64,000 bases of DNA. Origin: Chiloscyllium plagiosum (Eukaryota). A program made the position numbers and the translations under genes. This document shows positions 1 to 64,000 of the stretch, piece after piece. Within the stretch, counting starts at the first letter, position 1. The number at the start of each line of letters is the position of its first letter. The notes under the pieces were generated by a model. It was not told the origin of the DNA and searched no databases. It saw only the letters and a list, made by a program, of their open reading frames with translations. The DNA lies in NCBI RefSeq assembly GCF_004010195.1, contig NC_057752.1, positions 9,806,862 to 9,870,861 of the forward strand. The letters run 5' to 3'.

Positions 1-99
1 AGCTTCTGATTGGGTCAGTAGAGATGGTGATTACTTACTATTACTGCTTTAACTTAAATCTTATTTTGTGGTTCATAAGTTCTGTATTAATAAAGGGAA

Positions 100-2790
100 G
101 AAAGGTCCTAAAGTAACATTTTTGATTGGATTAAATTTTTTAAGAAACAGAAGTAGTCAGTCATTCTAGGAGAGCTCAGTCATGGTTTGCCCCTCTGGCT
201 CTATGGAAAGACAGCTACGTTTCCCGTGTCAGCATGTTTGCAGGAGCTATCTCAAACTGAACATTTAGAGAGAAAAGTAGTCACACTACAGGCAGAAAAA
301 GAATGGGTGACCACCAGGCATAGTAAGAGGATGAGACCAGTAGTTCAAGAATCCCTAATGCTTTGGAGACTGTTCAGGGAATGGGGTCTCTGAAAAGCCA
401 CAACAGCCAAATTTGTTGTACCATGGTTGCCATGCTGCACCGAGGGAGTTGAAAGTGCAAGTAGAATACTTGAGGGATTTAATAAAGTGTTTGTGTGGCT
501 GCAAGTGGAGCTCCAGGGTGGTATGCTCCCTCTAGTTTTGGTGTCAAGGATGCCTTAGAACAGTTACACGACCTGGAGGAGGAGGGTAACAAGCCAGTGC
601 TTGTGGTACACTTTACTACTGATGCCACAGGCTTTTCAAAGGTCCTAAATGGGAGCTAGGAAGTAAGTTTGAAAAATAGGACCTCAAAGATATTAACAAA
701 TACAAATCAGAAGACCACAAGCTTCAAATTTCTGGAACATTGGACTGGCTCTAGGGGGAGTGGACCAGTGTAATGAACCAGTTACACTGGGCAGGATCAG
801 TGTATATTCTGGGATGAACATTTGCTAGTATGGTTGGGACATTTAGTTTAAACTAGAATGACAAAGGGGATGGGAACCTAAGCAAGGGTGATGAGGGAGA
901 GAAATGAGGCTCGTAAATTGCAAAAGTAGATAGGTTAATTCAGGGCAATTTTTTTTTTTTTAAAAACACTGACCTGGAGTAGAAAGGCAAGCCTAAAAGC
1001 TTAGCTTTATGCACAAAGCATTCAATAAAGTACATGAACTGATGACACCAATAGTTTATGGCCAATGAAATTTATATCCATTTGAGGGGTTCAAGACCAA
1101 AGCTGGGAACATTGACATTCCACCTTTCAGAACGACAAGGTGGTGGGCCATCACTTGAGGACAGTTGCCAGACCAAGCTTTGACTTGGTCCATTTGAATG
1201 GAGACTTAGGTCTACTGTTTGATTATTATTAGATACCCAATGTAGGAAATAAAAGGTGCATCTAAAAACTACAAGTTATGGTGACTTTAATCATCTTTGG
1301 ATTAAAGTTCAAAAGAGTAGCTTCCAAGAGCAATGTCATCAAATCAACCAGACCAGTCATCTTTGACCTGGTAATGGTAATTAGACTTTTAAGGCAAAAC
1401 ATCACCTACAAAGTAGTGATCAAAACATGATAGAATGTAATGCTCAATAGAGAAACTTGGAGTGGAAACAATTGCAACTGATAAAGGGAATTACAATGAA
1501 ATGGGGATAGAGTTGGCTAAAGGGGACAGTTTTTTTTAAAACGAGAGACAGAAGCAAGCAGTGGTGAACCGAGAATTCATGACTCAGTAGAAATATCCCA
1601 GGATGGAGGGAGATTGAATGGGATAAACAAACCAAGGCTGGATAGTCAAGGACAGGATAAAGTTCTAGAAAAAAAAAATCAAGAGTCAGTGATAGCCTTG
1701 AAGACTAAGATAAATGCAGGATCCAAAGGATGGCTGAAGAGAAATAAACAATGGCAAATTAAAGACTATAACTGACAAGACTATATATAGTTAAGATGGC
1801 AAACTGTTCATTCACCCTTTAGAAAATGGATCAGGGAGATAATTTTTTGATTCTGGCAGTTTTCCAATCCACCAGCATTTTCAACATGACCTCCTACTCA
1901 AAAGGAGGCAGACAAAACGCATGTGACCTAACATCTATTGTTGCTATAAAATAGCAGCACACTAAGGGGGAAATCTATTCAAGCAGTTAGCATTTCTTTA
2001 AAAGAGAAACTGGTGTCTGACTTATTAGCAATCAAGTCCCAGAGTGGGCAGAAACTACAAGATGTTCCTATTTAGACTTTCAGAAGGTGTTAACAACATA
2101 CCTCTCAAAGGTTAAGTTCTAAGAGCCCATGGCGTTGGAGGTAGCATATTGGTGTGGATCGAGAATTGTCTGACAGACGGCAACTGGGATAAAGGATTCT
2201 TCCAGGTTAGTAACCTGGAGTGTAGACTGCAACTGTTCCATTTAATGTGATATGGAGGAAGCAAGCAAAATGCATGAGCCAAACTTCCAAACACAGGTGG
2301 AAAGGTGAAAGAGGGATACAGGTCACAAACAATGACCGGGTTAAGCAGGCAACTGGTATGAGGTATAGTGGAAAAAGGTGAAGCTGTTCTTGGAATGAAG
2401 AACAAAAAGGGACTTGAGCATGAAACATGCAGGCACAACAAGTCTGTCAGAAAGGCTAATGGAATGTTGATTCTTATTTCAAAGGGACTGGAATAAGAGT
2501 AGGGAAGTCTTAATGCAACTGTACAAATGTTGATAAGACCACACTTGGAGTGGAGGGGTCCCCTTGAGGAAAGATGTTTCATTGGAGGCACTCCATGGAA
2601 TATTCGTTAGGTTCATCCTCAATCTGGACAGATTGCCTTTGAGCAAAGATTAATAAGGTTGGGAGTCCACTCTGGAATTCTGAAAGGTGGTCCCATTGCA
2701 AGAGTATTCTTAAGGGCTAAATGTAAAGATCTTCCCATCAGTCTAGGAAGAGGGCGGAGTCTCAGGATAAGTGTCCATTTATGGTGAAAA
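100..2790 (+). mobile_element. Heavily decayed CR1-type LINE (ORF1 esterase-like and ORF2 EN/RT remnants)
   Basis: Fragments translate to CR1 ORF2-like motifs (GDFN near 1280, LDFQK near 2070, LIRPHLE near 2530); many frameshifts; boundaries approximate. Confidence 0.75.
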
Positions 2791-2799
2791 TATTGAGAG

Positions 2800-4200
2800 A
2801 CCTGTCTCATCCCACCTTCCATAAGATACTAAGGCTGAGACACTCTTCTCATGAGACTCTCTTTAACGGGATCCATAAATGCATATTGTCTCAATTCAGA
2901 AGGTATGATATGAACCAGGCATTAGGTTTTTTAAGACCGTCACTGCTAAGACAACAGCACTAAAACCCAGTCTTGCCAATCTGAAACTAGTTGATTAAAT
3001 TTCAATTGTAATTCTCTTTTATCCAAGCTTAAAGTTAGATGTATGGGCCACTGGATAGATCCAGCCTTATTTTCTGGCATCATTAAAGCCCCTTGTATAA
3101 AATAAGTTAGAGCTGGTGAATATTACACCAAGAATGCTAAAGGACTGGAACAGTTACTTTAACATTTGAAGAGCACATCTTTAGGGAGCCATGGATCTGG
3201 TGAGTATGGTTGATAAAAAACAGAAGCTTACTCAAAAGTTATCCAGAACCAGACAAAACCAGCACAGTGAACAAATTATGCTTAAACTTTGTTTAATTCT
3301 TTGAACTGAAGGCTTTACTATGGTCATAGATTGGAGCATGCCCCAATCAGGTCAGAGAAAAAAACCCAGTCATGGCTTAAATAGAAAAACTGGAGTCAAG
3401 AGCACTTGAGCAAGTTAGTTCGAGTATTCTACAAGAATTTGTAAGAATTATGGCATGTTGTCTGCAAACTGAAATGGCACTTATTGTGGGTGCAGTTATT
3501 AGACAATTAGTGCCTTGATACATTTAGTACAAGATTATATATTTCATAACGAGGCCACACTTCAATGGCCATGAACAGTAGGGGAATAAAGGGATCTGGG
3601 ACAAAGTACTTACAAGGTAACTGATTAAAGCCACTTAAAATCCAAGCACTTGGTCAATTTCTAGTGGAAATAATTGAAAGTAGAAATTGGTTTGACTCCA
3701 CATGGAATAAGACTATCAAGATAATAGACAGTGCCAAACTAGATTCAAAGACCAAGAGGATAATAACCATCAACCACAGTGAAGCCAGAACAGTCATGCA
3801 ACCTCTTGAGCTCGTGTGGATTAGTGGTCCAACCCCATCCAATTTCACTTGCAGCAAGTCAATTTGGGAATTATACAGTTCACTGCTTTTGTGCAAGAAA
3901 TTTGTTGGAATTTTTGCATGTTAAATTCCTAACATACCAGAAATATGTTCATGTGACAGAACACAAAATATTAGCCAAAAACTTAATGACTCTCATGTTG
4001 TCATCCATGTTCATTAGTTCATGCAGCACATATGGGAGCCAGGCTGGCTGTGATGTCACAGGTGGACAGTTTCTGGCCTGTTGTGTACGAGGTTTGCCAT
4101 GTTGCATATAATGTTGCTTGCAGTTTAGAGCAGCATACTATCATTTGGAAGACTCTTCAAATCAAGCCTTAAAGAATCACTGATCAAGATTGAGATGAAC
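2800..4200 (+). pseudogene. Possible decayed intronless copy of a FAST-kinase-domain (FASTKD1-like) gene
   Basis: Scattered peptides (HPTF..ETLFN, LELVNIT, KLESRALEQV, NWFDS, RNLLEFLHVKFL, DVTGG) resemble remembered FASTKD1 segments in roughly colinear order; stops and frameshifts throughout. Resemblance only, not searched. Confidence 0.35.
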
Positions 4201-4659
4201 TAGTTTAAATAAAAATTAAACATGTTGCCACTTATGGGGTAGTCCAAAATATTCTATGCACAGTACTCTATGTCAGGGTTGCATTTCCGAAAATCTTGCC
4301 TTTTAAACAAATTCCCTCATCTGTCAAAACTAGGATTAAATGTTTGTAGGGACTGAATTAAACATTCTTTGAACTTGAAGACAGGGCCACCTGTAACTTG
4401 TGGCCATATTCCTACATTTTTAAATAAAGCAACTTAATGTTTGTTTTACACTCTGGAGCTCATAAGTCTTCAGATCTGCTGCTCATCGGGTTCCAGGCTA
4501 GCTGCTGGGGCCTTCCTTTATCCTGCCTACACTGACTAGTGCCTAGCAGTGCCTTTTTAGGATGCTGATTTGCTGGCCATCACCACTCCGAGGACCACTT
4601 GGGCTACAGGAGGCTGCTTTTTCTCAGCCACCCCACCACTCTGTTAATGATTACCATAG

Positions 4660-4808
4660 CTGAAAATGTGTTGCTGGAAAAGTGCAGCAGGTCAGGCAGC
4701 ATCCAGGGAACAGGAGAACTGTTCCCTGGATGCTGCCTGACCTGCTGCGCTTTTCCAGCAACACATTTTCAGCTCTGATCTCCAGCATCTGCAGACCTCA
4801 CTTTCTCC
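4660..4808 (+). mobile_element. Palindromic non-autonomous Penelope-like terminal fragment with 16-bp TSD
   Basis: About 55-bp inverted arms around ggagaa, ending ...catctgcagacctcactttctcc; ttaatgattaccatag duplicated at 4644-4659 and 4809-4824. Confidence 0.75.
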
Positions 4809-5586
4809 TTAATGATTACCATAGTCTGACTGGTTGAGGTCTGGTGGGTTGAGTGTTCCCCAAAGATCTCAGGCAGAGCAAAGGGTCACAAGTCTTGACA
4901 CTCCCACCTTCAGACAAGTGAGGGAAAGGACACCAATCCGAAGGTATTGCAATAACTTAAAACAATCCAACTAATCAATGTTCCAATCTTTAGGTTAAGA
5001 CAAAATGCTGAAAGAGGAACTGTCAACTGCAGGCTTTCTATGGGACAAGAGGAGAAGAGAATGGTACACCAGTAGATCTAGGTGCAGTAAAAATATAGAG
5101 AAGCCTGATTTGAGCATGTGACCCACCATATTTTACCAGATGTGTTAAACAAAACTAGAAATCCTTCAGTCTCTTGGCGAGGGGAAAGAGATTTATACTT
5201 GAGTGCTTTAAAGCTCATGTACTAGTCAAATTGATTTAAAGTGTACAAAGTTTTGCACACTAGACAATGGGTTTAGAATCACAATAGAAGGTATTAAAAT
5301 CTCATCATCAAAACTTTGCTATATCATTGATGGAAAGCAATTTTAGAATCAGCACAAATACCATCTATCAGAATAGACAGCACACTAACTACAGATCTAA
5401 TGTCTCACTGTACTTACACCACAACCTAGTCCAGAACTAAATCCCAACAATTCAGATTTTGGGGACACTTACTTCCACTTAAAATGCCACTGCATATTTA
5501 GAATTGTGTAATACTACCTTTATTAGGGCAACATTTGAATAGGCTAGAATGATAGCCTAACACCATAGCATCAACCATAGCATCGT

Positions 5587-5908
5587 GGGCGGCACGGTGG
5601 CACAGTGGTTAGCACTGCTGCCTCACAGCGCCTGAGACCCGGGTTCAATTCCCGCCTCAGGCGACTGACTGTGTGGAGTTTGCACGTTCTCCCCGTGTCT
5701 GCGTGGGTTTCCTCCGGGTGCTCCGGTTTCCTCCCACAGTCCAAACGATGTGCAGGGTCAGGTGAATTGGCTATGCTAAATTGCCCGTAGTGTTAGGTAA
5801 GGGGTAAATGTAGGGGTATGGGTGGGTTTCGCTTCGGCGGGTCGGTGTGGACTTGTTGGGCCGAAGGGCCTGTTTCTACACTGTAATGTAATCTGTAATC
5901 TAATCTAA
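5587..5908 (+). mobile_element. HE1-type tRNA-derived SINE, near full length
   Basis: A-box tggcacagtgg, B-box ggttcaattccc, conserved core, (aatct)n tail. Confidence 0.9.
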
Positions 5909-5949
5909 ACCAACATAGTTACATCACACCTCAAGCAGCAACATATTTA

Positions 5950-6480
5950 AGAAATGCAGATGCTGGAAAAATTTTCCAAAGGTACTGCCGATTTAATGTT
6001 GTACCCAGTGACCCTCAGAGCTGGTCCTCACTTAGCACCCCACCAGCATGTACATCTGAAAATTACCAGCTGTTGCCACCCCCAGCCACATTCCCTTCCC
6101 TTGTCAGTCTTCCACAGGGACTGTTCCTCTGGGACACTGGGTCCATCCCCCTCCACTCCCTACACCTTCCCATGCAATCACAGGTCTAACAGCTGCCCAT
6201 TTATTTGCTAAGACCCCAGAATACCTTCCAGTTGAAGCAGTGATTTATCTGCACTATTCCATCTAGTCTACTATACTCACTGCTCAATAACTCCCTACAT
6301 TCAAGATGAAAAACAGACCAGGCAACCACTGAGGAACATAAAATGACCAAACTTCTGATTGCCTGCCACTTGTGTTCCCTGGTCAGCACCTGTCTTTTGG
6401 TTCTGCAAGCTGAAAGACTACCACTTAATTTTCCACTTGGAAACCCTGCAGCCTTCTAAGCAACTGCTGTTCTCTCTCTG
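5950..6480 (+). mobile_element. Decayed Neptune-type Penelope-like element fragment (GIY-YIG region)
   Basis: cagtgatttatctgcact...ctagtctactat... resembles the F-x-C-x-S-x-N-L-V-Y segment seen in the other PLE copies in this window. Confidence 0.55.
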
Positions 6481-8409
6481 GGTTCCATGTCTACCTAGTG
6501 TATTAACATACACCTTCCTGGCTACAGCAAGTTCTGAAAGAGGCTCACTTTTCATTTCACAAGCAGACACGAGTCCTCCAGAGCTAGCTAACTACTATAG
6601 ACAGTCACAATGCAGGAAATGCAGCAGCTAATTTGCGCACAGTAATATGTCAAGTTGAGATTTGTTTACTGGTTGACATTAGATGACTACTTTGAAATAC
6701 CACTTACATCCACTCTCCCAGTTTCCAAACATTATTCAAATACTTTAGTGCCAGGTGAGTGTGAAACAGTGGCTTCTACCTTATCATCCTCTTGAACAAA
6801 CAGAGCTTGACATTGATTACTGTAGGAAAGATTCGCACCCTACAATTCAAATACGTAGACCCATTCAGTCTTCAAATGTGGTAGTGTCAAAGACTTAAGT
6901 GGGGACACCTTTTTGGAAATTTGTAGCCAAGTTTGATTTCGTAGAATATATACCGGATACTATTCTTCTAGCAGTAAAAGTTGAGGCACTGATACTTTTG
7001 CCATCAAGAACACAGTATTTCACACGAAGCATGTTTAGGCTCTGCAAGGCAGGAAGGAAACAAGTTATTTTCAGGGAGGTCAAAATGCAAAACTTGGATT
7101 ACAGCAAGATTACCACCTTGGGTTTAAAGTTAACCTATAGCTGACCCACTTAAACTGTCAAGGTACGTACTACTCCTGTTCATAGGGCTGAGTCAAAGTT
7201 TTTCCATCTGAACAAGCTGTTTAATAAACTGAATCAGCTCAACTCTGGCCATATTGGAAAGTGCATATGATACAAAGAGCTGAAAATTAAAAGTAAATGG
7301 CCATGTTTGACAGCCAGCAACATGCACAGTAGCAGCAAAATAGACAATTTTAAAACCTAAAATCCACAAAGGAAACAAAATGGCTAGAGAAGTTTTAAAG
7401 TCTGCTTTGTGAATGTGTTTCTTAAAAATGCACAAGTGGTTGATGCAATTACACTGTCAAGATTAAAATACAAGTAAATCCATTAATCGAAGGCTGAAAC
7501 CTCCACTGTTCCGGCTTCAAACATCCAAACTACCATCTTTTTACATTAAAACTGGAGAAACGAATAGTTGACTCATGGATTTGATCAAGGGCTGTGCTGA
7601 GGCCTCAGTAACATATCTAATCCCAGAACCGAAATGGCAAACTGTTCACTACCACCATAACTTCCCAACTGAGACTGGTCATTATCAAAGACAATTGAAA
7701 AGGAACCCCCAAGAACTTAAGATTGCATTGATCCCCAAAAATGCTATTAATAAATGAGCCCGATAAAATATTGCCAGCAACTTCTTGGAACAAATTCCAG
7801 AACTTTCACATGCCATATGCCGTCATTTTATTCTCTTGCACATTAGTAAATAATACAGACATTTTACTAGAGGTGACACCAACATTCCAGGATACAATCT
7901 GATAGTTCACAAGTACGGAACAGAACTCTCCTTATGGCACTGCACCAATCAACCCACATTTCCAAAATTGAAATGGGCAAGGTGGTACAAACTTTCCAAC
8001 TGAAGTTTTCCATGTCAACTACAGGTAATACTCAGCCTGCTCCACAAGCCTCTCTTCCTTCTCTCATTATATGTCAGAAAGAAAAACAATTTGCAATCTA
8101 AGTCTGTTCACAAATCACATAGGCAATAACCTCCTCAGCATCTTTTGAACATATCAAATCTGTAGTCTTGATCTCACACTCCTTCCCAAGTCCAAAGCAT
8201 CACTATGTCCATTGTATATTATCAGCTTCCTTATCCTTGAGCTGACAAGACATTATCTTCAACACCCCATCTCTAATGCAAACTAAGCTAACCATCCATC
8301 CTCACTCATGCTGGGGTATAAGCTTAATCATTAGATTTCCCAGACTTCATGTTTGAGAGAGAAACCAGTGTAAACCATCTAGTCATTAACATTAAAGAAT
8401 TTTCTTTAA

Positions 8410-8720
8410 GGGCAGCACAGTGGCTCAGCAGTTAGCACTGCTGCCTCATAGCATCAGGGTCCCAGGTTTGATTCCAGCCTCAGACAACTGTGTGGTGTAT
8501 GCACATTCTCCCATGTCTCTGTGGGTTTCTTCCGGGTGCTCAGGTTTCCTCCCACAATCCAAAGATGTGGTCAGGTGAATTGACCATGCTAAAATTGCCC
8601 ATAGTGTTAGGTGCATTAGTCATAGGGAAACTGGTCTGGTTGGGTTACTCTTCAAAGGGTTGGTGTGGACTGGTTGGGCTGAAGGGCCTGTTTCCACACT
8701 AGGGCATCTAATTTATCTAG
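8410..8720 (+). mobile_element. HE1-type SINE
   Basis: Similar over its length to 5587-5908. Confidence 0.85.
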
Positions 8721-8769
8721 GCAAAAAGTAGCCTAGCTGGGATCAACCACACCTGCAACAAATACCTTG

Positions 8770-9420
8770 GACGAAGACCTTGGAGTGCATGTTCATAGTT
8801 TATTGAAAGTGGAGTCTCTGGTACATAGAATAGTGAAGGCAGCATTTAGTAGGCTTCCTTTTATTAGAGAGAGCATGGAGTCTAGGGTTTGGGAGGTCAT
8901 GTTATGGTTGTACAGGACATTGGTTAACAGAGTTTTGGAATATTGTGCACAAATCTAGTCTTCCTCTGATAGGAAGACTTGTGAAACTTAAAGATTTCTC
9001 AATATTTAAAATATTGAAGGCCATGAGCTCTAGGGAAAGGCTGAATAGGCTTGAGCTGTTTTCCCTGGAGGAGAGGCTGAGGGGTAACTTTAGAGGCTTA
9101 ATCATGGAGGGTGTGGATAGGGTATATAGACAAGGCCTTTCCCTGGATTGAGTGTCCAGAATTAGAGGGCAGGGCGGGAGGAGAGGAGTGGAGGAAGGGA
9201 CCTAAGGGGCAACTTTTTCTCAAAGGGTTCTGCATGTATGGAATGAGCTGTCAGGAGGAGGTTGGTACAGTTACAACATTTCATAAAGGCACCTGGATGG
9301 GTATATGAATAGGAAGGGTTTAGAGGGATATGGGCCAAGTGCTGGAAAATGGGACTGGATTAATTTAGGATCGGATTGGCATGGACCAAAGGATCTGCTT
9401 CCATGCTGTACACCTGACTA
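8770..9420 (+). mobile_element. CR1 LINE 3' fragment
   Basis: DLGVHVHSLLKV, LYRTLV..LEYC, ERLNRLELFSLEERLRG; CR1-type 3' UTR. Confidence 0.85.
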
Positions 9421-10669
9421 AATGGTAAGCCATTAAGGTTTCAATCTGCCCATCTTTTAAAAGGATACTCCATATTATTAAACAGTCCACATGTAAGAGC
9501 ACTTCTAAATTTTCCCCTTCAACTCTATTTTAATTTAGTCTCCTCACCCTCCACCTAACTCCCTCCCATACCTTTGGTTTGTATTGCCCTTAACAGGCTC
9601 TACCACTAAATTTACTCAACCGGAAACATAGGCTTACAGGTGGTGGTCCACATGAAAAACTGAGCATTTTTGGATTATAGAAGAGGAATATTTTTAGGGA
9701 ACATGGGGCATAGTGGTAATATCACTAGGCGATCAGCCCAAAACTCTAATGTTCAGGGACATTGATTCAAATCCCACATGGCAAAAAAGTTTTAATCTGG
9801 AGCAAAGGATTTTTTGCATCGAGTTTCACTTGCAGCACAATGAGAACCAAGAATTGCAACAACCTAGTTAAGTGGTCAAGGAAAAGATGTCTGACCAAGC
9901 TTCTTAGCTGAAAATGCTTTTCATAAAATTCCACATCAAAAGGCCATTTAAACTCAAAGATATGGCATTCATGGGAAAGAAACTAGATCAAAGGTAAACA
10001 GTGATGAACACTAGTGAATTTAAATCATGGGTTGGGGATACAGAGCTTGGTGCTATGACCATATCCACTTGCAGGCCAGATTAATGACTCAATCTTAGTG
10101 CAACGTGGTCAGATACAATTGCAAATAAAAAAGATATTTGAACTGCAGAAAAAAAGTAAGCAAACAAAATAGCTGTACACCTACAAGTACAAAGTGCTGA
10201 ATATACTCCATAATTGGTTAAATAGCAGAGAAAGCCAGAAGAGTTAGACTATGCTGAGCACGTAAAGCCAATGCAGAGCAGTAAATTACAGCAACTACAA
10301 TGCTGAATTTGTAGCTAAAACAATTGATTAAATGCAAGATGAAGCATAGATCTCAGACAACTGCAACATTTTGATTCTTCTATCCAAAACATTACAGTAT
10401 TGAAGCAGGAGGTTAACCTCTGTCATAATCACTTCCCCACGAAGTTACCAAATATTAGCTAGGAATGCACCTCTAAAATGACTAAGTTAAAGTCAACCAG
10501 CAGCATCCTAGGTCCTTGGCTTTGTGAAACAATTTCCATCATTCTTTTCCTAATCTGACCATCTGAAATAAAGCATAACTATGCAAGACCCACAGTGCTC
10601 AAAACATTATACCTTAAGTTCAACATTGAACAATTTGTTCTGTGATTGGTCAAATCATCATGTTTGACT

Positions 10670-10960
10670 ATTAATCAGGACACCCAAGTTCAAATCCCAC
10701 CATAACAGATGGTGTGAGTTGAATCCAGTGGAAGATCTGAAATTGAAGTTTGAATGATGTTAGTGAAACTGCTATCAATTGTCAGAAAAACCTATGATTC
10801 ACTCATGCTTTTCAGGAAAGAATTTTGCTGTCCTGACCTGGTCTGGCCTACATGCAACTCCAGACCCATAACAATGTGGGTGACTCAACTGCCTTCTGGA
10901 CAATTAGGAATATGTAATAAATACTCGCCTAGCCGGCAACCCTGCCACAATGAATAAAAA
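10670..10960 (+). mobile_element. Second tRNA-derived SINE family (other copies near 9707-9800, 31285-31545, 33890-34165)
   Basis: B-box gttcaaatccc plus a shared core (ggtctggcctacatg..ctccagaccca) that recurs in the window. Confidence 0.7.
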
Positions 10961-11743
10961 ACCAGATATCTTCCTATGGTCATGTCACTAGGCTGGCAAA
11001 CAGACTACAAAGCCAAAGAAACAAAATAAGCAGTACATCAAGCTGAAAGATATTACAACTGCACACATTCCTCTCCCCACTGTTGAAGAACCTTCCACAG
11101 CCCATACACGTTATGTCCGTGGGCTCATTTAGACCATCATTCACAATGCACCTTCTGCAAAGCCCAGAGAGGGACATACGACCAAGTATCCACTTACTGG
11201 GAAACAAGACATTTGAGTACTGATGCTGTGCAGACAAAAATTCAGGTAGCTTGTCTTAGCATCAGTAATTAGATTTAAGAAATATGAAAGACATCTCAAC
11301 CCACCAAAAAAAAAGCAGTGATCTTTGAGTTATGCAAAATTGTTTAATTTATTAAAAATAATTATTCCCAAGTTAAACCTAAAATGTTCTGCCAGATGTA
11401 TCATTTAATACTGAAAGTAATTTTACTAGAGATCAGAACAATCTTTTAATAATTCATTTTTTGAAGGAGTCAAATGATTGTGTATACATATCTCAATTTG
11501 ATTAGTTCCAAGTTTTATACCATCCGTAACCCATCACTGGTATTTTAGCCAAAGAGGAACTTGGTATACCATCCTTTTCACCCCCGAAAAAGTATCCGAA
11601 ACAGTCATTCAGACCCTTGATCAGGTCTGTGCCTGCTTTCATTAAGATTTCTGTTCTTCACAGAAGATCATGCTGAAGCTATGCCCATGTCCCCTCCCCA
11701 GAGTAACTAATCCTGGCTTCCTTGATCGTCCCTCGCAAATAAA

Positions 11744-11889
11744 AAGTAGGTAAAAACAATGACTGCAGATGCTGGAAACCAGATTCTGGATTAGTGGTGC
11801 TGGAAGAGCACAGCAGTTCAGGCAGCATCCAAGGAGCTCCTTGGATGCTGCCTAAACTGCTGTGCTCTTCCAGCACCACTAATCCAGAA
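11744..11889 (-). mobile_element. Palindromic Penelope-like terminal fragment with ~13-bp TSD
   Basis: Loop-less palindrome centred at 11836/11837 (ccaaggagctccttgg), arms about 53 bp; cctcgcaaataaa at 11731-11743 and 11890-11902. Confidence 0.75.
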
Positions 11890-12099
11890 CCTCGCAAATA
11901 AAGTATCTACTTCCCAATCAGCAACATTCCAGTTTAGCTTTTCTGTATCCTCAGCAAGGTCCGGATTATTCCCAATGTATATTTCAAATTGTGCCTCTAC
12001 TGACAGGGTGAATAATTTAAAAATTTGCTCCTCTTGCAATAAATAGAAAAAAATCAGACTGCTTGGTACCCTGGGTTACAAACATGCTCGCAGCAACAT

Positions 12100-13720
12100 T
12101 TACTGGTTCAAATCATCTGCAAACGGATGGAATACGTAGCGTCATACAAGTCTTCCGTGAAGCATAAAACACTTGTGGTCCACCGAAGTTTCTGGATTTT
12201 CTCGTACTGTGCGCACAAGGCCTGTCAAGGGGGAAAAACTCAAGCATACACATTTCCACAATCGAAGGGACACTCTGAAAGCCGCAGTAAAAAAAACACG
12301 ACGAAGACAGAAAAAAAAATCGTGTGCGCAGTGAAGAATGCATTGGATGAGGAAAAGCTTGCGAGTCTGCGCTAAATGGCGGCTCCTCCAACATTGCGCA
12401 ACCAGCCTAACTTCTCCACACCTCCCTTTGAATCATGCCACCATATGAAAAGATCGCCAGCAAAACAAAAATGCACTTTAGTAGCAGTACGTAATAGTAA
12501 AGAAAATCGCAGAAGATTTAAAAACAAACGCCGACAAAATCAGTGATAGCCCAGAATGCCTGTGCGTGTGCCCGCGTGCGCGCGCGCGAGAGAGAAATTT
12601 CTAGAAACCGCAGTTCCTTCAAATCGTTTCGGAACCCGGCGCCTCATTCGGTGCTGTCGGTTCACTCTCGGTAAAAGATCAGGTGAGAAGAATGAATAAA
12701 ACACATATACATGTTTCTATATCGTAAAAGGCTGCCTAATTCAACGATAAAAACTGAATTAATTGCGCTGGGACGTGACAGTCCCGCAAGTCTGCCGTGC
12801 GTTTCCACTCACGTGTAAGCAAGTCGAGAGCGGGTTTTTTAATGCGACTCAAAAAAAGGGGCTTTTCAATCACCCCCAGCCAAAAATAAAACAATCAAAC
12901 GACCGCTAAATTATTTTAGACATTGAGAATCTAATAGAAAATCCATTAAACCCACTACAGTCCGCAAATGCAGACATAACCCACCCCCCCGATTGGGTTT
13001 GAATAAATTCGCCAGCACGCTCAAACAGATTTGCATACTTTGGATACCAAAGGGGAAAAAATATAAAATCATTGTAGCCTCAACTTCAATTTTAATCTAG
13101 TATGAGGAATTCCCCTCCCTTCCTCCCCATTGGATTCAAGGTTTTTTTAAAAAAACACTGCAGCGGCCTAGGCTAGCGAAAAAACGCCTTAACTCCCACC
13201 GCCCGGCCCAGTATCCCACATCGCATGGGCACGGTAGATAAAAGTGCCACTTGCTGTCGAACAAAGTCGTTCGAGTCGATTTTTTAACTATCACTTACAT
13301 GGCTACTGTGTGGTTCAACCTGTACTCAGTTGTCGGGAGCTCACAAGACTAAGTGGCGTCCAGAGAACCGCGTTCTGGCTTTTTTTTTCCCCTTTTGCCC
13401 TCCTCTCCACCTCGCCCAGACAAAGTGACGCAGCACACGCCACTCGCTATGGTTACGACGTGAATCGTGCGTCCATGTGTCGCGGTGATTGGTCACCTAC
13501 GACGCCAAGGCTCGGCCGGAGGTCCCTCCTCCTCACTCGAAGCTGTCAATTAAGTTCGCGCGTGCCTATTTATAAGGTTGTTCGCGCTTTTAGGATCCAA
13601 GGTAATGAGTCAGGATAAATTGTTTACAGCGGGATCGGTTCACTTCTGGCACATGTTTTGCATATTAATTGAAAACGCCGTTACCATGTTTCAGCGTCCA
13701 GCAATTCATAAGATAACAGC
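12100..13720. promoter_or_regulatory. CpG island / promoter of a minus-strand gene (probably PTGES3)
   Basis: Dense CpG; CCAAT (attgg 13488-13492), TATA/MEF2-like ctatttataa 13566-13575, AP-1 tgagtca 13606-13612, YY1-like aaatggcgg near 12374. Confidence 0.8.
13299..13440 (-). CDS. PTGES3: First exon (5' UTR plus split start codon AT) of probable prostaglandin E synthase 3 / p23
   Basis: Minus strand reads gccAT|gtaagt (perfect donor at 13293-13298). PTGES3 exon 1 contributes only AT of its ATG and lies downstream of NACA on the same strand in human. No further exon seen in the window; TSS approximate. Confidence 0.6.
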
Positions 13721-14149
13721 GTCCATTTTAGCCTAACTCTCGAATTTAAGCCACAATCTGAACTGACTCCACACTTCAGTACAGCAGGAAGGGGCTGACC
13801 TTTAAAACTCCATACCATTATTTGATCTGCGACTTTTCCATCCAGAAGAGTCACCAATTTCACTGATCTGATCAGCGTGTTTCATGTTCTGGAATCTTGC
13901 TCTGCTCAAAATCGCTGTTTCTATATTGTACAGAATGGACATTGTACTTCCAAGTGACTTTGTAGTATGTAAAGTGTAATTTTTGTTGTAAATTTTCTTA
14001 TGAACAAGTTGCTGAACATGTATAAGTCTGGATTTTTTTGTTTTTTGTGACGATACCTCACATTTGTTCAGTCATTCTGATGATGCAACTTTCCACACCA
14101 AATCTGCTAAGTCTCCCTTTTTTCCCCAACGAGAATCTCCACACAGTTT

Positions 14150-14920
14150 GACAATGAGGGTCTGCAGTATCTGATCCATTTCTTTCAATTCTGCTCTCAT
14201 GCTCCCCCCTCCTCCTCCCCCTCCCTCACAGAAAGATATGGTTCCCCTCATCATTTTCACCAGCATGACTTCAGAATTCTGAAGGGACTGCTTTTTCACA
14301 ACATCTGATCCATTTTTCAATCACCTCAAATACCTTTTCCCTTTCCCATGCAGTGGAAAAGTGTCTTCGATTTCCAAAGTCTCAGGCGAAACAATGATTT
14401 ACATGTACTTCTTTTGGTTTAGTACACTGTATTCACTCACAATGTAGTCTTCTCAACCATTAGGGAGACCAAATGCAACTGAGTGATCACTTTCAAATGG
14501 TTGAGAAGACTACATTGTGAGTGAATACAGTGTACAAAACCAAAAGAAGTACATGTAAATCATTGTTTCGCCGGAGACTTTGGGATTTGAAGACACTTTT
14601 CCACTGCATGGGAAAGGGAAAGGGAAAAGGTATTGGAGGTGATCAAAAAATGGAACAGATGTGAAAAAGCAGTCCCTTCAGAATTCTGAAGTCATGCTGG
14701 TGAAAACGTAGTCCATACGTGTGACCCCAAGGTCCTCGATACTTATCACTTTAAGCAACATGCTTAAAATCAACTTGCTATCATTCACACATCTGTCCTC
14801 AGCATCCTTCACTGCTACATTCCAGTTAAGCTCAACACAAGTTTAAGGAATAGGACTTCATGTTCTGATTGGGTATTTTGTACTCTTCTGAACTCAACAT
14901 AGTTCAACAATTTCAGACCA
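14150..14920 (+). mobile_element. Decayed Neptune-type Penelope-like element interrupted by an inverted duplication
   Basis: tttacatgtacttct...ttagtacactgtatt...ggagaccaaa matches a GIY-YIG FTCTS-LVxCI...GETK pattern. Confidence 0.6.
14254..14706. repeat. Long inverted repeat, ~207-bp arms, ~34-bp spacer
   Basis: 14254-14461 is the near reverse complement of 14496-14706. Confidence 0.9.
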
Positions 14921-15169
14921 TTTTAAGTGTCCATTTTAATTTTTTTGCCGTATGTTGGTTTGAATCTTGTTTTTTGTGTTTTTGCCTTCAGACAGGCCTG
15001 TTCATTATTCTACCATTCACACTCCAGACAAATTCTTTAATACTTTTTGACAACCTTTACCAGTCTATCTGCATTTTTTTCCATGACATGTTTGACATGC
15101 AATTCCTCTCACCATCTATCTTATACAAGATTGTCTCTTTTGTTCTCCTTCCTCCTCCCATAAGACCAT

Positions 15170-16470
15170 AAAATGTAGGAAAAATAGACCATTCATCCCA
15201 TTGAAACCGCTCTACTCTTCAATGAGATCATGACTGATCTGATAAATCCTCAACTCCACTTTCCTGCCTTTTCCTTAAAATCCTTGATTCCCTCTTCCTG
15301 TTTTTTAATCAGTCTGTCTCAGCATTGAATATACTTAATGACCTAGCCTCGACAACTCTTTGCAGTCAAGAATTCCACAGATTCACTACCCTTAGAAAAT
15401 AAATTCCTCCTCATGTGTCTTAAATGTGTGATCCCTTATTCTGAGATATGCACTCTGGTCCGAGACTCTCCACTTTCTACATCTACTCTGTCAAGTCTCC
15501 CAAGAACCTTGTATGTTTCAAGAAGGTTGCCTCTCATTCTACTCAATCCCAAAGAGTACAGGCTCAACCTCAACCAAGACAGTTCTTCCATATCTGGGGT
15601 TAAGCTAGTGAACCTTTTCTGGACTGCCTCCAATGCCAGTCCATCTATCCTGACATAACGGGCTCAAAACTTCAATTTTCCAGTTGTGGTCTGACTAGTG
15701 CCTCATACAGTTTTAGCAAAACCTCCTAACCTTTATGCTCTATTCCCTTTGAAATAAAGGCCAGAATTCCATTTGCCTTCCCCATTACCCACTGCTAAGT
15801 TTTTGTGATTCATGCTTGGGGATACCCAAGTCCTTCTGTTTTGTAGGTTTCTACAATCTCTCTCCCTTTAAATAGTGTTCAACTCCTGTATTCTTCCTGC
15901 TAAAACGGATAACCTCATAATTCCCCACATTTTACTCTTATCTCCCAAGTTGTTTGCCCACTTGTTTAACCTGCCTATATCCCTCTGCAGATTGTCATCC
16001 TCACCACGTCTTCCCACATATATTTGTCTCTTCTGCAAATGTGGCAATATTACATTCACTTTCCTCATCTCATGATTATATATTTTAAATAATTGTGACC
16101 CAGCCCTGATTCCTGTGACACTCCAATAGTTACTGGTTGCCATCTTGAAAATGCCCCCCTTCTCCCAACTTTCTCTTTTCTATTCGTTAGCTGATGCTCT
16201 ATCCATGCTAATATACTGCTTTTAACACCATGATCTTCTCTTATTAATTAGCCTAATATGTAGTGCCTTATCAAATATCTGAAAATCCAAATATACTGTA
16301 TTACATACACTGCTTTCCCTTTTATCTATCATATTTGTTACCTTCTCAAATAATCCTAGTAAATGTCAGGTATTATTTCCCCTTTGTGAAGCAATGTTGA
16401 CTCTGCTTGATCATATGATGTAATTTCTAAATACTCTGTTGTTACATCAGAATATCCTAGTGTGCATCTT
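15170..16470 (-). mobile_element. CR1 LINE 3' portion
   Basis: EAVQKRFTSL, LGLSRMRGNLLETYKVL, LQRDIGRLNKWA in minus-strand ORFs. Confidence 0.85.
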
Positions 16471-17129
16471 ATTAGGTCCAGGGGACTTAAGATATGTACC
16501 TAAGATACAAGAGCAGAATTAGGCTTTTCCTCACCCCTATTTTTGTGCCTTCTCCCTTAATCCTTCAAACCATTATCAATTAAACATCTGTCTAACTCCT
16601 CCTTAAATTTACTCACTGTCCCAGCATCCACTGCACTTTGGGGTAGCAAATTCTACACATTCGCAATGCTTTGGGAGTAGTTTTTCCTCAATACTGTTTT
16701 AAATTTGCTACCCCTCATCCTAAGAGCCAAAGGGTTCTGATTCTATGGAACTCTCTACTCTAGAAGGTTGTGCATGCTCCGTTGTTGGATACATTTAGGC
16801 CTGGGATAGTTTGGGACTGTTTAAATAAAAGTGTTTAAAATAATTCCCTGGCCTGCATCTTTAACAAATTTATGCACAAACTGTATATCCCCAAGTCTCC
16901 CTGTTTCTGCACTTGTTTGAGAATTGTATCCTTTATATTGCCTGTTCTCATTTTCCCTACCAAGATCTATCAATTCTCTCAGATCTGACTGACCTTTCCA
17001 GAGGACTGGTTTGTTGACTGCCTTCAATTCCCTGGATCAGAAGGTAACATTTGACAGGGTGAATCATATTTTTTTCAGGATTATGTACTTTTCAGTTCAG
17101 GATCCATTTTGCCACCAGTGTTCTTTATG

Positions 17130-17370
17130 GAGAAAGTGAGGACTGTAGATGCTGGAGATCAGAGTTAAAAAGTGTGGCGCTGGAAAAGCACAGCAGATCA
17201 GGCAGCATCCGAAGAGCAGGAGAGTCAACGTTTTGGGAGAGTCAACGTTTTGGGCATAAGCCCTTCATCAGGAATCATTCCTGATGAAGGGCTTATGCCT
17301 GAAACGTCGATTCTACTGCTCCACGGATGTTGCCTGACCTGCAGTGCTTTTCCAGCGCCACACTTTTTGA
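17130..17370 (-). mobile_element. Palindromic Penelope-like terminal element carrying hammerhead cores, 14-bp TSD
   Basis: Inverted arms meet at cttcatcaggaat-c-attcctgatgaag; cagtgttct(t/a)tatg at 17116-17129 and 17371-17384. Confidence 0.8.
17273..17313 (+). ncRNA. Minimal type-I hammerhead ribozyme motif (PLE-associated)
   Basis: CUGAUGA (17281-17287), stem II, GAAAC GUC (17301-17308); flanking gaatc/gattc can form stem I. Confidence 0.65.
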
Positions 17371-17714
17371 CAGTGTTCTATATGCTGACCAAGTGCATGA
17401 ACATCTCTTTTGACTATTCCTTATACAGTTGGACAGAAGTGTGTCAGTGATGACTGCTGTTGGGTACAATTGTAGGAAATGTGTGTGGAACCTTTCCTGC
17501 TCCTTTTACTCGAGTAATCATGTCAAGATGTTTGCTTAAGAGTGCAATTCTGCACAAGCTGAGCCCTGGTTATAAACCAACTGCTGGTCCCAAGTATTCT
17601 TATCTTCGAATTTGTCATTATAGATCCAGAGGAAATACAAACTTTCATTTATATATTGTCTTATAGAACTAAGGAAAACCTAGTTGCAAACAATTTGTAA
17701 ATATAGTTACTGAT

Positions 17715-17880
17715 ATTGGAAATGTGGCAGCCAATTACAGCAACCTCCCACAAACTATATAATAATGACCATGTGTTTTAGTGATGTTGATTGACAGTTA
17801 AATATTGGCCAGGTCGCCGAAAATACAGCCCTGGCTCTTTTCCAGAATGCTGTTGTGGGATCTTCCACACCCACCATGAG
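17715..17880 (-). mobile_element. DeuSINE (SacSINE1/AmnSINE1-like Deu domain) fragment
   Basis: ggaaatgtggcagccaatt..cccacaaac..tagtgatgttgattga..aaatattggccagg matches the remembered Deu-domain reverse complement. Confidence 0.65.
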
Positions 17881-18454
17881 TTAACATGGAAAGTGTTTGT
17901 ATAACAAAAAGCGAGACGCTTTTATACCTTACTGTGTAAATCTTTGGCAGAATTTCAAACGTCGGCGTAAAAGACTGCAAAGTCTCATGCAGAATAGTGG
18001 TAGGTATTTGTTGAACAAATATTAAAATGAAAATTATTTACGTAGCGTGCAACACATTTTCTGCTAAATTTAGTGCAAGTAAAATGGCGTCACTGTAGCT
18101 CCACCTATAGCTCGTCAACATTTTCTATTGGACAACTCTGCTCCGATGTGACCACAATGCAAGGTCACGCTTGGTTGAACTGCCAGAGTGTGGCTTCAGC
18201 TTGTTCAATAATTTGAAAGTCAGTGGTAGCAACGCGTGGGGGTTAACGCTATTGACAGTCTTCAGTATTTTTTTTTTAAAAAAAGCTCGGTTTGGAGTTT
18301 TTTTTAAAGAATCACCTTTCAGGCAGCGTGGAGTGATTAACTGATGTGGGACTGGGGATGAACATCGCATGCGTACTTAACGGGAAGGAAGCCTCAGGGC
18401 AGATCCTAAACAGATTTAGAAGTCTTCACTTCTTTTCAACTGCATTTTATAGAT

Positions 18455-18645
18455 CCATAGAACATGACAGCGCAGTACAGGCCCTTTGGCCCTCGGATGT
18501 TGCGCCGACCTGTGGAACCAATCTGAAGCCCATCTCACCTACACTATTACATTTTCATTCATATGCCTATCCAATGACTATTTAAATGCCCTTAACGTTG
18601 GTGAATCTACTACTGTTGCAGACAGTGCAACAGCACTACTCTGAA
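18455..18645 (-). mobile_element. CR1 3' UTR fragment
   Basis: catagaaca..cagcgcagtacaggccctttggccc is a typical inverted CR1 tail. Confidence 0.6.
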
Positions 18646-18989
18646 TAAATAAATTACCTGTTTTGGACTTGACTATTTGCATGTAACGTCAAGAATTTTA
18701 ATAAAATGTACTGGTTAGCTCATTAATACTAATAATATTAGAAAAAAAAAATAATCGGTCATTGCTACCATGACACAAATCACAAGCACGCAATATCTAA
18801 TGATGAAAACAGAACGCTGAAAATAACAGGTATGGAGAGAAATAGTTAACATTTCCAGATCTTCGACTGGACTATTCGCAGTGTTGTGTACTTATTTCAA
18901 AATGTTAGCATCCCTAGTTTTTTTTGAAATATTATATGATACTTAACTACCTGACGTTTAAATCGTTTCATTGGTCTGGTATGCTTTAC

Positions 18990-19085
18990 TGACTAAAAAG
19001 TGTGGTGCTGGAAAAGCACAGCTGGCCAGGCAGCATCCAAGCATCAAGAGACATGACGTTTCGGGCATAAGCTCTTCATCAGGTT
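18990..19085 (-). mobile_element. PLE terminal fragment with intact minimal hammerhead core
   Basis: Minus strand CUGAUGA AGAG CUUAUG CCC GAAAC GUC (19055-19082); same family as 17130-17370. Confidence 0.7.
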
Positions 19086-19329
19086 AGGTGACTTCTAAAA
19101 GTTATTGGGCATAACGCGAGCACAGCTTATATGCTATTTTGTTCGTTGTGAAAACTTAAGCAATATGAGCCATTAAAATATGATTACATTGTTCAGTACC
19201 AATCACAACTCCTAGATACTGCAGCTAGACAGGATCCGGCTTGGGCCAAGTAAGATTTGCATCGCATACATCACATTTTCAACACAGTCTAATCATCTGC
19301 CCCATACCTTCACAGTTTAACATCAAGCA

Positions 19330-21100
19330 CAGAACTATAACAATCGCTAGGATGGCTTTCCGAGGGAAAAGTCTTGCTCGATTAACATTCTTGACTTTTT
19401 GAGGTAACAGAGGCAAATATTAAACGGAGAAAATAACTGAGTTAAACTTAGGTATTACCTCTAAGTTAAAAATCACAACACCAGTTCATAGCCCAATAGG
19501 TTTATTTGAAAGTACTAACTTTCAGAGCACTGCTCCTTCACCAGGAATCTAGTAATAATCAAGACCGACAGCGAGCTTTCTTCCTCCTATAAAAAGGAAG
19601 AGAGGTCACAGTGAACACAGGCCCTTTACAGAACATGGCAAAATGCTGGGGAACCAGGAAATGGTGGAGGAGCTGAATAAATGTCTTGCATCAGTCTTAA
19701 CCATAGAATTCCAAAAATATTAAATAATCAAAGGACAAAAGGAGGAGGGGAAATAAATCCAATAACTACCACAAGAGAAAAGTGCTAGGAAAAGTAATGG
19801 GGCTAAAGGCTGTTAAATCTTCTGGACCTGTTGCGTTAAATCTTCTGGACCTGGTAATCTTCCAGGAAGTCCTGCAGGATTGAAAAGCTGTCACTGAAAC
19901 CTTTATTTGTCAGAGTCAGAAAGCAGGTAACAACTGTCCTGTTAGCTTTAGAAATACATAATAATCAAGCAGTCAGCATGGCTTTTCTCATAGAATCCCT
20001 ACAGTATGGAAACAGGCCATTTGGCCCAACAAGTCCACATCCACCCTCTGAAGAGCAACCCAGAGGTCCATTCCCCTACTCTATTGCTCTACATTTACCC
20101 CTGACTAATGAACCTCACCTACACATCCCTGAACACTATTGGCAATTCAGCATGGATCATTTCCAGGTTCACAATTATTGACATTACATTAATGACTTGC
20201 TTGACTAAAATAAAATGTACTACCACCAAGTATATTCACCCGGCACCAAACCTTGGTTGGACCATACTTAAGCATACTGTATGAAGTCCTAATCACCATG
20301 CTATAAAAAGAACTTAAGCACTGGAAAATACCAGAAATGCATGGCAGACACATCAAGAAAGGATTGACAGGCTAAGTTGCTTCTTCTAGGATTCGGGGGG
20401 GGGGGGGGGGGGGGGGTGGGTGTGGAGTGGAGAGGAACTGAAGAAATAACCTAAAAATAACCTAATAGAGGTTGTTAAAATTATTAAAGGCATTGATAGA
20501 AATGTTTCATTAAAATGAACAGCATAACTCTACCCAAAATAGTCACAATTTGGGACTCATTACCACAGGAGGTGGTTGAAGTGAATAGTATGGATGCATT
20601 TTAGGAAGAAGCAAGGTGGACATTTGGGGAAAAACAGAATACAGGGTTGCAATGGGAAATTTAAATAATGAAGGATGGAAGGAGGCTCAAGAGGCATAAA
20701 AACATGAGCTGGCTGAGCCATGTGGTCTGTTGCTATGCTGTGAATTCTATGTATCCCATCAACTTCCTAAGATTTACCATTGACCATAAACTAAACTGCA
20801 GCAGCCATATGAATAATCAAACAGCAGAATTAGATCAGAAGATTGAGGATGGAGGCAAGTAACTTAACTGACTCCCTAAAGTTTGTCCATTTATAAGACG
20901 CGTCAGGAGTGTGATGGAGCTCCAACACTACTGAATAACTCAACACCATGTAACATTTACTCCCTCCAAGGCACAGCAGCACTGTGTACAAAAGATGTAG
21001 GGCAGAAACTTGCCAAAGGTCCTTCAACAGCACCCTCTAAACATTCAATCTCAAAGACCAAGGCAAGGGAACACCACCACCTGCAAATTCCAGTGTTACA
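19330..21100 (+). mobile_element. Mosaic of decayed CR1-like LINE pieces with an inverted HE1/CR1 tail (~19990-20150) and a PLE end (~19465-19545)
   Basis: RT-like remnants, CR1 3' UTR near 20560-20750, poly-G at about 20395-20416. Confidence 0.55.
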
Positions 21101-22368
21101 AAGACACTTCATATTTAATATTGTTTTGTGAATTTTGAAAAATTGCACAAAAATAATTTTAAATGTTGTAGAAATTGCTGTAATGAGTAAGAGGTTGCTG
21201 AAAGGTCTCTGTGAACATTGAGAATTTAAAAAAAAATTTAATCACATAACTACTGTGGCTGTAGACCCCTGGTTTGAAATGTGACTGGCTTGGGGAGGTG
21301 CTCGTTTTATCTTCTTTCAATTGGAAGCAGGCAGGGTTGAGAATTTTGGTTAACAATACAGTGACACCAGCAGTGCAGGTTCAACGCCCTCACTGGCTGA
21401 GGTTATCACAAAGGTCCTGCCTTCTCCACCTCATCCCTCACCTGAGGCATGGTGACCCTCAGGTTAAACTTAGCACCAGTCATCTCTAACAAGAGTGCAG
21501 CCCCCTGGAACTATGATGACTTGACCTTCAGTTGGAGGATAAAAATAAAGAACAGGCCGAGCTGTAAGAAGCTGCTCAGCCGATAGCTAATTTCTGAAAA
21601 AACTTGTTTAGTTCAGGATGAAACCTTTTTGTTCCTTTGAAAAAGCAAACGAAAAAATATCTCCTGAGTAAACCATGTCTGCAAGATTTCAGAGATAAAC
21701 TGTGCACAATTAGCAACACGGCCACACCAGCCAGAACATAAATGGATTCAAACAAACATTTTGTGCTCTATCCTTTTGCATTAAAATAATAAACTATTGG
21801 TCAGTGTATTTTCATTCAGAAAGCTCATCCCTGCAGAGAAATGTTTTTTCTCTTCTGAAGACAGTGTGCATGTTTGAGGGATTGAGGGATAAGCTTTTAC
21901 AATTTCCAAATTACAGTGTATGTAAACCAGTTATTGCATCTTTATTCAATAAGCTGTTTTATAATAAACCAATAACTATTCATTAAGAAACCTGGTTGAT
22001 AGATCTTGTTTAAAACCTGATGAGATTGACTTTTTGTTGTGACTGATGGCATATTGGGACTTGAGTGATGGTGCACTCCCCACTAGGTTGGCTTGGAACT
22101 TGATCACCACTGCCAGTGTAAATCCCATTAGAAACCTGGAACTTCCTCCCAAACAGCACTGTGCATTCAACAATAGTACATGGGCTACAACATCTCAAGA
22201 GGTCTCATGACAATCCTCTCAAAGACAACTCAGCATGGGTAATCAATGCAGTTGTGCCAACATTCCAAGAACTAAATACAAAAGTAAAAACACTCCTACT
22301 ACCATCTGAATGGACCTCTGGGGTACAGTTTTCTAGACAGGTGGCAGCCATTGAACAGCTGAGCAGAA

Positions 22369-22730
22369 ATGGGGACATTTCTGAAACCTGGGAAGATAGT
22401 TCTTATGCTGGCCAGACACTCGGCACAAAGGTGTTATCGTAAAGAGCAATGATGGGATCTCTGACAGACCTTACAGTCTCTCTCTTGTTGCTAGTATAGA
22501 CCCATGTAAGGTCATTGCCAAAAAATGGCAAGGTGGCAGCCAAGTCCTTTGTTAAAATAAAAAACTACAACCACCTAATGCCAACCAGATATTCTGTTGG
22601 CATTTCCCTGGATAAGACGATTGTGGATAAGGAAGTTTTCAGGGATCCTGTTTTGAAGTGTAATGCTAGGCAAGAAGCTAAAGTAAAATGTGAAGACAGC
22701 TTAAAAAAAAACTCTGCAGTTTTCATAGCT
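22369..22730 (+). pseudogene. RPL27: Processed pseudogene of 60S ribosomal protein L27
   Basis: MGTFLKPGKIVLML...SDRPYS...[47 protein letters not shown]; intronless, with frameshifts and deletions. Confidence 0.9.
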
Positions 22731-23498
22731 CAGCTCGATAGTATCCTCACCAGACTCCAGCAGGTCACTGAATAGTTGGCAAAAGCCAAAACCTTGGTTC
22801 CAATACATGGAGGAAAACTGTAGCAGCTTGACCTTGACATTAGTGGATATCAATGAATCCAGTACTGAAAGTTAAATTGTGACAATTCTTCATATTGTCT
22901 ACATACAATTATCAAATCCAGGGAAAACAAGCTCCAACGAGGAAACGTTCATATCTGTACAACTGATATTTTGTTTTTCTGTATTTTAAACCTTGTGCAA
23001 TGTCATTTTGCATCGGTTTTACTAGGACCTTGCAAATCATGAATTGAGACAAATAGTTCTCTCCCCCCAACTGTAATGCTGTTCCATAAAGGAGACACCA
23101 TGGTCAATTCCTGATCAGAGCTGGATCAAACAATGAGTAAGTGAATGTTGTAGTTAATTTTTCAAAGATTGACAGTAGAAGTTAAGAGATTACCAGGCTG
23201 TCAACAACAACATCTGGTGACCTAATTACATAAAACAATGAGCTTGAACAGTATTAAAAAAAATGGGTAGGCCATTCAATTTCTCATGCCTTTCTTCTAT
23301 TTATACTTGTTCAATAACCCAATCCAAAATACTCATCTTTGCCCCATATCCCTGAATGATTCATTAAAAATTCAGATTTAAAATTAAACTGAATTAGTAT
23401 TGTCTTTATGAAGACATGGTTTAAGATTTCTACCACCTTTGTGTGTCGAAGAACACATAATTGAGGTGTAGCTCAAAATTTTAGAATATTCCCCCAGT

Positions 23499-26342
23499 TA
23501 GCAAATGTTGAGGTGTATACCTCAGGTTGAGGTCCTGGATGTAGGTTTGCTCACTGAGCTGGAAGTTTCGTTTTCGGACATTGCATTACCATACTAAGTA
23601 GCATCATGAACAATCGGAGCTACAAATCTTCTAAAAACTCGCTAACACCTATGGGCACGATATGCTAAAACTGGCTTGAAAATGGGAACCATTGCCATCT
23701 GACAAAGCGCCACCCGCGAACAGCTATACTTCCTGCACAAATGCCTAAAGAAGCAAGTACTATTTAAATGTCTTAAACACATACCTCCCCTTAACACCCC
23801 ACTAGCCAAAAGAATAGCAGAGCAAAACGGCCGCAGAGTACTTAGAGAAATGATTTATGATGTCCACAACAGACGTCGTAAACACAACCGGGAAATTTCG
23901 CATCAAAAATCTTTACTCACTAATGCAACAGACCATGAATGGACAGACAGTACAACCAAACCAAACCATAGACATTAGACAGCGACAAACGCAGAAAATG
24001 AAAAAGAAACTAGACCTCCAGAAAAAACTAGACAAACTTACACAAAATAACAAAATAGAGGCATGGATAAAAAAAATCGTATCTGACCGACCCTTAACAG
24101 ACAAATCAAAACTTCCAGGATGCCTACAAGATAGATTTCTTAGCAGTATTAGAAACAATACTGAAAGATAACCAACTCACGAAAGAGTTGGCACAGCATG
24201 GTGGCTCAGTGGTTAGCACTGCTGCCTCCCAACACCAGGGTCCCAGGTTTGATTCCAGCCTCGGGTGAATGGGTGGAGTTTGCACATTCTCCCTGTGTCT
24301 GCGTGGGTTTCCTCCGGGTGCTCCGGTTTCCTCCCACAGTCATAAAGATGTGCAGATCAGGTGAATTGGCCATGCTAAATTGCCCATAATGTTAAGTACA
24401 TTAGTCAGAGGAAATGGATTTGGGTGGGTTACTCCTCGGAGGGTCGGTGTGGACTTGTTGGGCCGAAGGGCCTGTTTCCACTCTAAGTAATCTAATCTAA
24501 AAAAGAAACCCAGTAAACCATCAGACAGTTGCACCAACATTAAGCAGGAAAAAGGAAGAAAACACGCTCAATTACACAAGGAAAGCAAGCACTAGAAAGA
24601 CAAAAAATCAAAATCATTGTTATCCTACCTGCAGACAAAGGATGCTTGACAGTCATTTTAAATCAAAGAGACTACATTGAGAAAGCGAATACACTACTTG
24701 CAAATACTAACACTTACCAACAGACCTGACCCCACAACTAAAGAACTGAATCACAGCCCTACTCAAAAAAAAACTTCAGAAATTTGGAGAAATAAATAAG
24801 ACTGACTTCCAAAAAGTGAGACCAGACGGATCCAACACAATGCTTCTATGGATGACCCAAAATTCACAAAGCAGGAGCCCACCTCAGACCCATGGTCTTG
24901 CTACCTGGAACACAACAGACTGGCCAAGGAGCTACACCAAAGACTAAAACACTTACAAGACTCAAGCCACTCCATCCAAGAACTCCTGAAGACCAAAGAC
25001 ACCAAAGAAAGAAGAGGATGAAATAATTGTCTCCTATGATGTAACAGCCCTGTTCACACCCATCAATATCAACCTGGCCAAGGAAACACTGACTACACTA
25101 TTAGAAGAACCAGACACATACACCAAACACGCCAACTTTATCAGCAAGGACAATATCGTCAAGCTCGTGGAGCTATGCCTTACCACCCACTTCAGCTTCA
25201 ATAACAAAATTTACAGACAAACCAATGGAACATCCATGCGATCTCCAATATCTGGGTTCTTAGCAGAGGCAGTAACGTAATGTAGAGACTCGAACAAACA
25301 GCTCTGCCAACCATCCAATCCAAACTTTGGATCCGCTACGTGGATGACACCTTTGTCATCACTAAACAAAAGGAATTAGAGGAAACCTTCAAGGCAATCA
25401 ATACTACTTACTGACATAAAATTCCCCAAAGACGGAGGAATATAATAACAAACTGCCGAGATGTTGCAGTAGAGCGAACGGCCAATGGGGAACTTCAAAC
25501 CAGCGTCTACAGGAAAACAACACATACGGACCAAATATTGAACTACAGAAGCAATCATCTCAACATCCACAAATGAAGCTGCATTAGAACATTTCAATGA
25601 TCCACCATACACTGCAGCACAGAGGAACTACTAGGAGCAGAGGAAAATCACCTATATAGTGTATTCAAAATGAACGGGTAACCAATGAACAGTCCGCCAA
25701 TTTCCCAGCAACAAACCCAAACAAGCAGACAAAATGCGCCCAGAAACCATTGCCACTCTCCCCTACATCAAAGACATCTCAAAAATGACTGCCAGATTAC
25801 TCAGACCTACTGGCATCATGGTAGCCCACAAACCCACTAAAACAGCAGCTAATTAACTTGAAAGACCCTATACAGACAACAAGCAAAACTAATGTCATTT
25901 ACAAAATACCATACAAGGACTGTAACAACACTACATTGGACAAACAGGCAGAAAACTAGCCACCAGGATTCATGAACATCAACTAGCCACAAAACGACAT
26001 GACCTAATCTCACTAGTATCCTTACATACAGATAAGGAAGGACACCACTTCGACTGGGACAACACATCCATCCCAGGACAAGCCAAACAGAGACACTGAC
26101 GAGAATTCCTAGAAGCATGGCATTCCAACCGGAACTCCATCAAAACATTGACTTGGATACCATTTACCACCCCCTGAGAAAAGGAGCAGGAAGTGACATC
26201 ACCAACCCAAGGAAACCTAAACACAAATAAAAAGCAGGCCATGCCATCAGTGCTTCATCCAGAGGCTCACTGACGTTACCTAATCTGGTGAAGAAACCTC
26301 TGAAATCAAACCTTCCAGCTCAGCGAGCAAACCTGCATCCAG
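23499..26342 (+). mobile_element. Near full-length Penelope/Poseidon-type retroelement (RT + GIY-YIG), disrupted
   Basis: VSYDVTALFT, YVDDTF, NVIYKIP..YIGQTGRKLATRIHEH; inverted terminal repeat copy (~23533-23608 vs ~26270-26343); 13-bp TSD atattcccccagt at 23486-23498 and 26343-26355. Confidence 0.9.
24189..24499 (+). mobile_element. HE1-type SINE nested in the Penelope element
   Basis: Full HE1 body and aatct tail interrupting the PLE ORF. Confidence 0.9.
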
Positions 26343-27199
26343 ATATTCCCCCAGTCCTAGGCTCCCCATCCAGGAAATACACCATGTGCATAATTTCATA
26401 TATTAAACCCTTGGGAGTTCAGGTAACATTGTTAAAATTTTTGCTGCCTGCTCCCTCCAAACTAAACATATCCTGGGCATCATACCAGACAATGTTCACA
26501 GTACTCCATTAAGGTCTAACCGAGCTTTGTATCTCAATCAACTTGTTTGTATTTTAAGAGACCACATTCTTCTTTTTGGACTATAAACTGAAATGGAACT
26601 TAGGACCACTATTACTGAAACGCCAGTAGAGTTTTGCAACTTGAAAATTATGTGCCTCACATTTTGAGCTGCGCAGTACAATGTTGCTTTTTGATCCAGT
26701 GAAGGGGAGAACAGGACCAATTGATAGAGAGACTTTTGAGTTAAGGAAGTTCTGCCTGACAGTAGCCCTCTGACTGGTTGAGCTGCAGAAATGTTAAAAG
26801 CTGCAAGTCTCAGGGAAGCAGTGCAAAACATCCTGAACCTGTGAACTAAAACAATCTATCTTCCCCTTTGGCGTGGAAAAGGCAGAAAATCAAGCAAGCT
26901 TAAAAAGAAATGAGGTTCACCTGATCAACCAATGAAAGAACAACCATCACCTTACAGATAACAGCATGCCATCAGTGCTTAGACCAAAATGAAAAAAAAA
27001 CACTCACCATTGAAATCTGGACTGGTGATGTTTGGGATTTTGTTTACCTAGTTTATGTTTTTACCCAATTATAGTATCTGCAGTTTGCCTTTTGACTTAA
27101 TCATGAATGTCCGAGTACTTGGGAGTTTTTGAAGGGGCACAGTTTAAGTTGCGTACTAGTAAATTAGAAAATTTCAAAGATAAAAGGACAAGTGTTGCA

Positions 27200-27800
27200 A
27201 TAGTTATTGTCTGCTATTCGTCATTTATATAAATGACTTGGATATGAATGTAGCCAGTATGGTTAGTAAGTTTGCAAATGACATCAAAACAGGTTGTGTC
27301 ATGGACAGTGAAAGTTACCTCCAAGTACAACACAATCTTGATTAGATGGACACATAGGCAGAGGAGTGGCAGATGTAGTTTAATTTAGATAAATGGGAGG
27401 TGCTGCATTTTGGAAAGGCAAATCTTAGCAGGTCTTATACACTTAATGGTAAGGTCCTGGGAAGTGTTGCTGAACAAAGAGACCTTGGAATGCAGGTTCA
27501 TAGTTCCTTGAAAGTGGAGTCACAGGAAATTAGGATAGTGGAGATTAGTTGAACAGAGAAAGACTGATGAAAGCTGCAACTGAAGGATTTGGAAGTGGTT
27601 GTGCACAAATAAAAGCTTTGCGGGGGGGGGGGGGGTCGGTGTTCTTGCAGTGCAGTGATAGTATTCAAACTTCTGGTCCACGAGGCCCAGGTTCAACTCC
27701 CTCCTGCTAAGAACATTTTTGAACAGGTCGATCAGAAAATACGAAGTTCAGCAGGTAATTGGAAAGGTAAATGGAATATTGGTCTTCATTTCAATGGGAA
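27200..27800 (+). mobile_element. CR1 RT fragment(s) with a short tRNA-derived SINE (~27635-27740)
   Basis: YINDLD..SKFANDIK, VLHFGKAN, EQRDLG. Confidence 0.75.
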
Positions 27801-27809
27801 TGAACTATT

Positions 27810-29000
27810 AAAATAGGGAACAAACAGAAAATGCTGGAGAAACTCAGTAGCATGGTAGCATCTGTGATGAAAGTGTTGAGTCCAATGTGACCCTTCACAA
27901 CTAAAAGGGGTTGGAAACTGTTTCTATACTTTTGACAGAGATGGAAGAGCAAAAGCAACTGATGGTGTGGAGGGCAAGTGCAGAAGACAAAACAGTTGCT
28001 AAAGTGATGAAAAGAGATATAAAATGGGTGTAAATTAAGGTGTGAAAGAGAAGAAAATGGATCCTCTCTGCTGAAAGCACAGTAAACAGGACACAAGCAA
28101 GACAAGGCACTGTGTATGTATGTGAAGAGAGGAATGAAGAAAAACATAAACAAGCATCAAGTTGAGAGATTTATTATAGAGTTCGAGAGGATGTAAAGTA
28201 CCCAAGCAAAAAAAAAAAAGTGTTCTTCCTTCAGCTTGCATTGTGCTTTGTTGGAACATTGCAGCAGATCCAGGACAAAAATGTTAGCATGGGAACATGC
28301 TGATTTATTGAAATAACTTTGACCTTCCAGATGCTTGCTACTAGTAGTCAAAGTAGCGATGTTCTACAAAGTGATCATCCAGTCCCCATTTGGGTCTTAC
28401 CCATGTAAAGGACACTGCGCTGTGAGCAGCAAATATGAGCAGACTAGATTGAAAGAAAGACAAAAAAGAATGCCGACGGTGGAGGGGAGGTTTGTTTGGT
28501 AGTAGCATCTTGAGATGACAAATAGCAAAGGGTGATTTTTTGAATGTGGAGAGCAGTGAGGTGGAAAGTCAGGACAAAGAGAACCCTATCACTATGATAG
28601 CAAAGGGGGAGGACAACTGTGGGAGATGGGTAGGACATAGGGGATGGTCCAGTCAACCATTGTGGGAGGGAATCCTCAGTTTAGGCAAAAGGTAATGTTG
28701 GACACACCTCTGAAAAGATAACATTGGAACAGGCATGGAGATGAAGAAACTCAGAATGGAATGGATTCCTTGCAGTAAGTAGTGTGTGAGGAGGGGTACT
28801 TAAGGTTGGCAAATTTGTAAACAGTATTAGTGGACAGCCCATCCCTAGAAATGGGGGTGCAAAGGTCAAGGAAGGGAAGAGTCAGAGAAGTACTAGGTGA
28901 AAGAGATAAGAATGGAAATTGGAAGCAAAACGGGTGAATTTTTCCAATTTGGAGAGCATGATGCAGAAATATATTGGAGAGCTGAAGTGGGGATGGGAAT
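27810..29000 (-). mobile_element. Decayed Neptune-type Penelope-like element
   Basis: 3' end aaacagaaaatgctggag..; minus-strand DRVLFVLTFH and PFHSEFL motifs. Confidence 0.65.
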
Positions 29001-30514
29001 GATTCCTGAATACCACTCAAGACAGCTTTATTATATCAACATCAAGGTTTATGAACTCTGGGGATTCAGAATCCCCTTTTAAATGGTACCAATGTTTATC
29101 AAATGCCACTTGTTCTCCTTCCAAAATAAATTACTTCACATGCTAAATTTCATTTATGTCTCTGCCCTATTCGTTATCCTTGAGAGGTCAATTATCTAAA
29201 AAACATTCACGTTTCCAAGCCTTGTCTCAACTTCCAAGTTTCAAGGATATGCCCCTTAATACACAGGTCGTTTTTAAAAAAATACATCATACACTAAATT
29301 TGTGAAAGTAAATGCTCCAAAGCCAAATCATCCCTACCTTCTTCATAACTAGCAGCACTGATAGATTTCTGAACCATACCAGTGTGCACTCCAAACTTCA
29401 CCATACCTCAACCAACGTGAAGATCTCATTTGCTGTCACAGATTAATTTAAAAACATTAAGAACACAAAGCAAATTTCAAGAGATCCAACTGAAAAACAG
29501 GAGCATTGAAAATGTGAGTAACAGAATTGATTGGTTACTGTCTATAGCAAACCTTGTTTCAATAGGCACCTTATCAACCACCACTCTTGATAAACTGGCA
29601 GAAGTTCTCTACTTCAAATACCGATCTGTGATGTCTGGGTATTTATACTGTAAATATGGTATACTCCTGCATCACATTTCTATTACTTACTGTGTTTTTA
29701 CATTGATTTTAGGTGTGATGATTTTACATGTACTTGTTTTGAGGAATGTTGATGTCTCGAAGCTTCACTTGATCAGGGTTTACTGCAGTTATGCATATCC
29801 CTTGATATTCCAGAACATTTAATAAACCAGCACCCTCCTAGTCCCCTAGGTACCTGTTAATTAAAAGTTTGCTTTACCTCTTTCTCAAGCTGGTCTTCCT
29901 GCAAGTTTGCAAGGGAGGGGGACAGAGCACAGAAATTAATTTAAACTTAATTTACTCGGATTTTCAAAATAAACCTAAATAGATTATGAAACGGATGAAA
30001 TGCTCAATTTAAAAAAGGGCTGAACTTCCATTTTAGACCTATACAAAGCATCCAGTGTTCTTGCAATACTAAATTCAAATCTGACTTTCCTTCTTACAGA
30101 CATGTTTGTTGAAAACGTGCTCAAGTTCAGTAACGAAGGCCTTCATATATAATGAGCTACCTTTTGAAGTATAAAAAGGATAATTCACGCATAACAAATA
30201 AAGGGAATAGGGAGTAAAACTGTTTAGAGCCAAATGGTTAGTAGAGAAGAGCTGGTCAAAATACAAATAGCTTCCTATTCTTCAAATGGCATGACCGAAA
30301 TCTTACATCCATCGAAACAAGCAGATGGAATCACTGGATAACATCCCATGAAAGATCAGCTTCCCCACCAATAGAACATTCATAAATGCATTGCTAACAT
30401 CAAAATTTTAATCCCAAGTCTGAAGTGGGGTTTAAACCACAAATTGGTGATGTGGGAATGTTTGATAACACTTCACAACACTGGTCAAAAGATGCAAAAA
30501 TTGTCCGCTCTTTA

Positions 30515-30760
30515 GATGAGATTAGATTAGATTCCCTACGGTGTGGAAACAGGCACTTCGGCCCAACCAGTCCACCCAGACCCATTTCCCTTAACTAATG
30601 CACCTAACTCTACAGGCAATTTAGCATGACCAATTCACCTGACCTGCACATCTTTAGACTGTGGGAGGAAACTGGAGCACCAGAGGAAACCCACGCAGAC
30701 ACAGGGAGAATGTGCAAACTCCACACAGACAGTTGCCAGAGGCTGGAACTGAACCTGGGA
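30515..30760 (-). mobile_element. HE1-type SINE
   Basis: (agatt)n tail at left, inverted HE1 core. Confidence 0.85.
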
Positions 30761-32091
30761 TACTTACAAGCCAATTTAGTACACAGCCAAGTTCAGAATG
30801 AACTGCAAAATATTCTTGTGCTGGTGGGCAATTTCGTCCTGAAAACTCAGTATGAGGATTATGAGGTGCAGTTCATCCTCTTTTCTCTAACGGAGTGACT
30901 TGAAAGATCATTAATTGCCTATTGAAATCCAAACAGCTTGTCATTACAGCATACTTAAGCAAAATGAATTCAAGAACAAAAACTGTCTGGGTTTACATAA
31001 TACCACACCCTCTCCAACACAGCAACTAAAAAGCTAAATTTGGCAACAGCCATCTTTGCCAATACACCAAGGACCAAGCACATTATGCAGCACCTATACA
31101 ATGAAATAGATCAGCTTCAAGATCATTGCAAACAACGTTTGAAGGAGTTCACATGGCTGGTGATCTGCAAGACAAATAGATTGAAAAGGACAAAATCATT
31201 TCACAAGCACCACTCAAATTAGTACCATTGCTTCACCAAATTCTCATATGTATCATCAGATTAATGATTTGGGATGTGTTTGATGGTGGTGGTGTAATGG
31301 TAATGTCACTGGACTGGTAATGCACCGAAAACACGAGTTTGAATCCCACCATGGCAAATGACGACATTTCAATTCAATTTTAAAAATCTGGTACTTCGTT
31401 GTAAAAATATCCCATCTGGTTCATTAATACCCTTTAGGGAAAGAAATCTGCCATCGTTACCCAGTATGGCCTGCATTCAACTCCAAACCCACAGCAATAT
31501 GGTTGACTCTTAACTGCCCCCCCACTAGGCATTGAGAGGGGCATATGATGGTAGGTAGGAAAATGCTGTTTTTTAATGCAGAAGATCTGGGGGTGGGGAG
31601 GAGGAGGAGGAGAAGAGAGAGGAGGAGGAGGATTAAAACCAACATTTTCCTCACTACCATCAGTTCTGAGGAAGAGTCACTGGACCCAAAACTTGAACTC
31701 AGATTTCTCTCCACAGATGCTGCCAGACCTGCTGAGATTTTCCAGGGAGGTTATTCTTAAATTACACATAAATCACCATATAAAAGTCAGCATTAAAAAA
31801 GGTGTGGTCAACGTCCTGAGTATCCAACACATAGACCGCGAGTTTAATTTGAACTACATGGATGGAATTTGTAAGGGATAATCGATAAATTTCAACAGTG
31901 GTCCTAATACTGCAGTTGAAAGCGGTTTTACCCATAACAAAAAACATTGACAGACTCCAAAGTTTGCAGAAGCGCAAACCACAGATTTATACCAATCCAT
32001 GTCATCTCTCTTCAAGAGCCCTTTTCAGTACTCAAATTTACACAAGGAAAAGACACACCACTCTAAATGAATTTAACTATTTCAAGCCACA

Positions 32092-32097
32092 TTTATT
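32092..32097 (-). terminator. NACA: NACA polyadenylation signal AATAAA
   Basis: tttatt on + strand about 85 nt past the stop codon, followed on - by a GU-rich tract. Confidence 0.75.
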
Positions 32098-32180
32098 TGA
32101 GATTTATCTATATAAATGGTACAAATGTACTGAAGCTGCACCAAAAAGGGACTGTTACCCACTCCTGCATTTTCTGACGC

Positions 32181-32195
32181 TTACATCGTCAATTC
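32181..32195 (-). CDS. NACA: NACA last coding exon (ELTM*)
   Basis: cag|GAA TTG ACG ATG TAA. Confidence 0.95.
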   Translation of the reverse strand, partial: ELTM

Positions 32196-32314
32196 CTGCA
32201 AAAATAAAAGAGTTATCAGAAACTTGCAATATTCAGCATAGTCAATCATAATGATTAAAGCTACAACAGTAAAATAAATTTAGAAACTACTCTTCATAGT
32301 TAGTGCTAACATTA

Positions 32315-32491
<177 letters not shown>

Positions 32492-32935
32492 CTATAAAGA
32501 AATTAAGAAGTTATTTCCATTTCCTACATTTGTCTCCCTTTAAAACAGGGCCACTACCATTCCCAACCCCATGAAGAGAAATTGCAAGGTGAAAATATAC
32601 CCATCTGCATGATAACGTTTGCAACAGCATATGACTGCATTCTTAAATTTAAAATACACAAGATTTCTGGACATTTGTAGGTCAACAAACTGTCCATAGG
32701 CGCTCGATCCATGAATGCTGCCTGACCCGCTGCGATCGCCAACATTTTTTTCAGTGCCGATCCCAGCATCGGCAGTAATGTGCTCCTACCCATTTCTAGG
32801 CAGTCCCTGGATTGCGAACAGTTCTATCCTTCAATCCATTTGCAAGTTGGAACACATGCAGTAAGATGTAAAGGAGCCACTTGAACATACGGGAAGTATT
32901 TGCATGTCATATCTTTAAAATTACACCCGTACATG

Positions 32936-33186
32936 ATTAGATTAGATGACTTACAGTGTGGAAACAGGTCCTTCGGCCCAACAAGTCCACACCGACCCGC
33001 CGAAGCGCAACCCACCCAGACCCATTACCATTACCCTACACCTAACACTACGGGCAATTTAGCATGGCCAATTCACCTAACCTGCACGTTTTTGGACTGT
33101 GGGAGGAAACACACACAGACATGGGGAGAATGTGCAAACTCCACACAGTCAGTCGCCTGAGGCGGGAATTGAACCCGGGTCTCTGC
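32936..33186 (-). mobile_element. HE1-type SINE
   Basis: Reverse complement of the 5587-5908 type. Confidence 0.85.
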
Positions 33187-33261
33187 ATGGGACTGTATTT
33201 GCTTTAACTGATACTCAAATCCAGATTTAACGCAAATAGAAGACTCAAATTTACGTTTGAG

Positions 33262-33590
33262 GGACGGCATGATGGCAGAGTGGTTAGCACTGCTGCCTGA
33301 CAGCGCCAGGGATACAGGTTCAATTCCAGCCGAGGGTGACCGTGTGCATAGCTTCCATGTTCTTCTCATGTCTGTGTGGGTTTTCATCATTTTTCCAGTT
33401 TTCTCCCACAGTCCAACGATGTGCAGGTTAGGCAGACTGGCCATGCTAAATTGCCCATAGTGTCCAAGGATGCAAGCTAAATGGATTAGCCAGGGGAAAT
33501 GAAGGGATATGGATGGCATAGGAGTCGAGGTAGGATGCTCTTTAGAGTTGATGCAAACTCTCTTTCCACATTGCCGGAGTTCTATGACTT
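33262..33590 (+). mobile_element. HE1-related SINE (older subfamily)
   Basis: A/B boxes and HE1 core, with a different 3' tail. Confidence 0.8.
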
Positions 33591-34712
33591 TATGCCAATA
33601 AAGCCTTCAAATATCAGTTCAAATTAACGAATGGACACCCAAGTATATTCCTGCTTCTTGAAGGCAGCTTACATCATGGTCTCTATTTCCCCCTCCCCAT
33701 TGGGCCAAAGCAATTTAAAAAAAATGTTGTGGGTTATGCACAATAGGTAGAGTTCAGGCTTATTGCCTTCGGTCAACAGAATTAGGCAATTTCTTCTCAA
33801 GGTCAAAGTACTTCAATAGCATTAAGGTCAGTTGTGTCGCTGTCCATAAGTGGATAGCCTGCTAACACTCAGTTGAGGACTGCAGACTGGGGACTTGGGT
33901 CTGAATCCCACCATGGCAGATAGTGAGATTTGAATTCAACAACAGAAATTCCGGCTTAATAGTGACCATGTAACCATTGTTGTTTGTAGTAAAAACCCAC
34001 CTGGGTTCACTCATGTCCTTCAGGGAAGGAAGTTTGCCACCGTTATCTGGTATGGCCTATATGCAAGCCCAGACTAATAGCAATATGGCTGATTCTTAAC
34101 TGGCAATTTGGGATGGACTGATATTGCTGGCTAACCCTGTGACATCCATAACTGATGAACTAATAAGTAAAGATTGTGAAGTAGATAATATTGTTATTGT
34201 TTGGGAACTTCGATTCAATAAATGCAGGAAAAATGAATTTTAATTCTCAGTTCTGCAAAGGAAAGCCATTTTGAGCAGTGAACTAAAGACAGCTTTTATT
34301 CAAAAGTGTGCGACTGAAGTTAATAACTTGATTTAATAAGTTAATTGTTAAATGTTTACAAAGTTGAGTTAGGGCTCTTGAGATGCAGTGGTTGTGTTCC
34401 CACCTCTGGGCCAGGAGACTCAAGTTCAAGAGATGTGCGTCATAATTTAAAAAAAAATCAACCTGTTCAGAGATATCTACAAAGTTGAGTGATGATACGG
34501 GAACAGTGATCAGGTTTCATTCAGAATGGGTCATCCTACCAGAAAGACAGTTTTAAGTTTGCAGAGCAGGGAAAAAAAAAAGTGAACAAGGAGTAGGCCA
34601 TTCAGCCCCTTGAGCCTGTTCTGCGATTTAAGACAACTTTCTTGTCACCTCAAAACCTGCAGTCCCACCTACTCTGCTAAATTTCCAAAATATCTCAAGC
34701 TACTTCAGTCCA

Positions 34713-37213
34713 GGCGATTCAGGATAGCGGCAACCCAGTATGTCTGCCCTGCCGAGCTCTGCACCAGAACCCAGACAAAGTGGTGCACTCACCCTCCCTT
34801 TATTACCCAATGTGGTAGAAATAGTTATTGTTTAAGCCCCAGAATTGTTCAATGTTAAAATAGTTAGGAAAATGACCAAAGGGAAGGAACCGCGAGGATC
34901 ACAGCAAGCAGTCCACCATGTGGACTGTTTCACATGGCTATGGCTAGCCATTCATTTAAATGGTGCACCTGGAACATTAAGGGGACTCATTCACCAATTA
35001 AGAGAAAACAAGACTTAGAAAAAAGAGAGAGAGGGTCGATGTAGCCTTACTGCAGGAAACACATTTAACCGATAAGGAGCACTTGAAGATGCAGCAGAGT
35101 TCGGACAGGTGTTTTTCTTATCCTTTCATTCAAAAAGTAGAGGAATTGCTATACTCATCCAGAAGAATGTCCCATTTCAACTGTTAGACCAAATTAAGTA
35201 TGAATATGGGCGATTTATGATTCTTAAAGCTTTAATACATGGACAGGAATATGGGATTTTGAATGTACATTGCCTGCCCCCCCCTCCCCCCGGCACATCC
35301 CCTCAAATTTTTAGTGGATGCGCTTTCCAGGTTGATGGCCCTTGGGGCGCGTCATACAATTGCAGGAGGAGGCTTTAATCAACTTATGGATTCCAAAGTA
35401 GACAGGACACCTTGAGGCCTTGCAGGTAAGTCCCTGCAATCCAAGCAGTTGATGGACCTGATCAGGGAGCTGGGGTTAGTGGATGCGTAGAGATATCTTC
35501 ACCCCAAAGATAGGGATTTCACCTTTTTCTCTAATCCACTTAAGTGCGATACCAGAATTGACACGTTTTTGTACCATCAACCTTTTTGAATTCGGTGCTG
35601 TCTTGCAGAATCGGGAACATAGCCATTTCTGATCATGCAGTGGACATGGAGGTCAAGGCCGGTGGTAACAGGATAGGCTTGCGACACTGGCACAAGTTTG
35701 TAGAGTATTTTTTATGGGAATTTAAAATCTTTTGGGTCATTAATTTGGGTAATCCATTGGTGCTCTGGGAGACTGCCAAGACCTATGCAGGGGGTTAGAT
35801 TATTTCTTACTCAGCGACCCAGAAGCAGCAAAGGGGATCGCAGCAGCATTTGCTTGAGGTAGCTGAGTTAGCATACTTTGACAGACTGTCTGTAACCAAG
35901 TTGCAGCGCATTACAGCCCTCAGGGCTACTTTGAATGCTGTGCTCACTCAGACAGCAAAGAGGGAAATCTCTTTTGTGAAGCAGAGATTATTTGAGTATG
36001 GTGATAAACCAGGTAGATTCTTCGCATACCTGGCCAGCAGCGGAGTCAGAAATATGAGCTATCTAGGAGGGACCCCTTTTGTTACTTTCTGGTCACAGGC
36101 TTTCTACAGAAAAAGACTACATTGATGGTTAGTCCCTGTAAGTCGGATATGGAGAGAAGAGCGCCCATAGACTGGAGCACACTCTCGGTCAGCACCTCTA
36201 TCACTTGTTAGGAGGTAATGTTTCGAAAGACATTGAGCGGCTATCTGGAATCTGGACTCAGGAAGTACAGACGCAAGTCTTGTCAGAGGTGTGACAGGAA
36301 TTTTGGGAGAACGCAAGGAAGATTTTGATTTGTAACAGGATGCAGACTATGCAACTGAAGGTAATCCACAGTGCTCATCTGGCATCGGAGCCGCTTGCGA
36401 AATTTAAGAGTGTCGCCAATGTGCCCCAAATGTAAAACAGATGTTGACACTCTTACTCAGCTTGTGGCATGACCACAAGCATCGCAGGTATTGGGGTGCC
36501 ATAGCGAGTGTTTGGAAGAGGTCTTGGGAGCGGAGGTTAAGTTGGATCTCCTGTGTCCCTCCTCTCGGGTTTGCCAATCTCCCCTCTTTGGACATGCATG
36601 GGAAGGAAACCGTTTAATATTCTTTCATTGTGTGTGAGGAAGAACATTCTAATGAGCTGGGTGTCACAGAATCCCCCGGGACTCTCAGGCTGGCATAGAT
36701 TAGTCATGCAGCACATCCCCCTGAACTTCCTTACGAGTATGGTGCACCCGAAAACAGGAACTGTTTTATAGAACATGGCAGCCCTTTCTGAATTATAAAG
36801 ACGCAGACTTGTCAGCTGTATTGCGTACTCATGAGGGCTATGTCTGACGGTCCGGGGGACCCTGTGGTTGTTTGGGGGGGGGGGGGTGGAGAGGAAAGAA
36901 GAGAGAGAGAGAGAAGAATCTTGAACAGATACGGGTTTGTCTATGGATGCCCTTGGTGTTGGGGAGCTTTGAGGGATTGCGCCGTGTGTAGTAACTTAAC
37001 TGAATATAACTTAATTTACCTTGGTTCAATTTATTTTTTTTTCTTACTTATTGAATTGTAGTTTTTTCCTCTCTCCTCAGAAGTTTGTGGAGTGCAGTAG
37101 TAGTTTGTTTTCTGTTACTGTTGTTACATTATATGATTGTTATACTGTTTTGTAGTGATTTTGTAAAAAATTTAAAATCTTCTTTCCCCAATAAAAAGGT
37201 TTACAAAATAAAA
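34713..37213 (+). mobile_element. L1-clade LINE, internally deleted (endonuclease and C-terminus, no RT), 13-bp TSD
   Basis: WNIKG, DVALLQETHL, ISDHA, FEYGDKPGR..AYL, then CPKCK C-terminal region, aataaa and A-rich tail; ctacttcagtcca at 34700-34712 and 37214-37226. Confidence 0.85.
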
Positions 37214-37951
37214 CTACTTCAGTCCAAGGAGGAGTAAAACAGTCAGTCAGTTGAATAAATTGAAAATGGTGATATTTCATTGGGATTGAGCAACTTTCTA
37301 GGATATTGCTGGGGAAAAAGGGTTTAATATTTCTTTTTTCTGGTTTATGTCAAGATCTTCTACATTAACCTTTTGACTTTGTGTAATAAACAAGAGTATG
37401 TTCAGTTACTGGACTACTATAATAACCAAGCTAGGTTTCAGTCACAGCCAACTTGTCCAGTGTTACCATTAGTCGAGATCATAAGATGAACATTTACTGA
37501 AGTTAAGCATTAAAAAGAAAGGTAATAGTGCCAAAGAACCCAAGTTCCTTAAGGAGGACTAGTGATACTATTGATAAAAACTGCACTATTACATATTTAA
37601 AATATTGAAAAATTACATTTGGGCCAACCACGAAGGGACAGAGTGACCAAAGCACAGGGTGAAAGATGATTCAAGGAAGAATGGGAATCTGGAATTCTTC
37701 CCTGACAAACCCATGTTTCCACCCCCCCCACCCTGCAAAAGACATTGAGACAGAGTCCAACAAACAGTTCAAAGCGGAGGTAAATAAGATAAGATTGTTA
37801 TGACAAGGGTATTAAAGATTACAGAATACAGGTAGGTAGATTAAGGGATAACAGTCTATTCTTGTTTGACATCCCCAAGGCACACGCATGATCATTACTT
37901 ACATGTACAGAGTTTGTTTGGACCCAGTATGAAACTTGCGATCCCAAATTA

Positions 37952-38152
<201 letters not shown>

Positions 38153-38431
38153 CTAAGCAGAAACACAAGTCATTGTCACTGTACAAAAGCTACTTTAAAC
38201 GTTGCAAGAAAATACCTCTTTAAAAACAACAGCCTCAGTAGAAGAAGAAAATAGGATCGTCAAATGTGAAATAAGCACTCAACCAGCATTGGTATATTTC
38301 AAAGAAAAGCAGGCAACCCACTCCAGGAATAAGATTCATACCCATACTGAATTACAAAGCAAAACAAAATGTACATGAAATGGAGCCTTTCCTGCTTTGT
38401 GCATCATCTAGTCTCTCCGCCTTTCTAAATA

Positions 38432-39015
38432 CAGAGGAACCTCAATTATCCGAATATCGATTATCCGAAGGAGAGCTCGAGGTCCCGATAGAAACATTAC
38501 ATTTCCAAAACTGACCATGTCTTTTGATTATAATGATTAAACAGGCACCGTCTCCAAATGACTGACTTCCTGCCCTCTTTCTCTCCCTCCACACTTTCTC
38601 TGGAGTTCTGCAGAGGGGAGTACCCTAAAGCCATACCTTTCCCAGCTAATCTCTCCAACATTGTCCTGTACATGATAAAGGTGGATTTGTGTGCGTGTTT
38701 GTTTGTTTTATTTGGAGACTTACTCCACAAAAGGTGGCAGCAGTCTTGTTGTTGATGTCCAGTTGAGTTGCCCCGGAGAGAGGGGGGTTGGGCAGTGGAC
38801 AGTGTTGGATAGGGTTGGGGTCAAGCGGGGGGCCAGTGTTGGACCGGTGACAGGGGGAGCAGGGGCTCGCGCACAGTGTATTGCTGCCTCGTCTCCTGGA
38901 CAGGGTGCAGACTTTAAAAACTCCAAGCCCCAGAGGAAAGGCATTTATTCGGTTAATCGATTGTCCCAACGAAATAGTGCTCGTCCATCTCGTTTGGATT
39001 ATAGAGGTTCCTTTG
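38432..39015. mobile_element. Tc1/mariner-superfamily (Tigger/pogo-like) MITE
   Basis: Imperfect ~23-bp TIRs cagaggaacctcaattatccgaa / tttggattatagaggttcctttg, flanked by TA on both sides. Confidence 0.8.
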
Positions 39016-39246
39016 TATTATATGATTGACCCAGGCCAAAGCACAGGGAGACAATCGTTGAGTAAACGGGTACATTAAAGAGGGAGGGATACTAAAAATG
39101 CTGTTACAGGGTAGCTTTATTGATTATTTCTGATAGCACTAAGGGGGACAAAATTAGCCATGCCTGTAATAAGCCTTAACAAGGTCACAGTTTCAGAACA
39201 GGACCTTCATTCCAGACTCATCTTGCTAGAAAGTCACCCAAGGTCA

Positions 39247-39453
<207 letters not shown>

Positions 39454-39993
39454 TCAGGAACGTTCTAGTTACATCAATCTTTCTAATTTTCCAGTGAATT
39501 AACGGCTTAGTTTTTTTAAAAAAAAGACTGAAAGTCTGGATAAGGCACTGGCTGCAAATATGGATTTAATCTAGTTTATAGGGGCTGCTTAGCAGAAAAC
39601 ACTTGCTTCACATTCTTGGTCTCCAACCCTTCACCAGAAACCAAACTGAAAATAAAGTACGTAATGTTGCTTCTCAGTGGCCAATTAGAGAGCTGACAGA
39701 AGCTGACTCTCTTCCCTGGCAACCTCTTGATCTTCACTCAAGAGTCCATCTGGTTAACAAGATCACAAACTCAATATTAGGAAATTGTAACAGAAAACCC
39801 AAGTGCCTGCTATCCATTCTATAATGATAGGAATAAAAACAATCCAGACTTTTAACATAGGCTATTGTGAAACTAATACTTGTGTGGTATCAAACTATTA
39901 TCAGATCATGTATAAAATGTATTAAAGACAGATATCTCAACTCTCCAGAAAACAAAGATTTTCATGTTTACACTGAAAGAAAAATGTACTCAC

Positions 39994-40071
39994 TTTCCGT
40001 GCTTTCTTTTCACTTCTGCTCTGTTTTGCTTTACTGACTGGTTCTTCATCTATTTCAGCTGCAGCTGCAAG
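39994..40071 (-). CDS. NACA: NACA exon ([26 protein letters not shown])
   Basis: 78 nt, ag/gtgagt boundaries. Confidence 0.97.
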
Positions 40072-41169
40072 CTTTGAAATGAAGGAAAAAAAATTACTTT
40101 GTAGCCACATTATGAAGAAAGACCCCTCTCAAGACAAACTCCACTGAAAGCATACCCATTTCTATTAATCATACAGCACAAAGATAGCTCAGTTGCTGTA
40201 GTTGGTGCATTTGTTCATACAGCATACAAACCAGGCTTGACTCAGGCTGAGGTGGCACCTCATTTAAAGCGGCAAGAAGAAAGAACACAAAAATTCCCAT
40301 CCCTTGATATCTTCTAGTACCAGAAAACGCGCAGCAACAGGGTGACATTGCTGCTCTTGCTACCAATCAAAACATATGCAGCATAATTCTCCCCATGCAA
40401 GCAGTTACAATAGAGTTTCACAAAAATGCAAAACCCACTTATTGTTTGGGTCTTAAAGTGTCAACACAGCTAACTATAGTTTTTACATGGTGCTCAGTCA
40501 ATGCTCTAAATGTTGACAAATAAAAAAGGTGTTTGTAAGAACCAGCAATTGAGGAAGCTTTCCTGTTTTTGAGAGGACTTGCAAACAGAAAACTAAGCTA
40601 GTCTCAAGGAAGGATGGCTCTTTCTTCAATGCTCAAAAATTTACAAAAATATCATTCCTTCCGTTTCTGAAAATCTAATCAAAATTTTGGAGTGTGATCA
40701 ATTTCGTGGACAGAGATTCAGACCGAAGATTCAATAAACAGATGAGAGCGAGCTTGGAGACTTAACTATATTGCAGTTCTGCGCGCGACTTGTGCTCAAA
40801 ATTCTTCTAAGTCACAATTTATTGACATCCAAATCTAAGATGCGTTTAGGCACAAAGGCAGAGGAAGCTCCAAGCTACAAAGACTTGCCAGCTGAGTACA
40901 GCCAATACTGATGACACCCTTCGCACACCACATAACTTTGATAGTTTTATTCCACTCACAAAAGAAAACTTGCACAATGGTCTCAAACAACTTTCAACCT
41001 TTATTTATTCATGAAAATACAAAATAATTTTACAAAGTTGGCATTAGTGCAGAGGTGCATTTAACTACTTCAAACCCTTCCCACAAAAGTGATTCAGCAT
41101 TTAAATACCACCACGTTGCAATTCTTTTTCAAAATACGCAGACCTTTCAGTTACGGCAGCAATATGACA

Positions 41170-41512
41170 TGGTGACACAGTGGTTAGCACTGCTGCCACA
41201 CAGTGTCAGGGTCCTGGGTTCAATTTCAGCATCGGACGACTGTCCGTGTGGAGTTTGCACATTCTCCCCGTGTCTATGTACGTTTCCTCCAGGAGCTCCG
41301 GTTTCCTCCCACAATCCAAAGATATGCAGGTCAGGTGGATTAGCCATGCTAAATTGCCTATATATAGTGTCCAGGCATGTGCAGGCAAGGTGGGATAGCC
41401 ATGGGACATGGACAGTTACAGAGATGGAGTGGGTCTGGGTGGGATGGTTTTTGGAAGGTCGGTGTGGACTCAATGGGCCGAATGGCCTGCTTCTACACTG
41501 TAGGGATTCTAT
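41170..41512 (+). mobile_element. HE1-related SINE
   Basis: HE1 head and core with a gattctatga tail. Confidence 0.85.
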
Positions 41513-41559
41513 GATGACAAGAAAGCAAATAACTGGAGCCAAGTACACAAGAGTGTGAC

Positions 41560-42625
41560 AATATGGCACATGAATGACCTTGTGAACTAAATGGAATTTG
41601 ATGTTCTCAGCATAAACAGGAGTGTGACTTCCAGGATTTAGCCTGGCAGAATAAATTCCATATATTAAAACATGGACAAAAGAACTTGACTCGAGGCAAA
41701 TTAACATTTTCACAATCAAGGGGCCCTCCAAAACTGAAGTCAACAGGAATCAGTGGAAATCTTATTGCAGTCCACACCCACCACAAAAGGGAGATAGATG
41801 CAATCGCCAGAGACCAAACATCCCAGCCTGAGCATTGTTGCAGGAGTTCCTCAGGGTACTGTTCAGAGACTTGACCATCTTCAGATGCTTACATTCAACA
41901 CCAGATCAGAAGTAGAAGAGATGCTCGCTGATGACTGCAGAGTGTTCTATACCATTCATGACAACTCAAGATACTGAATCAATCAGTCATTGTCCATATG
42001 CAGCTAAACCTGAACAACATTGATACTTGGGCCATAAGGGGGGCAAGTAACACATGCAACATGAGCACTAGACAATGATTATCTCCAGCAAGAATAAAAA
42101 TAAAACCAACTAATACCACCTGACATCCAATGATATTACTTTTGCTAAACTTCTCGATGCTCTTGAACCAATCTTCATTCACCATCCACAAAGCACAAGT
42201 CAGGAGTCTAATGCAATATTCTTCACTTGCCTGGAGTACAGCTCTAGCAACAGAAGACACTTGCCTCGGTCAGAACAGTCTACTTGATTGGCAACCACCT
42301 CCAATATACACGATGCATTACAACAGCTCACCCAAGGCTCCATTAATAATATCTTTTCAAATCTACAACTTTTACTGTCGCGAATGGGAAAGGCAGATGC
42401 AGTGCAACATCACACCAGCAAGTTCCCCTCCAAATCAGACACCAGTCTAAGAGTAATATCACCATTCCTCTATTGTCAATACATCAAAAACCTGAAACTC
42501 CCCGGGCAACAGCACCTACACTGGATGAACTGCAGTGGTTCAAGGCAGCAGCTCACCAGCTAAGAGAGTTACTTGGGATGAGCCAATGTCAGTGACACTC
42601 ATGTCCATTGATGGAATAAAAGATA
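41560..42625 (+). mobile_element. Decayed CR1/L2-group LINE 3' fragment
   Basis: GVPQG, MLADD, KAQVRSLMQYS motifs; tail resembles that of the second SINE family. Confidence 0.7.
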
Positions 42626-42893
42626 ATCAAGCTCTCTGTTTGTGGAGTATCATTCAGAGTTAAGAAAGGGCAGATGGCACCCCAATCATATTCCAATATG
42701 AGCTATGTCTTCAGAATACATGGTAAAGTGTGATACAGTGCATGCTTCTGAGGAGAAATATTTTGAAATATACCCAAGCAAAACATTAAAACTGGAAGAG
42801 GAGGGGTCTGTAGATAGGATTCTTTACTGTGAAGACATTTGCCTTTTGAAACAAGGTTAGAGGGTGTTTATATTCACATATTTGCAGACACAC

Positions 42894-42979
42894 CTGAGCT
42901 TGCTGTGTCGCTGACTGCGTTGTATCCTGTTCCTCCAGTTCTGGTACCGACTCATCGCTGTCCGACTCTGTCCCAGACC
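42894..42979 (-). CDS. NACA: NACA exon ([29 protein letters not shown])
   Basis: 86 nt, phase 1 to 0, ag/gtgtgt boundaries. Confidence 0.97.
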
Positions 42980-44295
42980 CTACAAAATGTCATATATTTA
43001 ATACAGCACTTCGTACATTTTCTACGTTTGTGGCACTTTAGTGACTTTCAAAGAAATTGTGGTACTCGTCTTGAAAGTGAGGAACATCACTTTATCGTAG
43101 TTACCAAACCACGTTTATCAGGCAGCCATGCTAAGGTGAAGAAAAAGTGTGAACTCGTGCATTAAAGCTTTCACCCTGTACAAGAATTTTATTACAAAGG
43201 TGCAACATTAACATTTTGATATTTTTCTACAAATGCCTTAAGCAACAAACCTCAGAACCCAAATGATAACTGTAAAAGAAATAGACCTTTGCAGCATTAC
43301 AGAAACGTTTTACCTTAAATTTGTTGTTGACAAGGGAGAAAGACAGATCTGGATATTACAATGCTCGGTACTGGTTAAGCTTTCACACCATGCAATATAA
43401 GCAATTTAAAACAAAGGTTAGCGTGAATGTTCTTGGTACCAGTCAACACTCCAACTTATACAGGTGCTGTAAATTCTCCATATTTGTACCTGCAATGCTC
43501 ATCCTGTGCACAGAAAATAGGCAAACTTACAAAACAATCTGGATTTAAAAATAAAAGATTACTCCAAAGTTTGCCTCAAGCTTTGGGTATGAAAGATGCT
43601 TACTAATCATTAGATTTTAAAGTACAAGAACCACAATGTACTCCAAATATTCACAGGTTGAGGGAGGCAGGCAAGTTTTAGCATGTGAGACAAGACGTTA
43701 ACACAGATTAGATTAGTGTACTAAGTGTCTATTAACATATTAAAACCAGTGCATTCAAGTGTTAAATCCCACTTGTAAAACAAAACAGCAAATAAACAAA
43801 AGTGGACTCCACGTTTGCATTAGTATGCAAGCTCTAAACACCTAGTGGACAGTTGAAATTTGTACATTATGTAATCAACCTGTACCAAATGGGACAGCAA
43901 TTCCTCAATGAAAATTGATTTCAAACAACAGATGTGATTGATCAATTCAAAGAGGACATGCAACATTCAGTAGTAACAACTTATCTTTCTTCCTTCCACC
44001 ATTTTACAAGATGTTAATGCTAATCATTAAGAAAATATGGACTACACACTTTACATAAAGTACAGATTTCATACCGCATTACCTTCATTTGTACAAGGAC
44101 AGGCTAACTTTAAGTTACCCCATACACACTGGAGGACAGAAGACAAACATCCCCACAAAAATACTCCTCCAGAACAGAGCACCGTACTTAAAAGTTAGCT
44201 GTCCACAAGATGTGAACTTTTATAGGACAAACCTTTACTTCCCAGCTCAAATAGGCAGGACACTACGACATGCACACCTCAACCAAACTAAATAC

Positions 44296-47200
44296 CCTCA
44301 TTATTCTGCTTCACCACAGGCTCCTTTCCAGTTGAAGCAGTCTTGGGAATTGCCTTCTCAATAACAGATGGGGGAGGACCTTCACAGAGGGGAGTCTCGT
44401 CGATGGCAGAAATCAATGGTGGCATCTCATCATCATCAATTTGAGCAGCTGAAGATGATCCAGGTGATGGGGTAGAGTGTTGAACAGAGGCAGATGGAAG
44501 AGTGAAAGATGATGGAAAATCAGTGACAGGTGTTGTAGATTCTGACAAAGAAAGTTCAGTGGACAAAGGTGTTTCATGAAGGGAATGATCAGGAGCAGGC
44601 AAGGGAGGCTGAAGCTGTGCATTAACAGAAGGATCAACAGACAGAAGCAAGTCAGTGCACTGAGCAACTTGGTCAGATGAGGTTAACTGAACGACAAGGG
44701 GTTGTAACTCTGAATTAGACAGGTCAGGAGATTGAAGCAGTTTAAAAGGCGAGACTACAGTCAGTGCCTGATCAAAAGCTGGCATAGGTAGTTTATCAGC
44801 AGAATGTGTTTTGAGGGACACAGAAAAACCATCAATTACAGGGAGAGAGGACAGAGGAGGCTCAGTGGTTGCACTGACAACTGAAGATGGCTCAGTAATG
44901 CATGTAGACATTGCACCTTGAACCTCCGTTGCAAGAGGGGTATCTAAAGGATTGGCCAATAATGTATCTATTGCAACTTCCAGAGAATTAAATGACACCG
45001 ACAGCTCAGTTGTATCAGTGGAGGAAACTGAAGGGACATCTGCTGAAAGTAGCTCACCAGTGGCATGGGAAGCAATGAGATTGGCAGACAACTGTGCAGT
45101 ATCCGTAACATCTGTCACAGTTTGAGCTGAAGACTGTCTAGAGGAAATAACAGTATCAATAGGCAAAGTCAGGGTGGCAGAATTGGAGACAGGTGACAGC
45201 AGACCAGCAGATGACAGCAAATGACTGGCAGAGTCAGTAGATAGTGGCTGGTCAGCAGCTGCATCGGTGTTAGTGGGCAACAGCAACTGATCAGCAGACT
45301 CTAGCAACTGACCAATAGCATCAGTGTCAGTGGGTGGCAAATGACTGGCAACATCAGTTGGCAATGGTGACTGATTGAGAGCATTGAGACATGGAAAATG
45401 ACCACTAACACAGGCAGCATCAGCAGATATTGGCAACTGATTGGCAGTATCAGTGGGCAATGGTGGCTGGCCAGCAGAACTAGTGGGCAACAGTGGCTGG
45501 CGAGCAGCATCGGTGTCGGGGGGTAACTGCAACTGACTGGCAACATCAGCTGACAATGGTGACCGATTGAATTCATCAACATGAGATGTCAACTGATCAG
45601 TAACACTAGCAGGATCAGTGGATGATGGCAACTGATCAACATCAGTATCAGTTGACTGAGCAATAATGTCAGTGGGCAACGATGGTTGGCTAGTAGCACA
45701 GGTGGACAACAATGGCTGGCTAGCAGCATCGCTGTCGGTAGGTGACTGCAAATGACTAGCAACGTCAGTTGACAATGATGATTGACTGAATTCATCAACA
45801 TGAGATGTCAACTGACCAGTAACGCTGGCAGGATCAGTGGATGATGGCAACTGATCAACATCAGCATCAGTTGACTGAGCAATAATGTCAATGGGCAACG
45901 ATGGTTGGCTAGTAGCACAGGTGGACAACAATGGCTGGCGACCAGCATCGCTGTCGGTGGGTGACTGCAAATGACTAACAACGTCAGTTGACAATGATGA
46001 TTGACTGAATTCATCAACATGAGATGTCAACTGACCAGTAACGCTGGCAGGATCAGTGGATGATGGTAAGTGATCAACATCAGCATCAGTTGACTGATCA
46101 ACACCATCAGCGGGCAACGGTGGTTGGCTAGCAGCATCAGTGTCAGTGGGGGACTGCAACTGACTGGCAACATCAGTGGATGATGGCAACTGATCAACAT
46201 CAATATCAGTTGACTGATCAACACCATCAGCGGGCAACGGTGGTTGGCCAGCAGCATTGGTGGGCAACAGTGGCTGGCTAGCAGCATCGCTGTCGGTGGG
46301 TGACTGCAAATGACTGGCAACGTCAGTTGACAATGATGATTGACTGAATTCATCAACATGAGATGTCAACTGACCAGTAACGCTGGCAGGATCAGTGGAT
46401 GATGGTAAGTGACCAACATCAGCATCAGTTGACTGATCAATACCATCAGCGGGCAATGGTGGTTGGCTAGCAGCATCAGTGTCAGTGGGTGACTGCAAAT
46501 GACTGGCAACATCAGTGGATGATGGCAACTGATCAACATCAGTATCAGTTGATTGATCAATGTCAGTGGGCAATGGTGGTTGGCAAGAAGCATTGGTGGG
46601 CAACAGTGGCTGGCTAGCAGCATCGCTGTCAGTGGGTAACTGCAACTGACTGGCAACATCAGTTGACAATGATGATTGACTGAATTCATCAACATGAGAT
46701 GTCAACTGACCAGTAACGCTGGCAGGATCAGTGGATGATGGCAACTGATCAACATCAGCATCAGCATCAGTTGACTGAGCAATAATGTCAGTGGACAACG
46801 ATGGTTGGCTAGTAGCACAGGTGGACAACAATGGCTGGCTAGCAGCATCGCTGTCGGTGGGTGATTGCAAATGACTAACAACGTCAGTTGACGATGATGA
46901 TTGACTGAATTCATCAACATGAGATGTCAACTGACCAGTAACGCTGGTAGGATCAGTAGATGATGGCAACTGATCAACATCAGCATCAGTTGACTGATCA
47001 ATACCATCAGCGGGCAACAGTGGTTGGCTAGCAGCATCGCTGTCAGTGGGTAACTGCAACTGACTGGCAACGTCAGTTGACAATAGTGACTGATGAAATT
47101 CATCAACAAGAAATGTCAACTGACCAGTAACACTAGCAGGATCAGTGGATGATGGCAACTGATCAACATCAGTATCAGTTGACTGATCAATACCATCAGC

Positions 47201-49557
47201 GGGCAACGGTGGTTGGCTAGCAGCATCAGTGTCAGTGGGTGACTGCAAATGACTGGCAACATCAGTGGATGATGGCAACTGATCAACATCAATATCAGTT
47301 GACTGATCAACACCATCAGCGGGCAACGGAGATTGGTCAGCAGCATTGGTGGGCAACAGTGGCTGGCTAGCAGCATCGGTGTCGGTGGGTGACTGCAAAT
47401 GACTGGCAACATCAGTTGACAATGATGATTGACTGAATTCATCAACATGAGATGTCAACTGACCAGTAACGCTGGCAGGATCAATGGATGATGGTAAGTG
47501 ATCAACATCAGCATCAGTTGACTGATCAATACCATCAGCGGGCAACGGTGGTTGGCTAGCAGCATCAGTGTCAGTGGGTGACTGCAAATGACTGGCAGGA
47601 TCAGTGGATGATGGCAACTGATCAACATCAATATCAGTTGACTGATCAACACCATCAGCGGGCAACGGAGATTGGTCAGCAGCATTGGTGGGCAACAGTG
47701 GCTGGCTAGCAGCATCGGTGTCGGTGGGTGACTGCAAATGACTGGCAACGTCAGTGGATGATGGCAACTGATCAACATCAGTATCAGTTGATTGATCAAT
47801 GTCAGTGGGCAATGGTGGTTGGCAAGTAGCATTGGTGGGCAACAGTGGCTGGCTAGCAGCATCGCTGTCAGTGGGTAACTGCAACTGACTGGCAACATCA
47901 GTTGACAATGATGATTGACTGAATTCATCAACATGAGATGTCAACTGACCAGTAACGCTGGCAGGATCAGTGGATGATGGCAACTGATCAACATCAATAT
48001 CAGTTGACTGATCAACAACATCAGCGGGCAACGGAGATTGGTCAGCAGCATTGGTGGGCAACAGTGGCTGGCTAACAGCATCGGTGTCGGTGGGTGACTG
48101 CAAATGACTGGCAACATCAGTGGATGATGGCAACTGATCAACATCAGTGTCAGTTGATTGATCAATGTCAGTGGGCAATGGTGGTTGGCAAGTAGCATTG
48201 GTGGGCAACAGTGGCTGGCTAGCAGCATCGCTGTCAGTGGGTAACTGCAACTGACTGGCAATGTCAGTTGACAATGGTGACTGATTGAATTCATCAACAA
48301 GAGATGTCAACTGACCAGTAACACTAGCAGGATCAGTGGATGATGGCAACTGATCTTCAGTATCAATAGGAGGTGACTGATCAATACAGTCAGTGGGCAA
48401 CGGTGGTTGGCCAGTAGCGTTGGTGGGCAACAGGGACTCTTCACCACCATCAGCAGGTGATGATAACTGACTGGCAGTTGATGGTGATTGAACTAACTCA
48501 TCAACAAGAGACGACAACCCACCAGCAATACTGACAATGTCAGCAACTGACTGCTGCAACTGACTGGCCGCAGTATCAGTGGGAGATGACAATTGATCAA
48601 GAATGCCAATGGTTGATGGTGGCTGGTCAGTAATACCAGTGGATGCTGGCAAATGAGCAGTCATAGCAGCATCAGGGGGTGAAGGCATTCCAACAGTATG
48701 ATCAGGCAAGCACAGCCTATCTAATGTAGCAATACCATCGTTGAGTAAAGATGCAGCTGCAGCAGTTTCAGCCATTTCATCAGCCAAAAGCTCGATAGCT
48801 ATGCCAGAAACAGTGGGGGCAATAACACTGTCACATGGAAACTGTCCAGAGTTGGTAGTAACGGAGTCAGCAGATAAAGACAGTCCATCAGGGGCAACAT
48901 TAGTATTCTTCAGTGAGTCAGGCAAAACAGCAGTTATTTCCAGATCAGTCAAATGTTGAGTTGGAGTGCTAGTGGGCAAGGACAACTGATCAGTGGTGGG
49001 GCCATCAACTGCATCAGTAGGTAAAGGTACACTAGTTACAGCAGAACAGGCTGGCAAAGGAATATCATTGGCAACAGTAACCTGGTCAGATTCAGACAGT
49101 CTAAAATCAGAGCCTACTTCAGTGTTCAGGGGATTAGATACAGTCAACCCAGACAAGGCAACCGAGTTAGTGGGCAAAGTCAACTGATCAACAGTGGCAA
49201 CTGCAACTAGGTCAGTAGATGCATGTAACTCATCAACAGCATCAGTACGTTCAGCAGGTAACAGTGGTTGCTCAGTGGGGAGGCCAGCAGTAAGTGAAGG
49301 CACCTCACTAGAAATTATAGAAATAGGAGAAGATAGAGACAGCTCTAAAGGTGGTTGGACAAGAGACACAGAATCAGACAGTAGGTATGAAGAATCATTG
49401 GTGGTGGTTTGGTGGGATGGAAGCTGGAGATCAACGCCATGCAAGTCAGTAGCAGCTGAAAGCTCCATCTTATTGGCACTGCTGGATTCATATTCAGCCT
49501 GTCTGTACTCACTGGCTGAAGAAACTGATTCATGCTCAGAACAGGTTTCAATGGTAG
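44296..49557 (-). CDS. NACA: skNAC-type giant alternative exon of NACA (5262 nt, 1754 codons)
   Basis: Uninterrupted ORF; acceptor caacag|CT at 49557 and donor GAGG|gtattt at 44296, both phase 1. Same position as the mammalian muscle-specific exon; ends ..DDDEMPPLI..EPVVKQNNEG like skNAC. Confidence 0.9.
45480..48430 (-). repeat. Coding modular tandem repeat inside the giant exon
   Basis: VDEF anchor recurs 10 times with spacings 219, 219, 339, 336, 225, 189, 339, 486 and 366 nt, all multiples of 3. Confidence 0.95.
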
Positions 49558-51848
49558 CTGTTGAAGATAACCAAAAAATCATGAATAAAAGTATAGAGCA
49601 GTGTTGTCATTAGGATTTAGGTGTTCATAGAAAATATAATCAACTCCAAAAAAAGTTATTAAATTCACACCACGGTAACAGGTAACTGGATCCATGTTGT
49701 AACTTATATTCCATACAAGCCTACATCCACTCATTGGCATATTCTCTTCCTTTCCCTCTTGTGCTTATTTAAAACAAGTCAATGTTATTTGCCCCAAGCA
49801 TCCTGTGGTAGAAAGTTTCTTCTAAAATCTCTACTGAAGTCATCAATGATGACCTAGTATTTACAGGCTTTGGTCTCTCCATTCCCCATTTTGTCACATC
49901 TACCCTTTAAAGATCTGAAATCAGATCAACCTTTAGTTCTTTTCAAAAAGCTTGCTGGGTTTTTCCTGATATGTATACAGTATCATTAATTCTGGTACTA
50001 GAGTTCACATTTTCTTTTGTGAATATACCCAGTTCCTAATACTCAAGTCAAACATGTGTTTTAATGATTCGACAGTGAAATTTTGCAGCGTTAACCTCTG
50101 TTAGAGATGATCCCCAGTGGTTTTATTTACTTTTTAAAATAGTCTTATTAACCAGTGTTATTGCTATGTATTTGCATCCTGAGTATTCTCCACCACCATT
50201 TAGATCATTACCTAAGCATTTCATGTTCTTTACTTATGCAACCAAAATGCAAGATCTTGAACTACAACTACACTAGTTTGCCAATTACATTTACACCCAT
50301 TCTGCAAGTTTAAGATCTTCATGTACTTTGTCACATTCTTCATTGATATGGACTATACCCCAATTTTGTGTGCTGCATTTGAAACTGCACTTGTTGATTT
50401 TGTCAATATGCCTTCTCTCTTCCACTGTGCTACCCCCAATAATTTCTGACTTGAAGCTGCCATCACTCAAACAATAGGGAAATGTAGAGGATAGCCCATT
50501 CAAATGAAATGAATCTCAATTTTTGCTTTAGGAAAATGCTCCAGGCCTAACCAGTCACTGTGGTGATAGTAATAACTTGATGTGACTAATTGAGGAAATC
50601 TCATTAAATAAAGTGCTGGATTTAGACAAAACAAATCTTAAGTGCATTGGAAACAATTTGTTAAATAAGCCTATTGACAACACAGTCTTCAAGAAAGAGT
50701 TACAAAAATTGAAAAGACAAGATAGAAAACAAACATTCTGAATTCTCATGTCCACATCAAGTGTAAAATAAGCTTTAGATGTGTCACATTATAAGCAAGT
50801 GATCAACCACCTGACCTTAATAATTTTGCATTTTTTGATGGGATATGGATTTCAAAGCAGTTAATTGGACTCCTTTATGGATTAGCATGCAAGGAAGAGA
50901 TGGTGTCAATACCTATTCATTACTTTTAGGCTTTTAACTCACTGTGCTCCTAAGTGACACTCCTACACTTTCAATAGTATTGAGCAGCATCTCAAATATA
51001 AATAAGCTAGATTTAAAAAATACTTTTAGAACAAAGTCACCTCATTGGCATTTACAATATATGGCATTAGTTACTTTGCCAGGAACATTTCTGTTTTGTC
51101 CATGGAATATCATCTTAGCCATGCAGTGAAGTACAAAAGGCCTTTATCACTTCCAGGACAGAGTTGGGCATGGGGTGGGGTGTTGGGAAACCTCTTGAAC
51201 AAGATCCCAGAAGAACAACAACAACTTCAGAACCAGAATTATCACAAGCCAGTATTCTTTGAGAAGAAATTATTAAAAATAGCCGTAACTACATATAATA
51301 ATTCAACCATGCAGTTACAGCTAGCATAAGGGTCAAATTTAAATGGTTTCCAAATTATTTTTTGTAGCAATGCCAATGCTCAGGAAATTGAACTCTTTAA
51401 AAACAAAGATATTGGTTTCAAGAATTACCAGATTAAAAACATGATACGTACAGTAAACTTACTCAAATTTAGCAAAAATAGATCTCCCAAGCCAAACATC
51501 AGATAAAACACTATTACTGCACTGGTACAAGTTTAGTTCCCCATAGGAATCACCAGAGTTCAACAATTCAGGTTAGGCTGTTTTATGCCATGTTTTGCAT
51601 TGACTGAATCAAATGGTCAAATCCATTTCACTTTAGGATCCACATAGCTAGTTGTCACAAGAAACGATAATCCTAGTCTGGAGTCTAGAGGCAAAAAGAC
51701 TGTAAAACCTAAGTTACCACCCACTTTAAATGGAGTGGTTAGAGTAGTTGAGAATACACAAGTGCACAAGAACAAACAAGAAAGTTGTTAGCGGAACTGC
51801 AAGTTTCAGATCACTGTTAGTTTAAGGTGTCATCTATTGTCAGTCTAC

Positions 51849-51947
51849 CTGCAGTTTGAACAGACTTCTCAGGAGAAACGGGGGATGCAGGTGCTTGGAC
51901 TGCACCAGGCACAGCAGGAGCTTCTGAGGCAGGAGCACCGGCCCCAG
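51849..51947 (-). CDS. NACA: Putative NACA cassette exon, 99 nt (AGAGAPASEAPAVPGAVQAPASPVSPEKSVQTA)
   Basis: ctttctag|CT...GCAG|gtagac; symmetric phase 1, stop-free, GC-rich within an AT-rich intron. Confidence 0.75.
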
Positions 51948-52559
51948 CTAGAAAGTTGAGTGATAACATGAGTTACAGACAAACATTAAAAGCAAGCTTA
52001 CAGTCTAGATTAAACCCAGAAAATTTTACACACAATCATTGAGAAATACTGTAGTAAGCCAGAAAAAGAAACAAACCAAGTTAACATTTGCTCACACCAT
52101 TTTTGATCATTCATAACATTTGACTGGGTTTACCAATCCACATTACACCTGTCAAAACAAATTTAACAACACATTGTTCAAAGCCTTTGTACAAAGTTAA
52201 AAAAATAAAAATAATATACTGTCTCTGATCAGATCCTACTTCAAAATAAGAGTGTCAGCAAGGCAAAGCAAAACAAATGGTTTCATTTCACAAACCATTA
52301 AAAAGAGCAACAGAAATATTATACTATTAATTAAAATAAAGGAATTTGATAACATAATGAAGTGTCCAGGAACCAGCTTGGAAAATCTACATCTACATTG
52401 ATTAGCAAACCAAAATGGTTTCAGTCAAGAATTTTACCTCAGATTTACCAGACAAAAAATAGGTTGTTCAGCCCAACTGGGGCAGTGACTTGCTCCACAC
52501 CAGCCTTCACCCTCCCCTTTTCGTTCAACATATCCCTCAAATTACATTCTCTTTTGTAC

Positions 52560-52879
52560 TGTAAGGTTCCCCTTAAATGCATCTATGTTATTTGCCTCAA
52601 CGACTCCTAGAGGTAGCAAGTTCCACATTCTCACAACTGTGTTTTTCCATAAATCCACTAAAGAATTAATGATCATTTCATATTTATGCCTCTAGTTTAG
52701 GATTCCCCAAAAGTTATATATAATCCTAAACTAGAATCCTAAACTAGAGGCATAAATATGAAATGATCATTAATTCTTTAGTGGATTTATGGAAAAACAC
52801 AGTTGTGAGAATGTGGAACTTGCTACCTCTAGGAGTCGTTGAGGCAAACAACATAGATGCATTTAAGGGGAACCTTACA
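52560..52879. repeat. Near-perfect inverted duplication (~145-bp arms) next to (TA)n
   Basis: 52560-52704 vs 52735-52879, one mismatch seen; (TA)n at about 52879-52899; host sequence is an old CR1 fragment. Confidence 0.92.
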
Positions 52880-54779
52880 TATATATATATATATATATAT
52901 CCTATCAAAACTGTTAGAATTTAAACTCCTAACAAAGCCACTCCTTACCTTTCTATGCTAGGGAGAGTCCCAGCGTGTTCAGTCTTGATCTTAAGTCTGT
53001 TAACACCTTAAAATTTTCCTTTTGTGTAGCAGCTCACGAGCACTGAATCAATTAAGTTTGTTATAGTAAACTATTTACAACATTGGTGGCATCTTAGGAA
53101 GAGAATAAGTTAAATTTCTACTCAGTAATATTGGTTTATCTTCTGACTTCTGCAAAAAAAAAAGAATGCTGCATAGATTTCCTACTTGAATTATAAGAGG
53201 TTCAAGCTTTCTTTAAAAAAAAAGATACAAGCCAATCACCAAGACTGGATGAATCTTTGGTCTCAGTAATTTTAAAGAAAGGCATTCACACAGCCAGAAT
53301 TTTTAAAGACCATCCACGATACACAATTTAGTCAAGATGCACTGCAAAACAAAATGCAAGCATTGATTATTTTTTGGGCCCAATACATAATTTGCCTCTA
53401 AGCTTAAAAAGCATAGACAGTGGCACAGGTTACAACTTGGCATTGGTTCAACATGGCAGCTTACCAAAAAGAACCAAAAACAATAAACCTACAAATATCA
53501 AAATTGCTAGAGAATGCTGAAAATCTGAAGTACCACAGAAACATCCCACAAGAACTCAAAGTATTAACGAATGGTTAACCAGACAATTTATGGATGCATT
53601 TAGAGTCAGAAGTGTCTACTTTCTCTTGACAGAAGTCTAAGTGAGAAAGGTTCCTTATTCAGGTCTGGTTTTGCACTTTTATCGAAAGAAACAAGCCAGC
53701 CAAAGCACAGAAGCATGACTGGAGATTAAAACACCCAGAGCAAAATACTTTCTGGATTAGCAGGAGTTAGTAACCTTTAAAAGTAACATTTTTTAATCCC
53801 ACAAATGCAATTATGATAGAAGGCCACTTAGCCCCAAGAGCCAATGAAACAATGGCAGAAATCAGCCATAATTTCTATAAGGCCACTTTTGCCCCATATT
53901 ACTAAATACCTTCGGTTAACAGAAATCTTAAGTTTTAACAGGGGATTTAACATGCTATTTACAGAACAATTCCAAATTTACACCATACTTTGTGAGAAAT
54001 GATTCCTAATTTCAGTTCATAATTCAGTTAGCCAAGGATGTTACTTCAGGAGGTCTCGCACTAGCACTTCACTCGTCATTCAAGCCAACTTCATCGGTCA
54101 ATCTTCACACAAGCTAAGGTGTCACCCTCAGCCAAAGTCACCTCACAAATCTGCTTTAAATATTTCATGTTCAAAGGTTTCTGTTCCCAACTAACAAGAC
54201 ATTTCACCTGCATAGGAACAGCCACCAAGGGTGAAACACAAACTAGTCAGGCAAATAAAAAAATTTAATGACAATCCCCAACTCGAGTAACATGTCTTGC
54301 TTGCTGTGACTTCCTCCAAAACCAACACCTAGCACTTGAGAAAAGCAAAGAGTCACCCCAAGGGATTTACATATAAAATAGAACTGTGCAACTGGACAGT
54401 CAAAATATAAAGTTATGATTCTCAGACCACTAATTTACCTTGATTGTTTAATTTTATTCAATGTCATAAACAATGAACATTGAAAATAAAAACTCAAATC
54501 AGGACAAGATTTGATAATCAATTTGCACTCTGTTCATCATCCCTTCTCTATACCCTTAATTCCAAATGATCCATGAAAGGGAAAATAGATGCAGCCTTTC
54601 AGGATTCAGTCCCCCATTGAAGTAACAAATTCAGCCATGATTCAAGAACAGTTCAAGAAATACGTTGAAAGAAATGTTCATGTACCTACAGCAGTGTGGG
54701 GCAATTTCAAACACAGCTTTCTGTGGCCCTTTCTGCTCTCCTGAAGGGGCACACTTACTGGTTACATAGCAGCTCTAGA

Positions 54780-55570
54780 CATTCAGAATTCCAGCTCAGG
54801 TCTGCACTGAGGGAATGCTCCAGTGAAGCTACCGTTCAAATTTAACTCAAACATTAAGACCCAATAGGTGCTCGAGAGATGCAGGTGAATAATTTCACAG
54901 AACAATGCCAAAGGACCATCAGGCACCAAAATAATATAACCAGTTATAGTGATGATCATTTCAACTTCACTATAGATAAATGCTTAACGCAAAGTGACTG
55001 CTGGATTTGTAATATTTTCCTTTCAAAAAAAAACATTGCAGGATCATAAGGTAGCATTATTGCAAACTTTTCATTGTTGTCATCTTGTCTGCTTTGCACA
55101 AGTCGATTGTCATATTTGCCTGCTCAGTGATATTTGTACGCAATGTGCTTTACAGCAGCTCATGATATAAGGCACCACACACACTTTAAGCCTTGCATGT
55201 GTAATTTTGCGCAATGTAGCTGCTGCATTTGCCTACATAAGCAGTACTTCAAAAGCATTCTTACAAATTGCCCTCAAGATATGCTAAAGTGCTATATGGC
55301 GGGATGTTCACACAAGCTCAGTGAAGTGCATTTTATTTCGCGCAAATTGGCCCTGCATTTGCCCAAATGTGGATCACAGCACTTCAAATGTAGTTTTCAG
55401 CATGTATGGGACTCCAGGCCACCATGATAGGGAAATTCAGTAATAATGTGAGTCCATTGTTTATTTTGCGCAAACTGGCTGCTGCATTTTCTATATTGAC
55501 AGGGCTACTTCACAGCATTGTGTATATAATGCTTTAGGTGTGTCCTTGCTGTTATAAATGCGTGGTCATT
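54780..55570 (+). repeat. Decayed DeuSINE followed by tandem copies of its 3' core
   Basis: gcgcaaa.tggctgctgcattt-like core at about 54987, 55096, 55209, 55340 and 55468. Confidence 0.6.
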
Positions 55571-55890
55571 TAACTTCTGCTCTCACCTGCTGAGTTTAAA
55601 TCAGTGATATGTTTGGTGTAATAAAAACAAAGTCATCAGTAGCAGGCACCATAAATTTTACACTTAGAGGAAACTTGTGGCTTTTATACATGTTAGTTTA
55701 CAATTTCCATCACATCCTTTTATTGTAGTACCTTCTACATTACTCTGTAAAAGCAGGTGTATTCAAATGCAGAGTTATTTTCAAGGGATCATGGAAAATA
55801 ATTATCGTGGTTAGAAACTAAACAAAAAACCTGGCTATTAATGGCAGTTATGTTGACAAAGCTACCACCTTACTACTATCGACAACGCAC

Positions 55891-56067
55891 CTGAAAGCTC
55901 CTGAACAGCTTGAGGCAGTGTATTCTCAGTGATGGCCCCAGTTTGGGAAGCTTCACGTGCCAGTCCAGAAATGGCAGATTCTGTTGAGTCAGTACCTGCA
56001 GCCAATTCGCTTGAAGCAGTGCTTTCTCCCCCAGAGGCAGAAATGCTGACATCACTGTATTCTTCTG
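55891..56067 (-). CDS. NACA: Putative NACA cassette exon, 177 nt (AEEYSDVSISASGGESTASSELAAGTDSTESAISGLAREASQTGAITENTLPQAVQELS)
   Basis: cctttacag|CA...TCAG|gtgcgt; symmetric phase 1, stop-free, S/T/E/A-rich like the giant exon. Confidence 0.72.
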
Positions 56068-56404
56068 CTGTAAAGGATTTGGGACAGTACTACAAATGGA
56101 CAATATAATACTGACATTGCCCAAGTTCGCAAATTACCCTTGGGTTCGAACGCCCTCTTTCCTCTTCACCCCACTACTCCCAAAAGAAAAGTAGCCTTCA
56201 CACCAGGTGACCACATGCACTAATAATGTGCTCCTGTTAACATAGTGAGGACAGTAAAGTGACCAGCATCCCATTAGGTGCTTAGTAAATATTTACTAGT
56301 CAGTTGCGCTTAAGCTGTGAAAAAACCAAGGGGAAACTCAAGTACCATATAGCCTTGTATCAAGATCAGAAGTGCATATAATATCAAAAGATGTTTACAC
56401 TTAC

Positions 56405-56870
56405 ATGGAGTTATACACCACAGAAACAGACCCTTCGGCCCAACCAGTCCACGCCAAACATAATCCCAAACTAAACTAGTCCAACCTGCCTGCTCCTGGC
56501 CAATATGCCTCTAAATCTTTCCTATTCGTATACTTATCTAAATGTTTTTCAATGTTGTAACTGTGCCCATATACACCACTTCCTCAGCAAGTTCATTCCA
56601 TACATGAACCACCCTTTGGAAAAGAAAAATTGTTCCTTACATTTTTTTTAAAATCTCTCTCCTCTCACCTTAAAAATATACCCCTTTAGTTAGGCAAAAG
56701 ACACCTATCATGAACCCTACCTGTACCCCTCATGACTTTATAAACCTCCATAAAAGGTCACCTCTCATTCACCTATGCCCCAGTGAAAAGTCCCAGCCTT
56801 TCTTTATAACTCAAGCCTTCCATGCCTGGCAAGATGCTGGTAAATCTCTTCTAAACCCTCTCTAACTTGT
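56405..56870 (-). mobile_element. CR1 LINE 3' fragment
   Basis: Inverted CR1 tail (gaaacagacccttcggccc) plus ORF2 end (ataaacctc..aaggtcacctctc). Confidence 0.8.
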
Positions 56871-58527
56871 ATTTTTCTGGCTGTGGAATATCGTCAATTT
56901 AAACTTTAGTGTGCTACAAAGCTCCTAACATGCGCTAGCCCAAAATCCTTAATCGACGTAGTATTCAATCATTTCACAACAAACAACAACTTGACAACTT
57001 TGGCAGGCAGCTCATGGTTGCACAACAGTGACACTGAGCTTTAGAAACATATCCTCCTATAACCTGACACTAAATCAAACTGTCACTTACAAACAAGCAA
57101 CTGATTTAAAATTATCTATATTGAAAATCCAAATTTTCATTGTACTGAACCTTTCTTTTAAGAGCAAAGCCTGCAACACTATCAGATTGTTCTAAAATCA
57201 AGGACAAGTGGTCATCCTAATGATTTAACATCCACCGTTTATTTCAGTGCAAAGCACTTTCAAAGCTACATCAAGACTGTGCCTACTGTACATTATAACC
57301 TCTTTAATGTATGCTTCATACACTGTGCTCAAGCCTAAACAGAATGCAATGGCTGCTATTTTGTAACAATCGTGTGGAGAATCGCATCTTTGTGCTTAAA
57401 ATGTTTGTGCAAACACTTAATGCTGCGGAGCAAAATGCATAAAACTGCATGAGCCTCAATTTCAAGTGTTTTTATATTGCAACCACCACCCTGAAGTGGC
57501 AGTACACCTTGGAAATCTGAAGAATTTACAAAGCCAACACATGTATAAAAGCAAAATACTGTGAATACTGGAAATCTGAAATAAACTGAAAATGCTGAAG
57601 AAAATGAAACGCAAGCCTGTTTCCACAACACAGGTACCTCTTTCTGCAAGGAAAGAACTAACTTTGTAAGGGGGGAAAAAAAAAGACCATGTGCATAACC
57701 AAAACTTAAGCCACGATGAGTGTTCCTTCAGAAGTTCAACTTGAAAACGTTTGTGAAGATGACCAGTTTAGGCTAAGGATACCAACTTAATAACTATAAA
57801 GATACACCCAGAAACAATTGGCACCATCTACATTTTCTCCTTGCCTATTCAATTTTCCACAAAAGTAGAAGTCATAAATCAGCAAAGAATTGACAGATTG
57901 CCACTGACATTCAATTCAAAGTAGCACTGCAGTACAAAATGGTTGCGACACTCACCTTTCCCTCAGCAAGTGGCCTAATAGGCCACAAGTTTCAATGTAC
58001 CCTGGCAAAAGCCACTTATTTAAAAAGCCGTAGATGCAGACATCTTGAAATCTTCCAATCATCAGCACCATTTGACCTTGATGGTTGGATGCCCAGAGAA
58101 ACCTTCCCTTATCAATCTTTGTGCTTTCCAAAGTTATGTTAAGAAGCTCTACATTGAGGTATAATACCAATCTTACTGTACACTGACAGACATTTTGTGC
58201 AAGCATGCAGAAATAGAAGGTGGAGGAGAATACAAACAGCACCTGGAAATGGACCATTAATGAAAAACAAAAAAAAAGTGCGAACCATGAAACCTTAACC
58301 GTGGAGTTGGAGGGCAATTCGCTGGGTACTTGAAGCCACAGGTCAATAGAACAGTTACACAAGTATTAGTATGACTAAAAGATGACCTACAATTAATATC
58401 CCAAGCCTTGGTCATTACTTAATGCAATCCCAATGAATAAACCAAAAATAAACTGGCCCAGCAGTGTAAACAAAACCCACAAAACCACTAATAAAAATCC
58501 CTTGTGCAAATTAGCATGTATACAAAC

Positions 58528-58597
58528 CTGTTTCAGCTTGAGGCTGCTGCATTTCTTGCTCCGTGGCAGGAACGGTTTCTGTGGCTTCACCAGGCAT
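58528..58597 (-). CDS. NACA: NACA first coding exon ([24 protein letters not shown])
   Basis: ag|GA ATG at 58597; 70 coding nt; CAG|gtttgt donor, phase 1. Confidence 0.97.
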
Positions 58598-60414
58598 TCC
58601 TAGAAAAAATACATACAGTTAGCAGAAATTCATTAATCATAATTAAGCACACCCATGAACAGAATTAAGTAGCAATGTTGCCAGAATTGTCTGGTTGAAC
58701 GGAAGATGACAACCTTTCAAACAATTTTCTTACAGCAAGTTTGTTCAAAAGTTCAACTTTCATACAGAAGCTGTATTGTTCAAAATGTGCAGCTATTTAC
58801 TGTAAAATCAGATTCACCAGACCCATTTCACTGACAGTCAGTGCTCAAAGACATTGTGGCATATTATAGTAAAATTCAAAAATGTATCATGCTCAGCCAA
58901 GCCGAACTTAAAACTGTGGATGAATCATACCAGGCCAGGCCCAACTTTGGTATTTCAGCCCTTTGTTTAGATTTTGGCTAAGAAATTATAATCACATCAA
59001 GAGACAAGACATAGAACTGGCAAACCCAGGAGGCCCAGGTTCAAGTCCCACCTGCTCTAGAGGTGCGTGCATAACATCTCTGAACAGATTAGAACATCTC
59101 TGTAACTTGTGATTTTGTGAAGGCTAAATGAGTAAGGAACATGCTAAAGATGCTGGAAGCATAAACTAAGCATACAGATTATTGGAAAACACTCAGTTGG
59201 TCAGTCAGCAGCTGTGGAATTAGAAACAGTCAACATTCCAGATCTGCTGAATGTTTTCCAGCATTTTCTGTTTTAATACCACAGCACAATGCTGTCTGCT
59301 TCAATCAGCTCAGATCACTTAGCACCAAACGCACAAAGGAAAATCAATGTGTGAAGGAAGTGACAATGTACAGAATACAATGATCAAGAACAGCAATTGT
59401 ATATTTTACTGTTTTTGAAGTTGCAGGAACATTCAGCAGGCATTATTGGATGAGTGAAGTTCAAACATTTGATAAAACTTCAATTAGACAACTAAGGAAC
59501 AAAGTTCTCACATTATCAATGCACCATTCACACATGGAAACATACATAATTCAGCTAAAGACAACTTGTCCCACTAGCAAAACGGAAATTTTAAACATTT
59601 AATGACTTTGGCTCTTTAACCGAGTTCAACTGCTATATACCATATCTTAAGCGTTTGATCACATAGGTTTGAATATTTTCTTAAAGCAGAGTTTTAAGAT
59701 GATAGCATGTAGTGATTTATTAATGCTTAGTGCAATCATAGCATTGGGGAAGGCATTCTTGGCATTTGAGAGAATAGTTTGCAGAAGTTACATAAAAAAA
59801 GAAACCCATAAGTAATATGTACCTTGGAAGGCAATCGTCAGTCACAAATAACCTGGGAAAGTCACACTGAACATCAAGTATAAACGTGAGTTTTTTTTTA
59901 ATATGAACACAAACCATTACAAAAAAACACATTTCAAAGAACGGGACAAAATATAGCAACCAACAAAAAAAAACTTTAAAGATGACTTGCAGTTATATAA
60001 ACGGCTTCCTGCAAACTGGAAACCCCACACAACCTAAAGGTACGGTCGAAACAACTTTCCGTGGCCTACCTGAACATAACTTAAAAAAATTACAATTAAA
60101 CGAAAACGGATAGCTAGCGAAACTGGCTACACGGCCACACAAAGCACATTCGGGCTATGCTCGCGACTGCTGGGGCTCTTTTCCACCCTCTCCCCTCCAA
60201 TAATCAACCGGTGGGACACCACGAGATTGTTGCTGCCACCCGCTCCCTCAGAGCTCCGCACATTTTTGTTCAACATTACGTTAATACAACTTGTACTGAT
60301 CAATTTTCACGACATCTTAAGTATAAAGTGCTCCTTTCCCTCATCAGGGCAATTTTGCACTCATCACCAATAGTTTAACGATCGGATGGAAGTGGATTTT
60401 GTACAGACACTTAC

Positions 60415-60453
60415 TGCTTCAGTTCGTCAAATCCAAGATGGCTGGAGAAAGAG
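60415..60453 (-). other. NACA: NACA non-coding exon 1 with 5' TOP-like start
   Basis: Minus strand ctctttctcc-agccatcttgg...GCA|gtaagt; pyrimidine start and YY1-like CCATCTT; TSS approximate. Confidence 0.8.
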
Positions 60454-60600
60454 ACTGAACTTCTTTCACTTAGATATTAAAAAGATTGCACTTGTGTTTC
60501 CGGGTCATTTGCTCACCCAGGAGTCCCGCCACTACTGTTTGCTGATTGGGCAAGAATGTCTATTTCCGGTTGATTCGTTGTTGTTTCCCCTGGAATGTGA
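60454..60600 (-). promoter_or_regulatory. NACA: NACA promoter
   Basis: ETS-like ttccgg (about 60498 and 60564), GC box cccgcc (about 60525), CCAAT attgg (about 60545); CpG-enriched about 60000-60600. Confidence 0.75.
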
Positions 60601-61699
60601 GGTTTTTAGATTTCTGCAATGTTTATATACCTGTATGACGGATCGATTTGTATAGAGGTGGTATTCTGGATCACTGAAGAGCACAGCAGTTCAGTGTCTG
60701 CTTGCTGTGTCAAAAGTTCGCACTTGCATCTGTTTTGGGTTCGAATCCCGGTGGTGTTATACACTTCTGGATGAGGTGGGACTTGAACCTGGCCTAAAGG
60801 TAGCGACATTTTCGCTACCACAAAAGCCCTTTTGCTTGTCTTTTTGTATTTTTTTGAAAATACATTACTTAGATGTGCAGCTGAGGATTCCTATATCACA
60901 TCAGAATGGGAACTTCTATTAGACAGTCACAGATACGGGAAAGTTCCCAGTTCAAATAATTGTAACATTGAAGGCAGGATTGATGTTAGAATAGCTTTTT
61001 GTAAGGAAAGAAAATAAACAGTCTGCTGCCCTGGCTAAGTTCAGGTAGTTTGGCAAATACTGAACATAAAAACTTTTAATCTTCTTCACGATGGCTCGGT
61101 ACCATTTTGCACAACAACTTTAGCCTCTGAACGACCATACAAGTCAGTTCAAATGTTTAGTATTAAGCTCTTCAGGCTATAAAATCAGAGATTTAAATGC
61201 TGAATTCCTTCTTATTCTGGACTGTTCTTACTCCAGATAACTTTTTTATAGCAGTTGTTAACAGAAATTTGGCTACACTTTATAAGTATATTTGAACTTA
61301 TGATTATGGCTATATTTGCTACAGGCCTACACAGCTACTATTGTGCACATGAATGTGGCATTTTCCATCAAATTGCAGCAAGAACCAGCAATGACAGATT
61401 TGTATAAATTCCCAGTCAGCACTATAGATGGGCAAACACAATGTGTGAAAATCTGCATTGTCATCATTAGGAATCAAATGTATCAAAGGGTTATTGTAGT
61501 CAGGAATGTTTGGATCCCAAGATCAGTTTTCTTAATTGCAATATGTAAAAGGAAGAGGATGAGATTGAAGTTTAGTGCTTGGGATACATTGGCTAATGGT
61601 AGCATTTTGCTGTTGGGCTGGGGGTGGGGAGTGATTAGAAATGGCATCAACTTAAGCTTCGTGTGACATTGTTTTTCTTCTAGCACATCCAGGTTGAAC

Positions 61700-62830
61700 C
61701 AATGCCAAGTAATACTGCAGATGTTGGAGATCTGAAATAAACACAGAAAATGCTGGACAAGTTAGCAGGTCTGGCAGCATCCGTTCAGGCAGATACAAAT
61801 TTAGTGTTTCAAGTTTGATATGAGTCTTCTTTGGAACTGAAGAAGCCAATTAAACGATTTTTTTAATGCTGTTGATAGAGGGGTGAAGGAGCAAGTGGAT
61901 CAGATGGTAAATGTCCAAAGCAAAAGGTAAAGGGAGTGCTGCTGGTAGTTGAGGAGGATATAGATGCTAAATAGTTATTAATTGTAGGTGTGAATAGTAG
62001 AACATAAGTTGTTTTTGCTAAGAGTAATTGCATGCAAACAGGATATGGGATGGGGTGCAATCAAGATGGAAGATGGTGTTCATACTCTGAACTTGTTGCA
62101 GTCAATGTCCTGAAGGCTGTAAAGTGCCTAAGCAGAAAAGTAAGTGCTGTTTCTGCAGCTTGTGTTGGACTTTGCTTGAGCACTACAGCAGCCCTAGGAC
62201 AACAATGTTAGCTTAAGAGTAAGATGATTTATTGAAATAATAAGCAATTGGAAGATTGGGGTCATTGTTATGTAAAAGCAGAGGTGTTCTGCAAAGCGGT
62301 CACCAAGATTGCATTTGGACTTGCCAATGTCGAGCAGACTGTAGCGAATACAGTAGACTCAACTGAAACAAGTAGGAGTAAACTGCTGCTTCACCTGGAA
62401 GAAGTGTTTGGGGCATTGGACGGTGATGAGCAAGGAGGAAAAAAGGCAAGTGTTGTGATTACGTGGAAGGTACCATGAGTTGGGGAATAGTGACAGAGGA
62501 GTGGACTAACGGGTCAAGCAGGCAATGGTGTCTCTGGATTGCTTACTGCAGAAGGGAAGGGAAGATATGTTTGATGGTGGTGGAAAATGTTGGTAGGATG
62601 GTAAGTGAGGACCCTATCATTTCCTATGGGATGAGGGGAAGGAGAGAGGGCAGAAGTGCAGGAAATGAGTTGGAACAGCTGAGGGCCCTGTCAGCCACAT
62701 TGCTGGTGGTGGTTGGGGGAATGGATGTCCTCGGTTGAGAAAAAGGAAGATGCCAGAAGCGCCTCTGAGGAGTGTCACAGCATTGGGAACATATATGACA
62801 GGTGGAAAAACTAAGAGAAATGGAGTCCTT
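61700..62830 (-). mobile_element. Decayed Neptune-type Penelope-like element
   Basis: 3' end aatactgcagatgttggagatctgaaat..; same architecture as 27810-29000. Confidence 0.65.
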
Positions 62831-62849
62831 GCAGGAAACTTGTTTTTAT

Positions 62850-63910
62850 ATTCTGTCCAATCATAATTTGCCACCTATCTTTGCAAAATTATGTCCTTTG
62901 AGTTTGAAATATCATTACTTGACCACAGATGGTGCTTCTGTCCATTAGAATTTTTCTTATTTGTTTTGATGAATCTATGCTTTCTGGAATATCCCTTTAA
63001 ATATTTGCCACTGCATCTCTGTTCACCTATTCCCCAGTGTTCCCTCTAGTTTTCTTTCAGTTGCACAGGCCTCTGAGATCTGTGCATGACAGTGACTTCT
63101 GGAAGCAGACCAATAGCAATCATTGTGTGCAGAACCTTGGAGTGGCTGTGCGCACAGCTTTGAGGGAAGGCTGCCCATCTGTTAACCTAAATTGCCAGTT
63201 CACTTTCGATAGCTCTGCTTTCTTGCCCTTATAATTGCTTATGCTTAAATTTAAAATAGTACTTTTGAAGCCACATTTCTCTCCCCTAAACTATATGTAA
63301 AATTTAATCACATTATGTTCACTTCCACTATGAAGCCAGTAATTAATCTTATCTTGTTGGTCAAAACCAGTTCTAGTATAGCTTGCCCTCTGGGTGCCAG
63401 AACATACTGGTCTAAGAAATTGTCGCGAAAACAGTCAATGAATTCCTCATCTGGACTACTTTTTCCAATATAATTTTTCCAGTCTATATATAGGTTAAAA
63501 TCCCCCATGATAATTGCTGTAGCCTTCGAACAAGCTCCCATTATTTCTTCCTTGATACCCGGTCCTACCACGTGGTCTGTTGTGGAGCATGTACACAACT
63601 CCCACAAGTGACTTCTTGGCCCTGTCATTCCTCAGGCACACAGGCTGCTTCGAAATCCTGGTTTCCTGAATTAAGGTCATCCTTCTCTATTGTGCTAATA
63701 CCATCTTTGATTGATAGAACCTTTCCACCACCCTTTTCTAGCCTCCTGCCCTTCCTAAATGTCATATACCCTTCAATATTAAGGCCACAATCTTGATCAT
63801 CCTGCGACCATGTCTCAGTTATGGCCACTAGATTGTACTTATTTATCTCAATAAGTACAATAGTTCGTGTTTTATTTCAAGTGCTATGTGCATTCAAAAA
63901 CATTGCCTTA
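62850..63910 (-). mobile_element. CR1 LINE ORF2 endonuclease region
   Basis: AITETW, IIMGDFN, FLDQYV..AILELVLTN. Confidence 0.85.
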
Positions 63911-64000
63911 AGTTTTATCCATTTCTTATTTTTGTAACTTCTTATCATTTCTGCTTAATTTCTCTGAGTTCTGTATTCTCTATCCCTTCCTGTGTTTGTC

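Follow-up and report, generated by a model that had tools for sequence, protein, structure and literature searches.

A skNAC-type giant exon of NACA in Chiloscyllium plagiosum combines a conserved tail with an acidic interior that can be spliced out in frame

In a 64-kb stretch of Chiloscyllium plagiosum DNA (64,000 nt; NC_057752.1, positions 9,806,862 to 9,870,861; hereafter the window), we identified a giant exon (hereafter exon C) of NACA, the gene of a ribosome-bound chaperone. By position, exon C is the elasmobranch orthologue of skNAC exon 3. The gene structure, the splicing at the 5' end of this exon, an internal splice-out, its composition and its pattern of conservation are established here. 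On balance, we favour the explanation that the exon belongs to a skNAC orthologue in which a conserved tail, the putative docking site of SMYD1, is combined with an optional polyanionic interior that may act as a tether.

Results

Layout of the NACA locus

Run-based evidence came from four runs, X1, X2, X7 and X19, of which X1, X2 and X7 are presumed to be RNA, no run being recorded as such. The non-coding exon 1 (60414..60453, (-)) is linked to exon 2 by the joint 58598-60414 in X2 and X19, and the NACA start site lies near 60453, at a pyrimidine run where 41 X19 reads stop with an adapter-like tail. The coding part of exon 2 (58528..58597, (-)), whose joints are seen in the runs, encodes residues 1-23 and ends in phase 1. 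The core exons 4-9 (32181..42979, (-)) encode the NAC and UBA domains and are located at 42979-42894, 40071-39994 and 39432-39286 (exons 4-6, (-)) and at 38152-38024, 32491-32369 and 32195-32181 (exons 7-9, (-)). Pfam detected NAC and UBA_HYPK on both P0153 and P0001, and the core of the window is 94-100% identical to NACA matches. An identity as the paralogue NACAD was rejected, since the core is that of NACA and NACA RefSeq models are encoded by the window. An Rfam search gave no matches.

Between exons 2 and 4, exon C is preceded by two cassette exons that the initial annotation does not mention. The optional exon A (55891..56067, (-); 177 nt, phase 1-1) is acidic and was both predicted and found in the RefSeq models P0150 and P0153, which are encoded by the window. 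It carries an EASQT motif common to amphibian and ray-finned isoforms, its profile gave one clear match (E=0.0009), and its joint is absent among the 15 run joints listed (of 110). Exon B (51849..51947, (-); 99 nt, phase 1-1) is connected by the joints 51947-58528 and 49557-51849 in X2 and X7. It is almost unchanged in the alignment across elasmobranchs, and its profile found no match among 44 non-elasmobranch or paralogue inserts.

Exon C is a giant acidic exon spliced into NACA

Exon C (44296..49557, (-)) comprises 5262 nt, or 1754 codons, in phase 1-1 between NACA exons 2 and 4, in agreement with the conserved position proposed in the initial annotation. It is bordered by an acceptor (...CAACAG) before 49557 and a donor (GTATTT) after 44296; TGCATG and ACTAAC occur 21 nt and 27 nt 3' of donors, respectively. 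Its length is divisible by three and its coding frame is stop-free, compared with 36-256 stops in the other five frames; of the seven frames in the window that reach 150 aa, it is the sole stop-to-stop frame of more than 200 aa. In two of the four runs, X2 and X7 (both presumed RNA), contigs join exon 2 to exon B and exon B to exon C. Splicing to NACA is thus seen on the 5' side, which speaks against the concern that the exon might never be spliced into NACA. In X1 and X19, exon 2 was joined directly to exon 4 and no inclusion was seen. This difference between runs, like the two motifs near donors, bears on a possible restriction to striated muscle. At the 3' end, the joint that links 44296 with exon 4 is based on RefSeq models, and long models of this kind are annotated in 10 elasmobranch species (P0001-P0005, P0011-P0018).

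The 1753 whole codons are dominated by S (16.2%), D (11.8%), L (11.3%), T (11.0%), P (10.4%), A (9.4%) and Q (7.7%). As described in the initial annotation, Lys and Arg are scarce: 256 D+E stand against 17 K+R (9 K and 8 R; 1.0%), which gives a net charge of -239 or -0.136 per residue and a side-chain pI of ~3.4. S/T-P sites are fewer than expected (33 observed, 49.7 expected). Exon C has the in-frame insertion in NACA, the multi-kilobase open exon, the splicing and the tail of a skNAC-type exon, and lacks the basic S/T-P-K repeats and the strict PXLXP of a mammalian-type insert.

The interior of exon C can be removed in frame

Exitrons lie within a coding exon, are bounded by GT and AG, have a stop-free length divisible by three and are found both retained and spliced. 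The first 45 nt of exon C (49513..49557, (-)) lead up to an internal GTGAGT donor. The loose end that X7 shows at 49513 corresponds to 44416-44448, which joins the internal donor at 49513 to an acceptor at 44448. In both X2 and X7, a contig break falls at 49542, only 30 letters away from the donor. The exitron-like interior (44449..49512, (-)) measures 5064 nt, equal to 1688 codons, or 4971 nt with an alternative acceptor at 44541. It has the GTGAGT donor, an acceptor after a pyrimidine run, a length divisible by three and no stop, and its removal, which the initial annotation did not notice, takes away 96% of exon C in frame. It is kept in the long form and removed in the mini forms, and both were found in the runs and in RefSeq models. 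Mini-skNAC forms of 299-413 aa, with inserts of 99-189 aa, are annotated in 12 elasmobranch species; all 23 matches shorter than 883 aa (12 of them read) were elasmobranch mini forms with the tail.

The tail is conserved across jawed vertebrates

The tail (44296..44448, (-); 153 nt) consists of an acidic run, PPLIS, a Lys and then K-x-P-V-V-K-x-N. Mouse skNAC contains a SMYD1-binding PXLXP motif and K1975, according to the available text of PMC10340688. PPLIS (44408-44422, (-)) occupies the position of this motif, and the tail Lys (44342-44344, (-)) has a spacing like that of K1975. In alignment A1 (22 sequences from sharks, rays, a caecilian, a newt, a ray-finned form, a snake, human and rhinoceros), P-L-I, P, K and N are invariant within the last ~45 residues, and the tail motif was found in 137 of 143 NACA isoforms scanned. 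Profile support for the tail was weak (best E=0.0024 among the matches listed, 3 of 44 targets). The tail is conserved across jawed vertebrates and is present in every elasmobranch muscle-type isoform seen.

PPLIS replaces the strict PXLXP in 29 of the 143 isoforms, all from sharks and skates, which counts against SMYD1 docking in our favoured explanation; no second PXLXP occurs anywhere in exon C. The strict motif is intact in stingrays, Mobula, sawfish and Narcine. Since it is also missing at the tail site of two human and two monkey sequences, SMYD1 binding may survive PPLIS.

The interior drifts in sequence while frame and composition are held

When exon C was compared with 44 inserts by BLASTP, strong matches were confined to the 10 elasmobranchs, and the best value outside them was E=1.3. 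Together with the invariant columns of A1 in the tail, this confirms that only the last ~50 residues resemble the skNAC of bony vertebrates. Within elasmobranchs, the frame and composition of the interior are held, while sequence falls to ~50% identity. In eight relatives with 49-72% identity over the non-repeat flanks (292 aa), these flanks retain a net charge of -0.099 to -0.123, with 1.0-2.3% K+R and 0.7-1.4% aromatics. Neutral simulation of the flanks to 50% identity gave -0.034 +/- 0.019, with an extreme of -0.082 among 300 runs. At the more lenient 72% identity, -0.105 was reached in 3 of 500 runs, the aromatic level was matched in none of 500, and 5 of 500 had no stop mutation. The substitution pattern of the interior is close to neutral in appearance, which is a point against a selected polyanion: of the 13 substitutions listed (19 in total on the contig), 4 were synonymous, versus ~28-31% expected, and repeat alleles gave 22 of 60.

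The tandem array (45450..48433, (-)) extends over 3 kb in lineage-specific units of 40-75 aa built from shared modules, with -0.16 per residue. Repeat cores made of different units in three genera are all acidic (-0.10, -0.15 and -0.16). A Pfam match to YPEB_N at exon residues 933-986 (E=7e-9, above the cut-off) was rejected: the family is bacterial, and the match covers one repeat unit and is absent in P0001. An AlphaFold2 prediction from A1, headed by the long form of a stingray, had a mean pLDDT of 36 and left the NAC domain itself unfolded; it is therefore uninformative on disorder. FoldIndex values failed to distinguish inserts from the NAC core.

Charge and length across vertebrates

All 13 elasmobranch long forms carry -0.10 to -0.15 net charge per residue. 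The caecilian insert lies within this range (-0.109 over 2014 aa), frog inserts carry -0.07 to -0.10, with two isoforms reaching -0.101, and mammalian inserts are weakly basic (+0.01 to +0.04). The contrast with mammals in sequence and charge drawn in the initial annotation therefore holds, but acidity is not a shark peculiarity, as rays, the caecilian and frogs share it and some inserts outside the elasmobranchs are about equally acidic. Insert length ranges from 697 to 1753 aa in elasmobranchs (1392 aa in Chiloscyllium punctatum, exon B included), and rodent inserts reach 2284 aa. A scaling formula gives approximate coil sizes of 13.6 nm for the insert in the window, 6.9 nm for a stingray and 7.0 nm for mouse, so charge does not offset length.

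The less acidic an insert, the denser its S/T-P sites (Spearman 0.84 across 55 non-independent inserts from about six lineages), a trend that teleosts fit poorly. With -2 added per S/T-P site, full occupancy assumed, group medians come to -0.12 to -0.17. According to the available text of PMC12216477, NACA tops human muscle proteins by the number of sites gaining phosphorylation upon aerobic exercise. We tentatively suggest that the insert could be a polyanionic tether throughout, with permanent Asp/Glu in sharks, rays and amphibians and phosphorylatable S/T-P in mammals, the 50-residue tail being irreducible; mini-skNAC (300-400 aa) would then be a natural use of the tail as a minimal functional unit. 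It is at least as likely that the basic S/T-P-K repeats of mammals are a derived state.

Discussion

In our favoured explanation, the tail (~50 residues, beside the NAC core) would, by analogy with mouse, provide SMYD1 docking and a methylation site. The interior (700-1700 residues) would be optional, an exitron that can be kept or spliced out in frame. This interior may be a low-complexity polyanion under selection for frame, negative charge and depletion of Lys, Arg and aromatics, and free of selection on sequence or length. We infer that the long form is translated, disordered and specific to muscle. In striated muscle, the interior would most likely extend from ribosome-bound NAC as a non-sticky tether or bristle. 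Its reach would be set by splicing and repeat expansion, with no fixed ruler.

Alternatively, the mini forms might be the working products and the interior an intron held open and bland so that stray retention is harmless. We consider this unlikely, but several data point towards it and against the long form: depth in X7 is 44 in the interior versus 18-28 in introns and 1411 at the joint into exon C, the C. plagiosum RefSeq models found (404, 373 and 345 aa) all lack the interior, and its synonymous fraction is near neutral. Against it, the interior has a depth of 109 in X2, where the flanking introns stay at ~3 and the joint has 297, contig depth being a poor measure of expression; long open frames are annotated in 10 elasmobranch species, interior charge and aromatic depletion are kept far past the neutral expectation, and giant forms also occur in the caecilian, frogs and mammals.

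Somewhat less probable still is a multivalent scaffold, in which Q-x-P-L-P-like units would make many contacts with a sarcomeric or chaperone partner and acidity would be secondary. By eye, the differing units of Chiloscyllium, Carcharodon, Scyliorhinus and Pristis have a common Q-x-PL(P) core, but this likeness is explained by shared ancestry of one unit. Moreover, stingrays have next to no repeat array (P0012), the core is not in the caecilian repeats, and exon C contains no credible Pfam family. A molecular ruler bridging a fixed distance from sharks to mammals is very improbable and largely refuted, for although the insert position is conserved and the 1753 aa of the window are near the 1972 aa of mouse, the elasmobranch lengths (697-1753 aa, 1392 aa in C. 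punctatum), the mini-form inserts (99-189 aa) and the coil sizes (13.6, 6.9 and 7.0 nm), in which charge leaves length uncompensated, speak against it. The conserved size assumed in the initial annotation is not supported, given inserts of 697-1753 aa in elasmobranchs, a rodent maximum of 2284 aa and the removal of 96% of the exon by splicing, and neither is the ruler. A role as a spacer is plausible, since composition is kept as sequence drifts. An acidic arm auto-inhibiting NAC-beta was also considered and rejected: the available text of PMC6527867, in which the negative alpha-NAC N-terminus had little effect on huntingtin aggregation, offers no support.

skNAC is required for sarcomere integrity and adult heart function, and the accessible portions of the skNAC literature assign no role to the bulk of the giant insert. 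No comparative study of the insert was among the openly accessible skNAC papers listed, no literature on a shark muscle-specific NACA isoform was found, and a search for NACA with exitron gave nothing related, judged by title. The surprise is limited, since automated annotation of relatives already contains this gene, this type of isoform and shark models both long and short. Our comparison separates a conserved tail of the insert from an interior that is replaceable. It also provides constructs made by nature: a mini form of 314 aa and two giant forms, one acidic and one basic. As the mouse skNAC coding sequence exceeds AAV9 capacity, according to the available part of bioRxiv 10.1101/2025.10.23.684272, the question of a tail-only rescue is practically useful.

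Among known systems, mammalian skNAC (mouse, 2187 aa, P0046; human skNAC-2, 925 aa, P0032) shares with exon C the insertion point, a homologous tail and a 5-6 kb, low-complexity exon rich in S/T/P/A. According to the available text of PMC10340688, the mammalian insertion follows residue 23 of alpha-NAC and leaves its last 192 residues downstream, and the text of bioRxiv 10.1101/2025.10.23.684272 describes skNAC as ribosome-associated and required for sarcomere assembly in mouse and zebrafish, and as cytoplasmic, with ribosomes near sarcomeres, in mouse. Unlike mammalian skNAC, the shark form is acidic (-0.136 versus +0.01 to +0.04), has less Pro (10% versus 18-23%), no S/T-P-K repeats and PPLIS instead of PPLIP, two additional cassette exons and a splice-out of 96% of the exon; the human 925 aa isoform also lacks the central repeats, with a net charge of 0.00. 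Amphibian long NACA (Geotrypetes P0083, Mixophyes P0106/P0107/P0109, newts) is likewise giant and acidic (-0.06 to -0.11), with the tail motif, EASQT near the N-terminus in P0083 and P0109 and an annotated short form (Microcaecilia, 376 aa), but uses Glu rather than Asp, has an intact PXLXP and cannot be aligned with the shark interior. Among ray-finned NACA isoforms (Amia, eel, rockfish, Polymixia, arowana), six have strongly acidic inserts (-0.146 to -0.203) but lack the tail motif, and several teleosts have their acidic block at the N-terminus, with a neutral to basic part that bears the tail. NACAD also carries a giant acidic extension before the NAC domain (matches that are named NACAD or similar have -0.12 to -0.15; all 68 long unnamed representatives with a divergent core that were scored are negative, median -0.113), but it is a separate gene with a core identity of ~75% or less, lower Pro and no skNAC tail.

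Structure and splicing of the giant NACA exon

The giant acidic exon assigned to NACA in the initial annotation was confirmed. Exon C (44296-49557, minus strand, 5262 nt) runs without a stop from an AG acceptor to a GT donor in phase 1 at both ends, and its five alternative frames contain 36-256 stops each. Its 1753 whole codons include 256 Asp and Glu versus 17 Lys and Arg (net charge -0.136 per residue), with negative net charge in every 100-residue block. On the same strand, it is flanked by NACA exon 2 (58597-58528) on the 5' side and exon 4 (42979-42894) on the 3' side, after which the remaining core exons extend down to 32181. Exact 10-mers translated from the window cover the Chiloscyllium plagiosum RefSeq NACA models (340/345, 368/373, and 399/404 residues) apart from one junction residue and the 4-residue last exon.

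Splicing was analyzed over positions 48600-64000 in four of 24 listed sequencing runs, including X2 and X7, which are contigs guessed to be RNA, and X19, raw RNA reads of which about 2% were read. In X2 and X7, exon 2 is joined to the small cassette exon B (51947-51849, minus strand, 99 nt) and exon B to 49557, both joints being GT-AG. Splicing of exon C into NACA was substantiated on its 5' side, the 3' joint lying outside the compared span. Skipping from exon 2 to exon 4 was present as loose ends in X1 (likewise guessed to be RNA), X2, and X19; the fraction of X19 read contained 71 skip reads and zero depth in exon C. A loose end at 49513 in X7 matches 44416-44448 except for one Asp codon, and the X2 and X7 contigs both break at 49542, as predicted by a branch at a donor at 49513. 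Together, these observations indicate that 5064 nt (1688 codons, 44449-49512) of exon C, hereafter the interior, are removable in frame. Contig depth, a poor expression measure, was 297 at the joint into exon C, 109 in the interior, and about 3 in introns for X2, and 1411, 44, and 18-28, respectively, for X7. RefSeq long models in 10 elasmobranch species agree with a retained interior, and 23 of 23 shorter matches, from 12 species, are mini forms of 299-413 aa lacking it, which use alternative acceptors at 44541 and 44448 plus the optional cassette exon A (55891-56067, minus strand). Every C. plagiosum model retrieved is a short one, and a search for long NACA proteins returned none from this species.

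TGCATG occurs at 44269-44274 (minus strand), 21 nt downstream of the exon C donor, and 69 nt inside the interior within codons of a conserved LHG; ACTAAC occurs at 51816-51821 (minus strand), 27 nt downstream of the exon B donor. These hexamers match the motifs of RBFOX and QKI, respectively, which commonly accompany the inclusion of muscle exons. Furthermore, 41 raw X19 reads stop at 60453 (minus strand) with an adapter-like tail; a transcript from there would begin with a pyrimidine run, resembling a 5' TOP mRNA. A dispersed repeat of ~300 nt, probably a shark SINE, recurs at 71-85% identity (5587-5909, 8398-8715, 24190-24500, 30511-30768, 32935-33501, and 41168-41514), and some copies yield spurious 150-200 aa frames.

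Exon A carries a motif, (V/L)A(S/T/N)EASQTE, that recurs in isoforms from shark, caecilian (P0083), frog (P0109), and Amia (P0183) and in P0180, with EAVQTE or EGVQTE in arowana and eel; by sequence, it looks like the TQT that anchors LC8 (DYNLL) to its binding sites. The end of exon B (51849-51872, minus strand) reads EKSVQTA in most elasmobranchs and resembles the LC8 binders MAST1, SON, and ZFPM1 in table 2 of PMC6607443, which also lists non-binders with SIQT.

Insert charge and length across vertebrates

We scored 107 proteins with at least 94% core identity among 120 listed of 714 long NAC-core proteins; the other 13 entries, which were divergent, partial, or paralogous, were set aside. 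The named proteins scored include none from chimaera, coelacanth, lungfish, birds, turtles, crocodiles, lizards, or zebrafish. Among the matches listed, net charge per residue was -0.05 or lower in 30 of 107 and -0.10 or lower in 16 of 107 (13 elasmobranch, one caecilian, and two frog isoforms). In a hand-picked subset of 55 inserts, median values were -0.136 in sharks (n=4), -0.116 in rays and skates (n=6), -0.072 in amphibians (n=7), -0.055 in ray-finned fishes (n=15; -0.203 to +0.065), -0.020 in snakes (n=6), and +0.030 in mammals (n=17). Tail regions of teleosts were neutral to basic. Mammalian inserts owe their positive charge to the central repeats and the part downstream; in P0075, the opening 700 residues average -0.004 and the repeats +0.066. 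Each of the 68 long, unnamed representatives scored that have a divergent, NACAD-type core carries a negative extension. A lamprey protein, P0115 (Petromyzon, 1243 aa; NACA or NACAD type), has an 82% identical core and an acidic extension (-0.098). The survey of groups and the NACAD-type extensions show that insert acidity is widespread and charge labile. The contrast with mammals proposed at the outset stands, but acidity is shared by caecilian, frogs, and rays. An acidic ancestral insert is the simpler reading and more likely than not, although the teleost tail regions and the groups missing from the named proteins weigh against certainty.

Insert lengths, which include a few models without an N-terminus, were 697-1541 residues in 10 elasmobranchs and 1753 for exon C; amphibian inserts spanned 712-2014 residues and mammalian ones 1244-2284. 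The proposed conservation of size did not hold, given the range of 697-1753 within elasmobranchs.

Constraint on the interior

Outside elasmobranchs, nothing aligned to exon C apart from the tail (44296-44448, minus strand), in agreement with the annotation that only the last ~50 aa resemble skNAC. Among elasmobranchs, 292 non-repeat interior residues show 49-72% identity, yet keep a net charge of -0.099 to -0.123, 1.0-2.3% Lys and Arg, and 0.7-1.4% aromatics in 8 of 8 comparisons, in which local alignment may favour well-kept segments. A neutral simulation with the window's codons, stops rejected, and a simple mutation model gave -0.034, 5.4%, and 7.8% at 50% identity; at 72% identity, the observed charge, Lys and Arg, and aromatic levels were reached by 3, 4, and 0 of 500 runs. 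The synonymous fractions (4 of 13 listed X7 differences and 22 of 60 repeat alleles; neutral expectation 28-31%) are near or slightly above neutral and count against sequence-level constraint. It is unlikely that the interior is a tolerated retained intron, a reading which these fractions favour and the retained composition opposes. Repeat arrays, each acidic, vary by genus and are nearly absent from stingrays; that they and the rest of the interior form a multivalent scaffold appears less likely still. The suggested ruler is very improbable in view of the variable insert length. The pattern of drifting sequence, genus-specific repeats, and retained composition fits a compositional polymer rather than a folded domain or ruler. 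The interior is presumed to be disordered, the structure prediction having left even its internal control, the NAC domain, unfolded.

Proposed function and relation to known systems

skNAC and the elasmobranch long and short RefSeq models are already known. Our literature search, with subscription papers largely outside its reach, found no comparative study of insert charge or tail-only isoforms. We lean slightly towards a muscle ribosome-bound NAC in which the conserved tail would, by analogy, be an SMYD1-type docking site and the optional interior an extended, negatively charged tether whose length splicing may adjust. That skNAC acts at ribosomes and sarcomeres is taken from mouse work (bioRxiv 10.1101/2025.10.23.684272).

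Mouse SMYD1 docks on PXLXP (L1952) and methylates a lysine 23 residues further on, K1975 (PMC10340688). The shark tail shares the acidic-run-PPLI layout, with P-K 24 residues past the Leu. Unlike mouse, sharks and skates have PPLIS in place of PXLXP (29 of 143 isoforms scanned); in the same scan, stingrays, Mobula, sawfish, and Narcine have PPLIP, and six ray-finned isoforms have no tail at all. Because two human and two monkey sequences deviate from the strict motif as well, a loss of SMYD1 binding in PPLIS forms is not to be assumed. The human P0030, P0031, and P0032 read LLPLIP in two cases and LPPLIP in one, which suggests that humans themselves differ in whether PXLXP is strictly kept.

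Tentatively, and with considerable doubt, mammals might supply negative charge through phosphorylation instead of Asp and Glu. Per 100 residues, S/T-P sites number 1.5 in sharks and climb to 7.4 in mammals, the correlation with falling acidity covering about six lineages and assuming full phospho-occupancy, and S/T-P-K/R is three- to five-fold enriched in mouse and monkey inserts. PMC12216477 reports more exercise-induced phosphosites on NACA than on any other human muscle protein. A related idea is found in Drosophila germline NAC paralogues, whose long, phosphorylated, disordered extensions are already described in PMC9249742.
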